Source: a virus (Duplodnaviria > Caudoviricetes). Taken from it: a DNA stretch of 56,305 nt. Shown one piece after another: positions 1 through 56,305 of this stretch. Location: positions 1 to 56,305 of IMG/VR virus record IMGVR_UViG_3300016469_000460. One strand, 5' to 3'. The position numbers were made by a program, and so were the translations under genes. Each line of letters starts with the position of its first letter. Within the stretch, counting starts at the first letter, position 1. The notes under the pieces are model-generated. The model saw only the letters and a list, made by a program, of their open reading frames with translations, searched no databases and was not told where the DNA came from.

Positions 1-162
1 GATAGAGGTGTGTAGTACGCCATTGGTAATAACCGTAAAACAAAATTAGTGATTACATCAATTTTCATTATTTTTTGTAACTATGAAATGGGAAGATAGA
101 AAGACCATCAAAAAAGAAACACAAATAACAACATTCATCACCAATCAAAAGAAATTAGCATT

Positions 163-1062
163 ATGGCAATCAGTGTAATTAAAATCAAGAAGTCAGCAAC
201 TGCAAGAAATGAAAGCTTGCAGATGTTTTTCAATGACATCAACAAATATAAAACCCTTAGCAAGGTAGAGGAAATTCAGCTTTTTGAAAACCTTAAAAAA
301 GGCTGTAAAAAAAGCCGTGAAAAGCTATTCAATCACAATGTCCGGTTTGTTATTTCCGTTGCCAAAAATTACGGAAATCAAGAAAACAAATTGAACGACC
401 TTATCCAAGAAGGTTCCATCGGTCTATTGAAAGCAATTGACCGTTTTGACCTTACCAAGGGCTTTAAATTCATCTCCTATGCCGTTTGGTACATTCGGCA
501 AAGCATCATGGAGTTTTTACATGAAAATGAACCCACGATTAGAACCCCAAGCAAGAAACTGTTTTCTTGCAAGGTGGAAAGAATGTATAATGAATTTGTT
601 GAACATTTTGGGATTGAACCCAGCTTGGGAGATTATGAATACTTCTTTGACCTTTGCCCTCGCGAAATTGGAGATTTGCGAAATTTCCAATTGAATCTTG
701 GAATGCAATCTACCGATGCTCCTTTGAGCGTAAGCGATGAAAATGACACTACCATAGGCGAATGCCTTGTATCAAATGCTTTGACCCCTGAAGATATTTT
801 GGAGGCAAAGGAGGCAGTTAAAAGCCTTAGAGAGAAAATGTCGGTACTGACCACTAGACAACGCACCATCATGGAAAAGTATCATTGCCTATTCGATGAT
901 TGGGACAATATGTACACGCTTGCCGATATTGGTGAAAAGCTCAATATCACAAGGGAGCGCGTAAGGCAAGAGGCTTCAAATGCTAAGAAACTATTACAAA
1001 CAACTTTCAAAAGAAAACATAGCTTCAAAGGAAAAAAAGCTAAAAGAAAAGCTACTGCATAA
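163..1062 (+). CDS. Sigma70-family (RpoD/SigA-like) RNA polymerase sigma factor
   Basis: Region 2 motif DLIQEGSIGLLKAIDRFDLTKGFKFISYAVWYIRQSI and region 4 HTH TLADIGEKLNITRERVRQ; short form lacking region 1.1, as in Bacteroidota primary sigma factors. Confidence 0.93.
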   Translation: MAISVIKIKKSATARNESLQMFFNDINKYKTLSKVEEIQLFENLKKGCKKSREKLFNHNVRFVISVAKNYGNQENKLNDLIQEGSIGLLKAIDRFDLTKGFKFISYAVWYIRQSIMEFLHENEPTIRTPSKKLFSCKVERMYNEFVEHFGIEPSLGDYEYFFDLCPREIGDLRNFQLNLGMQSTDAPLSVSDENDTTIGECLVSNALTPEDILEAKEAVKSLREKMSVLTTRQRTIMEKYHCLFDDWDNMYTLADIGEKLNITRERVRQEASNAKKLLQTTFKRKHSFKGKKAKRKATA

Positions 1063-1667
1063 TGGAAAAAATAAAAAACTTTGAGAATGCCAAAGAGGCA
1101 CTAGATGCTTTCAAAGAACTTCCAAGCGAGGTTCAAAAAGAGGTGTTGACAATGGCAAAAATCGTATTGGATAGAAAAAAGGGCTTTGACGCTCCTTACT
1201 ATCAATACAAATTCCCATCGGCACAAATGACATCCTTTGAGTTCTTTTGTAAGGGTCTTACGGATGGGGAATTGCAAGACTTCTTAGCATACTTAGTACA
1301 TGAAAGACAAGTGAAATCGGTATCCAATTTCTTTTCCTATATCCTGCTTTTGATGGCCGCCGCATGGATGGCCTACGGCTCGATAGGCTTTGTTGTTTCG
1401 GCTGCTGAAAAGAATGTATTACTAACAGGCTTGTGGGAATTTGTAGGGCCTCTTATCAATGTGTTTTACCTTCATTACCTAATCGAGGGTAAAACGCTCA
1501 AAAAGCGGATATTCTTAGCTGTTCTTTCAGGCGTTGGCTTTTCGCTAGGTTCAATGCTTACCATTGCAGCAGGGCCAATCCTAGCCCTTATTTACCTACT
1601 AGCTACTACAGCATCTTTTATCGTTTCAATGTACTTGATTTTGAAAATGAGCGAATTTGAACTTTAG
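1062..1667 (+). CDS. Hypothetical membrane protein (about 4 TM segments in the C-terminal half)
   Basis: TAATG overlap with the sigma gene; several long hydrophobic stretches. Confidence 0.75.
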   Translation: MEKIKNFENAKEALDAFKELPSEVQKEVLTMAKIVLDRKKGFDAPYYQYKFPSAQMTSFEFFCKGLTDGELQDFLAYLVHERQVKSVSNFFSYILLLMAAAWMAYGSIGFVVSAAEKNVLLTGLWEFVGPLINVFYLHYLIEGKTLKKRIFLAVLSGVGFSLGSMLTIAAGPILALIYLLATTASFIVSMYLILKMSEFEL

Positions 1668-1697
1668 TCCAATCTTCTTCTTTTTAGTGTTAACATT

Positions 1698-1723
1698 AGC
1701 CTGCCTGACAAGCAGGCTTTTTT
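1698..1723 (+). terminator. Rho-independent terminator
   Basis: AGCCTGC-ctgacaa-GCAGGCT hairpin followed by a T run, just after the 1667 stop. Confidence 0.8.
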
Positions 1724-1762
1724 ATTGATATTTGTAATATTTTAAAAATAATTACAAAAACA

Positions 1763-1794
1763 CTTGTAAATTCTATCGAATAGCGCTACCTTTA
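1763..1794 (+). promoter_or_regulatory. Putative Bacteroidota-type sigmaA promoter
   Basis: cTTG-N20-TACCTTTa, a near match to TTTG-N19-21-TAnnTTTG, upstream of ORF 1828. Confidence 0.45.
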
Positions 1795-1827
1795 TCCGAC
1801 AACATTTTTTACCAAACCAAAAAAAAT

Positions 1828-2538
1828 ATGCTTAAAAATTTCAATGAGCTTTCCGAAAATGAGCAGGCTATCTACATGGGTATAGCCCGTGCCATGCTCA
1901 AAGATTTGTGCATTGACACCACCGATTATTCGGATGGTGAAGTTCAATTCGGTGTGAATCTTGCCACCGAAGATAATGCCTTAGTATTAGAAAAAGCTAT
2001 CTTGCTTTATACATCAATCAACTGCATTCCGTCACACAAAGGAAACCTTGTCAAGCTCGATGACTACACGCCAAAAATTGGCGATAAGTGCGAACTTATA
2101 GAAGATGTAGAATATGTAAAAAGTTTGATGGGTCATCTATTCAGAAAAGGGGACATTCTTTGCGTGCGCGACATTATTGCTAATAAGGCGCTTTGCTCTT
2201 ATTGGAGTAGTCACCCGATTAAAAGTTCTATTCTGAATGTAGTGCCATTCAAAGACCTTAAAATTATCAGTCGTAGCGGAAAGCTTGCTGCTCCTGAAAA
2301 ATTGCCCAACATAGACCCTGAAACCTGCGAGCTTCAAATTGCCGACAAAGTTCTACTCAAAAAACATGGCGGTGACATTGGAATCATCATGGCTATTTCC
2401 CAAGACAAAGATGGGTTCATCTTCTTTGTGTTCAATAACTATAGAGGCTATCAACAGGAAATCCAATGTAAGCGAGAAGATATGACCTTGGTTTGTCGTG
2501 ATGAATGCTGGCTTGTTGATGAAAGTAATTTTTTATAA
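1828..2538 (+). CDS. Hypothetical protein (possible SH3/KOW-like repeats)
   Basis: 236-aa ORF with A-rich leader; motifs PKIGDKCEL and LQIADKVLL. Confidence 0.7.
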   Translation: MLKNFNELSENEQAIYMGIARAMLKDLCIDTTDYSDGEVQFGVNLATEDNALVLEKAILLYTSINCIPSHKGNLVKLDDYTPKIGDKCELIEDVEYVKSLMGHLFRKGDILCVRDIIANKALCSYWSSHPIKSSILNVVPFKDLKIISRSGKLAAPEKLPNIDPETCELQIADKVLLKKHGGDIGIIMAISQDKDGFIFFVFNNYRGYQQEIQCKREDMTLVCRDECWLVDESNFL

Positions 2539-2561
2539 ACCACTCAAAATTCACTATTCCA

Positions 2562-2660
2562 ATGATACTAGCTATTATATCAGGTGTTGCCTTCGTAGGT
2601 TTTTTGATTACCCGTGCAGGCGGTGCCAAAGTCAGAAAGAATAAATACAAATTCAAGTGA
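2562..2660 (+). CDS. Small membrane peptide (32 aa), absent from the ORF track
   Basis: MILAIISGVAFVGFLITRAGGAKVRKNKYKFK*: TM helix plus basic tail; fills the gap, with its stop 1 nt before the next ATG (2662). Confidence 0.55.
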   Translation: MILAIISGVAFVGFLITRAGGAKVRKNKYKFK

Positions 2661-2661
2661 T

Positions 2662-3009
2662 ATGAAAATTAAAACTATCGAAAGGGATGGTCATTTGCTT
2701 GAATTATCATCTGTCCAAACAGTTGACTTGATGTTATCCCATCCGTCAAGTCTTGGTAACAGGCCATTGATTGAGCCATATACCAAAGCAGGATTTGACA
2801 CTAGCTTTGAAACTACTTTTCAGGTACAAGAAAACGACCTTATCAGCTTCCAAGCCTCTCACTTAGGCACTAAGTCGAATGTCAAGATATTAGTCATTTC
2901 GGTTAGCCAAAGACAGAAAAAGACCATGAGCAGAAAGCCCGAAAAATATACCCTTTACACTTTTACGTGTCGGGTAATTAGTAATGAGATTGAAAATAAA
3001 ACTATTTGA
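2662..3009 (+). CDS. Hypothetical protein
   Basis: ORF 2614..3009, more likely starting at ATG 2662; tightly packed. Confidence 0.65.
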   Translation: MKIKTIERDGHLLELSSVQTVDLMLSHPSSLGNRPLIEPYTKAGFDTSFETTFQVQENDLISFQASHLGTKSNVKILVISVSQRQKKTMSRKPEKYTLYTFTCRVISNEIENKTI

Positions 3010-3013
3010 AAAA

Positions 3014-3496
3014 ATGAATATCAGATTCTACAAAAACACATTGACTGAAAGCCAAATTATTGAGCTTCTGAAATTAGATGATAATTTCAAGCTCGATAGG
3101 CCTCCAATTATTGAGTTTCGCCCGAACATTCATTGTGATGGAAGCGGATATTTTGATGTTTTTTCAAAACGAAGAAGCAGAATATATCGTACAAAATCTA
3201 CATTTCTGCGATTGACGATAGGCGTTTTGTTCAATGCTCGGCAAATAGAATTATACGAAAAGTTTATCAATGAAAGCTATCGGGTCAAAATATGCCCATA
3301 TTGGATAGTGGATAGTGACAATAAAAAGCAACTTTTCATTCAAATGATGGGAAATTTCATTGATTTGAACTATGAATATCCGTTCATAATTGGCAAAGAA
3401 GGTAGCCTAACCTTTCAGCATCAAGAAATGACTATCAATGATTTTTACGACCATGAGGAAAGAACCATTTACAAATACGAATTACAAAAATTTTAA
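3014..3496 (+). CDS. Hypothetical protein
   Basis: ORF 2984..3496, likely start ATG 3014; tightly packed. Confidence 0.65.
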   Translation: MNIRFYKNTLTESQIIELLKLDDNFKLDRPPIIEFRPNIHCDGSGYFDVFSKRRSRIYRTKSTFLRLTIGVLFNARQIELYEKFINESYRVKICPYWIVDSDNKKQLFIQMMGNFIDLNYEYPFIIGKEGSLTFQHQEMTINDFYDHEERTIYKYELQKF

Positions 3497-3499
3497 CCC

Positions 3500-4093
3500 A
3501 TGCTTGAAAAATTTATCATTCCAACACCAATTGTTTTTGTGCGTTACAAAGACGGTGAACAAATTGAAGCGAACGAATACACTCTTAGAAACATTCAATT
3601 GGAAGTCGCTTTGGGTTCTCTCGATGCTGCATTCATAGCAATATGCGACCCATCTACAGATACTATTCATTCTATGGACAAAAGCGGTAATATTATCCCT
3701 GAATTGACTAGTGACATCTTTACAAAGAACCAAGCCCTAGCCAATGAGCTTTCTGCTAAAGAATGGCAAAAAGCTTGGGATATTGAAACCAATTTCATGT
3801 TGAATTTCAAATCAAAAAGAATATTCAGTAATGGATTTCTTGCAAGTACTATTTTGTATCGGATTAACGCTATCATTGTAGCTGAAACAAAAAGAGAAGC
3901 AATTACTATGCTTCGATTACACTTTCTAAGCACCTTGGAAAAAGAAGATATAATTGGCACTACGCATCAATCTCTACCGGAAATATCCGACCTCATTTTC
4001 AAAAATGCAAAATACAGTGAGGTGAAAGCATTTGCAGGGAAGACAGAAAATGATGCTATCCATAAAATTGAAATTACAGCTACCTATGGATAA
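3500..4093 (+). CDS. Hypothetical protein
   Basis: 197-aa ORF in a packed operon. Confidence 0.7.
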   Translation: MLEKFIIPTPIVFVRYKDGEQIEANEYTLRNIQLEVALGSLDAAFIAICDPSTDTIHSMDKSGNIIPELTSDIFTKNQALANELSAKEWQKAWDIETNFMLNFKSKRIFSNGFLASTILYRINAIIVAETKREAITMLRLHFLSTLEKEDIIGTTHQSLPEISDLIFKNAKYSEVKAFAGKTENDAIHKIEITATYG

Positions 4094-4274
4094 CCAAGAA
4101 CATTTTGATTGTCTTTCTGAAGCTCAGGAGCTTTACAAGCTACTCGAAAGCATCCCGAATGAACACAAGGACAATGCTGCCAATGCCTGCATAGAATTTG
4201 CCCTACGTTGGTGCTTGACAAATGAAGATTCAAACCGATTATCAGAACTCAAAGAATTTATCAAAAATGAATAA
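4086..4274 (+). CDS. Hypothetical protein
   Basis: ATG 4086 overlaps the upstream stop; fills the gap. Confidence 0.55.
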   Translation: MDNQEHFDCLSEAQELYKLLESIPNEHKDNAANACIEFALRWCLTNEDSNRLSELKEFIKNE

Positions 4275-5190
4275 GCCTAACCTGTTACCTATTTCACCTA
4301 CTACCATGCCGGTACGTGAATGCTTAATTGTAATTCACTTTCTTGTAACTTATAGCAGTAAAGAACAACTTTCCTATCAAATGCTTTACCAATGGAAGCC
4401 AATTGATAGGACACAATATCCACATTGCTACCTTAGAGAAACTGAAAATGATTTGGTAGGCATTTTGAATGATAGCATGGCTTTCAATGATGTAAAAATA
4501 TACAAATCACATGACAGTATTTTTGATAATTGCCTTGGATATGAGTTGGTCCAAACCGACAACATCTTCATAGATAAGTCACATATTGAACAACTGCCAA
4601 AGCAAATCAATGATATTTTAGCTGACCCATCCAAGGGCAGAAATTACATCCAAAATATTGACGGACAAGACTACTTTTTCACTATATATGGTATAGATGG
4701 ACAAGCAAGGCAAATTGTCCGTAAGCGAAAAATTATAGAAGTTGAACGATTGTTCGAGATGCCTTCGGGTTTGTCTATCTACTGTTCAAAAAATGAGGTT
4801 GGTGGGCATACTTATTATGGCGAAAGTAATGGGGGAATTTTGGCACCCATCTTCCCAATTTTCGATAGTGTTATTTCTACCAAAGAAGATATTTTGACGG
4901 CATTAATGCTTGAGTACGGCCTGAATTATGTCGAAAATCTTGACCCATTGAAATGCGAGTTACGCGATGGGGACAAGTGCAAGGTCGTGAATGTATATCC
5001 CGGCATTGAGCTATATCATGGAATTGACATAGTGACCGTCAAAAAGGATATTTTTGGACGCTTGACCATTCGCATAGGGAGTCAAGATATTTCCATGCAG
5101 CGCGAAAATTTGCAGCTTGTGGAGCGCAATGGAGTGAAGTTGATGCAAGACCCTAGAATTAGTTATGGAAACAATGAAGATTTCATCTAA
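4267..5190 (+). CDS. Hypothetical protein
   Basis: ORF 4222..5190, likely start ATG 4267; C-terminal LDPLKCELRDGDKCKV resembles a motif in ORF 1828. Confidence 0.7.
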   Translation: MNKPNLLPISPTTMPVRECLIVIHFLVTYSSKEQLSYQMLYQWKPIDRTQYPHCYLRETENDLVGILNDSMAFNDVKIYKSHDSIFDNCLGYELVQTDNIFIDKSHIEQLPKQINDILADPSKGRNYIQNIDGQDYFFTIYGIDGQARQIVRKRKIIEVERLFEMPSGLSIYCSKNEVGGHTYYGESNGGILAPIFPIFDSVISTKEDILTALMLEYGLNYVENLDPLKCELRDGDKCKVVNVYPGIELYHGIDIVTVKKDIFGRLTIRIGSQDISMQRENLQLVERNGVKLMQDPRISYGNNEDFI

Positions 5191-5206
5191 TAAAAAATAA
5201 TATAAA

Positions 5207-6127
5207 ATGGATTATAGCCTTAAACAAATTAGAGAAGATTTTAAAAAGAGTGGGGTTTTTTATACAACATCCGAACTAGCTGAGTATTTAAAATCCTTGA
5301 TAGATATTGAATATTCAGAAGTATATGACCCTACTTGCGGAAACGGGCAACTTCTTTCCGTTTTTGCAGATGAAATAAAAAAGTTCGGTCAGGAAATAAA
5401 TGAACAACAATTACAAGTAGCTCAACAAAGGCTAGTAAATTTTAATGGATATTGTGGTGACACACTAAAAGACCCGCATTTCTTAGATAAAAAATTCAAG
5501 TGCATTGTAGCCAATCCACCATTTTCAATAAAATGGGAACCACCAATGAAAGGTCTTTTTATAGATGAAAGATTTTCGGATTGCCCAGCTTTACCACCTC
5601 CAAGTAAAGCAGACTACGCCTTTATGTTACATTGCCTACACTATCTTTCAGATGATGGAATAGCAGTTATTTTAAATTTCCCCGGCATTCTATATAGAGG
5701 TGCTTCCGAGGGCAATATTAGAAAATGGCTAGTACAAAAAAATTGGATTGACAAAGTGATTAGAATACCAGGAAAGACATTTGTTGACACAACTATCGAA
5801 ACCTGCATAATAGTTTTTAAAAAGAATAAATCCGATAGCTCTATTTTATTCATTGATACCGAAAGTAGCAAGCAAAAATTAGCTTCATTGGAAGATATAG
5901 TAAAAAACGATTATATACTTTCGGTCAATACTTACATAGAAAAAGATGAAGAAAGTAAGCCAATGATAGACCCATTACAATTGCAGGAAAAGGCTCATAG
6001 GTCAATGATATTGAGATTAAAGAAAAACATCGAAATGGATAAAATGATTTGCGAGCTTGAAGGGTGGGATTTCGTGCCGTACCTATTGCAGTTACAAGAA
6101 ACTATTAAATCATATCTTCAAAAATAA
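5207..6127 (+). CDS. N6-adenine DNA methyltransferase (HsdM/N6_Mtase-like, orphan)
   Basis: Motif X GVFYT, motif I YDPTCGNGQLL, GQEIN, catalytic VANPPFS, and PPxSKADYAFMLH typical of HsdM. Confidence 0.92.
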   Translation: MDYSLKQIREDFKKSGVFYTTSELAEYLKSLIDIEYSEVYDPTCGNGQLLSVFADEIKKFGQEINEQQLQVAQQRLVNFNGYCGDTLKDPHFLDKKFKCIVANPPFSIKWEPPMKGLFIDERFSDCPALPPPSKADYAFMLHCLHYLSDDGIAVILNFPGILYRGASEGNIRKWLVQKNWIDKVIRIPGKTFVDTTIETCIIVFKKNKSDSSILFIDTESSKQKLASLEDIVKNDYILSVNTYIEKDEESKPMIDPLQLQEKAHRSMILRLKKNIEMDKMICELEGWDFVPYLLQLQETIKSYLQK

Positions 6128-6130
6128 TTT

Positions 6131-6319
6131 ATGAGCGTATATTGGGACAATTCCTCTCGTGGAGTTAACAAAAGAATGACAAAAACAAAATATCATAATT
6201 GTTGGCGTGCGGAAGTTACTATATCGGGTGTTAGATTCCGAAAAAGATTCAAAGATTATCAAGCTGCCTTGGATTGGGCAGAAATGATAAAAAACAAATT
6301 AAAAGGCGATTTACTATGA
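6131..6319 (+). CDS. Small AP2-like DNA-binding protein
   Basis: RGV...WRAEVTISGVRFRKRFKDYQAA pattern of AP2/integrase-type three-stranded DNA-binding domains. Confidence 0.55.
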   Translation: MSVYWDNSSRGVNKRMTKTKYHNCWRAEVTISGVRFRKRFKDYQAALDWAEMIKNKLKGDLL

Positions 6320-6519
6320 CTGCAATCGAATATCAAACCCTTAGACGGCAAGTGAATGACCAAATTCAGGACATCAAGATTCGCATTTCAAAAATAGCCT
6401 ACCAATATGGAATTTTTGAGAAGGGCAAGCTTATCGGTTATAAGAACTGCAAGGGCTTTGAGGTGATGAATTTTAAATGTGAGATTGCGAGATTGCAGGA
6501 TATTTTGAAAAACACTTAA
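6316..6519 (+). CDS. Hypothetical protein
   Basis: ATGA overlap with the previous stop. Confidence 0.55.
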   Translation: MTAIEYQTLRRQVNDQIQDIKIRISKIAYQYGIFEKGKLIGYKNCKGFEVMNFKCEIARLQDILKNT

Positions 6520-6530
6520 AAAACAAATAT

Positions 6531-6830
6531 ATGTCGTTCATTTCAAGACTTGAACTAATCAATAACATCCAAATGAATAATGTCAATGAAAGTGGTTTTG
6601 ATGTTATCTTTGAATTGTATGTTGAAATAAAACCCATGTCAAAAGATTTGACCTATACTATCAATATAACTATGAGCTGTTTTGATGTTGTTATAACTGA
6701 AAGTCAAGTCAATGGGTATATGGGTGCAATTGAAGACTTCATCAAAGGTTATCTCGAAGATAGAAGCAATATTCAACGCGCCCGTGACAATATCGCTCGA
6801 ATTAGCAAAAGAATAGGGTTTATTGAGTAA
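6531..6830 (+). CDS. Hypothetical protein
   Basis: 99-aa ORF with A-rich leader. Confidence 0.6.
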   Translation: MSFISRLELINNIQMNNVNESGFDVIFELYVEIKPMSKDLTYTINITMSCFDVVITESQVNGYMGAIEDFIKGYLEDRSNIQRARDNIARISKRIGFIE

Positions 6831-6908
6831 AAAACAGAAAGCCCCCAAAACGTGCGCTTGATAATCAGAGGCGATGGGGGCATTGACCATACAAAAATAA
6901 TCAATTTT

Positions 6909-7349
6909 ATGAAAAACAAAAACGTTCAACATCCACAGCATTACGGCGGCGGTGATAATCCTTTTGAGGCTATCAAGGTAATTGAAGCTTGGGGCTTGGG
7001 TTTTCACTTGGGAAACACCCTGAAATATATCAGTAGGGCAGGTAAAAAAGACCCTTCAAAAACCATTGAAGACTTGGAAAAGGCTCTTTGGTACGCCAAA
7101 AGATACATCCAAGAAAAGCCAGCTACTATCTTCGTAAAAATCAATGAAGATTATAACGATGCTGATAAGATAGCAGATGCTTGGGGAATAGAAAATTACG
7201 CTGACACAGGAAGTGCCGATTTTTGGTTGCGTCGTTCCATATATCAAATACACCGCTACGCGGTCAACCAATATGAAAGCCACCAATTCGATTCAGTTTC
7301 TATTTGTTGCCAATACCTTGAAAATGCCGTTGAAATGCTGAAAAAGTAA
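6909..7349 (+). CDS. DUF3310 (T7 gp1.7/SaV-like) domain protein
   Basis: VQHPQHY...EAIKVIE...GFHLGNTLKYISRAGKK...EDLEKALWY signature. Confidence 0.85.
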   Translation: MKNKNVQHPQHYGGGDNPFEAIKVIEAWGLGFHLGNTLKYISRAGKKDPSKTIEDLEKALWYAKRYIQEKPATIFVKINEDYNDADKIADAWGIENYADTGSADFWLRRSIYQIHRYAVNQYESHQFDSVSICCQYLENAVEMLKK

Positions 7350-7360
7350 CCACCAACAAC

Positions 7361-7389
7361 AAAAGCCGCCCAATTAAAGGCGGCTTTTT
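7361..7389. terminator. Bidirectional rho-independent terminator between convergent operons
   Basis: AAAAGCCGCC-caattaaa-GGCGGCTTTT. Confidence 0.85.
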
Positions 7390-7494
7390 CATTATGGAGC
7401 TACAGGTAAAAAAGTATATGGAAGCGAAATGGAAGTTATATCTAAACAATGGCCTTTTTGCTCAAAAAGCATCTTGAAAAACACTTGAAAAAAG

Positions 7495-7773
7495 TTACTT
7501 CACAGTAATGGTATCAGTAGTATCTTGTGCGATAGGATAGGCTTTTTTGCTCTTGCTACCTCTATCGCCAAAGGTTACATGGCGCACCTTCTTTTCATTT
7601 GGTTGCCCTGCAAAATTTGTAGCTGACTTGATACTTGGTACATACTTACCAAGATTTCCATAAGCCATTTCATAGCGTATTGCTGCGCTTGATACCCAGC
7701 AAAATAGCATAATGACTAATGCTGTGTTTCTAACTCTTTTCATCGCCTTCATTTGTTTGTTTGTCCTTTCCAT
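7495..7773 (-). CDS. Hypothetical protein with N-terminal TM/signal segment
   Basis: KRVRNTALVIMLFCWVSSAA; last gene of the virion operon. Confidence 0.55.
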   Translation of the reverse strand: MERTNKQMKAMKRVRNTALVIMLFCWVSSAAIRYEMAYGNLGKYVPSIKSATNFAGQPNEKKVRHVTFGDRGSKSKKAYPIAQDTTDTITVK

Positions 7774-8041
7774 TTCTCAAAATTCTTATGATTTCCTTAG
7801 AATTTTTATCAGCTTCAAATGCGTGCATAGACACCATTAAAAGCTTTTCTTTCAATTCCTTTATCTCTACGTTTTGAGCTTTGACCTCCTTGCTTAACAT
7901 GGCCGTTTCAAGTCTGCTTTCTGCCATATCAGCCGAAAAAGACTTTTGTTGCATCCAAGACATAATCAATTGCATCATAGTTGCTACAAATGCCGCTACG
8001 ATAGTTGCTATTGTCGATGCCCAAAATAAGAACTCTGCCAT
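7730..8041 (-). CDS. Small membrane-anchored coiled-coil protein (holin-like or accessory)
   Basis: N-terminal TM helix followed by a heptad-rich region. Confidence 0.6.
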   Translation of the reverse strand: MAEFLFWASTIATIVAAFVATMMQLIMSWMQQKSFSADMAESRLETAMLSKEVKAQNVEIKELKEKLLMVSMHAFEADKNSKEIIRILRNGKDKQTNEGDEKS

Positions 8042-8063
8042 AGTGTAAATATAGTGTTATTTT

Positions 8064-9731
8064 TTAATAAGTTATCTCGAATACACCCGAAAAGATGTAG
8101 TTCGTAGTAGCAGCAGGAAAGTTAGCCGCTCCGGTTGTTGTAAGACTTAGGATATTTCCTGATAATGTCCTGACAAATAAAGCTGAGCTATTCGATGTTA
8201 CCATTCCGCAAGAAGCTTGATTGATTGGAAGGGTGTGTGGTAATCCAAGATTCAAATTCATGCCGCTTACTGCCCCTGCAATGGTAATATTCAGCTCAAA
8301 TCTAAGAAAAATTTTGTTTCCATCATACTGTACCCTAGTAGTTGATGAATTAAGTGTTGCAGTTCCACCGCCCGAACTAACCGTCAAAGATGGAGCCGCC
8401 GTATTTTGATAGTGCGTATCCACTTTGACAAGCCTCCAAAAGAACTCATCTTCTACAAAAACAAGCACCGTATTTCCCTTGACAACATAATTAGTCAAGG
8501 TGATAGGTGTCCATATAGGCTTATAACCAACCGGAACGGAAAAATCAAAAGGTTGGATATTCAAAGCATCCGTACCGCTCACAATCAAATAACAAATACC
8601 GCCCCCAAGATTGCCCGTTGTTGTACCTTGGTCAAATGACTGAGATGTACTAATACCCCTAATGATGTTATTAGGCGTGGAACTGTTACCAAGGCTATAC
8701 ACATTGTAGTCAGGAGAAAGCGCTACAAGGCCACTTGCTAGCGTTCCGACACTACTTTGCTTGTTGTTCAATATTTGTTGCTTCCAAAAGCGATTGACAC
8801 GCCCTAGAGCAGCTTCATCACCTTCCTCAAAATAATAGTTCCCTGCATTGTCATAAGCAATCGTTACAGCGCTGCCAGCTTTGAGGAAATAATTACGGCC
8901 AAAGAATGCACCGTCAAAACGGATGCTGACCGTTGGGGAAAAGAGTGTGAACCTTCTAATGCGTCCACTTGCAGGCACCGGAACGGCATTGAATGCCGTA
9001 ACCCTCACATCAATTGCAGGTGTACTAGTAGTTTGCAGGATGTAAAAATTTCGGTTCAAATCTTCATTGGTAGCGGTATTGTCTTTCAAGAAGATAACTG
9101 TCGCACTTGCTGCTGTATTGAGCGTGGCAATACCGTGATATTCCTCTAAGCCCCTGACACTTTGAAGCTCCTGAAAGTCGTTTTCGCGGTCTTGGTGTGC
9201 AATAGTTCCGTCATTAGCAAAGTCGGGTATAGATGCTTGGGTATAAAATACACCTGCATCGGTTAGGCTTGCCATAGCAGCAGGGACATATAGATAGCCC
9301 AAAATGACAAAGGTAAGTTCTTGGGTTGGGGTCAATGTCGGAGCTGTCGGATTGCTTGCAGGTGTGCCGGGTATAACGGAATATATGGCAGGCGAACCAC
9401 CAACAACATTCACTTTGTTATGTTCTACCACAATAGCATCAATGCGAGGTAATGAGGGGTCACCTGCTGAAATTGGCAAAGTGATATTTCCATCTTCGGT
9501 AATAATGACACCTTGACGGCTACAACAGATGCTATATTTTACAGAAGATGTACCGCCCAATTGAGTTTTTGGCGCTCCTGTAACCGATGGACTAAGTGTT
9601 AGGGTCAAGCCTGCTGCTAGGATAGCATCATAGCCAGCGTAACGGCCTTGATTGATAATACCAAGGTATCTGAAATTCAGACTTAGTGTATCATCATCAT
9701 CTTTATATTCGTAATAGCGTCTTTGTGACAT
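8064..9731 (-). CDS. Tail fibre / receptor-binding protein
   Basis: Follows the baseplate J and I genes; N-terminal ISAGDPSLPRIDAIVVE...GTPASNPTAP...LGYLYVP motif common to phage tail-fibre anchors; beta-rich C-terminus. Confidence 0.75.
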   Translation of the reverse strand: MSQRRYYEYKDDDDTLSLNFRYLGIINQGRYAGYDAILAAGLTLTLSPSVTGAPKTQLGGTSSVKYSICCSRQGVIITEDGNITLPISAGDPSLPRIDAIVVEHNKVNVVGGSPAIYSVIPGTPASNPTAPTLTPTQELTFVILGYLYVPAAMASLTDAGVFYTQASIPDFANDGTIAHQDRENDFQELQSVRGLEEYHGIATLNTAASATVIFLKDNTATNEDLNRNFYILQTTSTPAIDVRVTAFNAVPVPASGRIRRFTLFSPTVSIRFDGAFFGRNYFLKAGSAVTIAYDNAGNYYFEEGDEAALGRVNRFWKQQILNNKQSSVGTLASGLVALSPDYNVYSLGNSSTPNNIIRGISTSQSFDQGTTTGNLGGGICYLIVSGTDALNIQPFDFSVPVGYKPIWTPITLTNYVVKGNTVLVFVEDEFFWRLVKVDTHYQNTAAPSLTVSSGGGTATLNSSTTRVQYDGNKIFLRFELNITIAGAVSGMNLNLGLPHTLPINQASCGMVTSNSSALFVRTLSGNILSLTTTGAANFPAATTNYIFSGVFEITY

Positions 9732-9738
9732 AAAATTC

Positions 9739-11541
9739 TTAGTTGTGAGTTACTGAAATACCAAGATTATTCAATTGTGCGATATAGCTAAGGCCAAGCG
9801 CTGTCGGTGCTGCATTTGTACCTGCTATCTTGACCGTTCTACCTGTGTATAGCCCCGGCGTTGATTCACCCCTCAAAGTTACACAAATTTTCACCAAATC
9901 AAAAAGGAAACTATCTACTTCCGAAGCAGACAATCCACAGTTATTTGCATCAAAGATAGCATTCTTAGCCCCTAATATACCTTGACAAAGGGTAATATCG
10001 TAATATGCGATATTTGAACAATTATTGATAGAATATTTATTGATAGCTCCGAAAGAAGTCGTATGCGACACACTTGTAATTGCACTATCCGCAACATCAA
10101 AAACATCTGCTATCGGCATAGTTGAAACATCTAGGACGGTATTAAGTGCTATATTTTTAATACCTAAGAATTTTGTTTCACTAGGTCTGTCGCCCCAACC
10201 GGAACCGATATTCAATGTCGTCAAAGCCTGATTGTCTGAACAGTCAAAAACAAGTATTTCGCCCCTCATAGCATCAATGTCGATGGAAACGCAATCTTTA
10301 TTTCCTGAAATAATGACATTATCAAGATTATTCAATTGAATAGTAGTCCCGAAGGTGACACCTGTCATATCGGGATTGCTAACGATGCTGACGTTAGCGC
10401 CATTGTCGAACAACAACGCTTCAAGGTCAATCGAATGATTAACCCCTGAATTTGTCAAAGAAAGAATAGTAGTTGCGGATGTGCTTTTCCCACCGCCCCA
10501 CAAGCTCCATGTCAAAAGCGCGGCACCGGATAAGAATATTTCACCTCCAAGATTTTCAAGGCCCGACATATCCAATATACTGCATCCGCTACCTTCTACA
10601 TACATCTTTTCAATCAAAGCGGTAGAACTTGGGGGGAAAGTAATAGCCAAAAGGTCAGGATTGCTATTGAATTGATATTGAGTAAGGCCAATGAAAAGTG
10701 TAAGGTCAAGGGTATTGACTATTTTTTGAGCTGTCATATTGATGCCCGTCACTAGTCCAAAATCACCCACTACAACATCCACCTGTTTCACACCACCTGT
10801 CAGGTAGTTATACGATGGATTATTGGAAGATACCCAATTTTGTGCGCCCGTGAAGTCAAAAAACAAAGTCGGGCCAGCATTGGTAAAAATAGGTTGGTGT
10901 ACTCCGATAATATCCGTTTCGTAGAACCAATTTGCTATCAATGGGAACAAAGGAACACCATTATAAGTAATTGATTCTAAGTCTGCATTGATAGGCTCAT
11001 TGAATTGAATGATGCTCCATATCGCTTGATATAGCTCAGGCGTAATCGTTGGCCCTGTCAGGTCAATTGTGTAGGGGCTACATGGTTGGCAACGGCCATT
11101 GTCAAAGGTTGGCCGTATATCGCTATCGAACTCCGTTGCGCTGTCAAATCCTCCTGTATCCCATACCTCTGTAATTACGGCCGTAATGCCCAACATAGCA
11201 AATAAAACCTGATAGCCCGGTATTGTACCGCGAATTGCTACATATCTATGCCAATGCTTAATGATGCGCTTTCTCATCATAGGGTCAAAGCTCAAAAATA
11301 AATAGCTATTCCCTAGACTTTGTTCTCTGTCTGGGATGTACTTATCGAGCATCGAGAAAGGCACTACCAAATTATCAAAGATGTTTTCAATGAAAGGCGT
11401 AATGTTTTCATCTATATCCTTTGCTATAATCTGATTGTACCGCTCTAATGTACCCTTACCATTGATGTCCTTATTAGGGTCGCTTTGTTTATCCGAACGA
11501 TGAAAAAAGCGAGAAAATAAGGTATTGAATAGACTAAGCAT
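9739..11541 (-). CDS. Baseplate wedge protein (P2 gpI/tail protein I-like) with C-terminal leucine-rich-repeat-like extension
   Basis: N-terminal RKRIIKHW..YVAIRGTIPGY..LFAMLG..ITEVW pattern of gpI-like proteins; C-terminal LDLTLFIGL, LDMSGLENL and FDCSDNQALTTLNI repeats. Confidence 0.72.
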   Translation of the reverse strand: MLSLFNTLFSRFFHRSDKQSDPNKDINGKGTLERYNQIIAKDIDENITPFIENIFDNLVVPFSMLDKYIPDREQSLGNSYLFLSFDPMMRKRIIKHWHRYVAIRGTIPGYQVLFAMLGITAVITEVWDTGGFDSATEFDSDIRPTFDNGRCQPCSPYTIDLTGPTITPELYQAIWSIIQFNEPINADLESITYNGVPLFPLIANWFYETDIIGVHQPIFTNAGPTLFFDFTGAQNWVSSNNPSYNYLTGGVKQVDVVVGDFGLVTGINMTAQKIVNTLDLTLFIGLTQYQFNSNPDLLAITFPPSSTALIEKMYVEGSGCSILDMSGLENLGGEIFLSGAALLTWSLWGGGKSTSATTILSLTNSGVNHSIDLEALLFDNGANVSIVSNPDMTGVTFGTTIQLNNLDNVIISGNKDCVSIDIDAMRGEILVFDCSDNQALTTLNIGSGWGDRPSETKFLGIKNIALNTVLDVSTMPIADVFDVADSAITSVSHTTSFGAINKYSINNCSNIAYYDITLCQGILGAKNAIFDANNCGLSASEVDSFLFDLVKICVTLRGESTPGLYTGRTVKIAGTNAAPTALGLSYIAQLNNLGISVTHN

Positions 11542-11920
11542 AAGCAATTAGTGCAATAGCTGCTATGATTATTTTTGTAAGAAAATGGGCATATTGGTCA
11601 GCTCCGAATAACCACCAATGCCACTTATTTTTACTATCGGCTAAGAAAGGATATTTTACGCTCAATTTGCCTTTTCCAATGTCAATAAGTGTATGTAGCG
11701 GCGCTTCTAGTCCGAAGCCCAATAAGATAGCAACATACAAAGGTACGAACATTGTCAGTACCAAAAATACTAAAGCGCCATGCACTAGACCATGACAAAG
11801 GATAGGAAAAAAGGGCTTGCCTATGCTCTTAGCTTTGAGCATCCAATCAGTACTAAGGTGCGTAAAATCCCCGAAGAAAGCTGCGAGTTGAAGTAATACC
11901 AATAAAATTAAAATTCCCAT
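11534..11920 (-). CDS. DUF3307-like membrane protein
   Basis: FFGDF, HGLVHG, HTLIDIGK and FGADQYAH motifs with TM helices. Confidence 0.75.
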   Translation of the reverse strand: MGILILLVLLQLAAFFGDFTHLSTDWMLKAKSIGKPFFPILCHGLVHGALVFLVLTMFVPLYVAILLGFGLEAPLHTLIDIGKGKLSVKYPFLADSKNKWHWWLFGADQYAHFLTKIIIAAIALIAYA

Positions 11921-11944
11921 GTTGTCGCTGTTTTTTGAATGTTA

Positions 11945-13627
11945 CTAGATGCCACCTACCGAAGTAATTGCAAAATCCGAAGCCAATGCCGTAGGGATGC
12001 TTTGTTCTTGCAATTGTAGGTCATTGGTAGTATATGGATAGGTATAAAATTCAAAGGTATCATTAATGGCATAAGTACCTGTAATAGTGAATTGAACTTC
12101 TGTTTGTGACACCAAAGCTCCGGTAGAGAAGTTGCCCACAAAATTGTTATCCTTGAACAAATTGAAGTTCGTAGCGGATAAAAATTGAATAGTCCATCTA
12201 TTAGTTGTGGTAGATGCTGTTGTAATACTTGGTGTCCATGTAAGTACCTGATTGATATTCGTAACACTAGGTCTTGCATAAGGCACAGGTACAATAGCCG
12301 AAATAGTAGAACTCAATACGCCTGTGGTGTTATCTATCGTTTGGTAAATATCAGATATGTGAACCGTACCACCTATTTGCTGATTAGCAGTTGAGAAGTA
12401 CGCAAGCAGGTTATTGATAACCGCCGTTTCTACCTGTGAGCGTATGTAGTTGGGTGCAATACGTAGGGTGAATGCTAATTGTATTCTGATTTCCCCTGCT
12501 GCTTGTACGCGCACGCGCGTAGTAACCATTCGACGCGATTCGTACCAAGTCTGAACATCCGCTATCAGCACACCCGACGCAATGCCGCCGCCATTAGGAA
12601 CGATATACACATCAACTGTTTTGCCACAATTGAAAAAGATGCTTGTTTGTTCTACGTCGGGATGTAAATTACCGATGTCTATATAGTTTTGATAGGTAAC
12701 AGCCGTATTGTGTGTGCGAATGAGTAATGGGATATGCTTTTTCAAGCTATCCAAGCTTTCTACATCCGTACCGCCTGCTGCTCTATTCGGATTCGTAACA
12801 CTTAAAGTCCATCCGGCAGGGACTACAGGAGGGCTAACAATATTAGTTAGGCTATTAGCTGCTACATTACCTGTTACGCCGTCGCATTGGTCATAGTTCA
12901 AGGTGATTGCAGCCCCTAGCGGTGGGATAGCGCCATTCACACCATCACCGAACTTGATAATGACTTTGCGCTGCTCATTCACCGTTTGAACAAAGGCTTG
13001 TGTAGCAGGGGCAGAATAGGCAAAGGTTTCTACATTTGACCATGCTACAAAGCTCACAAAGGCCACAGTCGAAAAGCCTGCAACCTGATTAGGGATTTCA
13101 AAGACTTGGTTCGCGGTTCCGTCCGATGTACCTAGGGAAAGCCCTGTGACGGGTCTTGCATTAGTAGCAGGAACGGTGACGGATAACAAAAATTCATTAC
13201 TGATATAAGCAGGGATAGAAGCGGCGGCGGTAGTGAAAAACGATATACCGTCTGCTGTAACGATTTCCGTACCGATAGGGATAGTCAAGCCTGCGAAAGG
13301 TGCGCCCGTTGGATGGGTAACAGAAAATACAAGGTCAACCGTTGCAGGCTGCTGCGAGGCAATGCGATAATCGTACTGATTCGCTATTTTGACCCCCGTC
13401 CAATATAAGCGGCATCTTGTCAGGAAGGTTTCGCGGGCCATGTTGTCAATGTAGTACCCTAACATTTCGGCAATGGAGGCCCAAACGGACAGCATACGAA
13501 CCAAGATGTTTGATTCGTTATGGTCCGTAATTTCAGGCGTAAGCGTTGTGAGGTAATTCAACGCCGTTTGCTTTATTTGGTCATAGCTCCTATCAATGTA
13601 GGATAGAAATGGATTATTCAATGCCAT
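11945..13627 (-). CDS. Baseplate J-like (T4 gp6/gp47-type) protein
   Basis: RSYDQIK, YYIDNMARETFL, IKFGDGVNGAIPP and AAGGTDVESLDSLK...AVTYQNY motifs. Confidence 0.92.
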   Translation of the reverse strand: MALNNPFLSYIDRSYDQIKQTALNYLTTLTPEITDHNESNILVRMLSVWASIAEMLGYYIDNMARETFLTRCRLYWTGVKIANQYDYRIASQQPATVDLVFSVTHPTGAPFAGLTIPIGTEIVTADGISFFTTAAASIPAYISNEFLLSVTVPATNARPVTGLSLGTSDGTANQVFEIPNQVAGFSTVAFVSFVAWSNVETFAYSAPATQAFVQTVNEQRKVIIKFGDGVNGAIPPLGAAITLNYDQCDGVTGNVAANSLTNIVSPPVVPAGWTLSVTNPNRAAGGTDVESLDSLKKHIPLLIRTHNTAVTYQNYIDIGNLHPDVEQTSIFFNCGKTVDVYIVPNGGGIASGVLIADVQTWYESRRMVTTRVRVQAAGEIRIQLAFTLRIAPNYIRSQVETAVINNLLAYFSTANQQIGGTVHISDIYQTIDNTTGVLSSTISAIVPVPYARPSVTNINQVLTWTPSITTASTTTNRWTIQFLSATNFNLFKDNNFVGNFSTGALVSQTEVQFTITGTYAINDTFEFYTYPYTTNDLQLQEQSIPTALASDFAITSVGGI

Positions 13628-13826
13628 TGTCAAAATGTATTTTTATGTTTTCTCTGCAATCTTCCAAGGAAGCAACGCCGCTACTGTCCACAAAGGCACC
13701 GTTTTCGGAATATACCACCCAAGTGTATTTGTCCTTGCTTTTTTCGGTAATAGCACCTACCTTCTTGCCATTCAAAAGACATTCAATTTCGCTGCCTTTT
13801 CTTTTGAATTGCCACAATTGAGCCAT
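13614..13826 (-). CDS. Hypothetical protein
   Basis: 70-aa ORF tightly coupled between the gp25-like and baseplate J genes. Confidence 0.6.
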   Translation of the reverse strand: MAQLWQFKRKGSEIECLLNGKKVGAITEKSKDKYTWVVYSENGAFVDSSGVASLEDCRENIKIHFDNGIE

Positions 13827-13827
13827 A

Positions 13828-14253
13828 TCAATATTTTAGTTCTCGATAGAAAGGGAAAACATAGTTTTCGATATTATTCGTAGCGATAATTCTATAGTTG
13901 ATGTTGAATTTCAAGACACTTACCTTAGCCGAAAGCCCACCATCGGTTCTGTCTTCAATTTCTTTTTTGCTTTCGATGTCAAGTATCTGAATGCGCTTTT
14001 CCCAATTCTGTAGGGCCTCAACAATGAAGGTTCTACCCAAGGACATAGCAACGCTATCAGAAGGCAGGAAAAGCAGTTGATGCAATCTTGAACCAAAGTA
14101 GGGATTATGTTGTAATGTACCCTGCTCAATGTTCAAAATTTGCCGAATACTTTGTTCAATAGCTACCTTTCCCGTTACAACACGGCCCGCTCCGCTTGCA
14201 ACTGCTAGCGGATATTCTAAGGATGTGCCGATATAGTTAAGAATGCTTGCCAT
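13828..14253 (-). CDS. Baseplate wedge subunit (T4 gp25/GPW-like)
   Basis: IEQSIRQIL...G...NPYFGSRL...LF...IVEALQNWEKRI; YVFPFY C-terminus. Confidence 0.92.
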   Translation of the reverse strand: MASILNYIGTSLEYPLAVASGAGRVVTGKVAIEQSIRQILNIEQGTLQHNPYFGSRLHQLLFLPSDSVAMSLGRTFIVEALQNWEKRIQILDIESKKEIEDRTDGGLSAKVSVLKFNINYRIIATNNIENYVFPFYRELKY

Positions 14254-15005
14254 TATGATAATTTTACTTTGTTCGATTTTGTACTACCGATACTTGTCTT
14301 CAATTGCGAAATATTAGAGCTTACGGTGGTTAATTCTGCCAAAACAGGCACCATAGCCGTCTGAAACGTTGCCGCCGTTGGTGGACTGATTGAACCTAGT
14401 GCGGTTGTCATAGCTGCGATAACTGTATTCAATTGTGCTACGACCTTCAAAAGTTGGTCTAGGTGTCCATCGTGTATGTCGCCGTTTTTATCACCCAATA
14501 CAGCAGGTTCGTTTTCACCGTACAATTTAACCACATTATCCGACATTTCAATATATGCCCCATCTACATTTTGCAATCGGGTAATTTTTTTTCTACTATT
14601 GAATAGCAGATAGCTACCGCCTCGCTTGATAATTGACACATCGGGATAGTCTTCACCGCCAGCTTCTTTCGGAAATTCAGATTCGCCGCCCTTGGGTTTT
14701 GCCCACCATCCACCGAAATATGACGGAAAGCGTGGGTTGCCATTTTCAAAGCATACCCACACCCCATCACCGACAGCAGGAACAGCGAAAAACCCCGTGT
14801 CGTTACCAGCAATTGTTATTGGCCATGCCCAAACATCCAAGGTTTGTTCCCCTGTAATTTGAGCAATCTTTATTTTTATCCTACCTTGCTTTTCAGGGTC
14901 ATTGTTATCCATGCAGATACCTCGATAGACGGAATAGAAAAGCCGTAAGGTATTTTCAAGACCATGCTTTTTTGATATTTGGATAAATTCGGTATATTCT
15001 AACAT
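14253..15005 (-). CDS. Baseplate spike (gpV/gp5 OB-fold)
   Basis: YRGICMDNNDPEKQGRIKIK...WAWP...GFFAVPAVGDGVWVCFENGNPRFP. Confidence 0.92.
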   Translation of the reverse strand: MLEYTEFIQISKKHGLENTLRLFYSVYRGICMDNNDPEKQGRIKIKIAQITGEQTLDVWAWPITIAGNDTGFFAVPAVGDGVWVCFENGNPRFPSYFGGWWAKPKGGESEFPKEAGGEDYPDVSIIKRGGSYLLFNSRKKITRLQNVDGAYIEMSDNVVKLYGENEPAVLGDKNGDIHDGHLDQLLKVVAQLNTVIAAMTTALGSISPPTAATFQTAMVPVLAELTTVSSNISQLKTSIGSTKSNKVKLS

Positions 15006-15008
15006 AGC

Positions 15009-16286
15009 TTATTGCTTTACTTTGAACTCAGTCTTTTTATTCAATACCCTATTCCCATTGGCATCAAAAGCATATATTTCTTTTTTGGTTTCTGCGACAA
15101 CACCACCCACAGTTGTATTGACGGTGGACTTATCATCATTGGCCGTATCATTAGAGCTATTAGGGGAAACGGTAGCATTCTTTTTCATTTCCAAGGTAGT
15201 GATAAAACCTCCGGTACTTACATCGTCCGTAATGCACTTGATAAGAAAATTACCATTGTCATCAGAAACAGGAAGTCCGGTAATTGTCACTACAGTATTC
15301 AATCGAAGGGAAGGTGTGCCATTGATAGTGAGCGTACCTTTGATGCCCTCATATTGACTTGTCTTGGTAAGGCTATTTGCCTCATTGCTCAATTCATCAG
15401 CATTTGGATTTCCCGAAATTACCTTCGAGCCAACACCGGAAATGCCCAAAGCCTTAGATAGGAATCCGCCGCCGTTTTCATTTATTTTTCTATTGAACTC
15501 ACCGCCTGCCGAAAACTCATATCCGAACTTTCCACCCAAGTCTATATTTTCGCTCAATGTACCCTTGCTTGCCGTTTTTTCAACTACCTGCTTTTCGTTC
15601 GGGTCAAATCCTACGATGCTTGTCCCTGCGCTGCCAATGGCACTATCTTTTTTTTCCTGCTCCGAAATAGCAAATTTGATAATCTTGCTGTCTTTGGCAA
15701 AGTCAAAGGTAAGGTCGGATGCTTGGTCAGAACCGATGCGCTCCAATATCAAAAATCCGTCATCTACATAGAGGGAAAAGTTACCGCTTTCATCTTGCTG
15801 CACAATCTCCATCAAAAAAGCCCAATCATCTTTTTGGCTCTGAGGGTAATTGTTCCAAATGTAGGTAGAATTTTCGCCCTTGAACTCTAATCCGTACTTT
15901 ACTGCAATCTCCTTGCAAATGTCCGTTGTGGTTACGCTTGACCAAACCTTATCGGAAAAGGATTTTTTGATAACAGAACTCACATCCCTAGCGGTCACCT
16001 CCATTGATACTTTGGTGCCGTTGTAGCTCCTTGCTATTTCGACAATCCTAGCTTGATGCACTACAGATTTCAAGCCTGCTTTGAATCCATATTGAAATTC
16101 TACCGTCATGCCCCTTTTTAATGCCGTTGCCGCAAGCTGTATATAGGACTGCTCAATAGTGAATTTCAATTCGTTTTCCTTTTCCACCTCTCTCTTATAA
16201 CTCATCTTGGAAACAAAGTCGGATATATCCACCTTGTTCCCGTCAATGGTCACAAAAAAGCTTTTGAATGGAGCGTAATTAGGCAT
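15009..16286 (-). CDS. Baseplate hub / late control protein D (gp27-like)
   Basis: DICKEIAVKYGL, QSQKDDWAFL and GTPSLRLNTVVTITG...GNFLIKCITD motifs; gene position. Confidence 0.88.
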   Translation of the reverse strand: MPNYAPFKSFFVTIDGNKVDISDFVSKMSYKREVEKENELKFTIEQSYIQLAATALKRGMTVEFQYGFKAGLKSVVHQARIVEIARSYNGTKVSMEVTARDVSSVIKKSFSDKVWSSVTTTDICKEIAVKYGLEFKGENSTYIWNNYPQSQKDDWAFLMEIVQQDESGNFSLYVDDGFLILERIGSDQASDLTFDFAKDSKIIKFAISEQEKKDSAIGSAGTSIVGFDPNEKQVVEKTASKGTLSENIDLGGKFGYEFSAGGEFNRKINENGGGFLSKALGISGVGSKVISGNPNADELSNEANSLTKTSQYEGIKGTLTINGTPSLRLNTVVTITGLPVSDDNGNFLIKCITDDVSTGGFITTLEMKKNATVSPNSSNDTANDDKSTVNTTVGGVVAETKKEIYAFDANGNRVLNKKTEFKVKQ

Positions 16287-16291
16287 AGTTC

Positions 16292-16465
16292 TTAGAAGCT
16301 AATTTTTGAATTTTTAGGCTCGGTTTTTTCACCGCTCAATTTTTCGTTAATGGCTTTGGCCTTTTTCAACTTTTCAGCTTTTTCGATTTCGAGCAAAAGC
16401 TCTTTTTCGATATGGTCATTGCCTTCGTTTTGGCCGCCTTGAATGTTTTTGTTTTTACCTTCCAT
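16292..16465 (-). CDS. Small lysine/glutamate-rich protein (57 aa), absent from the ORF track
   Basis: MEGKNKNIQGGQNEGNDHIEKELLLEIEKAEKLKKAKAINEKLSGEKTEPKNSKISF*; ends 5 nt before the gpD-like start. Confidence 0.55.
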   Translation of the reverse strand: MEGKNKNIQGGQNEGNDHIEKELLLEIEKAEKLKKAKAINEKLSGEKTEPKNSKISF

Positions 16466-16559
16466 GTTACAGTTTTGTTACAAAAATGTTACAGTTAATA
16501 TATTGATATTCAGTTAATTACAATGTGCTTTGTTACAAAAATGTTACAGTTTTGTTACA
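16465..16559. repeat. Helically phased TGTTACA direct repeats (2 x 3 copies)
   Basis: Exact TGTTACA at 16465, 16476, 16487, 16531, 16542 and 16553; all offsets are multiples of 11; AT-rich spacer between the triplets. Confidence 0.9.
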
Positions 16560-16560
16560 C

Positions 16561-16911
16561 TTATTTGAGTTCCGGTTGCTGTCTAAGGATATTCGGTAAG
16601 ACTATTTCAAGGTCGGAAATCGGAACTAATTCACCATCGCCAACAATCATATTGGGTTCAAGTGGATTGAAGACATTGTTCCTATCAGCTAAGAGCCACC
16701 AATAATGGTCGGAATTTGCTACAACATCCCTATAGGCATTATAGGACAATAGCCTAAGTTCATCATCTGTCTTGGGAGTGATATAGTTGTCCGTTTGGTC
16801 CTGTTTCACCTCCAAAGTGTCACGCATTAGGAGCTGTTCACCGTCACCGAAATCAATGATTCTACCGTTTTGATATAGGTTACTGTCCCTTACTTTCAAT
16901 GTTGTTGCCAT
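16561..16911 (-). CDS. Baseplate/tail X (LysM-like, T4 gp53-like) protein
   Basis: DELRLLSYNAY...YWWLLADRNNVFNPL...IVLP pattern; located upstream of the gpD-like gene. Confidence 0.75.
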   Translation of the reverse strand: MATTLKVRDSNLYQNGRIIDFGDGEQLLMRDTLEVKQDQTDNYITPKTDDELRLLSYNAYRDVVANSDHYWWLLADRNNVFNPLEPNMIVGDGELVPISDLEIVLPNILRQQPELK

Positions 16912-18236
16912 AGGTCAATATCATAGAATTTTTTCAGGTTATTGTAATAAGCTTCCTTGACTACTTCAATCTTGAAAGGGTTTTGAATGAAGTTGTGTAT
17001 TGGCCCGAATACACGGCCATACAATCGCTTTGGTACTAGCTGCTCAATGACCCTTATTTTTTCGTAATTGGTCATAGACAGATACTTTTTGGAAAGCAAT
17101 ATCTTGAACACGTCATCATCTTCGGCTTTGGCCCTATTGATAATTGACTGTTCAATAGCGCTCACATTGCTTGTGATGTAGGCCGTTGTTGTCAAAGAAA
17201 TGTTTTGCCCTACAAACTTGTGCATATTCCTTACAAGGATGTCCCTAGCAGGGATAAGATTCACAGGTTCGCCCTCCATTGGTGTGAATGGCATAGGAAC
17301 AAAATGTGTGCATTGTAAAAATACATTCAATTTCCTGCCACTAAGATTATTGCAATTCTTTTCGGCATAGCGGACATTATCTATCAGTTCCGAAACATCC
17401 AAGTCATCTTCTTGCTCAAAAGGATAGCCAACGACACAATATAGCTTCAAGGTAGTGCTTTTTTGATTCGATGTTTCAAAGTACTTCAAAAAAGTTTTCT
17501 GTATCGCCTTGTTGGTAATATTGGCCCTATTCACCGTCCTACGTGCCTTTTCTGTTAGTCCGTCAATAGCTGTGATGAAATAAGAATTATTCAAGCTCCA
17601 ATCGGTTTCAGCTATGGTGTTTTCACAGTCATTCAAACCCGACTTATAGCCTATGACCTCCTTATCTGTTTTAAGCTCGTTTTTCCAAGTATATTGACAG
17701 AAGTAACACTTTTTGCGGCACCCGATATGAACCTCCTTGATACCTTTCAAGTGCGTTGGAATTTCCCCTTCTTGAATCGAATCAATGTCAAGAAATTCCG
17801 TTAGCTGTCCTATTTGATATACACCTTGCAAGTCAGGGTCTTTTTCTCGATACCACACATTGGGCAAGTCTTGCCCTTGAAGTATCTTATTGATTAGCCC
17901 TTCACCGCGTCCCCAACAAGCCGCCCAAATTTTCTTTCGATAAGGCGTTGGATTGGTCATTCCTGCACCGCCTATGATAATTTTAGACTTGACCTCAATA
18001 TCCTTGATAGTATAGAGTAGGTTATAAGCATCGTAGTAACTGACAATGGATACCAAAACAAAATCCACCTCATTGATTTGACTAGCTGAAATATAGCTTA
18101 CTTCATAGGCTTGACTGTCAATTTCGGATATTATTTTTCGGAATCCAAAGTGCTTGATATTATCAAAGGAAACGTTCTTATGTAAGTCGCGTTCTTTGAT
18201 TTTTTCGGTGAAGATAAGAATGCCTACTTTTTCCAT
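16896..18236 (-). CDS. Radical SAM protein with N-terminal cobalamin-binding-like domain
   Basis: CxxxCxxC (GCRKKCYFCQ); N-terminal DFVLVSI..IIIGGAG...GRGE Rossmannoid B12-binding pattern; KLYCVVGYPFE and FVPMPFTP. Confidence 0.88.
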   Translation of the reverse strand: MEKVGILIFTEKIKERDLHKNVSFDNIKHFGFRKIISEIDSQAYEVSYISASQINEVDFVLVSIVSYYDAYNLLYTIKDIEVKSKIIIGGAGMTNPTPYRKKIWAACWGRGEGLINKILQGQDLPNVWYREKDPDLQGVYQIGQLTEFLDIDSIQEGEIPTHLKGIKEVHIGCRKKCYFCQYTWKNELKTDKEVIGYKSGLNDCENTIAETDWSLNNSYFITAIDGLTEKARRTVNRANITNKAIQKTFLKYFETSNQKSTTLKLYCVVGYPFEQEDDLDVSELIDNVRYAEKNCNNLSGRKLNVFLQCTHFVPMPFTPMEGEPVNLIPARDILVRNMHKFVGQNISLTTTAYITSNVSAIEQSIINRAKAEDDDVFKILLSKKYLSMTNYEKIRVIEQLVPKRLYGRVFGPIHNFIQNPFKIEVVKEAYYNNLKKFYDIDLWQQH

Positions 18237-18775
18237 TTGAACCCACACTTAGGACATTGGCAATCTTGCGTTTTCGGCGCTTGACCACCGTTAGCGAATT
18301 GCGACGGGTCGTATTGTTCGCCTTCTTGTTCATTGTCTTGATTTTCGAGTGCTTCCAATTCTTTTTTATCAAATCCGTAACGCTCCAAGTCTTCTTTCTC
18401 AAATTCTTTCAGCACTTCAAAGTCCCAAGTACCGCCGCCCTTATTCGCTACAATATTTGCCTTCTCGCGCTGTTTTTCTGTCCACCGGACTTCTCTATAG
18501 TTCATCTTCACACCGTTCCAAATGGCATAGCCGTAGGCAACGGTGCCAAATTCATCAGGAGCGTCATTCCTTTGGATAATTTCAATATCGCAATCATTGA
18601 TGTCAATCACTTTTGACCTCTGATTGCCCGATATAATTTCATTGCTGTTAAGGTCAATCACAATGCCTGAAATGTCCCCAAGCTCCTTGATGGTTTCTTT
18701 GAGGTCATTCAATTGCTTTCCGCTAATCTTGCGAGGGTTCTTGTGATATTCCTTGAATTTTTTAGACTTTGCCAT
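18224..18775 (-). CDS. ParB/Srx N-terminal domain protein with C-terminal Zn ribbon
   Basis: YHKNPRKI...LKETIKELG...IISGNQR; ANIVANKGGGTWDFEVL; CPKCGFKW. Confidence 0.85.
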   Translation of the reverse strand: MAKSKKFKEYHKNPRKISGKQLNDLKETIKELGDISGIVIDLNSNEIISGNQRSKVIDINDCDIEIIQRNDAPDEFGTVAYGYAIWNGVKMNYREVRWTEKQREKANIVANKGGGTWDFEVLKEFEKEDLERYGFDKKELEALENQDNEQEGEQYDPSQFANGGQAPKTQDCQCPKCGFKWKK

Positions 18776-18796
18776 ATTTTCGCTGTTTTGATGGTT

Positions 18797-19285
18797 TTAT
18801 CTACCGTAATTCATATTTCTAATGTCGTCCCCATAGATGTCCCGTTCAGTATCTCGAACGAAATTCAAAGAGGCTATTGCATATAGAGGCAATGCCCCTG
18901 CTGAAAGGTCGGGTACATCGTATTCAACGCCTACACTTGTCAGAATCCAAATTTCATCTTTGAATAAGTCTCCGAAGACAATCTTTAATCTCGATGGAGG
19001 TCTTTGTCTTTCGCTGTAGGTCATGGATTCCAACCACTTTATTTTGCGCTTCACGTCCATGCGGTTCGATTCCAATGAATAAAAGTCCATTGCAAAGGAT
19101 AGTGACGTACTACCACCTACAAAATGATGCAGGTCATTGTTACGGCCAACAATAGCGACATTACTCACATTGGCCGTGCGCTCATAATTGATTTTATCCG
19201 GTGTATATTGAAATGCTAAGGTTTCCACTTGGGGCAAGTCAATAGCCACGATATAAAGCTGTGATAATAGTTCTTTCCTTGCCAT
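18797..19285 (-). CDS. Tail tube initiator / baseplate-tube protein (CIS-tube-like, P2 gpU-like position)
   Basis: FQYTPDKINYER...GGSTSLSFAMDF...PPSRLKIVFG...WILTSVGVEY; directly after the tape measure gene. Confidence 0.75.
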   Translation of the reverse strand: MARKELLSQLYIVAIDLPQVETLAFQYTPDKINYERTANVSNVAIVGRNNDLHHFVGGSTSLSFAMDFYSLESNRMDVKRKIKWLESMTYSERQRPPSRLKIVFGDLFKDEIWILTSVGVEYDVPDLSAGALPLYAIASLNFVRDTERDIYGDDIRNMNYGR

Positions 19286-19288
19286 ACC

Positions 19289-21676
19289 TTACTGTTTGCT
19301 CATTTCATTTGTGTGATATTTCGCTTGTGCTTGTCCGATTTTTTCACCGTCAAGCTCCAATATAACAGGTTGTGGATTGATTTGTATAGGCGGTGTTGTG
19401 CCTTGTCCCGATGCAGCCGCCACCATAGCAGACAGCTTGTTTCCGATACCACCTTCTGCAACACCTGTAGTTCCTTGTTGCGCCATTTTCTCTTGCGCTG
19501 CTACAATTTCCTGTGACCCTGCTTTAGATTCTACTGCCTTGCCTAGACTATCGTTAGGGTCGGCACTTTCACCACCGAATAACCACTTGATAGCAGGCCC
19601 TACTAATGGAACGGATGTTACACTAGACCACAACCAACCTGTGAAACCTTTCCAAGCGGACTTAATGCCTTCCCAAATGTAATTGATAAGATTTGCACCC
19701 CAATCGAACATCGCCCCAAGTATATCCCATGCAGCCGATAGCACACCCATGAACCATTGCCACAACTTCACTAGCACATAGATACCGGCAGCGATAAGAC
19801 CGATAATGATAATGACAGGCAAGAAGGCAATAATAATGTTAACGGCTGCTATACCTGCTGCAATAGCAATGGCCGTGAATACTCCTACTAGAATAAAGCC
19901 TACTATTTTACCTGCCGTAGCCCAACCCTTGACCGAAGACGTGGTTTTGTTGATGCCGATACCTATTTTTGACAGCGCACTTCCAATAGCTGAAAATATA
20001 GGGGAGATTACGGACCAAACGGCGCTGAATCCTTGCGACAGTCCTTCGATAAGTCCCGTCATGTATTCTTTGATGCGAACAATCCAAGTACCAATATTGA
20101 CAGCAAGGCCACCAATACCCATCTTATTGAGTTTTTCCATTGTGTCACCCGATATAGAAAATGTTTGATTGACCCTATCCCATGATGACCATACCTCTTG
20201 AATTGCTTGAATGATACCACCCAATTTTTGAAAGAATCCACCGATGCCGCCTTGTACTTCACCATTGAAATTTTTGAAGGCATTGACGGCCTTATAGATA
20301 ACCCCTACAAGCAAGATGAAAGGTAGTGCAATGGCAAGATAAGGGCCAAGCGCAACAAGGCTTCTAAGAGCTGCTTTTGTCATTGTGCCGAAAGCAACGG
20401 AAACAAACTTGATACCCTGCGCTAATCCAACGGCGGCACCAACAAGGCCAATGATACTAACCGTCCATTTCAATATCTGCTTACCGATTGGTGAAGCTGT
20501 GAAACTTACAAAGGCCATGATAAGACCATTGACAATATCGAACAATGGAGAGAAACCACCTGCAATAGCTTCGCCTATCCTAGTGAGTAGGTTTTGAAAA
20601 TTGCGCTGTATCTTCTCTAATTGCGCTCCAAAAGTTTGATTCAAAGCATTAGCCTCGTCCACTACACCTGTGCCGTTGGCAATAGCATCGGAGGCAGCCG
20701 CTTGTTTTTTACGAATATTGTCGGACTGTTCACCTATTGTTTGGAATAGCTTGACCATTTCGCCGCCGGGGATGCCCAAAGCTTTCATTCTTTGAAACAT
20801 TTCGGAGCTTGACAAGCCTTGCTTTTTGAAGCTATCGGCAAGCATCAAGATAGCCGCGTTCGGGTCTTGATTGAATAGGTTTTGGAATGCCGTTGTACTC
20901 ATTCCGACCTGTTCGGCAAATAATCCCATTTTTTTGGGGTCGGACATGGCTTTCATGACAGCATTCAACTTTGGCACCGAACTTTGTGCCTTGATGCCAG
21001 CTTCCTCCAAGGCAGTACCAAGCCCTAGCGCTTGACCTGCTGTGAATCCTTTGTCGCCAAAAGTTGCTATTTTTTGTGCAAAATTAGCAACGCTTTTCAT
21101 ATTCGCGGTGGAACTGTCGCCCATAGTATCGAAAGCCGTTGCAAGCTTCATCATTTGTTCTTCCGGTGTAAGTCCCTTGGTGTCCTTGAAAGCCTTACCC
21201 ATTTGAACCATCTTCTTAACCGCTTCATCTGTCTTGCCTCCGAAGTCTTCCCCTATGACCATGCCCACCATATTAGCTTTGGCAGCAAAGCCGTCTAATT
21301 GGTCTTTGGCAATACCCATCTGAGAACCCAACTGAGCAAGCCCCAATAGCTCAGGAACGGATGTGCGTACATCCATATTTTCCAACTTGGAGCGTAAGCC
21401 TTCCACTTCGGCACTTGTCATGTTAGTGACATCGGCAACACCTACTAATTGGTCAGAAAGTGCGGCGGCCTCAGAGATAGCCGAACTGACAGAAAATCCA
21501 ATTCCCATCAGTCCGGCCATTTGTCCGAACTTACCCATGATAGAATCAGCCGACTTGCCTGCATCGGAATCCAAGCCACTCATACTGCCTCTAATCTTAT
21601 CGGCTACATCTGTGAATTGGTCTTCCAAGACAAAAGCAAGTCCGAAACCAAGACCGCCCGCAAAACTTCCTAACAT
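19289..21676 (-). CDS. Tail tape measure protein
   Basis: Ala/Gly-rich helical protein with TP901-like core and C-terminal hydrophobic/Trp repeats; follows the chaperone gene. Confidence 0.93.
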   Translation of the reverse strand: MLGSFAGGLGFGLAFVLEDQFTDVADKIRGSMSGLDSDAGKSADSIMGKFGQMAGLMGIGFSVSSAISEAAALSDQLVGVADVTNMTSAEVEGLRSKLENMDVRTSVPELLGLAQLGSQMGIAKDQLDGFAAKANMVGMVIGEDFGGKTDEAVKKMVQMGKAFKDTKGLTPEEQMMKLATAFDTMGDSSTANMKSVANFAQKIATFGDKGFTAGQALGLGTALEEAGIKAQSSVPKLNAVMKAMSDPKKMGLFAEQVGMSTTAFQNLFNQDPNAAILMLADSFKKQGLSSSEMFQRMKALGIPGGEMVKLFQTIGEQSDNIRKKQAAASDAIANGTGVVDEANALNQTFGAQLEKIQRNFQNLLTRIGEAIAGGFSPLFDIVNGLIMAFVSFTASPIGKQILKWTVSIIGLVGAAVGLAQGIKFVSVAFGTMTKAALRSLVALGPYLAIALPFILLVGVIYKAVNAFKNFNGEVQGGIGGFFQKLGGIIQAIQEVWSSWDRVNQTFSISGDTMEKLNKMGIGGLAVNIGTWIVRIKEYMTGLIEGLSQGFSAVWSVISPIFSAIGSALSKIGIGINKTTSSVKGWATAGKIVGFILVGVFTAIAIAAGIAAVNIIIAFLPVIIIIGLIAAGIYVLVKLWQWFMGVLSAAWDILGAMFDWGANLINYIWEGIKSAWKGFTGWLWSSVTSVPLVGPAIKWLFGGESADPNDSLGKAVESKAGSQEIVAAQEKMAQQGTTGVAEGGIGNKLSAMVAAASGQGTTPPIQINPQPVILELDGEKIGQAQAKYHTNEMSKQ

Positions 21677-21694
21677 ACGATTTGTTTTTATGTG

Positions 21695-21907
21695 TTACCT
21701 ACGTCTAGTAGGTTGATTGGCTTTCATTTTTTCAATTTCTGACCTTTCCTTTGCCTGCAATTCTTTCAATCTCGATACCATCTTTTCAAGGGAATAGTAA
21801 GGTAGGTTTTCCCATGATAAAAAGTCTATCTTGATTTCTGAGAAGTGAAAATCTACAAAGGTAGCATCCAAGTCGATTATACTCGGCCAGAAAGGAAGAA
21901 AAAACCC
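21695..21907 (-). CDS. -1 frameshift extension of the tail assembly chaperone (gpGT-like)
   Basis: Slippery G GGT TTT at 21907-21901; the -1 frame stays open for 70 codons (GFFLPFWPSIIDLDATF...QPTRRR*) up to TAA at 21695, 18 nt before the tape measure start. Confidence 0.8.
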   Translation of the reverse strand, partial: GFFLPFWPSIIDLDATFVDFHFSEIKIDFLSWENLPYYSLEKMVSRLKELQAKERSEIEKMKANQPTRRR

Positions 21908-22770
21908 ACCTGAGCAATCAGGTCAATACGAATGGTTTTTTCGGCTGCTGTTTCATCTGGGTTATCAATGATTTCCACAGAATCCACATCGCCTTCGTAC
22001 AGGTCAATTTGACGGCTAATTTCATCCCTGACATCCATCGGCATATCATCAATATGCTTGTCTTCCACCTTGACCCACATATCAGTTCCTTTCTTGCGTG
22101 CGCGTAAGTGTCGAGCTGTCAATTTACTGTGAGATGTAATTTTTTCAGGCTTCATTTCCTTTTCCATCAAACCGTTCATTAGCTTGAATGAAAATTCGTA
22201 GGTTTCTTGCCCTCCTTCCAATGATAATTCCAAGTCGAATACAATTTCCGTTGCACCCGGGGCGATGACTTCTGAATAGTCATTGAATTGTTTTCGGTAG
22301 GGTTTTGTAGGAAAGCAACCTACGTTATTCAATTTTTCGATAAGCTCATGGTAGCTTTTATCAAAATGCTGTTTGATGTTTTCCAAGATAGAATCTCGGT
22401 TATCTTCATCAATGAGGTGAATTTCTAAAGGCGTTTCTTTCTTGACACCTTTTTTGTCCTTCCATTCATGTACGTATGTGAATGTAGGCTTATGTCGGTT
22501 AGCTAATTGTCGAGATTCGGTAAGGATGTAGCGACGGTCGGCAGACAGCATCTTTTCTACAAACTTGATTTTTTTATACTGCTCCATTTCGTTCCAATCC
22601 ACGCCCTCAATGGATACTATCACATCGGCAAGAATTGCATTGAACTTGTCGCTATTGCTTGTACCTTGTTCGGTAAGCTTGCGTTGATGTTTGGGGCTTA
22701 ATGGCGAAATCATAGCCATAACGCCACATGGTAATTGAATTACCTTGGTTTCTACTTTAAAATTGAACAT
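21877..22770 (-). CDS. Tail assembly chaperone (gpG-like / T4 gp26-like)
   Basis: Lies between tube and tape measure; ends ...QVGFFFLSGRV with the slippery site. Confidence 0.78.
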   Translation of the reverse strand: MFNFKVETKVIQLPCGVMAMISPLSPKHQRKLTEQGTSNSDKFNAILADVIVSIEGVDWNEMEQYKKIKFVEKMLSADRRYILTESRQLANRHKPTFTYVHEWKDKKGVKKETPLEIHLIDEDNRDSILENIKQHFDKSYHELIEKLNNVGCFPTKPYRKQFNDYSEVIAPGATEIVFDLELSLEGGQETYEFSFKLMNGLMEKEMKPEKITSHSKLTARHLRARKKGTDMWVKVEDKHIDDMPMDVRDEISRQIDLYEGDVDSVEIIDNPDETAAEKTIRIDLIAQVGFFFLSGRV

Positions 22771-22797
22771 AAATTTTCGCTGTTTTATGTAAATTAA

Positions 22798-22843
22798 GAA
22801 AAAAAGAGGAGCCGAATCCTTTCACAGCTCGAACCCCTCTTTT
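22798..22843 (-). terminator. Putative terminator after the tail tube gene
   Basis: AAAAGAGG...CCTCTTTT inverted repeat with T tract on the minus strand; long loop. Confidence 0.5.
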
Positions 22844-22870
22844 CTATTCAATGAAAAATTGCAAAATTCC

Positions 22871-23323
22871 TTATTGGATAATTCTCCAATCGCCAACAAT
22901 CAATTCGATTTCTCGAATAACATTGTCGTCACTACCTTTTGATAGCTGAATGCCACCTACTTTTTTCACCCAACAGTCAATAAGCTCATAGCTTTGAATG
23001 TTATTTCCTGCACCGTCTTGAAGGCGAATAACAAGCGTTCTAAGGTATTGGTCAGGTGTACCGCCCGTACCTGAGAAAGTGTCATATTGTTGCGTGAACC
23101 AAGCTACTGCCCAATCTTCTGTTTCATCAGTCGGGAGCAAGTTTGATAAGGTGGTGTTACCGACAGTCACACGGCCAGGCGTTTTGACTACTAAAGAACC
23201 TTCGGTATGTTCCGCTTCGCCAATGGACTTATCAGGCAAGGTGAAGTCTTGACAGATGAATTGATTCAATCCATTGGCCTCAACTACGTAGTGCGTTTGT
23301 TTTACAGGATTTACCTTTCCCAT
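22871..23323 (-). CDS. Tail tube protein (T4 gp19-like)
   Basis: KTPGRVTVGNTTL...W...RTLVIRLQD..G...YELIDCWVKK...L...DNVIREIEL. Confidence 0.9.
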   Translation of the reverse strand: MGKVNPVKQTHYVVEANGLNQFICQDFTLPDKSIGEAEHTEGSLVVKTPGRVTVGNTTLSNLLPTDETEDWAVAWFTQQYDTFSGTGGTPDQYLRTLVIRLQDGAGNNIQSYELIDCWVKKVGGIQLSKGSDDNVIREIELIVGDWRIIQ

Positions 23324-23371
23324 ATTTTTGATGTATTTTTAAGCTTTTGAAAAAAAATATGACAATCCTAC

Positions 23372-25180
23372 TTATGAGAACGTTACCCCTGCATTTGTAA
23401 CAATACCCGTTACTTGCACTTCTCGAAGTGAGGTGATAGGTATGAAAAACAGGTTGAATTTGTAAATACCGTTGGCGATGTCAGCAGGTGTGTTGATAAC
23501 AGCCTCAGAAGCCGTTTTAACATCTTGGTCACCTTCATAGCGGAAATTCTCAATACCGCGAGCTTTTTTGATGTTTTCCATCAATTGGCTTACGCTGCGA
23601 TAGATTTCCTTCCAAGTATTGACATCGTTCGGATTGAACAATTGACCGTCTGTGATAGGCTTGATAGAATTACCGATGTAGATACAAAGGTCTGCTACAT
23701 TGTCGAATCGAAGCAAAGAGCTTGCTACCTGCAAAGTTCTGTCACCCCAAGATACAATTGTTTGAACGCCATTTGCATTGACCTTTTTAATCGGGTACAA
23801 GCCTGCGGCACAAACATCATTGAACTCCTGTAAGCGAGAGAATGTGTCAAGGTTATAGACAATATCCACCGCGTTTTTGATTGTTCCCCTTTCGATGTTG
23901 GATGTGTTGTACCAAGCTCCGAAGTCCATATCTTTTTTAGCCGACAAACCTAAGAAGTCACCAATCCAAGAGATGGTAATTTCAGCCTCATTATCGGGTG
24001 GATAAGGGGACTTGATAGTGATGCCTCCATAGAGCATCGTAGCACGCCAATCGTCAATTTTTGTGCCGCCTGCATATACACCTACAGCATTGCGATAGTC
24101 AATTGCAGTATATCCGTTCACGCTTTCAGGTGTACGAAGGATAGCACGGCAATTTTTACGCAAAATACAGTAGTTCAACACCTCATTGTCAACGATATTG
24201 GAGGTAAATTCAGGAACCGACAAGCGGACAAAGCCTGAGCTTACATTATCGAAGGAACGAAGACCTGTGCCACCGACAGAGCTACCAATTACATCGGTAA
24301 TACCAACGCTAGCATAATCATCCGTGCCACCTGAAAGGTTATTAGGTGGAACAACACCAATCGGAGCCGTTACAACGTCAAGCTGAATCAATCGCATAGA
24401 TAGATTGAAGGCATTGACTTGTTGTGTGGTAGGCGATGTCGGGAAGTTGCTGTAACTTTCATTCAAGTCCGTACCGATAACAGTTGCATTAGTAGAACGA
24501 ACAATGATGTCCACAGCATTTGCAAGACCGCTACGAGCTGCTACAATTTCAACTGAAACGGAATTACCCCAAGCTCCGGGGCTTGATGCCTCATAAGTGA
24601 GAGATGCAACTAAAGTAACGCTCCAAGTCAAACTATCCAATGGACTTGCATCGCCTGCAATGATTGCCACATATTCGATAGTGGTCAAACCACCTGAATA
24701 GGTTGCTGCACCTGTGTCAACTGTCAGGGTAGTAGTGCCGCCACCGACCTTTTGAACCGTGTGTGTCTGTCCAGCAGTCACATAAGCTGTAACGTCACCT
24801 TGTACGGTCAAAGTATCGTTCGTTACATCCACGGCTACAATTTTGTAACTGAGATTGAATGTACCGCCATTGCTGCCCGTTGCAGCTACCACCGTTGCAG
24901 TGCTTGGGTCATTGATGTCTGTGAAGTGAACCAAGCGGCTCACATACAACTGACCGCCATTGTCGAATACGCGCTTTGCATAGATGGGGCCTAATGCGTC
25001 GTCAGGGTCAATGATTTCCCCAAATTCGCGTCTGTATTCCTCCCAAGAGCGAAGGAAAACAGCTTCACCGATACGACCACGTTGCGTTTTGATTGCCACA
25101 GCAGGCACACCAACGGGCTGCGTGTTGGGTTGCACCGTTCTATCGGAAATCTTAAAATCTGTATTAGCGAATGCTTGCAT
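23372..25180 (-). CDS. Contractile tail sheath protein
   Basis: TQRGRIGEAVFLRSWEEYRREFG, FDNGGQLYVSR, SPGAWGN, LSGGTD, WGDRTL and FNPNDVNTW motifs. Confidence 0.95.
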   Translation of the reverse strand: MQAFANTDFKISDRTVQPNTQPVGVPAVAIKTQRGRIGEAVFLRSWEEYRREFGEIIDPDDALGPIYAKRVFDNGGQLYVSRLVHFTDINDPSTATVVAATGSNGGTFNLSYKIVAVDVTNDTLTVQGDVTAYVTAGQTHTVQKVGGGTTTLTVDTGAATYSGGLTTIEYVAIIAGDASPLDSLTWSVTLVASLTYEASSPGAWGNSVSVEIVAARSGLANAVDIIVRSTNATVIGTDLNESYSNFPTSPTTQQVNAFNLSMRLIQLDVVTAPIGVVPPNNLSGGTDDYASVGITDVIGSSVGGTGLRSFDNVSSGFVRLSVPEFTSNIVDNEVLNYCILRKNCRAILRTPESVNGYTAIDYRNAVGVYAGGTKIDDWRATMLYGGITIKSPYPPDNEAEITISWIGDFLGLSAKKDMDFGAWYNTSNIERGTIKNAVDIVYNLDTFSRLQEFNDVCAAGLYPIKKVNANGVQTIVSWGDRTLQVASSLLRFDNVADLCIYIGNSIKPITDGQLFNPNDVNTWKEIYRSVSQLMENIKKARGIENFRYEGDQDVKTASEAVINTPADIANGIYKFNLFFIPITSLREVQVTGIVTNAGVTFS

Positions 25181-25197
25181 TGTCGTTAATTTTTAAA

Positions 25198-25923
25198 TTA
25201 TTGAGAATCTACTATAATTTCACTTGGGGGCGGTGTTTCTTCGGGGCCTCCGCTACCGATTATCCTATTGATTGGTGGGATATTTGTTGTTGGAACGGTA
25301 ATGCCCCAAGGCCCTATATCGCCGTCTAACCAAACGTCCACTACCTCGAATGCAATTTGACGTTCCAAAAAGTCAGCTATATTGACGGCATTTGTACCTA
25401 AGTATCTGATAAAAAACATCCGATTGTAGTCGAATGTAAAATCAGGTTTCAGTACCGGAATGCCAACACATGAACTACTAGTGGTCAAGGCTCCGAAAAC
25501 AATGTCCGTACAAATTCTATCGTACTTGGTAGCTTCTTTGCCCGAACATACCGTGCGGATGTCATAGATAATATTCTTTGTGCTAGCATATACCAATTCT
25601 CTTTGATATAAGGTTGGCCCTGTTTGCGTCTGAACATAATCCGATTCCCCTGCATGGCTTATCGAACCATTGTTATACTGTCTTAGATTGACAAAGATGC
25701 GGTTATAGTTCTTTTCACCTCGATTGTAGTTACTGCCAACTCCGAATACATCAATCAACTGATTACCCCCTGTAATGATAGCAGCCCTAGCAGCTTCATA
25801 AGCAGGCATATTTGACGGAAATGACAATACATCGGGCAAATATCCACCTGCAACGGTTCTTTTCCTAAGCAGTTCCGTAATAGTACGGTCTATTTCTTCC
25901 CTAGTGAATGATACAGTTGCCAT
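25198..25923 (-). CDS. Putative tail terminator/completion protein
   Basis: Position immediately upstream of the sheath gene. Confidence 0.55.
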   Translation of the reverse strand: MATVSFTREEIDRTITELLRKRTVAGGYLPDVLSFPSNMPAYEAARAAIITGGNQLIDVFGVGSNYNRGEKNYNRIFVNLRQYNNGSISHAGESDYVQTQTGPTLYQRELVYASTKNIIYDIRTVCSGKEATKYDRICTDIVFGALTTSSSCVGIPVLKPDFTFDYNRMFFIRYLGTNAVNIADFLERQIAFEVVDVWLDGDIGPWGITVPTTNIPPINRIIGSGGPEETPPPSEIIVDSQ

Positions 25924-25941
25924 GATGCGTTTTTATTGATA

Positions 25942-26421
25942 TTATGCTAGTCCGTCAATCACGTCTTGCATTGGGTTTTGTTCCTCTATCCAAGTGATAA
26001 TTTCTTCCATTGTTGGCCTGAATAGTGGCCGTTCATAGATGCCTACTGATAGAGCGCCAAACTCTTGCACGGCGGCAATCATGGACACTTCTTCACCTTC
26101 ATCTGTCTTTTCTCCTTCCGGTACGCCAATTCCAACGCCACTAGGTATAGAAATGATTGACAAGCTATCGTAAAGCTTTCCGCTTCTTATCCAAGTGTCA
26201 GTTGAATACCCGGCAGCATCCTTACTATCTATGTATGCTTGTGACAATGGCCGCCAACCTAAGTCCTGTGCATCTATGTGACCTTTGAGCTTCGATAGGG
26301 CCAATTCGCCCAACTCTTTCAAGAAGTCCTCTTTTGCTTTCTCTATCTTTGCGGCTACCTTTTCTATAGCAGCATTGACCTTTTCCCAATCTCCAATCTT
26401 CTTGAACTTTCCCCTTGCCAT
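25942..26421 (-). CDS. Neck/virion morphogenesis protein (HK97 gp10/Mu gpG-like)
   Basis: WRPLSQAY...IRSGKLYDS...IAAVQEFG...ERPLFRPT; likely start MARGK at 26421. Confidence 0.8.
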   Translation of the reverse strand: MARGKFKKIGDWEKVNAAIEKVAAKIEKAKEDFLKELGELALSKLKGHIDAQDLGWRPLSQAYIDSKDAAGYSTDTWIRSGKLYDSLSIISIPSGVGIGVPEGEKTDEGEEVSMIAAVQEFGALSVGIYERPLFRPTMEEIITWIEEQNPMQDVIDGLA

Positions 26422-26425
26422 ATTT

Positions 26426-26887
26426 TTAAGAAGCTTGATGCGTTTTTCTCTTTGCCAAAATCTTACAATAGGTTTGGCGCTTTTCAATTGCACCGCCTAC
26501 AGACACATGGGTAATTCGATATTCCTCCCTAGTTCCATTGCCATTCAAGACTATCAATTCACTTGTATTGTTAGGAATTTGCGGATAGTCATTCACTAGC
26601 AAGCCAGCTAATTCGATGTAGTCAAGATGGATATACACACGGACATCTGAATCATCCCAAGTTCCACCCATATTCGTATCTTGCTTATTCAATACAGAGC
26701 CGTTGTATTCGACTTGTGCATTGAAATTATAATCCGTATATGTCCTGTCTTCTCTGTCTTCATTGAACGGACTTAATGATAGGTCGTTCGTTATTCGTAT
26801 AGTGATAGGGGTTTTGCTGAAAGTGTCTAAGGTATCTTTCAAACCGTCCCTAATTTGTTGCAATTCTGCTGGTGTTAACAAATCCAT
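26426..26887 (-). CDS. Putative head closure/head-tail joining protein
   Basis: Position in the neck module; beta-rich, EYRITHV. Confidence 0.6.
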   Translation of the reverse strand: MDLLTPAELQQIRDGLKDTLDTFSKTPITIRITNDLSLSPFNEDREDRTYTDYNFNAQVEYNGSVLNKQDTNMGGTWDDSDVRVYIHLDYIELAGLLVNDYPQIPNNTSELIVLNGNGTREEYRITHVSVGGAIEKRQTYCKILAKRKTHQAS

Positions 26888-26899
26888 AGCTTTGCTTTT

Positions 26900-27703
26900 T
26901 TATCGTTTACACCTATATAGCGGTGGGGCAACCCTGAAAGGATATTCAATGATTGGGCTGCTATTAGATGAACAAGAACAGTTCACGCTACCATCTTCAC
27001 AAATTTCAATTGAACATCCGATAGCTTGTGCAAGGCAAATAGCATTTTCCTTGAAAGCTTTCATCATATTTTCAGTTTTGAGCGTTGCGGCTCCCGTTTC
27101 GTTAATCTTGATATAAGACCAATTGACGGAAACTTCACCCGATTTTGTAGAGGAAATGTATTTTGTAGGAGGTGCTACCGCTCCGCTATTCATACTATCT
27201 CCATTACCATTGATAACTGATTGACGGAACAAGATAGCCCATGCTACAAGGTCAGCAATAATCATTTTTTGTCTATCGCTGTACTTTGATTCATCTCCAA
27301 AGTCTGCATCGGAAATCTGAAAACAAGGCTGCATTTGTACCATGTACTGATAGATGTACCTTGAAATCAACTGTTCGTTCCAATTCGCTTCTACGTGTAA
27401 GGTATTGCCAACATTCGCATCACCCGACGCTAAAGAAGTATATTCAATTTCGGTGCTTGTGATGCCACTATTATAAGCCCATGACCTTACCGTTAGGATT
27501 TTATTTGGTTCTACCACCAAGTTTTGTTGACCAATCCAAAAGATGTCGGTCATATTGTTCGCAATAGTCAGCTTGCGAGTAGTGGTATTGACTGCGGTTA
27601 TTGACAAGTCGAAAATAAGCAAAGAATCGTCAACCACAAAAGGCAGCCTATCGAGTACCATTCGATAGATTGAAAGCGATTGATTGTGATTGACGATTGC
27701 CAT
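26900..27703 (-). CDS. Putative head-tail adaptor with inserted beta domain
   Basis: Position after the MCP; ISSTKSGEVSVNW resembles the SPP1 gp15-like adaptor hairpin. Confidence 0.6.
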   Translation of the reverse strand: MAIVNHNQSLSIYRMVLDRLPFVVDDSLLIFDLSITAVNTTTRKLTIANNMTDIFWIGQQNLVVEPNKILTVRSWAYNSGITSTEIEYTSLASGDANVGNTLHVEANWNEQLISRYIYQYMVQMQPCFQISDADFGDESKYSDRQKMIIADLVAWAILFRQSVINGNGDSMNSGAVAPPTKYISSTKSGEVSVNWSYIKINETGAATLKTENMMKAFKENAICLAQAIGCSIEICEDGSVNCSCSSNSSPIIEYPFRVAPPLYRCKR

Positions 27704-27729
27704 ACTTATTTTTTGTGTGTTTTATCTAC

Positions 27730-28179
27730 TTATTTTTTGGTCTTTTTGCCTTTGTTGTCGGTTTCGGTTTTTTCAGCTTCACCGCCTTCATTACCTCCAC
27801 CGTTTTCGTTATTTTCGCCGCCTTCGTTTTCCTCTTTGCTAGCTTCCTCTTTTTCGGTTTCGGCTTCCTCTTTTTTCAATTCAGCTTCGACAATAACGAT
27901 TTCACCGATTTTGCCTGTTTTCAAGCCCTTTTCTTTTTTCGCCTCAATTTTGGCCGCAAATTTCTTTTCGCGGTTCGCTTGTGCTTCTGCTTGTTGGGCT
28001 ACATATTTGTTGTATTCTTGTTCGGTTGCCTCTGTAAGGACATTAGAACGAACTTGAATCACAACCGATTTAGGGGCTTCGCCTTCGTACTTGCTCACAG
28101 TAGCATTGTTGTAGAAGATGCCGTCAACGGTAGCGCCACCGCTTGACTTTTGGTCTTTAAGTTTGAAATATTTTGCCAT
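27730..28179 (-). CDS. Hypothetical protein with low-complexity acidic/Lys C-terminus
   Basis: ORF directly after the MCP; E/K/N-rich tail. Confidence 0.65.
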   Translation of the reverse strand: MAKYFKLKDQKSSGGATVDGIFYNNATVSKYEGEAPKSVVIQVRSNVLTEATEQEYNKYVAQQAEAQANREKKFAAKIEAKKEKGLKTGKIGEIVIVEAELKKEEAETEKEEASKEENEGGENNENGGGNEGGEAEKTETDNKGKKTKK

Positions 28180-28203
28180 GATTTTTTGCAATTTTTTTAA
28201 AAG

Positions 28204-28243
28204 AAAAGCCCCGTCCGAAAAAGAAAAAGACGGAGGGGCTTTT
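28204..28243 (-). terminator. Rho-independent terminator after the major capsid gene
   Basis: AAAAGCCCC-gTCCG...CGGA-GGGGCTTTT inverted repeat. Confidence 0.75.
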
Positions 28244-28281
28244 GTGATATGCTATTTTTGAATGAACTTGAAGCTTTGTGA

Positions 28282-29610
28282 TTACAAGCCACGAGTAAAG
28301 CCACCCAATGCACGCTCGTACGCCTCGCGGTCGTATTCGGCAGGGAATGGGTTTGCGCTTACATTCACGGTGCTGTCCAAAATCATTGCAGCATCAGCAA
28401 GCTCCTTAACGAAGCAAGAAGTTGAAGACACTACGAATTTTTCTGTCAAGCTTTCGATGTTGCGGACATTTTCCATCATCAAAGGTTTGGTTGTGTAGTG
28501 AGCCATCGCAAAGCGAGGGTCAACAAACAACAACTGTCCACCCGAAGGGCTTGCGGCTGGCATAGCACCTGTTGCTTGTACGAAGTAGTCAGCAGGCATC
28601 AAGATACCACCGAGGTTCGCTTTGGTAGCAACACCGTCAAAACCTTTGAACTCAGGAAGTGCATACACCTCTTTCACCATTTGGCGCACACCCAATACAA
28701 CGTTAGGGCTGTAACCCAATTCGGACATACCGATAACCAATTCCAACCAATCGTTATCATAGTCGAAAGAACCTGGGGTGGTCACACCGATAACGGGAGC
28801 AGCATCCAAAGAAGCGGCATTGTTACCGTTGATAAGGCGGTCAACTGCTTCATTGGTCAATTGGATGTCGAGGTTCACACCTACAGAACCTGCAATTTGA
28901 GCTTGAACGATGTTGATTTTCAAGTTACGAGCCGCACGGTCAGTCAACTTGAATGCACAACCGATGTCCTTGGTTTCCATTGCAATTTCGTCGAACTCCA
29001 TAGTACCCATTTTCACAGTTTCACCCTCGCGAAGCTCTTGGAAGATACCGTTAGGGTTTTTGAAAACAGGAACTTTGATGCTGTCGAAAGGCACGGTTTC
29101 CATTTTGTTCACCAAGCGGCGATAAATGGCACGTTGTTGAAGCGTAGAACGTACAGCCTCGGTAACGGTTTCACCAATCAACCATTTGAAGTTTTTGTTC
29201 AATTCAGGGATGGTGGTGAAGCTCATTGCACCTTTGGAATAATCCAAAAAGTAACCGATGCTTTGTTCGTTTTTGTTGATGCCCAACACGGACAATACAT
29301 TGTCACAAGTTCCGTTTTTGCCCATCGGAATACCATAGGCTTCTTCCATGAACTCTGCCAATGTGATGTCAGCAGCAGCGCGGGTAGTGCTACCCATACG
29401 CAAATTGTCAATGGTGCGAGTGATTTGCTCCAAATCCTTTGCGATGTCATAGCTCATACCATCAAGCTCCTTGGTTACAAGGTTGCGTTGAACAGAAGGT
29501 TTTACACCTTGTTTTACGGCCTCAGACGTGAAAGCTTTGATGTGCGCTGAACGCTGCTCGAAAGAAAACTTTTCACCGCCTTCGACATTGTCGATTCTGT
29601 TATATTGCAT
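28282..29610 (-). CDS. Major capsid protein (HK97 fold)
   Basis: Position after protease and decoration genes; ELREGETV..G...KDIGCAFKLTD pattern; highly biased codon usage; downstream terminator. Confidence 0.88.
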   Translation of the reverse strand: MQYNRIDNVEGGEKFSFEQRSAHIKAFTSEAVKQGVKPSVQRNLVTKELDGMSYDIAKDLEQITRTIDNLRMGSTTRAAADITLAEFMEEAYGIPMGKNGTCDNVLSVLGINKNEQSIGYFLDYSKGAMSFTTIPELNKNFKWLIGETVTEAVRSTLQQRAIYRRLVNKMETVPFDSIKVPVFKNPNGIFQELREGETVKMGTMEFDEIAMETKDIGCAFKLTDRAARNLKINIVQAQIAGSVGVNLDIQLTNEAVDRLINGNNAASLDAAPVIGVTTPGSFDYDNDWLELVIGMSELGYSPNVVLGVRQMVKEVYALPEFKGFDGVATKANLGGILMPADYFVQATGAMPAASPSGGQLLFVDPRFAMAHYTTKPLMMENVRNIESLTEKFVVSSTSCFVKELADAAMILDSTVNVSANPFPAEYDREAYERALGGFTRGL

Positions 29611-29678
29611 AAAAAAATGAATATGTCTGTGTTAAAAATTATTTTTAAAATCTGTCAATTAGAACGATGCCCGATTGA

Positions 29679-30152
29679 TTAAGGAATCAATACAGGAGCA
29701 TTGAGCAAAAGCACAGTGACCTCAGTACCAACGGTACCGCCGTTCACTACAATTGCATTGGCATATTCGCCGGATGCAGCAGCGCGGTAGTCCATCAATG
29801 TTTTGTCAGTTGTGTTTTGGCCGTCAGCTACTACCAAAGTACCGGGGTTGAGTGTTCCGCCTTTAGCATAGCCATAAGCTGCATCCATTGCATAGCAATT
29901 GACAGTTACGGTGTCTGCGTGGTGGATTGGCCCTGCTGGGTCATTTACAATGTTTGCGACTTTTACGTAGCCAAAAGCAAAGTCGGTTCCGGTTGCAACT
30001 TCTACCTTTCCGGTAGCAAGCAACTTCACTTGTTGACCTTTGGTATAAGTAGTGGTAGTGGTATTGACAGGGAACTGAATCGCCACACCGTGTTCTACGT
30101 CATAGACCAGCTTATTTTTGCCTGAAAGCTGAGTTTGATAACCTTTACCCAT
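29679..30152 (-). CDS. Capsid decoration/cement protein
   Basis: Gly/Ala/Thr-rich 157-aa protein (KGQQVKL..GKV...AFG) between protease and MCP. Confidence 0.75.
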   Translation of the reverse strand: MGKGYQTQLSGKNKLVYDVEHGVAIQFPVNTTTTTYTKGQQVKLLATGKVEVATGTDFAFGYVKVANIVNDPAGPIHHADTVTVNCYAMDAAYGYAKGGTLNPGTLVVADGQNTTDKTLMDYRAAASGEYANAIVVNGGTVGTEVTVLLLNAPVLIP

Positions 30153-30233
30153 GATAAGTAAGTTTTGTTATTTTTATGATAAAATATGTATTGAGCGATT
30201 CACGCTCCTTTTTCCATTGAAATCCTTAGCGGA

Positions 30234-32195
30234 TTAGATTTTCGACTTTTGGTATTTTGCACGCATTTCCTCTGTGTTCAATTCACCGCCTGCATTGTAT
30301 GTCTTTGTTTCCTTTTTGCCCTTGTCAGAACCCGAAACAGAACCAAAGGTGCAATTTCCGCTACCACAGTCAACACATTTGAATTGGAATTGGCTTGCGA
30401 GTTGTTGGCCGTATTGTACCAAGATGCCATTTACAGCCTCGAAGGTGTTGGCTTTCTTCAACAAGTTTTCCACTTCCTCACTTGCTTTTTCACCTGCAAA
30501 TGCACGGTACATACGAATAGCCTCCGCTTGCATTGCTTGCAAGTATTCCTCACCTATTTTTGCAAAGGATTCTTTTTCGCGTAAAGCTGAAAGCTCGATG
30601 CCTTGTGTTTCGATTTGTGCTTGAAGTGCTACCTTTTCGCTCATGATACTTTCCAAGGTAGAAGCATTCATTTCAAGGGCTGTTTTTTCCGCTTGAAGCT
30701 GCAATGTTTTTTCCTTTTCGGCACTCAATTCGGTACGCAGGTTGGACAGTTCCAAGGCGTGAGTTTTGAGCGTATTTTGATATGCTTCCTTAGAAACATT
30801 CAATTCGTTTTGGATAGCCTCTAATTGCAATTTCAAAGCTTTTTCAGCCTCACCGGAATTGCCTTTTTTCATGGCATCCAATTGAGCTTGGAGGGACTTG
30901 GTGACGTTATTCATCAATTCCAATTGCTTTGACAATTCTGCTGCCATATCTTCCGGTTCTCCCTCTTCGGGCTTTTCAGGACATTCAAGGGCATTACCTG
31001 CCAACATAGCTTCCATTTCAGCATCACCATAAGAGCAACCGTCACCGGAACAAGCTGCAATCATATCCTTTGGTTGGCAAAGCAATACTTTTGACCACTC
31101 TTGAATATAATAAGGCTTAGGGCAATTGAGTTGACCGTTAATATAGCGATTGACTGTTTTTTCGGATGTTTTAGAAGCGGTAGCCATTCTTTTCACCACC
31201 TCATTGAAGCTGATACCGTGAGCATCGCAATACTCATTGATTTTTGTTTTGCAAAAATCTGAGAATGTCGAACCGTATGCAACAACATTTTCTTTTCTAG
31301 TATCAACTGCAAAGGCAGAAACGCTACGTGAAAAAGAGGCAAGTTGTTCGGCTGTCGCTTCTTGGGCGAATTTAGAAAATGGCATTTGTGGGGTTTGTAA
31401 TGCTTTTTCAGCACCTGCCATGTCAATATCAATCAAATTTCCATTGACCATGATTTTCTTTGCGAATGGGTCAGCACCCAACCCAACGATACTTGTTTCA
31501 TGGAAATCAATGATGCGAGTTACAACGCGGCATACCATACGACCATCCACCATAGTACCCAACAATTCCCAAAAGGTGTATTCGCTTTCAAATTCATGTG
31601 AGGGAACCCACTCAAATTCTACTGTAACGGAATTGGAACGGATTGCACCTGTGGCGATGCCCGTTGCAATGCTTTTTCTGTCATCAGTTTGGATGTCAAT
31701 AGCCAAAACACCATCAATGCCAGCAGGGACAGTAACACCATCTTGAACATAGCTTTCCGTCCATGAAATTTCATTGACAACTCCGAGCCAATTATCAACA
31801 TCCCAAAGACCATGATTTTTGTACACAGGCTTACCCATGAGCAAATTCATGGCCATACGAAGGACATTATTTTGAGAAAAGTCAGTAGCTTTCCAAGAAC
31901 CGGCACCGATAATAGCAGCCGATACCAAACGGAATGGTACAAGATAGGTGGTTTCAGGTGACATCGTAATGCTTGGTGGAATCGTTTCGGTTCTCAATGC
32001 CGAGGCAAAGGATTGAACCTGATTTGAACCACCTTTTTTTACGTTGAAAGAGGTATTACCTGCTTCTACTTCCGACAATTTGCGAGATTCACCAATGACG
32101 TGACCACAATTGCCAAGAAAAGCACCTGCGATTTCTCCCTTTGAAAATGATAATGTACCTTTTTGGGTCTTTTTCATACCTTTTGAAATTTTCAT
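30234..32195 (-). CDS. Prohead protease / scaffold fusion with internal HTH-like domain
   Basis: GKPVYKNH...NWLGVV, RSNSVTV and HETSIVGLGADPFA (herpes/HK97-type protease motifs); long C-terminal coiled coil. Confidence 0.8.
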   Translation of the reverse strand: MKISKGMKKTQKGTLSFSKGEIAGAFLGNCGHVIGESRKLSEVEAGNTSFNVKKGGSNQVQSFASALRTETIPPSITMSPETTYLVPFRLVSAAIIGAGSWKATDFSQNNVLRMAMNLLMGKPVYKNHGLWDVDNWLGVVNEISWTESYVQDGVTVPAGIDGVLAIDIQTDDRKSIATGIATGAIRSNSVTVEFEWVPSHEFESEYTFWELLGTMVDGRMVCRVVTRIIDFHETSIVGLGADPFAKKIMVNGNLIDIDMAGAEKALQTPQMPFSKFAQEATAEQLASFSRSVSAFAVDTRKENVVAYGSTFSDFCKTKINEYCDAHGISFNEVVKRMATASKTSEKTVNRYINGQLNCPKPYYIQEWSKVLLCQPKDMIAACSGDGCSYGDAEMEAMLAGNALECPEKPEEGEPEDMAAELSKQLELMNNVTKSLQAQLDAMKKGNSGEAEKALKLQLEAIQNELNVSKEAYQNTLKTHALELSNLRTELSAEKEKTLQLQAEKTALEMNASTLESIMSEKVALQAQIETQGIELSALREKESFAKIGEEYLQAMQAEAIRMYRAFAGEKASEEVENLLKKANTFEAVNGILVQYGQQLASQFQFKCVDCGSGNCTFGSVSGSDKGKKETKTYNAGGELNTEEMRAKYQKSKI

Positions 32196-32255
32196 AAATT
32201 TGACAAATATTTTTTATAAAAAATCAAATTTTTAAGCTAATTTTTTTAAAAAAAA

Positions 32256-34670
32256 CTAAAATTTAGCCAAAATTTTGCATTTACAGCAAATAGAGCTGTT
32301 ATAATTTGCATTTTTTTCAAAGCCTAATAAAAAAGCAGGCGGCATTTTTACATCCCGATTTTCCATTTCTACCATCGAACAGAACCTATCAAAGGCATCA
32401 GCTACCAAACCGATGCTATTAGGCTGGCAGTTATCGCAAACAATAGCGCTACTTCCACTCAATTCAAATTCTCTTACCCCTTCTTGATATAAATAACACA
32501 GCGCACCGATAGCCCTAGTATTAGACATCGTAGTATTGGTAATGGTCATTATTTCGGGCAAATTGCGTTCAAGGATGTTTTGAATCAAACCCCTGAGCTT
32601 TGACGTGTATTGAGTATTACCCATCATAGGCAATTCCCCTTCTTTATACATTTCAATCATAGCATCAATAAGCACCGTTGTAATATCCTCATTCAATAAG
32701 GATTTTCCGAAAGCAGAAATATCGGAGGCATAGAAATGTTTTTGAATGACCTTATCCAAGGTGCTGAAACTTGCATCTTGAATGATACTGTCATTGTACT
32801 TTCTCTTACCTCTGAATATCGCCTTATCTTTTCTGAAATACTGATAAGCCTCACTTATCCATTGCTTGCTTGTCGCTGCTTGTGGACCCGTGAAGGCGGT
32901 GAACCAATTCAAGATAACGCTATTGCGAATGATTGACCTAATACTTTGCATCGGTGTGGATGGATGCAAAATATTGACCACCTGACAAAGCTGTTCGGCT
33001 ACAAAACCCACAGCATTTTTGAAGTTATGAACTGTATCCCTATTATAGGCGCGTTGGAATTTCAAAAATTCCCCTTCCGATGTTGCGGATAAGCTCATAG
33101 CGGTTGTTTTTTCGGTCATGTTAAATTCTATTGCGCCCCTTTCGGTATCATTCGACACATTGGCCGTTGTAGTCACAGGTGGCAAGGTCGTAGCAGGTGC
33201 ATCGCCTTCGGCAATGATTGGCCCTTCTCGATACGGTATTTCTACGCCCATGTGATTTGCTAGCTGCTGCTGAGATATAAGGCCTTGATTTCTCATGTCC
33301 TTGTAGAACTTGAATTTTTCGTTCAAGCCTAAGAATTGGGTCATAGTATCTTCCAAGATAGGAGGGTCAAAAGTCACTTTGAGCCATTGAAACTTATAAC
33401 CCAATAATCGAAGGTGCAAGGTGTAGCAATGTTCAAGGAATTGCGCTACCGCTCTTTGGTAGTCCATCAATTGGCTACCGAATTTCTTGATAACGACCTT
33501 TGCCAAACTCTCAGTAGTGGAAAAGTTCTTACCCAACATAATCGGGTCTTGCTTCAAGCCTGCCGCCGTTACCCTCATAATCAATTCAATCAATGCCGCC
33601 GCTCCTGCTGTGTCGGCTGTAGAAGATGTCATTTCAAAATCGGTCTTTACTTCATTACCCTTGCTATCGAACTGCTTTGCAGAAATAACAAACCCATTCG
33701 ACAGACCTTTTTCGATTTCAGGTTCCAAGCTTTGCAAATATGCCTGAATCCTTGCTTGGTAATTATCGTCTGTTTCAGGTGAACCATCTGCATTTTTACC
33801 GCGACCTGGGGCATTGACAATGACCTGCAAGAAACCCATAAGACCCAAACGGCGCGTAATGGCCGCCATGTTGTCCAACATATCGTTTTCAATACAGACA
33901 GCTTCCAAGGCGGCAAGGATTGGAGGGATAGCATAAGGGCTATCTTCATCACGGGACAAAGCGATGTACTTGTAGGTTTTCAAGCTCAAAGCGTGATAGC
34001 CTGCATTATAGGTACTCCAACGGATAATAGAAGCGTCAAGTCCGAAAGCATTATAGATAGTTTGCTGAAATGGCTTCCAATCCGCAGTAGGAGCATCGAA
34101 CTGAAACCAAACCCACTTGGGGGAAAGCAAGGTAACATTACCAACTCCTTTGAGCGTTACCAACGGTTTAGCCTCTCCCGATACGCAGCCTGTAATAGCC
34201 GCTTGTCGAAGTAGGGCATTGACTAACATCGGTTCGCCGCCATCGTACCAAGTATTGGCAGCGCTACGAAGCTCCATCATCATTTTTTGAGCATCCTTAG
34301 CTTTGACGGTCGGGTCAAATTGGATAGTACTCAATCCTGTGCCTGCCAATTCTACAATATTGGTAATGGCAAAGCTTACGTCATGGTGTTCAGACGCAAG
34401 CTTATATAATTTATCATAGTCGGCATTGGAAATTTTTCGAGGCTCCATGCCGATATTAACACTAGTCGGTGTTACCGTTCCTGTAACAAGTGGGCTACCG
34501 CTTTGATTAGAACCACCCCTTACGCCCATCTCTACGAAAGGTTCTTGCCAACCGCCGCCCCAATCGGTAGCAGCTTCTACCTTTGCATTGGCATTATTGG
34601 CTTTTATCTTTTCAAGGGGCTTCTTTTTATTGCCACCTGTTCCGGGTATTTGAAAACCTAAAATTCTCAT
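32256..34670 (-). CDS. Portal protein with C-terminal extension
   Basis: Directly downstream of TerL; SPYAIPPILAALEAV and AAGLKQDPIMLG portal-like motifs. Confidence 0.82.
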   Translation of the reverse strand: MRILGFQIPGTGGNKKKPLEKIKANNANAKVEAATDWGGGWQEPFVEMGVRGGSNQSGSPLVTGTVTPTSVNIGMEPRKISNADYDKLYKLASEHHDVSFAITNIVELAGTGLSTIQFDPTVKAKDAQKMMMELRSAANTWYDGGEPMLVNALLRQAAITGCVSGEAKPLVTLKGVGNVTLLSPKWVWFQFDAPTADWKPFQQTIYNAFGLDASIIRWSTYNAGYHALSLKTYKYIALSRDEDSPYAIPPILAALEAVCIENDMLDNMAAITRRLGLMGFLQVIVNAPGRGKNADGSPETDDNYQARIQAYLQSLEPEIEKGLSNGFVISAKQFDSKGNEVKTDFEMTSSTADTAGAAALIELIMRVTAAGLKQDPIMLGKNFSTTESLAKVVIKKFGSQLMDYQRAVAQFLEHCYTLHLRLLGYKFQWLKVTFDPPILEDTMTQFLGLNEKFKFYKDMRNQGLISQQQLANHMGVEIPYREGPIIAEGDAPATTLPPVTTTANVSNDTERGAIEFNMTEKTTAMSLSATSEGEFLKFQRAYNRDTVHNFKNAVGFVAEQLCQVVNILHPSTPMQSIRSIIRNSVILNWFTAFTGPQAATSKQWISEAYQYFRKDKAIFRGKRKYNDSIIQDASFSTLDKVIQKHFYASDISAFGKSLLNEDITTVLIDAMIEMYKEGELPMMGNTQYTSKLRGLIQNILERNLPEIMTITNTTMSNTRAIGALCYLYQEGVREFELSGSSAIVCDNCQPNSIGLVADAFDRFCSMVEMENRDVKMPPAFLLGFEKNANYNSSICCKCKILAKF

Positions 34671-34690
34671 AATCTAAGTTTTTACATTTT

Positions 34691-36055
34691 TTAAATAACA
34701 CCAATGGTAGAATTGTATTCCCTTCTACGCATCCAATTGGCGATAGCAAACGAATCCGCACCGTCAGGACTACGGCCATGCTCTTTCTTTATTTTTTCCT
34801 TGGATAAAATTTGCAATGTTTTTCCGCTTTCCAAAGTAAATTTTATCCAACCTAGTTGCCTTTTCAAATCATTCAACTTTTCAATGCCTTGACGTTCCCC
34901 ATCAGTGATGAAAGTACACTTATCAATTTCCCCTACGTAACCTGCTGCAATGTCATTTTTCAAGGCCATGAACATTTGCGCTCGCAGGTTCAAAGGTTGT
35001 AAAAATTTGAACTCATTTGAGTAGATATTAACCTCCGGTTTTTCACCCGAACTGATAGGTTCTACAATAATACCCTTATCATGTAGATAATCCACTACAC
35101 CAGCTCCAAGACCTACCACATCAACACCTACCTTCCAATGCTGAATCTTGTAGTCATTGATAAGCATAATAGTTCTATTAACAATTTCCGGTATAGATGT
35201 TTTGGACCATTCCTCTACATGAATCGGACGACCCCCTTCTAGGATAAAAAAGGAGGTTTTGTCATCTCCATACCTTGCAGGGTCAACACCCATTGAAATC
35301 ATTTTATTGTTCGCCTCTTTTTCAATTGCATTGCCTAAGAAATCCATCAACTCATTAGTGATAAGCTGATTCGGTGCGCTCGAAAATATCCAAGCACCTT
35401 CCAAATACCTTGCTAATAGGTCAGGATTGTACTTATAGGCATCTTTGAGCATCTTGACATACTCGCTGTCTTCTGCATAATTATCCGTTGTCAGGGATTG
35501 GATAAAGACATGGTTCTTATCCTTTGTTTCTATGAAGTAAGGAATAAGCCAACAGTTTTCAGGATTGGTCGTCAAGCGGATTCTATAAGGCGGCGTTTGA
35601 CCATTCGGTAATACCCAACGAAGGCGCGTTTTCAAGATGTTGAATACCTGTTCATCTACTTCGTTCGCTTCATCAATGCCTGCCCAACCGATTTCAAGAC
35701 CTTTTATTTTATTCAATAGCGGGTCTTTCGACTTGTTGGCCTCCATGAATATGAGGGTAGAACCATTGATGAACGTTACCGTACTGCTTTGTTGATTGTA
35801 GGTACGGATAATTTCAGGCGGACAAATCTTGAAAAAGGTAATCAGAATTGTTTTTCGGATGGTGGTCAGCTCCTTTCGTACAATGACAAGGCGGTTCCCG
35901 TCGTACTTCATGGCATTCAAAATAGCCTCCGCACATAAAAACCAACTCTTGCCACCACCCATAGCACCACCGAACAGCAAAAACGGCGCTGTATTTCGAT
36001 GTGCCGTTCGCTGCTTTCCCTTGGGGGCGTAATAGTCTGCAAAAGATATTTTCAT
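34691..36055 (-). CDS. terL: Terminase large subunit
   Basis: Walker A FGGAMGGGKS, Walker B GIDEANE, motif III LTTNP, nuclease MGVDPARYGDDK and SPDGADS. Confidence 0.96.
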   Translation of the reverse strand: MKISFADYYAPKGKQRTAHRNTAPFLLFGGAMGGGKSWFLCAEAILNAMKYDGNRLVIVRKELTTIRKTILITFFKICPPEIIRTYNQQSSTVTFINGSTLIFMEANKSKDPLLNKIKGLEIGWAGIDEANEVDEQVFNILKTRLRWVLPNGQTPPYRIRLTTNPENCWLIPYFIETKDKNHVFIQSLTTDNYAEDSEYVKMLKDAYKYNPDLLARYLEGAWIFSSAPNQLITNELMDFLGNAIEKEANNKMISMGVDPARYGDDKTSFFILEGGRPIHVEEWSKTSIPEIVNRTIMLINDYKIQHWKVGVDVVGLGAGVVDYLHDKGIIVEPISSGEKPEVNIYSNEFKFLQPLNLRAQMFMALKNDIAAGYVGEIDKCTFITDGERQGIEKLNDLKRQLGWIKFTLESGKTLQILSKEKIKKEHGRSPDGADSFAIANWMRRREYNSTIGVI

Positions 36056-36058
36056 AGC

Positions 36059-36469
36059 TTATTCTGAATCGTCACTTTCTTGATTATCGTCATTGCTTTC
36101 CTCGTCCCCCATATCAATACCCGAAACGAATTTTATTTTCAAATCCCTATCGTTTTTATCCGCTATGAATTTTTCATATATGTTGTTGAAGGTATAAAGT
36201 GAGCCTTGCGAAACATCTCGCATCATGGCACGGGCAAGCATCACAACAATGACAGGGGCATTAGTTTCCTCTGTAATTTTTTTCAATTCTTCTTTGGTTT
36301 GGCACAACAACCAATTCGATATGTCGCGCAAATCTTCCTTGGTAAGCTTACCTTTGATTTCCTCTTGCGTTCGCCACTTCATTACTTCTTGCCAAGTGCC
36401 TATTTTTTTAGGTGGCTTTCCTACATTTTCAGCTTCGGCATTGGCTTTATTACCTTTTTTAAAAGCCAT
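36059..36469 (-). CDS. Putative terminase small subunit
   Basis: Immediately upstream of TerL; N-terminal FKKGN...GKPPK motif. Confidence 0.7.
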   Translation of the reverse strand: MAFKKGNKANAEAENVGKPPKKIGTWQEVMKWRTQEEIKGKLTKEDLRDISNWLLCQTKEELKKITEETNAPVIVVMLARAMMRDVSQGSLYTFNNIYEKFIADKNDRDLKIKFVSGIDMGDEESNDDNQESDDSE

Positions 36470-36548
36470 ACTATTTTTTTATTTTTAGTTTTTTGTGAAT
36501 AGATTTTTGTATTTTCGGCATTTCAAAGCCGATTTTGCAATTTTTCCC

Positions 36549-38132
36549 CTAAAAAGTTTCAATTTCTAAAGAATATTGCTTTGAATTTTTGAAAATTTCC
36601 ACATCTCTATCAATTGTGATAAGTCGGTCAATTGCCATAGCAATATTGACAGGATTCTTATCCATTCCATAAACCACCCTCCCAAGTTGATGACCTGCCG
36701 AAAGAATAGCCCCATCTCGAAGGAAAGGACTTACTACGATGCCTCCGACACGGGCGCATATCTTTATAGACTGTTCGATAGCGTCAAAAGGTATATTTTT
36801 CATATTCCCAATAGTTGGCGTGTGCCAAATGTCGGTAACATTCATATCCTTGATGTCAAAATGTGGGAAATCCACATCGTAATACTTTTTCAATTTGTCG
36901 TACTGAGCTTTCAAGTCTTCCCAATCTCGCAAGAAAGCTTTTCCTTCGGATGCTCCCTGTAGGATTTCGTAATGATGTTGGGGTATAAGTTCAAATTCAT
37001 CTTTTGAGAACCAATATTTGAACATTCCCTTCACATGGCACAGCTCATGTATTTGTGTAGCCTTCCAACCCATTTTCTTAGCTTCATCAGCTAAGTATTC
37101 TCTGATAGGCTCCCAACCTTCCCAATAGCCTGTTTCCGAATAATCGCTTTTCAGATTTCTAGTAAGGAATAACGCCCTTTCACTTGCCTTTGGGATAGTT
37201 CGTAGGATGTTATTCGCTTCCTTTTTATCCGCAAGTGGTTGCAGGCTATCCAAAGCCGTTTTAACCAATACAATTTCATTTTTCAATGCCCAATCGTCAA
37301 GTACCGTTTCATTGTGCCAAAGCCTCCAAAGTTCTGCTACATTGCCCCAAAGCATCATAGAAGCATAGTCGCTTAGATATTCGGAATAGGCAGATAGCCA
37401 AAGATGAAAGAAAGCGGTTCGATTGTCCGACATTTCATTCACAAGCTCCGGTATTTGTGCGTGGACAAAGACAGCCTTTTCCTCTTGCATCAATTTTGAT
37501 ACTGCTTCCTTATCTGTACTATTCCCACAGTATAATCGGTGGATACGTCCGTCCATGCATCGAATTTCAATCAAGTCACCTTCTTGTATGTCGGTGCTTA
37601 GGATGTTAGGATTGCTTTGGTATTCATCAAGCGTCTTTTTGCTGTCTTCTACAGGTCTTGTTTTTTCCTTTTGCGCTTTCCCGAAAAAATCCTTTTCCTC
37701 AAATCCGTTTTCAAATAGTATTTCGACAGGAAATTCATTGGCGAGAATTTCAAAGTCAAATTCACCTCCGACCTTATTGGCTGCAATGTTTGCCGCCTCG
37801 CATTGTTCCTTTGTCCATCTTACTTGTCGGTAATTATATTTTTCACCGTTCCAAATAATATATCCTAGGGCAACGGTGCCGACATCTGTAGGTGTTTCAT
37901 ATTGTTCTACAATGGTAATTTCACATTGTTCTAGGTCAATGATAGAGTTCCTTTGATTCCCTGAAATAATTTCATTGGAATTAAGGTCATGTACTATACC
38001 CGAAATGTCCCCATATTTTTTGAGGCTTTCGGATAGAACGGTATGTTGATGCTTTGTAATGTATCGAGGGTTCTTGTGATACCCTTTGACATTCTCAATG
38101 CCGTTACCTTTTTTACTTTTTTTCGCTGCCAT
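36549..38132 (-). CDS. ParB-N domain fused to a degenerate N6/N4 DNA methyltransferase domain
   Basis: N-terminus paralogous to ORF 18224; HRLYCGNSTD, LKNEIV and TDIW match the methylase scaffold, but HAQIPE replaces DPPY and SPFLRDG replaces (D/E)PFxGSG. Confidence 0.8.
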   Translation of the reverse strand: MAAKKSKKGNGIENVKGYHKNPRYITKHQHTVLSESLKKYGDISGIVHDLNSNEIISGNQRNSIIDLEQCEITIVEQYETPTDVGTVALGYIIWNGEKYNYRQVRWTKEQCEAANIAANKVGGEFDFEILANEFPVEILFENGFEEKDFFGKAQKEKTRPVEDSKKTLDEYQSNPNILSTDIQEGDLIEIRCMDGRIHRLYCGNSTDKEAVSKLMQEEKAVFVHAQIPELVNEMSDNRTAFFHLWLSAYSEYLSDYASMMLWGNVAELWRLWHNETVLDDWALKNEIVLVKTALDSLQPLADKKEANNILRTIPKASERALFLTRNLKSDYSETGYWEGWEPIREYLADEAKKMGWKATQIHELCHVKGMFKYWFSKDEFELIPQHHYEILQGASEGKAFLRDWEDLKAQYDKLKKYYDVDFPHFDIKDMNVTDIWHTPTIGNMKNIPFDAIEQSIKICARVGGIVVSPFLRDGAILSAGHQLGRVVYGMDKNPVNIAMAIDRLITIDRDVEIFKNSKQYSLEIETF

Positions 38133-38715
38133 ATCGAGAAGCGGTATTTATCAAAATTTGTTTCAGTTGTGGCGAAATGCCGAAACGTTCAGAACAAATG
38201 TTGATGCTTTCAAAGATATTTCCGTTTTCTCTTATCGCTCCCATCCAATCGCAGAACATTTCCATCACATCCAACAAGTCCATGCCCTCAATGCCGTTTT
38301 CATAAAATTCAGGATGGTGACTATTGTTTTTGTAGTGATGTTGTAGCGCAGGGCGCATCTCTTGTAATACCTCATTGTATTTTTCAGAACCGAAAGGTAC
38401 AGCACCTAGCATTGGCGTATATTTGTCAAAGTATGGCTTTTCTTTTTTCCCAAGCTTTGAGTTGTCATGTATCTGTCCCCTCCTTAGTAGCTCAATAGCC
38501 ATGTCGGATAGGTGTGCGCTTACGCGCTTGATATGGGAAAGTACATCATTGGTACAATCAAATCCAATTTTGAAAGGTGGTAGCTCTGCCCATTGTTCTT
38601 CCAACATGGAAACATTCGGCAGTCCTCCAATACATTCCCTTATGTAATCTTCTTTGGATATGGGCCTACCTACAGAGGAATCCCACCTAAGTTCCGTTTT
38701 GTTTTCATTATTCAT
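38113..38715 (-). CDS. DUF5662-like (HD-related) protein
   Basis: HDNSKL, ALQHHYKNNSHHPEFYENGI and MDLLDVMEMFCDW. Confidence 0.78.
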   Translation of the reverse strand: MNNENKTELRWDSSVGRPISKEDYIRECIGGLPNVSMLEEQWAELPPFKIGFDCTNDVLSHIKRVSAHLSDMAIELLRRGQIHDNSKLGKKEKPYFDKYTPMLGAVPFGSEKYNEVLQEMRPALQHHYKNNSHHPEFYENGIEGMDLLDVMEMFCDWMGAIRENGNIFESINICSERFGISPQLKQILINTASRYGSEKK

Positions 38716-38740
38716 ATTTGCTCGCTGTTTTTGTTAAAAA

Positions 38741-39157
38741 TTACTCTTTGACATTTCTTTCAATGATAGTGAAATGTGTTTCAAAATCAGAACGAAAAAT
38801 CATTACTTTTCCCTTTGATAAGGTGATATTTTCAATATAGACCGTTGTATTGGTTATCTTATGAAATTTCATAAGGTAGGGCATATTCGGATAAAGCTTT
38901 GCAATGACAATAGCACATTCACCGTCAAGTAAAGCATCTACTTCAATTATGCTTTCATTCGCTCGAATGACCTCGATAGGCTCTTTTTCATCTTGCATTG
39001 CTGGCAAGTCTTCCCCCTTCGATATTTCTTTTTTCGCTGCCTTTTCTCGCTTCATTCTGCTTGACATTGCCCCAAGGAATAGCAAGCTGAAAAATACAGT
39101 AGCATAAGGTAGCATCATTCTTAGTATATCCATGAAAACAAATTTTATTTGGCTCAC
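38741..39157 (-). CDS. Hypothetical membrane-anchored protein
   Basis: N-terminal TM helix followed by a basic patch. Confidence 0.6.
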   Translation of the reverse strand: MSQIKFVFMDILRMMLPYATVFFSLLFLGAMSSRMKREKAAKKEISKGEDLPAMQDEKEPIEVIRANESIIEVDALLDGECAIVIAKLYPNMPYLMKFHKITNTTVYIENITLSKGKVMIFRSDFETHFTIIERNVKE

Positions 39158-39210
39158 GCCCTATGTATTTATACTAACTACTTTTGTTTTTTACAAAATT
39201 TTATTCCGTA

Positions 39211-41151
39211 TTAGAATGTTGCAGGGATAGCCGTTCTTAATATTTTGACCGTTCCAAGCAGTATTGTAGCCGTTGTTGTTCCATTATTCACGCTCACATT
39301 GTAATTGCTTCCAACTACTGCATGGGACATGATCGGATTATTACCCGATATACTGTCTTGCTGTGTGACAGCCATTGAATTATTGGTAAGCGTTGTACCT
39401 GTCCCGTCCCGACATACGCCGCCTTCGGCTCGAATCCAACCGGAACCTGCAAGACCTGTTCTTTTGTAGTTATATAAGAATGTTACTTGATATTGATTGT
39501 TCAAAGCACAAGCTATTTGAAATACCAAGGCATTTGCATTAGTGTTGACCTGTACTTTGAATTTCATTTCCGTATATTCTACTTCGGAATCTATCAAAGT
39601 GATACTCTTGGATAGATATTCGTACTTATTGCCTCCTAGTGCCAATGTAGCGGTTAGTTTGGTATAGCTTGTAATATCTGCTGTGAGTGGTGAAAGGAAG
39701 TTTTGCAATAGTGCATCCGAAACGACTATTTCGGTACTATTCACTAAGCCGATTCCAATACCATTGGCACCGCTATTATTCAATAGTAGTTCCTTGACCT
39801 TACAAGCAACACAAGCACTCAGATAGACCCCATAGTTATATGGAGCGGATAAGGCAGCTTGTGCGGTACTAGCGTTACCGACAAAGGCAACATTCACACG
39901 GGTGCAAGAAGATAGGTGCGCGGCTCTATCGGATATGCCTTGACCTATGAGATTGCAATTAGTGGCATTGTCTATGTAATAAGCCACTCCCGATATGTTG
40001 AATGTGTTGTCAGCTTTGATGTTTTGACAAAGTGACATGATGTCTATGCCCTTTTGGGTATAGAGCATGGTGGAACTTTCCAAGATGTTGCTTTCTACAA
40101 ATGTAGTATTGACATTGGTAGCTACTCGAATCATGGCCGTAATGCTGTCCGAAGTAGCGTATTTATAGGAAATGTAATTCCTTTGAAATCTTGTATAATT
40201 GGCCGCAATATTGATAATTTCTGTGCCGGTGGGTGAAGTAGCGATTTCTGAAATAATGATTCTGAAACCTTCAAAAGAGCTGTACTGTCCCGTCATATTC
40301 AAAGCCCTTCTTAGTCCCTCCGTTTTTGTTCTAAGGATGGTATTACTGCCTAATACTCTGATTCCGGTATTTGATACACTCAAAGCGCTTTGTAGGGTAA
40401 TATCGCCATAGCGAACAAGAACGGTGCCGCCAGATGGAATAGAGCTGATAGCAGCCTGTAATTGCACGCCGTCCCCTGTGTCGAGATAATCACAATTTTG
40501 TGCCGTATCGCCTGCTGTGGAAATACCGACTACGACATTGAAGCCAAAGCCGTTTTGAGCATTGCCGATGGTGGTCCAAACTCCCGATATTCTTTCCTGT
40601 AAAACAATGTTTCCGCCAACAACGCCTTGTCGAAAACTACCGTCCGTACTTTCATCCCCCCAATAGACAAAAGCGGATGCAGATAATTGAACGATGTCGC
40701 TCAATAGCCTTATAGCGCTGCCTGCTTGAAAGGTGGTATCGGTAGTGCTTGAAACAGAAAAAGCCCTAAGCCCTGTGAAGCTAAGTGCAAAAGGAGCGCC
40801 CGAAATAGTGCCGCCTGATAATTCAGTATCGGCATTCAATTCACCTCCGAAACGAACAATACCGCCCGATTCATAGACCCCGTTTTGATAAGCAGAACCC
40901 ACATTGCCTGCATCGGTCATAAAGGACAATGCCGAAAATAATTCTGCATCCGTTTCGGTGGATGGAATAGCGATGTCTTTTCTTGGGATGGTAATGACAA
41001 GTTGTTCGCCTACGTAGATGTATAGTAGGCCCTTGTCAATATTTATCTTTGCCGTTTTCGGGATAGCCCAATACTGCCTAACAGCAACGCCGTCCGATAA
41101 GGAAACGGTGCTATATCGCTGTGCTGTATTTGTAATGCTGTATTGTGCCAT
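39211..41151 (-). CDS. Virion spike/depolymerase-like protein with right-handed beta-helix (pectin-lyase-like)
   Basis: DGVQLQAAISSIPSGGTVLVRYGDITL beta-helix cap followed by Asn/Ser/Ile-rich repeats. Confidence 0.75.
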   Translation of the reverse strand: MAQYSITNTAQRYSTVSLSDGVAVRQYWAIPKTAKINIDKGLLYIYVGEQLVITIPRKDIAIPSTETDAELFSALSFMTDAGNVGSAYQNGVYESGGIVRFGGELNADTELSGGTISGAPFALSFTGLRAFSVSSTTDTTFQAGSAIRLLSDIVQLSASAFVYWGDESTDGSFRQGVVGGNIVLQERISGVWTTIGNAQNGFGFNVVVGISTAGDTAQNCDYLDTGDGVQLQAAISSIPSGGTVLVRYGDITLQSALSVSNTGIRVLGSNTILRTKTEGLRRALNMTGQYSSFEGFRIIISEIATSPTGTEIINIAANYTRFQRNYISYKYATSDSITAMIRVATNVNTTFVESNILESSTMLYTQKGIDIMSLCQNIKADNTFNISGVAYYIDNATNCNLIGQGISDRAAHLSSCTRVNVAFVGNASTAQAALSAPYNYGVYLSACVACKVKELLLNNSGANGIGIGLVNSTEIVVSDALLQNFLSPLTADITSYTKLTATLALGGNKYEYLSKSITLIDSEVEYTEMKFKVQVNTNANALVFQIACALNNQYQVTFLYNYKRTGLAGSGWIRAEGGVCRDGTGTTLTNNSMAVTQQDSISGNNPIMSHAVVGSNYNVSVNNGTTTATILLGTVKILRTAIPATF

Positions 41152-41169
41152 TTTTGTATGTGTAGTTGA

Positions 41170-41418
41170 TTAGTTGACAATTTGAGCTATGGCATCGAAT
41201 GCACTTTGAATGCCGTCAATGCTAGGTGTTTGAATAGCGGATATGCTCAATACAATTTCATTGCCTTCGGATAGAATACTCACATGGGTATCACTTACCG
41301 ATAGTGTTGTAAGGCCCTTTTGAAATCTTCTTTGATTCAAGAGCGCACCACTTTCATTTTCGATAGCCGAAAGCGTCCAATTTTGAGCATCCTCCGATGT
41401 GAAACTATATACAATCAT
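41170..41418 (-). CDS. Hypothetical protein resembling the N-terminal domain of the adjacent spike protein
   Basis: YSFTSEDAQ...IQTPS...FDAI versus YSITNTAQ...IAIPS...FSAL. Confidence 0.6.
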   Translation of the reverse strand: MIVYSFTSEDAQNWTLSAIENESGALLNQRRFQKGLTTLSVSDTHVSILSEGNEIVLSISAIQTPSIDGIQSAFDAIAQIVN

Positions 41419-41439
41419 ATCCGCTATTTTTTTTTCGCC

Positions 41440-41811
41440 TTAATTTTCTTCGGACAATTCTACATCTGCAATGCCTTGGATGTCGGAATAGAAAAGCATC
41501 CTTGTAGCTACTCCGTTGATGTCAAGGTCACGCCCTCCATAGCGTCCGAAAAATACAATATCTCCAATCTTGATAATATCTTCAAGGTCGGGCGACACTC
41601 GAATGACTTTGCCAAATTCGATTTCATAGCTGCTAGTCTGCTTTTCATCTTCCTCAGATGCTCCTTTGGCTATTTCCAACTTAATGCCGTTTTCGCCGCT
41701 TGAAAGGGCAGAGCTTGGGTTAGAAATAGGTACTACAAGTACCAATCTATTCAAAAGAATGAGGTCTTTTATTTTGACGACCTTTTGAGTGATTTTTTTA
41801 AGTTCTTTCAT
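41440..41811 (-). CDS. groES: Co-chaperonin GroES-like
   Basis: GKVIRVS...IKIGDIVFFGRYGGRDLDING...DIQGI. Confidence 0.85.
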   Translation of the reverse strand: MKELKKITQKVVKIKDLILLNRLVLVVPISNPSSALSSGENGIKLEIAKGASEEDEKQTSSYEIEFGKVIRVSPDLEDIIKIGDIVFFGRYGGRDLDINGVATRMLFYSDIQGIADVELSEEN

Positions 41812-41937
41812 TATTCGCTGTTTTTTTTGAATTTTTTATAAAAAATCTAAACAAAAATAAAAATTTTTCAACGAATAAAGTCGGATTTTGTGTTATTTTT
41901 ATGAACGAATAGTTTTCAAAAATCAAAACTCGCTCTT

Positions 41938-42321
41938 ATGCAACACATTATTTTGTTCTTACAAATCATTCTTGGCCTTGTGTTCTTTTGGGCTTTTGAG
42001 GCTCACAAGTACATTATCAACGGCTCATTTCGCTTCTCGAAGTGGAAAAGCGAAAATTTGGCAAAATTCGTTTGGACACTTATTGTCTGTGTTTTTGTCA
42101 TGGCAATTATGATAGTTGACCCTGCAAGTATTGGCTTTGTATTCAAGTCTATGGGTATTGACCTTCAATCGGAGCTTGGGAACGGTGAATTTTCCCTTTC
42201 GGGTGTTGTTATCGGTATCCTTATCAGCTATGTGACACAAAGGCTGCTGAAAAAGAAAAAAGACAAGGCAGTAGAAGACACTACGACCGATGTAAAACCT
42301 GAGCATGAACCCGAAGTTTAG
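41938..42321 (+). CDS. Putative holin
   Basis: Three TM segments and a charged C-terminus, directly upstream of the endolysin. Confidence 0.7.
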   Translation: MQHIILFLQIILGLVFFWAFEAHKYIINGSFRFSKWKSENLAKFVWTLIVCVFVMAIMIVDPASIGFVFKSMGIDLQSELGNGEFSLSGVVIGILISYVTQRLLKKKKDKAVEDTTTDVKPEHEPEV

Positions 42322-42383
42322 GGGCTAAGGAATTGGAATTAATCTGCAGTAAAAAGAAATTTTCACACTTAAAAAATAAAGCG

Positions 42384-43349
42384 ATGCAATTACCGCTCAA
42401 AAAAGGCAGTTACGGACCCGATGTGGTAGAACTGCAAAATAGATTGAATAAGCTTGGATATGGCCTGTCGAAAGATGGTCAGTTCGGAAATTCTACCGAA
42501 AAAGCTGTTTTAGATTTTCAAAGAAAAAACAGTTTGGTGGATGATGGGATTGTAGGTCAGCAGACTTGGAATACCTTAGTATCAAAAACGGATTCTGCTA
42601 ACACGGGGGATATTATCGTACCGGAATCAGGTTCACCGATTCATATTATCAAAGAGCTGCCGGCAGGGGAATACGTCAAGGAAAAGACCGTTAAAAGAGG
42701 TTTTGCCTTACATCACACCGTTTCGGATGGTGACCCTGAAATGGTCTTGAATAATTGGGAACATGATACGCGCGGTGCTGTTGCTACGCCTTTCATCATT
42801 GGCCGTGAAATGGTCAACGGGAATAAGGAACATGACGGTAAAATTATGCAGGTATTTGATATGGACTTTTGGGCGCACCACATCAAAACCGACCGCATGG
42901 GTTTTGATTGGAACCACAATGTAATGACCAATAAGTCCTATATCGGTGCTGAGCTATGTTCTTGGGGTTGCTTGAAAAAAGTAGGCACAAAGTTCTATGA
43001 CCTATCAGGAAAAATTCAGATACCGGAATATCAAGTTTGCATCCTGAAAAAGCCTTTCCGTACTTATGAGTTTTGGCATAAATTCACGGATGCTCAGTTG
43101 CATTCCTTGTACGAATTAGCAAAGTATGTCAGTAAGAAAACGGGCATTGACTTTGAAGACTTGACTTATGAGCCTGAAACGGTGGACTTTCAATGGTTCG
43201 AGATGGATTATAATGCCATGTCAGCAGGATATGGATATTCCAATGTTCGCAAGCTCACTACACACACAAATTTTGAATACGGTAAGTTCGATACATTCCC
43301 ACAGCCGGAATTGATTGAAGTTATCAAAATGATTCGAGGAGGTAAATAA
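42384..43349 (+). CDS. Endolysin: PG_binding_1 domain + N-acetylmuramoyl-L-alanine amidase (Amidase_2)
   Basis: LKKGSYGPDVVELQNRL..DGQFG..T..AVLDFQ...DGIVGQQTW; LHHT, IGAELC and TTH..KFD zinc-amidase motifs. Confidence 0.92.
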   Translation: MQLPLKKGSYGPDVVELQNRLNKLGYGLSKDGQFGNSTEKAVLDFQRKNSLVDDGIVGQQTWNTLVSKTDSANTGDIIVPESGSPIHIIKELPAGEYVKEKTVKRGFALHHTVSDGDPEMVLNNWEHDTRGAVATPFIIGREMVNGNKEHDGKIMQVFDMDFWAHHIKTDRMGFDWNHNVMTNKSYIGAELCSWGCLKKVGTKFYDLSGKIQIPEYQVCILKKPFRTYEFWHKFTDAQLHSLYELAKYVSKKTGIDFEDLTYEPETVDFQWFEMDYNAMSAGYGYSNVRKLTTHTNFEYGKFDTFPQPELIEVIKMIRGGK

Positions 43350-43350
43350 T

Positions 43351-43734
43351 ATGAGAAAAAACAATGTTGGTGCCGCTATATTTCGCGTGGCCTTCCTGCT
43401 TATCGCTATTGCTATTTTAGCACACGCGATTGCTTACATAATTTGGTCGAATTTCAATTCGGACAATACCCAGCTTTTGCAAGATTATCGAGCTTTCAAA
43501 AACTCGCAAGATTCAATCGTTTTTGAACTCAGAAAAGACCTTATCAAGGTACGACAAGATAGGCTTGTGTTGTTGGACAGCATCGAGGTGCTGAAAGGTG
43601 CTGTATTGAAGCAAGAAAATATTATGAATTATCAAAACTATCAAATCAATGAGATTCGGAAAAACATCAAGTCACATCCTGTTAATTTTGCTGATAGCTC
43701 TATTCAGTCCATTGACAGGATTCTCCCAAAATAA
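43351..43734 (+). CDS. Putative i-spanin-like protein
   Basis: N-terminal TM plus coiled coil; follows the endolysin. Confidence 0.6.
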   Translation: MRKNNVGAAIFRVAFLLIAIAILAHAIAYIIWSNFNSDNTQLLQDYRAFKNSQDSIVFELRKDLIKVRQDRLVLLDSIEVLKGAVLKQENIMNYQNYQINEIRKNIKSHPVNFADSSIQSIDRILPK

Positions 43735-44197
43735 TGGAGGCGGTGACGGGCCAGCTAATGTATCGGGTGACAGCTTGGATAAAGGCACTCTTTTACCCGT
43801 CAAGGTAGGTTCTGAAATTTGGTATGCTATGCCTTTCAGTCGTTTGGCAAAAATTAGCAATGACATAGCCTCCTTGGATAGCTTGCGACAGGTATCTTTG
43901 TTAGTGCCACTACTCGATAGCTCGCTTTCAACTTGCAAGCAGGTCAATAGTCTGCAAAAGCAGGAAATCAATTCTTTTGAAGCTTTAATGAAAAGCTATG
44001 ATATTGAAGTCGGAAAGCAGGATTCAATTATTATGAACCAAGCCTATACGATTGAAAAGTCCGATGCTGTTATCAAGGAGCTTGACGGAAAGTATCAAAA
44101 AGAAAGGCGAAAAAACAAGGGTAAAAATATTTTGATAATTTGCGGCACCGCTATTGGCCTCCTGCTTGGGATATTGATAGCGGCGGCGATAAAATAA
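43649..44197 (+). CDS. Putative spanin partner (signal peptide, coiled coil, C-terminal TM)
   Basis: Overlaps the previous gene; signal peptide ending FS|Q; heptad region; C-terminal hydrophobic helix. Confidence 0.55.
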   Translation: MRFGKTSSHILLILLIALFSPLTGFSQNNGGGDGPANVSGDSLDKGTLLPVKVGSEIWYAMPFSRLAKISNDIASLDSLRQVSLLVPLLDSSLSTCKQVNSLQKQEINSFEALMKSYDIEVGKQDSIIMNQAYTIEKSDAVIKELDGKYQKERRKNKGKNILIICGTAIGLLLGILIAAAIK

Positions 44198-44206
44198 CAA
44201 GCTGTC

Positions 44207-44710
44207 ATGTTGAAGAAAAAAACATACAAAATTGACGTTCCCGAAGTCTTGATAACTCAGGATGTTGTTTTTGCCATTGGGTACGAATCCTTGGATATGT
44301 TCGACCTCGCTCCCGATATTGAAAAAACAACGGGCATTTCCAAGCAATCCGCTTTGGATTACAAAGAAACACCTTCGGATGCTAGGGTTTATGGAATGTG
44401 CAATATTATGAATGTCAAGGATGGGGCTTGTGACATCTTCTTTTTCATCAATGCCACAAGACTAATCAATGACATTGGGGAATACGGCCTACAAAAAGGA
44501 GGCGGCAACATTATTGCACATGAAGCATTCCACCTTACTCAATTGATGCTAATGCGTAACCAATTGGGCTTGAATTGGTGGAAAAAGGATTGGCCGGGGA
44601 TTGGTGGCAGCATGGAAGACAATATCGACGGTGAAGTTTTTGCGAGCGTACAGGGAAGTGTTGGGGCGCAAATGGCTGCTTTTGCTTCGGAGCTTTTGTT
44701 AATGGGTTAG
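44207..44710 (+). CDS. HExxH metallopeptidase-like protein
   Basis: IIAHEAFH motif with a downstream E (DGEVFA). Confidence 0.6.
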   Translation: MLKKKTYKIDVPEVLITQDVVFAIGYESLDMFDLAPDIEKTTGISKQSALDYKETPSDARVYGMCNIMNVKDGACDIFFFINATRLINDIGEYGLQKGGGNIIAHEAFHLTQLMLMRNQLGLNWWKKDWPGIGGSMEDNIDGEVFASVQGSVGAQMAAFASELLLMG

Positions 44711-44738
44711 AATTTTTGTTTTGTATTTTCAGATTGGG

Positions 44739-44768
44739 GCATCTACCTTCAGGTAGGTGCTTTTTTTT
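44739..44768 (+). terminator. Rho-independent terminator (lysis operon)
   Basis: GCATCTACCT-tc-AGGTAGGTGC followed by T8. Confidence 0.85.
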
Positions 44769-44772
44769 ATGC

Positions 44773-44805
44773 AAAAAAGGCAACCCCTCGAAAGAGATTG
44801 CCTTT
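44773..44805 (-). terminator. Rho-independent terminator (convergent minus-strand operon)
   Basis: AAAGGCAA-cc-CTC-gaaa-GAG-a-TTGCCTTT preceded by an A tract on the plus strand. Confidence 0.75.
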
Positions 44806-44848
44806 ACTAGATACACGTCAACTTGATAAGAACGAAGATAAGAAAAAG

Positions 44849-45031
44849 TCAATCTTTTTCCAACAAATCTTCAAAATTATTTGCAATCATAGTGTAAAGT
44901 TCGATTAATTCGATAGCATTTTTTCGCTCTATTTTAGAAAGCTTTTCAAGGCTATTTTCAGATAATTCCTCGGCACAATCTTGTAAGTTTTGCAATGTAT
45001 TTGTGAACATACAATATTTCATGTTTGCCAT
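44849..45031 (-). CDS. Small hypothetical protein
   Basis: MANMKYCMFTNTLQNLQDC, resembling a conserved small phage protein (MxNMSYCRFENT-like). Confidence 0.65.
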   Translation of the reverse strand: MANMKYCMFTNTLQNLQDCAEELSENSLEKLSKIERKNAIELIELYTMIANNFEDLLEKD

Positions 45032-45051
45032 ATTCTTAGTGTTTTGATGTT

Positions 45052-45519
45052 TTATAGGTAGTCTTTAACTTCTCTAATCAAGTCAAAAAGATGCTTTTTT
45101 TCATCGTTATTGAGAGAAGTAGTTTTTAGAAATTCTTTTATTTTGAAATACGGGTCTTGCATTAGCTTCATTTTATCTTCTGAAAATTCGATATTAGAAC
45201 GAATCCAAAAATCACCAATGCAAGCTTTTTCATAGCCACATTCATATACGTTATAGAAAATTTCAGGCGGCGCATACATCTCTTTTTCTTTGAAAGTATT
45301 AGAAGACAAGTAAACTTCTTTTTGTTTTATTTGGTATCTATTGCCTTTCAAGTCTTCAAATTCATTTTCAGAAATATATTTAAAATATCGCCAAAACCCA
45401 CAATCGAAAACACCATAATAATTACCAATAGTAAATTTTATGTCATGCTGTTGTAGTTGAAATATGTCAATTATATTTCCCGTATCATTTAAACTCAGGT
45501 GTTTTAGCACTTTCGACAT
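45052..45519 (-). CDS. Hypothetical protein
   Basis: 155-aa AT-rich ORF. Confidence 0.65.
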   Translation of the reverse strand: MSKVLKHLSLNDTGNIIDIFQLQQHDIKFTIGNYYGVFDCGFWRYFKYISENEFEDLKGNRYQIKQKEVYLSSNTFKEKEMYAPPEIFYNVYECGYEKACIGDFWIRSNIEFSEDKMKLMQDPYFKIKEFLKTTSLNNDEKKHLFDLIREVKDYL

Positions 45520-45543
45520 TTTTTTTAGGCTTATGATAAATTT

Positions 45544-45831
45544 TTATAACCAAGAGAAGTCAAATTCGGAAACATCATCTTTCGATGGCTCGAATGGACG
45601 GCGGTCTGAAAATTCACCATCCAATACAGCATTATCTACAATGCTTCGATGGTTGGACGGGATGCCGTTGCCGCTCCAATAATGAACGGTGCCGTCTTCC
45701 TCAATTAGGAATTTATAGGCGCTATCGCCTACTTGTAATGTGGCAATTTCAGCAGGCGTAATCGTATAGCTATTGCCTGTTTTTGAATTGGTAACGGTGT
45801 ATTTTCCGTTGTTGTGGTTTGATACTTGCAT
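45544..45831 (-). CDS. Hypothetical protein
   Basis: 95-aa ORF downstream of a consensus promoter, A-rich leader. Confidence 0.7.
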   Translation of the reverse strand: MQVSNHNNGKYTVTNSKTGNSYTITPAEIATLQVGDSAYKFLIEEDGTVHYWSGNGIPSNHRSIVDNAVLDGEFSDRRPFEPSKDDVSEFDFSWL

Positions 45832-45941
45832 GGTGGTAATGTTGTTTTGTTTTTTGAAAAGCGGCGACCCCTGTTTTAGGACGAAAGATTGAAAGGATTA
45901 CACCGGAGCCGCCGCCGTATCTTTATCGCTGTTTGATGTAT

Positions 45942-45972
45942 CAAAGATAGGTACTTTTTACAAACTTTCAAA
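45942..45972 (-). promoter_or_regulatory. Bacteroidota consensus sigmaA promoter (-33/-7)
   Basis: Minus strand TTTG-N19-TATCTTTG, an exact match to TTTG-N19-21-TAnnTTTG. Confidence 0.8.
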
Positions 45973-46026
45973 GTTTTTTACAATTATTTTCAAAATAATT
46001 TAAAATTTAACACTTTTGTAAAAAAC

Positions 46027-46056
46027 AAAAACCCTACCGAATAAATCCGATAGGGC
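46027..46056 (-). terminator. Rho-independent terminator ending the groEL/csf operon
   Basis: Minus strand GCCCTATCGG-attta-TTCGGTAGGGT followed by a T tract. Confidence 0.7.
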
Positions 46057-46085
46057 TAGGTAGCTGGTAGTTGACAGCTTAAAAA

Positions 46086-46286
46086 TTATTTATTATCAAT
46101 AATTTCGATAATGTTAATTTTTTTGTTGGTTTCTATTTCGTCTTTTGAAACGTACAGATAATCACATCCGCTAAAATTATAAAGACTTGCATCTTCATTG
46201 GCACCATTCAGCATTATCTTGAATGTAATGACTAGTTCACTTTTTGCATGAACTTTTGTTTTGTGAATTTTGCTACTACCAATCAT
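46086..46286 (-). CDS. Small hypothetical protein
   Basis: 66-aa ORF before the terminator. Confidence 0.45.
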   Translation of the reverse strand: MIGSSKIHKTKVHAKSELVITFKIMLNGANEDASLYNFSGCDYLYVSKDEIETNKKINIIEIIDNK

Positions 46287-46334
46287 TTTAAAGAAAACAA
46301 CTTTGTTGATTCCTAGCTTATCCCATAATGATAG

Positions 46335-47195
46335 CTATTGATGCGAACTTTGTTCTTCCTTTGCAGGCTCTAAGGCTTGTTCTTGCTCCATAGCAAGCCC
46401 ATTGTCCTGTGGCATTCCAAAAACGGGAAATTCGGGCATTGTAATGATTTTATAATCACTTTCGTGGGTAATTTCAAAGTAATTCAAGAAGATATTATAG
46501 ACTACCTCAGAATTGACGGGCTTGATGGTGAACCAAACGAATCTGAATACTTTATTATCCAAAACTTTCAATTCAAATTTGGTATTTTCGGGAACATAAA
46601 AATCCAAAATTCCCTCTTTTTCCATCAGTTCAAAAGCGCATTTTAGAGCCGATAAAGTACTATCAATAGAGTTTTTCAATCTAAGTACACCAGAAATAAC
46701 TTTCAAAACTCCCTCAATAACCGAAGCTTCCTTAATCAAATTTGGAAGGTCTGTAAGGGGTCTTGACCTATCTTTATTCATAAGATTTTCCAATTCAGGA
46801 TTAGCCATTGATTTTATGACTTCGATAGTTCTTTCTATTCCAAATGTTAAAGTAAGCTCCTCGGAAACTTGAATAGGCAAATACATCACCTTTTCAGCTT
46901 TCACATCAATATTGATTTTGTCGCTTTGTCCATAGATGCAAATAGGCAGCTTGACCTCGATTTTATCATTTTTGAAAACAGCAATGTATTTTCCGTTTTC
47001 GATAGTGATTTTCGGGTCATCTGGATTGCCAGCCTCGAAAGCTTTCAATTCATCATTTCGCACGCTAAGAACTTTCGGGTCAGTTCTGAGCCTTTGAAAT
47101 TCATTTATGTGAATGAATAGCTTTTCATCTTGAATGAAAGCGCTACGGCCTATTTTTTTGACATTAACGTCAATTTCTAATTTGTAATTTTCCAT
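46335..47195 (-). CDS. Hypothetical protein
   Basis: 286-aa ORF starting 4 nt after the csf3 stop. Confidence 0.75.
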   Translation of the reverse strand: MENYKLEIDVNVKKIGRSAFIQDEKLFIHINEFQRLRTDPKVLSVRNDELKAFEAGNPDDPKITIENGKYIAVFKNDKIEVKLPICIYGQSDKINIDVKAEKVMYLPIQVSEELTLTFGIERTIEVIKSMANPELENLMNKDRSRPLTDLPNLIKEASVIEGVLKVISGVLRLKNSIDSTLSALKCAFELMEKEGILDFYVPENTKFELKVLDNKVFRFVWFTIKPVNSEVVYNIFLNYFEITHESDYKIITMPEFPVFGMPQDNGLAMEQEQALEPAKEEQSSHQ

Positions 47196-47199
47196 TGAA

Positions 47200-47889
47200 T
47201 TATGAATTTTGAATTAAAAAATCTGTGTAATTTTTATCACTCGAAGGCACTACACAAGGCACAGCGCCTATTTGTTGATGATAAGGGGGCATAGTTCGCA
47301 TTACGAAGATGCTACCTGTCTTTTTCTTTTGAGCGGCAAACTCTAATGGAGCAGGTCGCTTCAAGGTGTCCCAAAAATTGCCATTACAAGCACTTATTTT
47401 GACATCTCTTATCCAACCATATCCCTTTGATACTTTCTTTCCAATGCCGACAATATCTTGTAGGATTTCGGCTACCTTATCAGCATCGCCACAGAACCAA
47501 GCAACGGCACCGGAACACACAAAGCCTGTTCTTGGAATATTGGCACTTTTCATAGTGCCTCGCTGCGTATCTATGCCCGTGCGCTCCTTATCGGATATTA
47601 CCCAATGTGACTGTTCGTTCCAACGCTTCTTTTCCGAAGTAATGAAAGATTGCACATTGCCTGTTAAAAATATTTGAGAGGCAAGGAAACAACCTGCTTC
47701 GGCATCAAATTCTATCGGAAAGTCTTTGGCAGTAGAAAAGTCGAAAAGTTCATCAGGGGCATACATCGGCTTATTGAAAAAACTTTCAGGATGGTATTTT
47801 TGTAGCCAAAATTTTGCAATTAGTCCGTCAAGCATCAGGGGCTTATATTGCAAAACGGTGTGTTGGATAGTGAATTCAATCTTGTGCAT
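47200..47889 (-). CDS. csf3: Type IV CRISPR-associated Csf3 (Cas5-like RAMP)
   Basis: PLMLDGLIA N-terminal motif, IDTQRGTMKS, WFCGDADKVAEIL, G-rich loop GIGKKVSKGYGWI, RPAP and PPY. Confidence 0.85.
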   Translation of the reverse strand: MHKIEFTIQHTVLQYKPLMLDGLIAKFWLQKYHPESFFNKPMYAPDELFDFSTAKDFPIEFDAEAGCFLASQIFLTGNVQSFITSEKKRWNEQSHWVISDKERTGIDTQRGTMKSANIPRTGFVCSGAVAWFCGDADKVAEILQDIVGIGKKVSKGYGWIRDVKISACNGNFWDTLKRPAPLEFAAQKKKTGSIFVMRTMPPYHQQIGAVPCVVPSSDKNYTDFLIQNS

Positions 47890-47907
47890 GGTGGATATGT
47901 TGTTTTG

Positions 47908-48717
47908 TCAAATGTATTGTTTCAGCTTTGGCATAATAGCGGCAAGCCTATCGAATATTTCAGGGTAGTAGTATTTCAAGAAAACCGCTTGTCCTTGATT
48001 CGTTCTTGCCGATGGTAGAATCCAAGACTTTCGGATTTGTTCAGGGCTATCTACGAATGCTGTTTTGAAATATACATCAAAGATAGGGATATTTCTCGAA
48101 AAAAGATAGGCAAAGACATCGCTTGCACTCCAATCGGCTAAGGGTTGGCATACAAATTCATTATCTCGCTTGCAATAATACCAATATCCGTTTTTTAAAA
48201 AGTTCATTCGCCTTGCCTTGCTTTCCTCAGCTCGAAGACCTAGTAAGACAGCACCGACATTGTTAGCCTGCTTATAGTCCCGAATAAGATTGTAAAAAAA
48301 ATCATTGGCGAACTTGATGCCTCGGCTGTGGATGTCGTCGGAAAAGTCAATTTCTTTGATATACTCCCAAGGGTCTTTCTCGGGTGAAAGTATGTCCACT
48401 TGATAGCGGAACATTTCACTTATCGTTTTGATGTATTCTAGTTCTCCGGGGAAATCCATCGTATCTTTTTCCGTCACAGCTCGAATCGGTAGCCGATTAT
48501 CATAAAAAATACTTGCTATGAGGTGCAGCATGGCCGTACTATCTTTTCCACCGCTCCACATGGCCCTACATTGAGTTACAATATTCGGAACCGCTTCATC
48601 AATTGCGTGAAAGAAATCATAGACCACCGTTTGCGCTTTTTCCACCTTTTTTTTGAAGGCAGAAGTATTGGCACGAAGCATATACATTTCGTGCCAATAT
48701 TCTATCGGTTTTTCCAT
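47908..48717 (-). CDS. cysH: PAPS-reductase-family (CysH-like) PP-loop protein associated with type IV-B
   Basis: PP-loop WSGGKDSTAM, LGLRAEESKAR, PLADWSASDVFAY; adjacent to csf3. Confidence 0.88.
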   Translation of the reverse strand: MEKPIEYWHEMYMLRANTSAFKKKVEKAQTVVYDFFHAIDEAVPNIVTQCRAMWSGGKDSTAMLHLIASIFYDNRLPIRAVTEKDTMDFPGELEYIKTISEMFRYQVDILSPEKDPWEYIKEIDFSDDIHSRGIKFANDFFYNLIRDYKQANNVGAVLLGLRAEESKARRMNFLKNGYWYYCKRDNEFVCQPLADWSASDVFAYLFSRNIPIFDVYFKTAFVDSPEQIRKSWILPSARTNQGQAVFLKYYYPEIFDRLAAIMPKLKQYI

Positions 48718-48720
48718 TGG

Positions 48721-49347
48721 CTATTTTTGATTATTCCAATCGCTTTCGAGCTTTTTCCCAATTTCGTTATCATTGAAATGCAAAACAACTTTTTGAGGAT
48801 TTTTAGCGGCTTGCTTTCTCTTGATTTCCGCTTCGATAGCTGCGAAAATTGCGGCTGCGGTGTCAATGAGTTCATTCATATAACCATCTTCATCATTTTC
48901 TAAGACGGCCTTTGCAATTTCCCCACATTCCTCACCGATAATCAATGCCCACTTTTCTTTGCTGTGATTATCTTGACATCCGAACTTTTTCATTTGGGCA
49001 TATCGCTTACGGATAATGCCGTTAATGATTTTGTAGTTGATTGCAGCGAAATCGGTTCTTTCATCTTCAAATAGGCCGTTATTAAAGATTTCAGCAAATT
49101 TAGTGACCTTGAATCCTTCTTGCAGATTCATCCATTGCCCCTGTCCTTCGTTTTCATTGACTTGATATTCCAAAACGTCAATAGCACGCGGTTTATATGT
49201 GCCTTTTTCGGTAGAAGTAGAAGCGAGAATGCAGATGTAAAAACCTGTTCTTTCAGGCTTGTAGCTTTGGGCATTGAGCCAAAGTCCGAACATAATTCCA
49301 CTTTCGGAATCCATGTATTTCTTACTGTCTAATGATAGTTCTTTCAT
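48721..49347 (-). CDS. Protein with MazG-like NTP pyrophosphohydrolase domain
   Basis: KFGCQDNH..WALIIGEECGEIAKAVL...ELIDTAAA, the ExxE...ExxD pattern. Confidence 0.75.
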   Translation of the reverse strand: MKELSLDSKKYMDSESGIMFGLWLNAQSYKPERTGFYICILASTSTEKGTYKPRAIDVLEYQVNENEGQGQWMNLQEGFKVTKFAEIFNNGLFEDERTDFAAINYKIINGIIRKRYAQMKKFGCQDNHSKEKWALIIGEECGEIAKAVLENDEDGYMNELIDTAAAIFAAIEAEIKRKQAAKNPQKVVLHFNDNEIGKKLESDWNNQK

Positions 49348-49359
49348 TGAATAGATTGA

Positions 49360-49779
49360 TTATTTATTGTGCTTGTAAAATTCGGCAAAGTAAAATTTCC
49401 AATTTCTTATTTTACCGTTTTCATCAATGTTCATAATGATATAATCGCCTTCATTATCTCTTTTTGGCGACATGGTGCGAGGCACATACTCATTTTTAAG
49501 TTCGCAAATAACATTATGCTCATCATCAATGACCTTGCAAGAAAAACCGTCACAAACCTTGTAATGAACACTTGCGGTAGTGCCTTGGGGCCAATCCGAA
49601 ATAATACCCGAATCAATATCAATGGATATACTCCAAATATTGGATTTGAGAAACGGCATTAAGTTTCCTTCATAGTCTTCTATGCCGTTCACTTTTGCAT
49701 CTTCTGGGTATCGGACGCGTGCAATCACTTCAAGCGTTTTAAGCTCGATTTCCTTCGGAATATATATTGTTGCCTTCAT
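49360..49779 (-). CDS. Conserved hypothetical phage protein
   Basis: VRYPEDAKVNG...WPQG..ASVHYKVCD...YVP...GDYIIMNIDENGKI..W. Confidence 0.7.
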   Translation of the reverse strand: MKATIYIPKEIELKTLEVIARVRYPEDAKVNGIEDYEGNLMPFLKSNIWSISIDIDSGIISDWPQGTTASVHYKVCDGFSCKVIDDEHNVICELKNEYVPRTMSPKRDNEGDYIIMNIDENGKIRNWKFYFAEFYKHNK

Positions 49780-49810
49780 AGAATTATTGAAAAGGTAAAA
49801 AATGATGTTT

Positions 49811-50500
49811 TCAGTCTATACACTTTTGAAAGTGCAATTTCATTTTTGTGAGGTCAACGCAGCATAGGTGATTGTAGCCCTGCTTATTGAAAACACATCC
49901 GTTGTCAATGTTTAAAACTTGGAAATGTTCAAGCTCCGAAAAGCGTTCCTCTATCTCATGTCTTGTTTGTGGTGTGTGACCATGCACTATGATTCTTTCA
50001 CCCAACCAACTATATTTAACCGAATCCGTCCACTTTCTTATCCAAAGCATGGATTGTTTGTCATCAAATAGGGAGCCTTGGTTGAAGTTCAATCCTGCAT
50101 GCACGAAGATGAACCCTTTCGATTCGACATAATATTCCATTGCATGGCAAAAATCAAGATATGATTGGGGAATATCCTGAATAGAATTTGGAATATTACC
50201 GTCTATTGCAAAACTGTCGAGTGCTTGCCTTCCACCATTGACGTTCCAAAAATAAAGATTTTCATAATTTTCGCCACTTTCCAACATCATTTGTTCATGG
50301 TTGCCGCGTAAGGCTGTCACTTTGTAGCCCGATTCTTTGAGCTTCATAATCCTATCCAAGACCTGTTTACTTGCAGGGCCTCTATCTATGTAGTCACCCA
50401 ATAGGAAAAGTTCATCTTGCTTGCTAAGACCTATTTTGTCGAGCATGGCCGCAAAGGTCTTATCGCAGCCGTGAATGTCGGATATGGCAAAAATTGACAT
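49811..50500 (-). CDS. Metallophosphoesterase (lambda-PP/PphA-like Ser/Thr phosphatase family)
   Basis: SDIHG, LGDYIDRG, LRGNHE, FVHAG, VHGHTP and IDNGC. Confidence 0.93.
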   Translation of the reverse strand: MSIFAISDIHGCDKTFAAMLDKIGLSKQDELFLLGDYIDRGPASKQVLDRIMKLKESGYKVTALRGNHEQMMLESGENYENLYFWNVNGGRQALDSFAIDGNIPNSIQDIPQSYLDFCHAMEYYVESKGFIFVHAGLNFNQGSLFDDKQSMLWIRKWTDSVKYSWLGERIIVHGHTPQTRHEIEERFSELEHFQVLNIDNGCVFNKQGYNHLCCVDLTKMKLHFQKCID

Positions 50501-50502
50501 GG

Positions 50503-50685
50503 TTATTTTTTTTCAATTAACAAGACTATTTTCTTTAGCGAATGAAACACATATAGCAAATTTCCAAACATCAAAATCCAAAATAACACATCGCTTGGAT
50601 TTTTTTGGATGTGCTGAATGGAAACAATACTTGCATATATGCTGAATATCAATAAGAAGATATGCAATATAAGATTTTTTTTCAT
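50503..50685 (-). CDS. Small membrane protein (2 TM)
   Basis: Two hydrophobic helices; tightly packed between csf2 and the phosphatase. Confidence 0.6.
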   Translation of the reverse strand: MKKNLILHIFLLIFSIYASIVSIQHIQKNPSDVLFWILMFGNLLYVFHSLKKIVLLIEKK

Positions 50686-50705
50686 GTGTTTTTTTCAGGA
50701 TTGAG

Positions 50706-51977
50706 CTACGCTTTAAACTTTTTCCCGTTAACCTCTTTTTTAGCAGCAAAGAAGCTTTGAATTTCCGCTTTTCTACTGTCAAGGTAATTCAAGTAATGAC
50801 TTTCATCACAAGAGAAAAATGGCATATCAAAGCCGATTTCCCCATGCGCTACACTAGATTTTCCACCAATGTAACCGTTTTGCTTCAATAGGTTCAGGGT
50901 ATGGTATAGACAAGAAATAAGCAGGGGCATATCTTCAAAGATAGGTTCGATAGCTAATTTCAATTCAAGCTCCGTGCCTGTGACAAAACTTTCAGTCCAA
51001 TATAACATCTGTTGAGGGTTGTCAGACTTTTTGCCCGTGCCTTCGTTTTCTAGTACCTTCATTCGCTTTTCATCTTTCAAAATGTCGCTTCGAGTTCCGA
51101 AAACAAAAGAGGTCAATTCCCAATGTGATATGTCCCCATTTCCAAGCTCTGTGCATCTTGGAACGGCATGGGAAATATTCAAAGCTCCCTCTATCATATC
51201 CGAACCTTTGGCGGTTCCGAACAGCCCTAGCGGTGGACACATATAGACTTCTTGCAGGCGCTTGTCAATCTCAATCTTACCCGTACTATCAGTAAGCGCA
51301 CCGCCCGAAAAGTATTCATAATATTCCTTGACGCTCAGTTTTCCGATAAGCTCCATTCGCTCAAAGAAAAACATCATTGCCAAATCTCGAAGACTATGAC
51401 GGATAGAGTTACCGGAAATAACCGGAATTTGCTCTATGTTTTTTGTAAGCAAAATATTACGCTCCAAGATGTTAATTTCGCCCACCATAGAAACAAATCG
51501 TTTGCAAGTAACATCTTCATCACTTGCGATTGTTTCTTTCAAATTTCGGAATCCTAGGAACAAATATTGTAGTTCGGTTCGGATAAGGTGCAAAAACTCA
51601 AAGTCACTGAATAGAGAAAGCATATTGAATAGCTCATCATTTTGCATTCCTCGAATGCCGAACTTTGCCCCGAACTTTGAAAGAAAGTCCGGTATGTCAG
51701 CAGCGAAAGCGGAAATAGTCAAGGCAGAAAAGAACTCATCATAGATACTGCTTTTTCTTTGTTGCCTTGTTTCGGATGGGATTTCTCGCCACAGCAGATA
51801 TAAAATTTCTATCGCTGCAATTCGAGCGTGCTTTTTTGAGTGGAATTTTGTTGTGATGGTAGTAGGCTCTATCACAAAAGGTTCGCGTCTATGAAGTTTA
51901 ACATTGCCTGTATTTTGATTGTCAGAGCCGCAATGTAGGGCCTGCAATGCCTTGATGTTGATGGTAGTTTTGAACAT
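50706..51977 (-). CDS. csf2: Type IV CRISPR-associated Csf2 (Cas7-like RAMP) with inserted Cas11-like small-subunit domain
   Basis: IKALQALHCG, IPVISGNSIRHSLRD, FSGGAL, PPLGLFG, GTRSD, QQMLY and IGGKSSVAHG; about 140-aa helical insert at aa ~39-180. Confidence 0.88.
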   Translation of the reverse strand: MFKTTINIKALQALHCGSDNQNTGNVKLHRREPFVIEPTTITTKFHSKKHARIAAIEILYLLWREIPSETRQQRKSSIYDEFFSALTISAFAADIPDFLSKFGAKFGIRGMQNDELFNMLSLFSDFEFLHLIRTELQYLFLGFRNLKETIASDEDVTCKRFVSMVGEINILERNILLTKNIEQIPVISGNSIRHSLRDLAMMFFFERMELIGKLSVKEYYEYFSGGALTDSTGKIEIDKRLQEVYMCPPLGLFGTAKGSDMIEGALNISHAVPRCTELGNGDISHWELTSFVFGTRSDILKDEKRMKVLENEGTGKKSDNPQQMLYWTESFVTGTELELKLAIEPIFEDMPLLISCLYHTLNLLKQNGYIGGKSSVAHGEIGFDMPFFSCDESHYLNYLDSRKAEIQSFFAAKKEVNGKKFKA

Positions 51978-51997
51978 TGTTTTGTTATTTTTTCAGA

Positions 51998-52714
51998 TTA
52001 TTGTTTTGTAAGGCCCTTAATGAGTAGGTGAAACCAAAGGTCGTTTCGATAGCCTTGAAGTATGTCATTTCCTGCCATGTAAGCATCCGAACCATAAGCC
52101 TCAATTTTGGCAAAATTAGTGCTTCCTGCCAAAATCTCCTGTTTGGTAAAGTGTGTTAGTTCGGTAGCCATGCCGCGCGTTTTCTCGGTAACGGTGTACC
52201 ACTTTTGAACGATGGGCAGTATCTCCATTGCCTTAGTTCTGTCGAATAGTACGGGGCCAATTTCGGTTTGTACGGAAAAAATGTCGTTGTTATAATTGAC
52301 CTCAGCTTTGAAAGAAGTATGCTTTTGGGCTTTGGAGCTTTGAAGTGAACCAACGCAAAAAACAAAGGGCGTTTCCTTGTCAGCTAGTAGGTGCTTCAAT
52401 AGGTTTTCGCTATTCAGTAGTACCAAGTTTTGTTCACTCGCAAAAAAGCTATATTTTCTAAGCTCTGAAAAACTATCTCCTATCGGTAAGGTAGGCTTGA
52501 TGCACAAGGCAACATCTATGCTGATATAATCGGAATTGAATTTCAAGCTATCCCAATCCGTGAAATTGGAGGATAGTATTTTCTTACTATATCCGCTTTC
52601 GATTTCCTGCCCTGTGAAAGCACAAATTTGAAGGCACTTGAACTGTATGGGTGGATGGTCCAAACCTGATTTATTCAAGTGCCTTGCTATGATGTTACAA
52701 GCGTGCTTTTTCAT
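51998..52714 (-). CDS. csf1: Type IV CRISPR-associated Csf1 (Cas8-like large subunit)
   Basis: CAFTG, SSNFTDWD, LRKYSF, PFVFCV, QKHTSFKAEVN and FTKQEILAG motifs; upstream of csf2. Confidence 0.78.
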   Translation of the reverse strand: MKKHACNIIARHLNKSGLDHPPIQFKCLQICAFTGQEIESGYSKKILSSNFTDWDSLKFNSDYISIDVALCIKPTLPIGDSFSELRKYSFFASEQNLVLLNSENLLKHLLADKETPFVFCVGSLQSSKAQKHTSFKAEVNYNNDIFSVQTEIGPVLFDRTKAMEILPIVQKWYTVTEKTRGMATELTHFTKQEILAGSTNFAKIEAYGSDAYMAGNDILQGYRNDLWFHLLIKGLTKQ

Positions 52715-54302
52715 CTACTTGTTCAAGTGCTACGATACAACCTGTTGTTAGGAAAAGTCCACCGATGGAAGCGGCATTTTGTAGGGCAATACGTGTCACT
52801 TTCACGGGGTCAATAACACGCATTTCAATCATATTGCCATACTTTCCGGTTCTTGCGTTATACCCGAAATTCATTTCAGGGCTTTCCAAGACCTTTTGGA
52901 CAATCAAGGTGCTTTCCTTGCCTGCATTTTCGACAATGCACTTGATAGGTGCTTGGAGGGCATTTTTAACGATGTTAATACCCATTGTTTCATCTGCATT
53001 TTCACCTACCAAATTTTCAAGGGCTTGGATGCAGCGAATCAAAGCGATGCCGCCGCCAGGTACTATACCCTCTTCAATCGCTGCATTAGTAGCGTGAATT
53101 GCGTCATCAATACGGTCTTTCTTTTCTTTGACCTCTGTATCGCTATTACCACCAACGTAGATGATGGACACGCCGCCTGAAATCTTTGCAAGTCTTTCTT
53201 TGTAATATTTTTGCTCCGATTCCGTATTAGCAACTCTGAGTTTGGCGTATAGGCTTTGCATCAAGCCCTTGACACTTTCTTGCGAACCCTGAGCATTGAT
53301 AATTAAAGTCTTGTTCGACTTGATAGAAATAGCCTCACAGCGTCCCAAGTCATCAATTTTGACATCTTCAAGTTTCAGATTCATTTCATCTGAAATGACC
53401 TTTGTTCCGGTCATAATGGCAATATCCTTCAAAGCATCCTCTTTTCTATCGCCAAAATTTGGAGCTTTGACAGCAATCATAGGGCGATTATATTGGACAG
53501 TTTGCAGCAGCATTGTAGCCAATACCGTTTCATGGAAATACTCAGCTACAACAACAATTGGCTTGCCTTTGGCGGCTACTGCTTCCAAGATGGGAACAAT
53601 CATTGAAATGTCAACAATTCGTTTATTTGTTACCAAGATAAGCGGATTATCCAAGTAACATTCGTTCCGGTCAGCACGATTGACAAAGTTTTGAGATGTA
53701 TAGCCCGAATCGAACTCAAAGCCCAACATTTTTTCCAAGCGGTCTTCGGTGGTTTTTGATTCCAAGACTGTGACCATGCCATTGCTTGCCGATTTTCGCA
53801 CCGCCTCGGCTACTAACTTGCCTACATTCACATCGCCATTTGCAGAAATTTCGGCTACTGTGTCGGTGAATGAATTGAACTCCGATTCATTACTAGTGTC
53901 AAATTTGACGGCCATTTCTTGTAAGGCGCTTACTACTGCTTCAACTGCCTTGTCAATGCCGCGTTTCAATCCCATCGGTTGCGCTCCTGCTTGAATGAGC
54001 TTGAAGCCTTCTTGAATGATGGAATAGGCAATTACTGTGGCGGTGGTAGTTCCGTCCCCTGCTAATTCGGCTGTTTTTTTGGCGGCTTGCTTCACGAGCT
54101 GTACCGCGTCATTTTCTACGTTATCAGATAGGAATATTTCATTGGCAACGGAAACACCGTCTTTAGTAATGACGGGAGGGCCATATTTTTTAGATAGAAT
54201 GACAGGCTTGCCAGCAGGCCCTAGCGTGCTTGAAACTGCATCGTATAGTTTTTTGATGCCTGCAAGCATCTTTTTTTGAGGGTTTTTGATAACTTTTTTC
54301 AT
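52695..54302 (-). CDS. groEL: Chaperonin GroEL
   Basis: STLGPAG, ITKDGVSVA, AGDGTTTATV, FDSGY, IEEGIVPGGG and IDPVKVTRIALQNAAS. Confidence 0.97.
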   Translation of the reverse strand: MKKVIKNPQKKMLAGIKKLYDAVSSTLGPAGKPVILSKKYGPPVITKDGVSVANEIFLSDNVENDAVQLVKQAAKKTAELAGDGTTTATVIAYSIIQEGFKLIQAGAQPMGLKRGIDKAVEAVVSALQEMAVKFDTSNESEFNSFTDTVAEISANGDVNVGKLVAEAVRKSASNGMVTVLESKTTEDRLEKMLGFEFDSGYTSQNFVNRADRNECYLDNPLILVTNKRIVDISMIVPILEAVAAKGKPIVVVAEYFHETVLATMLLQTVQYNRPMIAVKAPNFGDRKEDALKDIAIMTGTKVISDEMNLKLEDVKIDDLGRCEAISIKSNKTLIINAQGSQESVKGLMQSLYAKLRVANTESEQKYYKERLAKISGGVSIIYVGGNSDTEVKEKKDRIDDAIHATNAAIEEGIVPGGGIALIRCIQALENLVGENADETMGINIVKNALQAPIKCIVENAGKESTLIVQKVLESPEMNFGYNARTGKYGNMIEMRVIDPVKVTRIALQNAASIGGLFLTTGCIVALEQVDEKARL

Positions 54303-54474
54303 CGCTGTTTTTATTTTTAACTTTAAAACAAGTAAGCCCGAAAGACAATCACCTTATCACCGTTAAGAAACGTTATGCAATCTTACAGCACACACTAAGC
54401 TTACATGAAAATAGCTAGCATGAACCTATATTTTTCTTCTTGCCGCTCATTTTCGTTTCTTTTTGGTCGTGTCG

Positions 54475-54547
54475 AGCCGAAAATAGGAATCGAACCTACA
54501 ACCCCCTAATTACAAATTAGGCGCTCTGCCAATTGAGCTATTTCGGC
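54475..54547 (-). tRNA. tRNA-Thr(UGU)
   Basis: GCCGAAA acceptor stem, TAGCTCAATTGGCAGAGC D arm, CCTAA-TT-TGT-AA-TTAGG anticodon arm, GTAGG-TTCGATT-CCTAT T arm; CCA not encoded. Confidence 0.95.
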
Positions 54548-54583
54548 GTGAATGATGTATGAAGATGTAAAAAATGTTGTTAC

Positions 54584-54619
54584 AAAAAAAGCGACACGGC
54601 TTTCAAGAACCGCGCCGCT
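54584..54619 (-). terminator. Rho-independent terminator-like hairpin upstream of the tRNA
   Basis: Minus strand AGCGGCGCGGTT...AGCCGTGTCGCT followed by T6. Confidence 0.65.
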
Positions 54620-55193
54620 CAAATTATAGATGTCCGGCCATTGCATAAGGGCAAAGCTTTGAATCGTACCGCATTGGTGCGCACCTAGTGCGTATAAGAT
54701 TCTGACTTTGGATTTTACCATTTCGGGCATTCACTCTTTTTTGATGGGAACTTTCACCCATCCCCCTCGCTATCCTCTTGAATGTTGTCGAACCAAAAAA
54801 AACGAAGGCTTTGGCTTACCCTACCGACCTTAGAACGCATCTTGTTTTCAAGCTGCTACGGCCTTCGTTTTTACAAAAATTATTCAAATGATAAAAATGG
54901 ACTTGGCAGATACTGCCTATATATGATAAAGTGCTTCGTTTCAAAATATGGGCAACTATCTCCCGACTGCTGCCCACCCAAAATTTACCCTAAAAAACCT
55001 AAAATTATTAACAATTGTACACTATATGAACTCCGTCTTAGAGTTATACAAATCTATAGCTTTTAGTCGAAATTTTCAACAAAATTCAAATTTTTCACGC
55101 CAAAAATTCAAATTTTCGTTAAAATGTAGTTGATTTTTTGCATAATTTTTGACTTGAAACTGAATAAACTATATTTTTACAAAAATAATATCT

Positions 55194-55487
55194 ATGGATA
55201 TAAAAGCTTATCTCGAAAAATTAGACGAAATGCAAAGGACTTGCTTCCTTCGAGATTTCGGATTATTTGCAATTTTCCCCAATGAAAAAATTATCAAAAC
55301 CACCTACGATTCAAATACAGGCTTTGCCTTCTATGCAATGGATAGTAGCATAGGTTTTGATTTTACCGGAAATCTATTCATCACAACCCACCACATTAGC
55401 CCTATGGTAAGCCTTAGAAAGATAGCAGAATTTCTAAGTGGTAGAAACATCGTTTGGGCCATTGAGGAAACACAAGCCAGCTCATAA
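55194..55487 (+). CDS. Hypothetical protein
   Basis: 97-aa ORF with AT-rich leader; first gene of a divergent operon. Confidence 0.65.
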   Translation: MDIKAYLEKLDEMQRTCFLRDFGLFAIFPNEKIIKTTYDSNTGFAFYAMDSSIGFDFTGNLFITTHHISPMVSLRKIAEFLSGRNIVWAIEETQASS

Positions 55488-56050
55488 TGCAAAAACAAAA
55501 GCTTTCCAAGAAAGAGCGCCGCAAGGCACAGAAGTGGCAAAAAATGGCACCGATTGTAAAAACCTACATTGATGCTGATAGGAAGATTGGGGACGCTATG
55601 AAGCTATATAGCAGCTTGCAATCAGCTTGGAAAAGTCGAAAAATATTAGACCTTTTCGATAACAAGTATGTCGAACCCGATGCAGGTTATCCCATCGGAG
55701 GGGATATTAAAGTACATTCGGGCTTTGCCTTTTATGTATTCGACAATTGCAGTAGCATTGTATCGAAAATTTTCAAGCAATCGGAGGCTGTTGGGCTATT
55801 GCCAAAGTCGGACGGATTGATTGACTTTCAAAACCAATTCCCGATTAACGAAAGAACGATGTCCCCTGTGGCTTATATCCATGATATGAAAGACCTCGGT
55901 GGACTTGTATGTCTTCACACGGTTATTGTCAAGGTGGATGGAAAATACAAGATGCTCAATATTTTTTATAACCCTGACCAAGTCAATAGGCTGCCCAAGG
56001 TCATTGAATTTTTGGTCAATAATCTACTTTTGAATGCAACAATATCATGA
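55487..56050 (+). CDS. Hypothetical protein
   Basis: TAATG coupling to the previous ORF. Confidence 0.7.
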
Positions 56051-56305
56051 CCTACTTTCACACATCTTAAAAAATGGTGTGAAAAAGCAAGACCGAACCG
56101 GCACGGGAACAATTAGTGTTTTTGGCTATCAAATGCGCTTTGACCTTTCCAAAGGTTTTCCCCTGCTTACTACAAAGAAATTGCACCTGAAAAGCATAAT
56201 ATTTGAATTAATTTGGTTTTTACGAGGCGATACAAATGTGAAATATCTCAATGACAATGGTGTGACTATATGGAACGAATGGCAACGAGAGAACGGCGAT
56301 TTGGG
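56034..56305 (+). CDS. thyA: Thymidylate synthase (5' partial, runs off the window)
   Basis: Manual translation [68 protein letters not shown]...IWNEW...GDLG. Confidence 0.95.

Follow-up and report, generated by a model that had tools for sequence, protein, structure and literature searches.

A probable array-less, type IV-B-like CRISPR-Cas effector module in a tailed phage, with a Cas11-like domain inserted in Csf2

Does a tailed phage with no visible CRISPR array carry a type IV-B effector module, and how might such a module work? This question is raised by the window analyzed here, which is the whole 56,305-nt stretch of an IMG/VR virus record. The record is classified as linear, has a CheckV completeness estimate of about 83%, and ends on its 3' side within an open ORF. 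Genes for tail sheath, baseplate wedge, tape measure, major head protein, portal, and large terminase provide a myophage context. A preliminary description had proposed that four co-oriented ORFs with Csf1, Csf2, Csf3, and PP-loop motifs form an array-less type IV-B-like module in this phage, and the ORF positions, profile matches, and phage genes bear this out. The four ORFs are all on the minus strand, namely csf1 (51998..52714), csf2 (50706..51977), the cysH-like gene (47908..48717), and csf3 (47200..47889). This identity holds on sequence, and for Csf2 also on fold. Overall, the locus is probably a divergent array-less type IV-B-like effector module of a tailed phage, belonging to a largely viral lineage whose Cas11 is a domain inserted in Csf2.

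For the Csf proteins, the matches to known families are recognizable but distant. Csf1 (large subunit, 238 aa; TIGR03114, E 2.6e-5), Csf2 (Cas7 backbone subunit, 423 aa; TIGR03115, E 7.6e-6), and Csf3 (Cas5-like, 229 aa; TIGR03116, E 2.6e-18) score 24, 25.4, and 66.5 bits, far under the curated NCBIfam cut-offs of 140, 130, and 140, respectively. The Csf3 match spans residues 3–206 and profile positions 4–214 of 223. Judging from these profile matches, the occurrence of the three families side by side with a CysH-like gene is far beyond chance. Among the relatives, TIGR03114 is the only family matched by 18 of the 19 aligned Csf1 members (best E 4.6e-13), and four of the seven Csf3 relatives that turned up bear the JGI name 'CRISPR type IV-associated protein Csf3'. 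The fourth protein (269 aa; PF01507, E 8.8e-17) is a CasCysH-like PP-loop protein with SGGKDS at residue 55 and cysteines only at positions 50, 182, and 190; a scan for the C-terminal cysteine motif [ED]CG[LIV]H found none in it. Its motifs agree with the CasCysH description given in PMC8175902. The same four genes recur in another IMG/VR record (L011), in metagenomic sequences (L002/L003), and in a 107,784-bp phage contig (C70, locus L004), with 25–49% amino acid identity to the proteins of the window. The identities are 33–37% for Csf1 and 28–31% for Csf3 (each against L003, L004, and L011), and 49, 40, and 25% for the CysH-like protein (against L011, L003, and L004, respectively). Gene order and interposed genes vary among these loci and the window.

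The best PDB sequence match of Csf2 is the Csf2 of 7jhy (E 1.7e-4), and the protein also matches phrog_22746 (E 2.8e-22). Its AF2 model is most similar by VIA to 8rc2_A, 8rc3_A, and 7jhy_e (Z 14.9, 13.6, and 13.0, respectively), all of them type IV Csf2 chains. In a Foldseek search, every match with E<=0.001 among the matches listed is a type IV Csf2 or a type III Csm3. The full-length model is mediocre (pLDDT 62), so it does not predict the placing of the additional domain described below relative to the core.

The preliminary description referred to a csf1-cas11-csf2-csf3-cysH architecture. This order does not apply here, as no separate cas11 gene was found and Cas11 is probably a domain within Csf2 instead. 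This Cas11-like helical domain (residues about 40–153; 51519..51860, minus strand) interrupts the Cas7 fold after the beta1/'catalytic loop' region and ahead of the conserved helix alpha1. It is flanked by linkers with pLDDT<50 at residues 14–40 and 153–185; across 63 long Csf2 forms, the linkers have median lengths of 28 and 36 residues when taken over the wider spans 20–48 and 152–185. Folded alone from 41 aligned rows, the insert gives pLDDT 96.1 and pTM 0.89. Among 48,161 PDB chains compared by VIA, only 7jhy_h, deposited as 'Csf4 (Cas11)', reaches Z>=8 (Z 11.3; rmsd 2.5 A over 107 of 114 residues; 20% identity), and the next-best chain has Z 5.3, which argues for a specific match rather than a generic helical bundle. 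Foldseek also ranks a chain of this complex first (7jhy_g; probability 0.98, TM 0.63, E 0.31), followed by a second rank with probability 0.08.

The insert could alternatively be an unrelated lineage-specific decoration of Csf2 (e.g., an elaborated finger/thumb), with the true Cas11 absent or encoded elsewhere. This explanation appears unlikely, although the insert has no significant sequence similarity to Cas11: the profile of the long forms does not match the 7jhy Cas11 chain at E<=10, and hhalign of the insert against the Cas11 of Skermania phage SPI1 gives only E 0.041 (probability 1.3%). By comparison, the SPI1 protein itself matches 7jhy_h with E 4.9e-7. The predicted tie between the insert and Cas11 is thus structural, with no significant link at the sequence level. 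Helical domains can converge, and according to the VIA notes Z values under about 13 may be non-specific for bundles; yet 7jhy_h outscores all other chains by 6 Z units and is a Cas11 from type IV-B itself, the subtype to be expected here. Moreover, 8fcj_J, 8g9s_H, and 3wa8_B, presumably other small subunits, are listed at Z 3.7–4.6. The distribution of cas11 genes also speaks against a mere decoration. No separate cas11 is seen at the long-csf2 loci, whereas one is present in SPI1, which has a short csf2. An HMM of the insert matches csf2 alone when run against the window, C70, L002, and L011 translated in all six frames, but this HMM also misses the canonical stand-alone Cas11 of SPI1, so a divergent separate cas11 may still exist. 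Type IV-A complexes are reported to function without Cas11 (PMC7937560), which would be compatible with its absence.

The reading of the insert as an embedded Cas11 extends to a large group of Csf2 proteins. In all 63 long forms, the alignment columns of the insert are occupied by 80 residues or more, whereas 79 of the 81 short forms lack the domain. In a core-only FastTree phylogeny of 148 representatives at 50% identity, one branch (SH-like 95) separates 79 rows without the insert from 69 rows, of which 64 have it and five, mostly short entries, do not. The insert-bearing form is, in this tree, a single clade (64 of the 148 rows). The nearest ESM Atlas clusters (161 and 117 members) are 79 and 90% viral, and the embedded layout seems typical of a phage group. 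We found no published description of a Csf2 lineage with an embedded Cas11. In type III-E Cas7-11 (gRAMP) and other fused class 1 effectors, Cas11 is covalently joined to Cas7 and the stoichiometry is fixed. The window resembles Cas7-11 in this concept, and 7wah, 7y80, and 8d9g are among the VIA fold matches of Csf2 (Z 9.0–9.4). However, Cas7-11 has four Cas7 domains in one polypeptide and processes its own crRNA, whereas the phage protein has one Cas7 core, retains separate Csf1 and Csf3 partners, and has Cas11 inserted in the Cas7 fold itself, not between one Cas7 unit and the next.

For the guide-related components, the reported absence of cas genes and array stands for the 56-kb record and does not extend to the whole genome, given that the record is incomplete. 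Profiles for Cas1 (PF01867), Csf4/DinG (TIGR03117), and Cas6_C (PF01881), which gave matches in control genomes, have no match in the record. No CRISPR-like repeats were found in the window by TRF, by a repeat search of 44000–56305, or by k-mer spacing scans. An array or cas6 could lie in the missing part, and the system would then be a conventional guide-encoding type IV system. This scenario has some basis in the linear, truncated record, in a 92%-identical Csf1 on a 103,696-bp contig, and in an archaeal virus type IV-B locus that has a mini-array (PMC10848311). Nevertheless, it is rather improbable: besides the window, which lacks Cas6_C and Cas1 matches, the whole C70 contig with a related module is free of CRISPR-like repeat runs, and 97.8% of type IV-B operons are reported to have no array (PMC7937560).

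The type IV-B system of Mycobacterium sp. JS623 (7JHY; PMC7937560), as described, shares Csf1, Csf2, Csf3, the Cas11 fold, and a cysH-like gene with the window, and likewise has no array, cas6, dinG, or adaptation genes (of which Cas1 was covered in the window). Its Cas11 is the sole strong structural match of the insert. The window differs in having no separate Cas11 gene, scores far under the family cut-offs, genes split by four ORFs, a tailed phage as carrier instead of an actinobacterial megaplasmid, and a Csf1 clade without cysteine pairs. Type IV-B modules of phages and viruses have been published (PMC10848311; PMC7038947). The 'Fuxiviridae' archaeal viruses (PMC10848311) and Skermania phage SPI1 (KR011061 orf40-44, unannotated) also have a csf1/csf2/csf3/cysH-like set in which CysH adjoins Csf3, as in the window. 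Unlike the window, SPI1 has a short Csf2 (339 aa), a separate 137-aa Cas11, and one contiguous operon, and the mini-array of the fuxivirus has no counterpart in the window. Type IV-C, which also employs Cas11 (PMC7937560), is similar in its Cas7c (PDB 11fs; PMC13676074), which the profile of the 63 long Csf2 forms matches as strongly as the 7jhy Csf2, by E-value slightly better (E 1.3e-18 and 5.9e-18, respectively). However, according to PMC8175902, type IV-C systems are not associated with cysH, and a Cas10-like HD protein serves as their large subunit instead of Csf1, whereas the window has both a Csf1-matching large subunit and a CysH-like gene.

The module thus departs from a textbook type IV-B locus in its strong divergence, split genes, and lack of a separate cas11 gene. 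The four genes are co-oriented, as had been described, but not contiguous, because four unrelated minus-strand ORFs separate csf2 from the cysH-like gene. These are a 60-aa hydrophobic ORF without family match (50503..50685), a 229-aa NinI/ApaH-like metallophosphoesterase (49811..50500; PF00149, E 2.2e-18; phrog_246, E 5.1e-50), a 139-aa ORF without a family at E<=0.01 (49360..49779), and a 208-aa ORF (48721..49347) with a weak MazG/PRA-PH-like C-terminal stretch (PF01503, E 0.0027, and PF03819, E 0.059, both under cut-offs; phrog_2831, E 1.3e-13). On the same strand, a 286-aa ORF (46335..47195) directly follows csf3 after a 4-nt gap; it has no family match, and its Atlas model is poor (pLDDT 0.42) with no usable structural match. 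By BLASTP, none of these five ORFs has a counterpart in the related modules (L003, L004, L011, and L012 for the 60-aa ORF), and by this comparison the interposed ORFs are variable cargo rather than core components. Upstream, csf1 shares 20 nt with the end of the GroEL gene. A terminator-like hairpin with 12 pairs and a T run (46030..46057, minus strand) closes the co-oriented block, and another (54589..54620, minus strand), upstream of tRNA-Thr (54474–54547) and GroEL, is likely the upstream limit of the transcription unit; no strong internal terminator was found between them on the block's strand. A decaying remnant split by inserted genes, with an ordinary phage PAPS-reductase gene beside it, could account for the interposed ORFs, for the prevalence of PAPS-reductase families in phages (phrog_2302 and phrog_424 count as auxiliary metabolic genes), and for the Csf1 clade having only one invariant cysteine (C31) and lacking the CxxC...CxxC pairs of L003 Csf1. 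It is nevertheless highly improbable, as none of the four ORFs is broken or shortened, they lie within a terminator-flanked block, the same genes recur with conserved motifs in at least four other divergent elements, and the size of the long Csf2 clade among 50%-identity representatives implies long-term selection.

For the host, the suggested Bacteroidota affiliation is weakly indicated. One distant relative belongs to a phage contig that shares its bin with a Bacteroidia MAG. The window shows no enrichment of the Bacteroidetes -7 promoter motif.

As an effector, the type IV-B-like module may work as follows. Csf2 protomers would polymerize along RNA in the manner of the solved type IV-B complex, each contributing one Cas11 domain tethered by two long, flexible linkers. 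These domains may form the 'belly' filament in a constant 1:1 ratio without a separate subunit, and Csf3 (Cas5) and Csf1 (large subunit), assigned by homology, would cap the filament. The CysH-like protein retains the PP-loop but not the cysteine used for catalysis by true PAPS reductases, which argues for an accessory role, possibly as an ATP alpha-hydrolase or an adenylyl-transferring enzyme (PMC8175902), rather than sulfate reduction. Given that the record shows neither an array nor Cas6, the bound RNA would be host-derived crRNA or non-CRISPR RNA. Sequestration of crRNA or small RNA, anti-defence, and CysH chemistry, all raised in the preliminary description, have been hypothesized in earlier publications (PMC7038947; PMC8175902). 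In the phage, the module would most likely serve to counter defences or to compete with other mobile elements, either by RNA-guided binding or by sequestering RNA.

The window is the complete available record, a single contig of 56,305 bp that is classed as linear in IMG/VR and has an estimated completeness of 83% (CheckV). At the 3' end of the record, an ORF (56034-56303), presumably the start of a thymidylate synthase gene, is truncated. The contractile-tail phage setting proposed in the preliminary description was confirmed by PHROG matches to window genes for a tail sheath (phrog_23, E 7.3e-32), baseplate wedge (E 1.9e-39), tape measure (E 1.2e-39), major head protein (E 5.3e-13), portal (E 1.3e-53), and large terminase (E 6.3e-40). 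The best identity of the major head protein in a collection of 50,697 phage records is only about 27%, and no match was found in the metagenome-assembled genome (MAG) containing the related phage contig C70. A Csf1 protein with 92% identity to that of the window is present on a contig of 103,696 bp. Based on this longer contig, the linear record, the completeness estimate, and the cut ORF, the complete phage genome may far exceed 56 kb.

Two minus-strand terminator-like hairpins (54620-54589 and 46057-46030) flank one block of genes, all on the minus strand. Directly upstream in this block is a tRNA-Thr(TGT) gene (54474-54547), followed by genes for GroEL (52695-54302; phrog_5725, E 4.8e-143), a Csf1-like protein (51998-52714), and a Csf2-like protein (50706-51977). 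Four ORFs are interposed before the next module gene, namely a 60-aa hydrophobic ORF (50503-50685), a NinI/ApaH-like metallophosphatase (49811-50500), a 139-aa ORF (49360-49779), and a 208-aa ORF with a weak MazG-like tail (48721-49347). The block then continues with genes for a CysH-like protein (47908-48717), a Csf3-like protein (47200-47889), a 286-aa ORF (46335-47195) for which the Atlas search returned nothing usable, and a 66-aa ORF (46086-46286). A stretch of 24 nt over the csf3 start codon (47885-47908) is 92% identical to the corresponding stretch (45827-45850) of an unrelated 95-aa ORF (45544-45831), and the two may share a translation-initiation or regulatory element. The GroEL is about 45% identical to the GroELs of Bacteroides phages and likewise to bacterial GroL, and the Bacteroidetes -7 promoter motif TAnnTTTG is not enriched in the window (70 matches, compared with 65.7 +/- 7.8 expected). 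Neither feature discriminates the host.

The type IV gene families described in the preliminary reading are indeed found side by side, as judged by NCBIfam and Pfam profiles. The window Csf1, a small Cas8-like large subunit, matches TIGR03114 (E 2.6e-5, 24 bits vs the cut-off of 140), and 18 of the 19 members of its clade match this family and no other (best E 4.6e-13). Csf2 matches TIGR03115 (E 7.6e-6, 25.4 bits vs 130). Csf3, the predicted Cas5 protein, matches TIGR03116 over nearly its full length (E 2.6e-18, 66.5 bits vs 140). Because all three scores are far below the curated cut-offs, the window module is, at the level of profile matches, a distant type IV-B branch and not an equivalog. 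Standard Cas profiles applied at curated cut-offs overlook this branch. The CysH-like protein matches PF01507 (E 8.8e-17) and has the PP-motif SGGKDS at residue 55; its cysteines are found only at residues 50, 182, and 190, and the C-terminal catalytic motif [ED]CG[LIV]H is absent. The Cas-associated CysH (CasCysH) signature consists of a PP-motif (SGGxDS/T) without the catalytic cysteine (PMC8175902), and the motifs of the window protein match this signature. The window Csf1 clade has a single invariant cysteine (C31). At the aligned positions, the more distant Csf1 of a related metagenome contig (L003 2152-2541) has CxxC-type cysteine pairs, such that the window clade may have lost a metal-binding site.

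For Csf2, the top PDB sequence match is the Csf2 of the Mycobacterium sp. JS623 type IV-B complex (7JHY; E 1.7e-4), and a profile of the long-form relatives matches the same protein with E 5.9e-18. The fold was compared using an AF2 model of the full-length protein (pLDDT 62). In the structure comparison by VIA, this model matches type IV Csf2 chains with Z scores of 14.9, 13.6, and 13.0, and the rest of the list consists of type III Csm3, Cmr4, and other Cas7 proteins. Foldseek agrees, and every match listed at E<=0.001 is a type IV Csf2 or a type III Csm3. The RAMP fold expected for this gene is thus borne out by the model.

The window Csf2 is 423 aa in length, compared with 300 aa for the solved type IV-B Csf2, and the similarity between the two begins only at about residue 180. 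The full-length model shows a helical domain at residues 48-152, with disordered flanks (14-40 and 153-185). This insert (residues 40-153) was also folded alone, from an alignment in which it was accompanied by 40 full-length relatives left unaltered; the resulting model had a pLDDT of 96.1 and a pTM of 0.89. Among 48,161 PDB representatives, a single chain was found by VIA at Z>=8. This chain is 7JHY chain h (Z 11.3, rmsd 2.5 Å, 107 of 114 residues, 20% identity), which was deposited under the name 'Csf4 (Cas11)', and the runner-up has a Z score of 5.3. Foldseek also ranked a 7JHY Cas11 chain first (probability 0.98, TM 0.63), but with an E-value of 0.31, and no match of the insert reached E 0.001. 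One alternative is that the insert merely resembles Cas11 as any helical bundle might; for the predicted fold, the comparison argues against such a generic match. At the sequence level, the 7JHY Cas11 chain has no match to the long-form profile at E<=10. Furthermore, an hhalign comparison between the insert profile and the Cas11 of Skermania phage SPI1 was not significant (E 0.041, probability 1.3%), even though this Cas11 was the best of the seven SPI1 ORFs tried. On the basis of these two results, a sequence-level link between the insert and Cas11 was treated as not shown. In the loop preceding the insert, a conserved aspartate (D19) is present as D in 46 of the 63 long forms and is a candidate counterpart of Asp42, which has been discussed as a putative catalytic residue of 7JHY Csf2.

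A stand-alone cas11 gene in type IV-B loci is typically located between csf1 and csf2. In the window, the spacing between these two genes is 20 nt with no ORF between, and none of the interposed ORFs resembles an all-helical small subunit. When the window was translated in all six frames and scanned with an HMM of the insert, csf2 was the only match; this HMM also misses the Cas11 of SPI1 and is blind to very divergent cas11 genes. With the same HMM, which again misses the canonical Cas11 of SPI1, no stand-alone copy of the insert was found in the related contigs C70, L002, and L011. A 139-aa ORF located 3' of the csf1-like gene in another related locus (L012) was not called Cas11 because it has no sequence match in the PDB. 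Canonical type IV-B loci carry a separate small subunit Cas11 (PMC7937560; PMC8175902). From the structural models, we conclude that a Cas11 is embedded in the window Csf2 and that the small subunit is thus encoded. In the csf1-cas11-csf2-csf3-cysH architecture invoked in the preliminary description, cas11 is a gene of its own; in the window, it is a domain of Csf2, and no separate gene was found.

A Csf2 profile search against 1.84 billion representatives gave 941 matches at E<=1e-3. Among the best 150 of these are about 64 long proteins (380-506 aa), which are aligned from end to end, and about 81 short proteins (255-340 aa), for which the alignment is confined to profile positions of about 175-410. 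In each of the 63 long forms that were aligned, the insert columns hold at least 80 residues. With the insert HMM, the domain was detected in 66 of the 155 family members and was missing from 79 of the 81 short forms; since this HMM was derived from long forms, its matches to long forms are by construction. For the two short exceptions, the alignment begins only at about profile position 95, suggesting that these entries lack the N-terminus. A FastTree phylogeny based on the Cas7 core alone included 148 of the 155 rows, with seven dropped for a core span of <180 positions. In this unrooted tree, with support from FastTree only, a single branch (SH-like 95) divides the rows into a group of 69, of which 64 have the insert and five do not, and a group of 79 that lack it. 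Four of the five insert-less rows on the long side are entries of 184-334 aa. This pattern is compatible with a single origin of the insert. The lineage is largely viral, with hundreds of metagenomic members. The nearest ESM Atlas clusters have lengths of 408 aa (161 members, 79% viral) and 469 aa (117 members, 90% viral), and are mostly Uroviricota. No close relatives were found in viral contigs using the window Csf2, alignment A1, and P0019 as queries, or in metagenome and genome contigs using alignment A1. In the phage collection, tblastn of Csf3 and of P0184 gave no match, and the sole match of Csf2 was SPI1.

The four-gene set is kept across divergent phage-like elements, in which the module proteins are 25-49% identical to their window counterparts. 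In a 56-kb IMG/VR contig (L011), the order is csf1, long csf2, cysH, seven ORFs, and csf3. Two near-identical metagenome contigs (L002 and L003, which overlap by one ORF) have long csf2, an N6/N4 methyltransferase gene, cysH, csf3, and csf1. C70 (L004; 107,784 bp), which was binned with a Bacteroidia MAG, has csf1, long csf2, three ORFs, cysH, GNAT, a second PAPS-reductase-like gene, a 227-aa ORF, and csf3. C70 is a phage contig with genes for a large terminase, a tape measure protein, and three methyltransferases. None of the genes interposed in these loci has a counterpart in the window, and the window's four interposed ORFs are therefore interpreted as variable cargo.

Several additional genes were observed in the related loci. 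A second and longer PAPS-reductase/DndC-like gene (350-408 aa) is located between cysH and csf3 in L011 (9603-11326), L004 (15649-17555), and L012 (6242-7294). In L011 and C70, this gene is followed by a conserved partner of 197-227 aa, and the window lacks both. L002 encodes an ART-PolyVal ADP-ribosyltransferase domain protein (7451-7924) and a fusion of ParB with an N6/N4 methyltransferase (8395-9759), which are typical anti-restriction cargo of phages or conjugative elements. SPI1 (KR011061), an isolated actinophage, has a complete, contiguous, and canonical type IV-B locus (L001 4777-8410, equal to 32609-36242 of the record). Its genes are orf40 (245 aa, a Csf1 candidate), orf41 (137 aa, Cas11, which matches the 7JHY Cas11 with E 4.9e-7), orf42 (Csf2, E 3.2e-22), orf43 (Csf3, E 7.3e-14), and orf44 (PAPS-reductase-like, i.e., CysH-like). 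All five are annotated merely as hypothetical proteins.

The preliminary description had stated that accessory cas genes and an array are absent. Within the incomplete 56-kb record, Cas1, Csf4/DinG, and Cas6_C gave no matches in searches that gave matches in control genomes, and no repeat-spacer array was detected; for these three families and the array, the claim holds for this record only. C70 also has no CRISPR-like repeat runs over its 107,784 bp. A candidate mini-array at 16464-16560 was rejected as a cluster of TGTTACA heptamers without repeat-spacer units. This intergenic cluster in the tail-gene region has two direct repeats of 19-23 nt and resembles a regulatory or operator site.

Among the CRISPR-Cas subtypes, the module is most readily compared with type IV-B, with which it shares Csf1, a RAMP-fold Csf2, Csf3, and a cysH-like gene without the catalytic cysteine. 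Within the incomplete 56-kb record, the lack of an array, Cas6, DinG, and the adaptation protein Cas1 likewise agrees with this subtype. The module differs from type IV-B in having cas11 as a Csf2 domain and in family scores below the equivalog cut-offs. Unlike type IV-C, which has a Cas10-like HD large subunit, the large subunit here is a Csf1 match, and no Cas10 or HD family was matched at E<=1 (Pfam, NCBIfam) among the nine ORFs of the block. The DinG (Csf4), Cas6/Csf5, and CRISPR array of type IV-A were not found in the window record. Type III-E Cas7-11 combines several Cas7 domains with Cas11 in a single polypeptide, whereas the window model has one Cas7 core and one Cas11-like domain within 423 aa.

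Type IV-B systems carried by viruses are known from prophages, from 'several lytic phages', and from the archaeal Fuxiviridae (PMC10848311; PMC7038947). The variants given in the consulted parts of PMC8175902, PMC10910872, and the 2025 classification (PMC12669027) are csf1-csf3 fusion, csf1 loss, RecD, and DinG-HNH. In the portions of the literature searched, including these three sources, no case of a Cas11 embedded in, or fused to, a type IV Csf2 was found; the locus tables in the supplements to PMC7038947 and PMC12669027 may list such a variant. The window feature is real, and its Cas7-Cas11 architecture, in a phage-dominated clade, has apparently not been described before.

The type IV-B complex is a ribonucleoprotein filament on an RNA of about 55-60 nt. 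By analogy with 7JHY, the window Csf2 would polymerize on RNA. In 7JHY, six Csf2 and five Cas11 subunits are present, with each Cas11 on a Csf2-Csf2 interface (PMC7937560). The linkers of the insert have median lengths of 28 and 36 residues and could let each Csf2 protomer set its own Cas11 domain on such an interface. The filament would be capped by Csf3 and Csf1, and the CysH-like enzyme may act on something that the complex presents. Candidate roles include counter-defense, inter-element competition, and RNA sequestration, all of which are ideas published previously (PMC7038947; PMC8175902). A more specific proposal, which we consider speculative and rather unlikely, is that this tailed-phage lineage with Cas7 and Cas11 in one polypeptide forms a self-sufficient, array-independent filament. 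Such a filament would coat RNAs of the host or of rival elements (crRNAs or other small RNAs) and present them to the CasCysH PP-loop enzyme, which would adenylylate or otherwise modify them. Under this proposal, the module would be a phage counter-defense or host-takeover machine and not an immune system, and the wedged-in variable genes (phosphatase, MazG-like, methyltransferase, and second PAPS-reductase-like) would be exchangeable effector cargo.

Of the CRISPR-Cas subtypes, type IV-B is, to our knowledge, understood least, notably as regards the guide RNA, the target, and what the invariably linked CysH-like enzyme does. The long-Csf2 lineage would indicate that the Cas7:Cas11 pairing has been selected strongly enough to become fixed within a single polypeptide, and a system of only three proteins would be simpler to reconstitute and to study structurally. 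Moreover, the lineage places type IV-B in lytic-type tailed phages, which would make counter-defense or inter-element competition directly testable.

Follow-up and report, generated by a model that had tools for sequence, protein, structure and literature searches.

The phage genome analyzed here carries a csf2 gene whose product is likely a type IV-B Csf2 (Cas7) backbone protein with a whole Cas11 small subunit in one of its loops, replacing the cas11 gene and supplying every protomer with a tethered belly domain. As judged from sequence comparisons, the insertion of Cas11 in Csf2 is real, conserved, and confined to a single site, and it represents a new form of type IV-B in which one polypeptide stands for two genes (csf2 and cas11). 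The accessible parts of the literature on type IV and on Cas7-Cas11 fusions describe Csf1-Csf3 and type III tandem fusions and contain no Cas11 nested in Csf2; supplements may list such variants. Domain insertion represents a third link between Cas7 and Cas11 in class 1 effectors, beside separate genes and tandem fusion. The nested form is also a natural experiment on the needs of Cas11, with a 1:1 ratio, tethering, and a 136-aa insert tolerated in a loop that presumably faces the target. With one gene fewer, it provides a simpler parts set for reconstituting the type IV-B complex and probing its phage role.

Genome and gene content of the type IV-B module

The window, i.e., the whole stretch of DNA analyzed, is an IMG/VR virus record of 56.3 kb that is estimated to be ~83% complete. 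It contains the tailed-phage genes for terminase, portal, major head, sheath, tape-measure, and baseplate proteins, and the nearest terminases are those of Bacteroidota phages, with identities of ≤29%. The same phage encodes a tRNA-Thr (TGT) (54474-54547), a sigma-70-family factor (163-1062), an N6 DNA methylase (5207-6127), and a ParB-like/methyltransferase fusion (36549-38132). The type IV-B-like module lies on the minus strand between terminator-like sites at 54620-54589 and 46057-46030 and comprises the following genes, in the order of transcription.

52695-54302, minus strand: GroEL-like chaperonin (PF00118, E 2.9e-69)
51998-52714, minus strand: csf1, small Cas8-like subunit, 238 aa (TIGR03114, E 2.6e-5; PADLOC Csf1_0_IV, E 1e-18)
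50706-51977, minus strand: csf2 (Cas7) with the putative nested Cas11, 423 aa, P0001 (ORF; PADLOC; PDB 7jhy_e)
within 48721-50685, after csf2, minus strand: 60-aa hydrophobic ORF
within 48721-50685, after the 60-aa ORF, minus strand: NinI-like Ser/Thr phosphatase (family match)
within 48721-50685, after the NinI-like phosphatase, minus strand: 139-aa ORF
within 48721-50685, before the cysH-like gene, minus strand: 208-aa MazG-like ORF (family match)
47908-48717, minus strand: cysH-like PAPS-reductase family gene, a type IV-B accessory (PF01507, E 8.8e-17)
47200-47889, minus strand: csf3 (Cas5), 229 aa (TIGR03116, E 2.6e-18; PADLOC Csf3_0_IV, E 2.6e-28)
46335-47195, minus strand: 286-aa ORF, starting 4 nt past csf3

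This content matches subtype IV-B as set out in the available text of two descriptions (PMC8175902, PMC7038947). The module has csf1, csf2 with the Cas11 region, csf3, and a cysH-like gene; no CRISPR-like array was found in the window, and neither a helicase (DinG) nor Cas6 was found among the 32 window ORFs scanned. The module thus appears to be a phage-borne type IV-B system, with the 423-aa protein as its predicted Cas7 backbone subunit (Csf2). Between the end of csf1 and the start codon of csf2 there are only 20 nt and no gene, which confirms the statement of the first-pass annotation that no separate cas11 lies between the two. The chaperonin gene and the start of csf1 share 20 nt of the minus strand, and the two genes may be co-transcribed; no GroEL-like homolog adjoins the other loci surveyed below. 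Four to five genes separate csf2 from cysH in this genome, and the other insert-bearing loci mostly pass directly from csf2 to cysH or csf3. Homologs of cysH adjoin csf2 or csf3 in most related loci, and five loci (L013, L014, L027, L032, and L034) have a second or longer cysH-like gene (369 to 446 aa) near the module. Searches of Pfam, NCBIfam, PADLOC, and PHROGs gave no match for the 286-aa ORF, and the 52 other loci contain no homolog of it.

Site of the insertion in Csf2

The 423-aa protein as a whole matches the PADLOC model Csf2_0_IV (E 1.4e-39) and also the PADLOC model Cas11_1_IV (E 9e-8). Residues 180 to 381 align to chain residues 58 to 261 of the solved IV-B Csf2 (7jhy_e, E 1.7e-4), and residues 174 to 275 align to positions 38 to 139 of the NCBIfam Csf2 profile (TIGR03115). 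The latter match scores just 25.4 bits, well short of the curated cut-off (130), which indicates that the protein is a divergent member of the family. The Csf2 core HMM covers aa 178 to 414, with one Csf2 core per protein.

Four motifs mark the layout of the protein: ALQALHCG from aa 10, AAIEILY from aa 54, TELQYL from aa 134, and IPVISGNS from aa 184. The RAMP N-terminal strand and G-rich loop occupy aa 10 to 25, and the I-P-x-I-S-G-N-S-x-R motif occupies aa 184 to 193, so that the spacing from strand to motif is ~136 aa greater than in short Csf2. The first-pass annotation had reported that IPVISGNS is displaced to aa 184 to 191, with an extra stretch between strand and motif at 51438-51863 (aa 39 to 180), and both readings stand; in short relatives, the motif is found at approximately aa 33 to 70, and the extra stretch is ~136 aa long. 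Alignment to stand-alone Csf2 sequences, which had been proposed as the way to define the insertion, places it at aa 38 to 173, at a single site. For this purpose, an HMM of the short-Csf2 N terminus (54 positions) was used, and it is split in two by the window protein: positions 4 to 38 correspond to aa 2 to 37, and positions 34 to 53 correspond to aa 174 to 193. This split indicates that ~136 aa were inserted cleanly at one site. Among 77 insert-bearing proteins, 75 match the N-terminal piece of the HMM and 76 match the later one. The same HMM gave no sign of a leftover duplicate of the first strand behind the insert, and this idea was rejected.

The segments of the gene are as follows, with identities given as mean pairwise values among 57 insert-bearing proteins.

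51867-51977, minus strand: Csf2 N-terminal strand and G-rich segment, aa 1-37 (HMM positions 4-38; 34% identity)
51819-51866, minus strand: N-side linker, aa 38-53 (14-21 aa, conserved Phe/Arg pattern, 26% identity)
51519-51818, minus strand: Cas11-like domain, aa 54-153 (PADLOC Cas11_1_IV at aa 52-153; hhalign at aa 54-158)
51459-51518, minus strand: C-side linker, aa 154-173 (variable length and sequence)
50706-51458, minus strand: Csf2 core with IPVISGNS at aa 184-191, aa 174-423 plus the stop codon (TIGR03115, 7jhy_e, core HMM)

The nested domain seems to be under constraint, with a conserved length of 93 to 110 aa and 27% mean identity, compared with 36% for the core. The linker residue F45 is kept in 88% of the 57 sequences. 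The C-side linker, with the region taken as aa 154 to 180, ranges from 15 to 67 aa and shows 15% mean identity among the same relatives.

Identity of the inserted domain

The insert alone (137 aa) matches positions 4 to 108 of the 122 positions of the PADLOC typeIV_Cas11 model Cas11_1_IV (E 7.5e-9). Among the inserts from different loci, 16 of 16 match this model (best E, 4.5e-18) and 14 of 16 match Cas11_0_IV. A profile built from inserts only matches the stand-alone genes in the cas11 position with an hhalign probability of 98.6% (E 1.3e-15), and the stand-alone genes match the whole insert-bearing proteins with 98.4% (E 9e-15) over 106 columns. In addition, the 125-aa ORF of the metagenome locus L001 aligns with aa 55 to 150 of the window protein (BLASTP E 1e-8), and in 16 columns the majority residue is identical in inserts and stand-alone genes. 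The resemblance to type IV-B Cas11 that the first-pass annotation had proposed is therefore supported by these profile matches, and by sequence, the insert is a complete type IV Cas11 small subunit (aa ~54 to 153).

The link to a solved structure is provided by a profile built jointly from 13 inserts and 27 stand-alone genes, for which the sole significant PDB match is 7jhy_h ("Csf4 (Cas11)"; E 1.3e-4), spanning chain residues 34 to 154 of 162. The inserts-only profile gave no Cas11 match in the PDB, and chance-level PDB matches only were obtained with single sequences (the insert and the L001 Cas11) and with a profile of 12 stand-alone genes. The Cas11 genes of four cultured plasmids match 7jhy_h at an E value of 3.6e-20, and the inserts match these four genes with an hhalign probability of 48% (E 1.8e-4). 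No Pfam family was found for the stand-alone genes in the cas11 position, and a search of the ESM Atlas returned sub-threshold matches only. Hydrophobic periodicity favored alpha over beta in only 74 of the 127 segments scored, and a helical insert would follow from the Cas11 homology only. The median net charge is 0 in the nested domain versus +2 in the stand-alone genes, which could reflect an altered nucleic-acid face or a changed role.

Relatives and gene-order survey

Seven close relatives of 382 to 416 aa have the same layout, as do dozens of more distant ones. An exhaustive homolog search gave 506 matches at E ≤ 0.001, and 209 sequences were classified, comprising the best 150 of the 506, the close-relative matches, and the Csf2 proteins of all loci. 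Among these 209, 77 have an insert after the N-terminal strand, 6 have an insert but are cut at the N terminus, 122 are short, and 4 are odd. The search for homologs with the same nested fusion that the first-pass annotation had suggested has thus returned 77 such proteins, plus the 6 truncated ones. In Logan, contigs of four runs extend over the junctions with the gene uninterrupted by gaps (X1, 51187-52800; X2, 51036-51799; X3, 50738-51668; X4, 51807-52031); the runs come from three other studies, the contigs are ~91 to 98% alike, and each crosses one or the other junction. The layout shared by the relatives and these gap-free contigs indicate that the sequence is not an assembly artifact. 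No RNA holder was found among the listed sequencing runs.

When the whole protein was compared by tblastn with 50,697 phage and 72,556 plasmid records, no match covered at least 80% of it, and the core alone was matched. The nested form represents a large, overlooked IV-B branch in uncultivated phages, with no member in the searched collections of cultured phages and plasmids. A homolog search for longer proteins found none, which is weak evidence, and a related-locus search with alignment A1 in viral and genome contigs gave no match.

Gene order was surveyed in 53 loci, namely, the window, 3 metagenome loci, 44 viral loci, and 5 genome loci. A separate ORF occupies the cas11 position in each of the 36 loci whose csf2 is short, and it normally lies immediately upstream of csf2. 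In 35 of them this ORF was found by two HMMs; the exception, in L045, was found by jackhmmer seeded with the nested protein and by the PADLOC model "Csf4gr11, possibly Cas11." In L001, for example, the order is csf1, the 125-aa ORF, a 315-aa csf2, cysH, and csf3, and four cultured plasmids (two from Rhodococcus, one each from Natrinema and Thermococcus) have the split order as well. A csf1-cas11 fusion in L031 was considered and rejected; the 319-aa ORF there owes its length to an upstream extension and overlaps csf1 in a different frame.

In the 17 insert-bearing loci, no separate cas11 was found (0 of 17), and the Cas11 signal lies inside csf2 only. Joint occurrence of the insert and a separate cas11, which the first-pass annotation had named as the result that would speak against it, was thus observed in none of these loci, including two complete phage genomes. 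Of the 17 loci, 13 have csf1 directly upstream of csf2; among the remaining 4, L005 and L015 are rearranged, and L049 and L053 are cut by contig ends. A six-frame Cas11 search gave one match per record in this record and in five whole viral records, two of which are 100% complete. The matches sit inside open frames of 406 to 437 aa (428 aa in the window's record), and the single match in the window lies at 51519-51824. As the window's record is 83% complete, the rest of this genome may hold a second cas11. The survey shows that the insert takes the place of the separate cas11 found between csf1 and csf2 in sister loci.

Origin of the nested form

A FastTree phylogeny was built from 199 Csf2 core regions with the insert excluded, and all 81 insert-bearing rows fall inside one group of 86. 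The other five rows of the group are three N-terminally truncated calls (P0050, P0054, and P0057) and the proteins P0036 and P0136. An IQ-TREE analysis of 80 rows, which omitted the three truncated ones, comprised all 16 insert-bearing locus rows with 22 insert-bearing proteins taken at random, 22 split locus rows with 18 randomly chosen split proteins, and also P0136 and P0036. On this core-only tree, the 38 insert-bearing and 40 short rows are separated by one change with support of 100/99, and the Cas11-only tree likewise requires one change, with support of 90. These results are consistent with a single origin of the nested form on an unrooted tree. The nested layout defines a large branch in uncultivated phages and metagenome-assembled genomes.

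At the DNA level, the change amounts to a transfer of the first ~37 csf2 codons from the downstream to the upstream side of cas11, possibly by a duplication of cas11 and the csf2 5' end followed by two deletions. Two proteins have other layouts. P0136 (416 aa) carries 120 extra N-terminal residues ahead of a complete Csf2 and may be a tandem Cas11-Csf2 fusion; the extension matches Cas11 profiles weakly (hhalign 33%, E 4.5e-4) and has no HMM match. Its placement on the tree is unsettled (AU P = 0.456), and therefore, it cannot be called an intermediate. In P0036 (409 aa), the first ~158 residues match Csf1, and they are followed by a Csf2 core beginning at the C-side linker. This protein is without the first strand and without Cas11, falls among the insert-bearing proteins on the tree, and may be a deletion product or an artifact.

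Proposed function and alternative explanations

By sequence, Cas11 occupies the loop that separates the strand and G-rich segment (aa 1 to 37) from the IPVISGNS strand (aa 184), and it is joined to Csf2 by a short conserved N-side linker and a variable C-side linker. According to the available account of 7JHY, six Csf2 subunits form the backbone and five Cas11 subunits sit on Csf2-Csf2 interfaces (PMC7937560). By analogy, the Csf2 cores of the nested form would polymerize on RNA as in the solved IV-B filament, and one tethered Cas11 domain per protomer would dock on a Csf2-Csf2 interface to form the belly. With one Cas11 domain per Csf2 polypeptide, the Cas7:Cas11 ratio would be hard-wired at 1:1 by the gene structure. 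Csf1 and Csf3 would presumably cap the filament, and the CysH-like enzyme would act with it. The insertion site follows the G-rich loop and precedes the ISG(N/S)S strand; it may be equivalent to the Csm3 segment in this position, which holds the catalytic-Asp loop facing the target strand (PMC7937560).

An insert-bearing module with a CRISPR array nearby was also observed. In L007, an array at 10416-11164, ~950 nt downstream of the module, contains 11 identical 32-nt repeats with 33- to 34-nt spacers and reaches the contig end; the same contig has portal, ClpP-like protease, and HK97-type capsid genes. The repeat is presumably type I-C-like. The proximity of module and array suggests that nested filaments could be RNA guided. 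Array-like repeats were present at L007 alone among the 17 insert-bearing loci and at L031 alone (3 copies) among the other loci, and the L007 spacers gave nothing beyond 12- to 17-nt chance matches to the surveyed loci. Taken together, we lean slightly toward a single ancient insertion of Cas11 in a target-facing Csf2 loop that produced a self-sufficient backbone-plus-belly protomer and a widespread, mostly phage-borne IV-B branch, reached by a route independent of types III-E and III-Dv, with a different topology, and with filaments that could be RNA guided.

It is also conceivable, albeit unlikely, that the insert is of Cas11 descent and no longer a canonical small subunit, so that the filament would have no true belly; the domain may instead act in cis as a lid over the RNA/target channel or as a dock for Csf1 or the CysH-like enzyme. 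The position of the site in what is probably the target-facing segment that holds the Csm3 catalytic loop (PMC7937560, as far as its available text goes), the lower net charge of the nested domain, and an N-side linker with conserved residues of its own would fit such a role. However, the domain keeps the full Cas11 length and the conserved positions of the stand-alone genes, its long, variable C-side linker is as expected of a tether reaching a distant site, and no replacement cas11 was found, all of which speak against this explanation.

Cas7 proteins of other types bear helical insertions, and the insert might accordingly be a lineage-specific, helical "fingers"-type elaboration of Cas7 that is unrelated to Cas11. 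Type III-Dv provides an example of a Cas7 insertion in the accessible text of PMC11026444, and the lack of a Cas11 match in the single-sequence and inserts-only PDB searches is compatible with this explanation. Nevertheless, it is disfavored and very improbable, given that curated type IV Cas11 models match all 16 inserts, that the inserts match stand-alone cas11 genes with an hhalign probability of 98.6%, and that insert and separate cas11 are strictly mutually exclusive across the 53 loci. An assembly, frameshift, or gene-calling artifact, conceivable in a metagenomic viral contig, is practically dismissed by the 77 insert-bearing and 6 N-terminally cut proteins from many sources among the 209 classified, the 406- to 437-aa open frames in five other viral records, and the contigs of four runs that cover the junctions gap-free in the gene.

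Comparison with known systems

The closest relatives are the split phage IV-B-like loci, such as L001, L026, and L030, which have the same gene set in the order csf1-cas11-csf2, followed by cysH and csf3, and whose entire Cas11 can be aligned with the insert. They differ in having a separate cas11 of 113 to 175 codons and, in most cases, a Csf2 of 272 to 342 aa.

The solved IV-B complex of Mycobacterium sp. JS623 (7JHY) likewise comes from a system with Csf1, Csf2, Csf3, Cas11, and a CysH-like gene and with no array nearby. Both Csf2 and Cas11 of the window are linked to 7JHY chains by sequence, Cas11 via the joint profile only. In JS623, however, Cas11 is a distinct protein encoded by its own gene, and the map is reported in the available text to contain 6 Csf2 and 5 Cas11 (PMC7937560), whereas here Cas11 is predicted to be a domain inside Csf2, and the module belongs to a tailed phage and has four to five unrelated genes between csf2 and cysH.

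Type IV-E also fuses neighboring type IV subunits, in this case Csf1 and Csf3, according to the portion of PMC7038947 available; the subunits are different, and the fusion is in tandem rather than by domain insertion.

Type III-E Cas7-11 (gRAMP) and the type III-Dv Cas7-Cas5-Cas11 resemble the present protein in that Cas11 is tethered to Cas7, and in the accessible description their Cas11, on long linkers, folds back onto the backbone (PMC11026444). In these proteins, whole domains, including several of Cas7, are fused end to end, and the size of the complex is fixed, whereas the present protein is of type IV, with a single Cas7 split by Cas11, and the protomer presumably still polymerizes. 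Instead of the several Cas7 domains and Cas11 in tandem that define type III-E Cas7-11, one Csf2 core with a nested Cas11 was found. The different type and the nested rather than tandem topology suggest that this link between Cas7 and Cas11 arose independently of Cas7-11.
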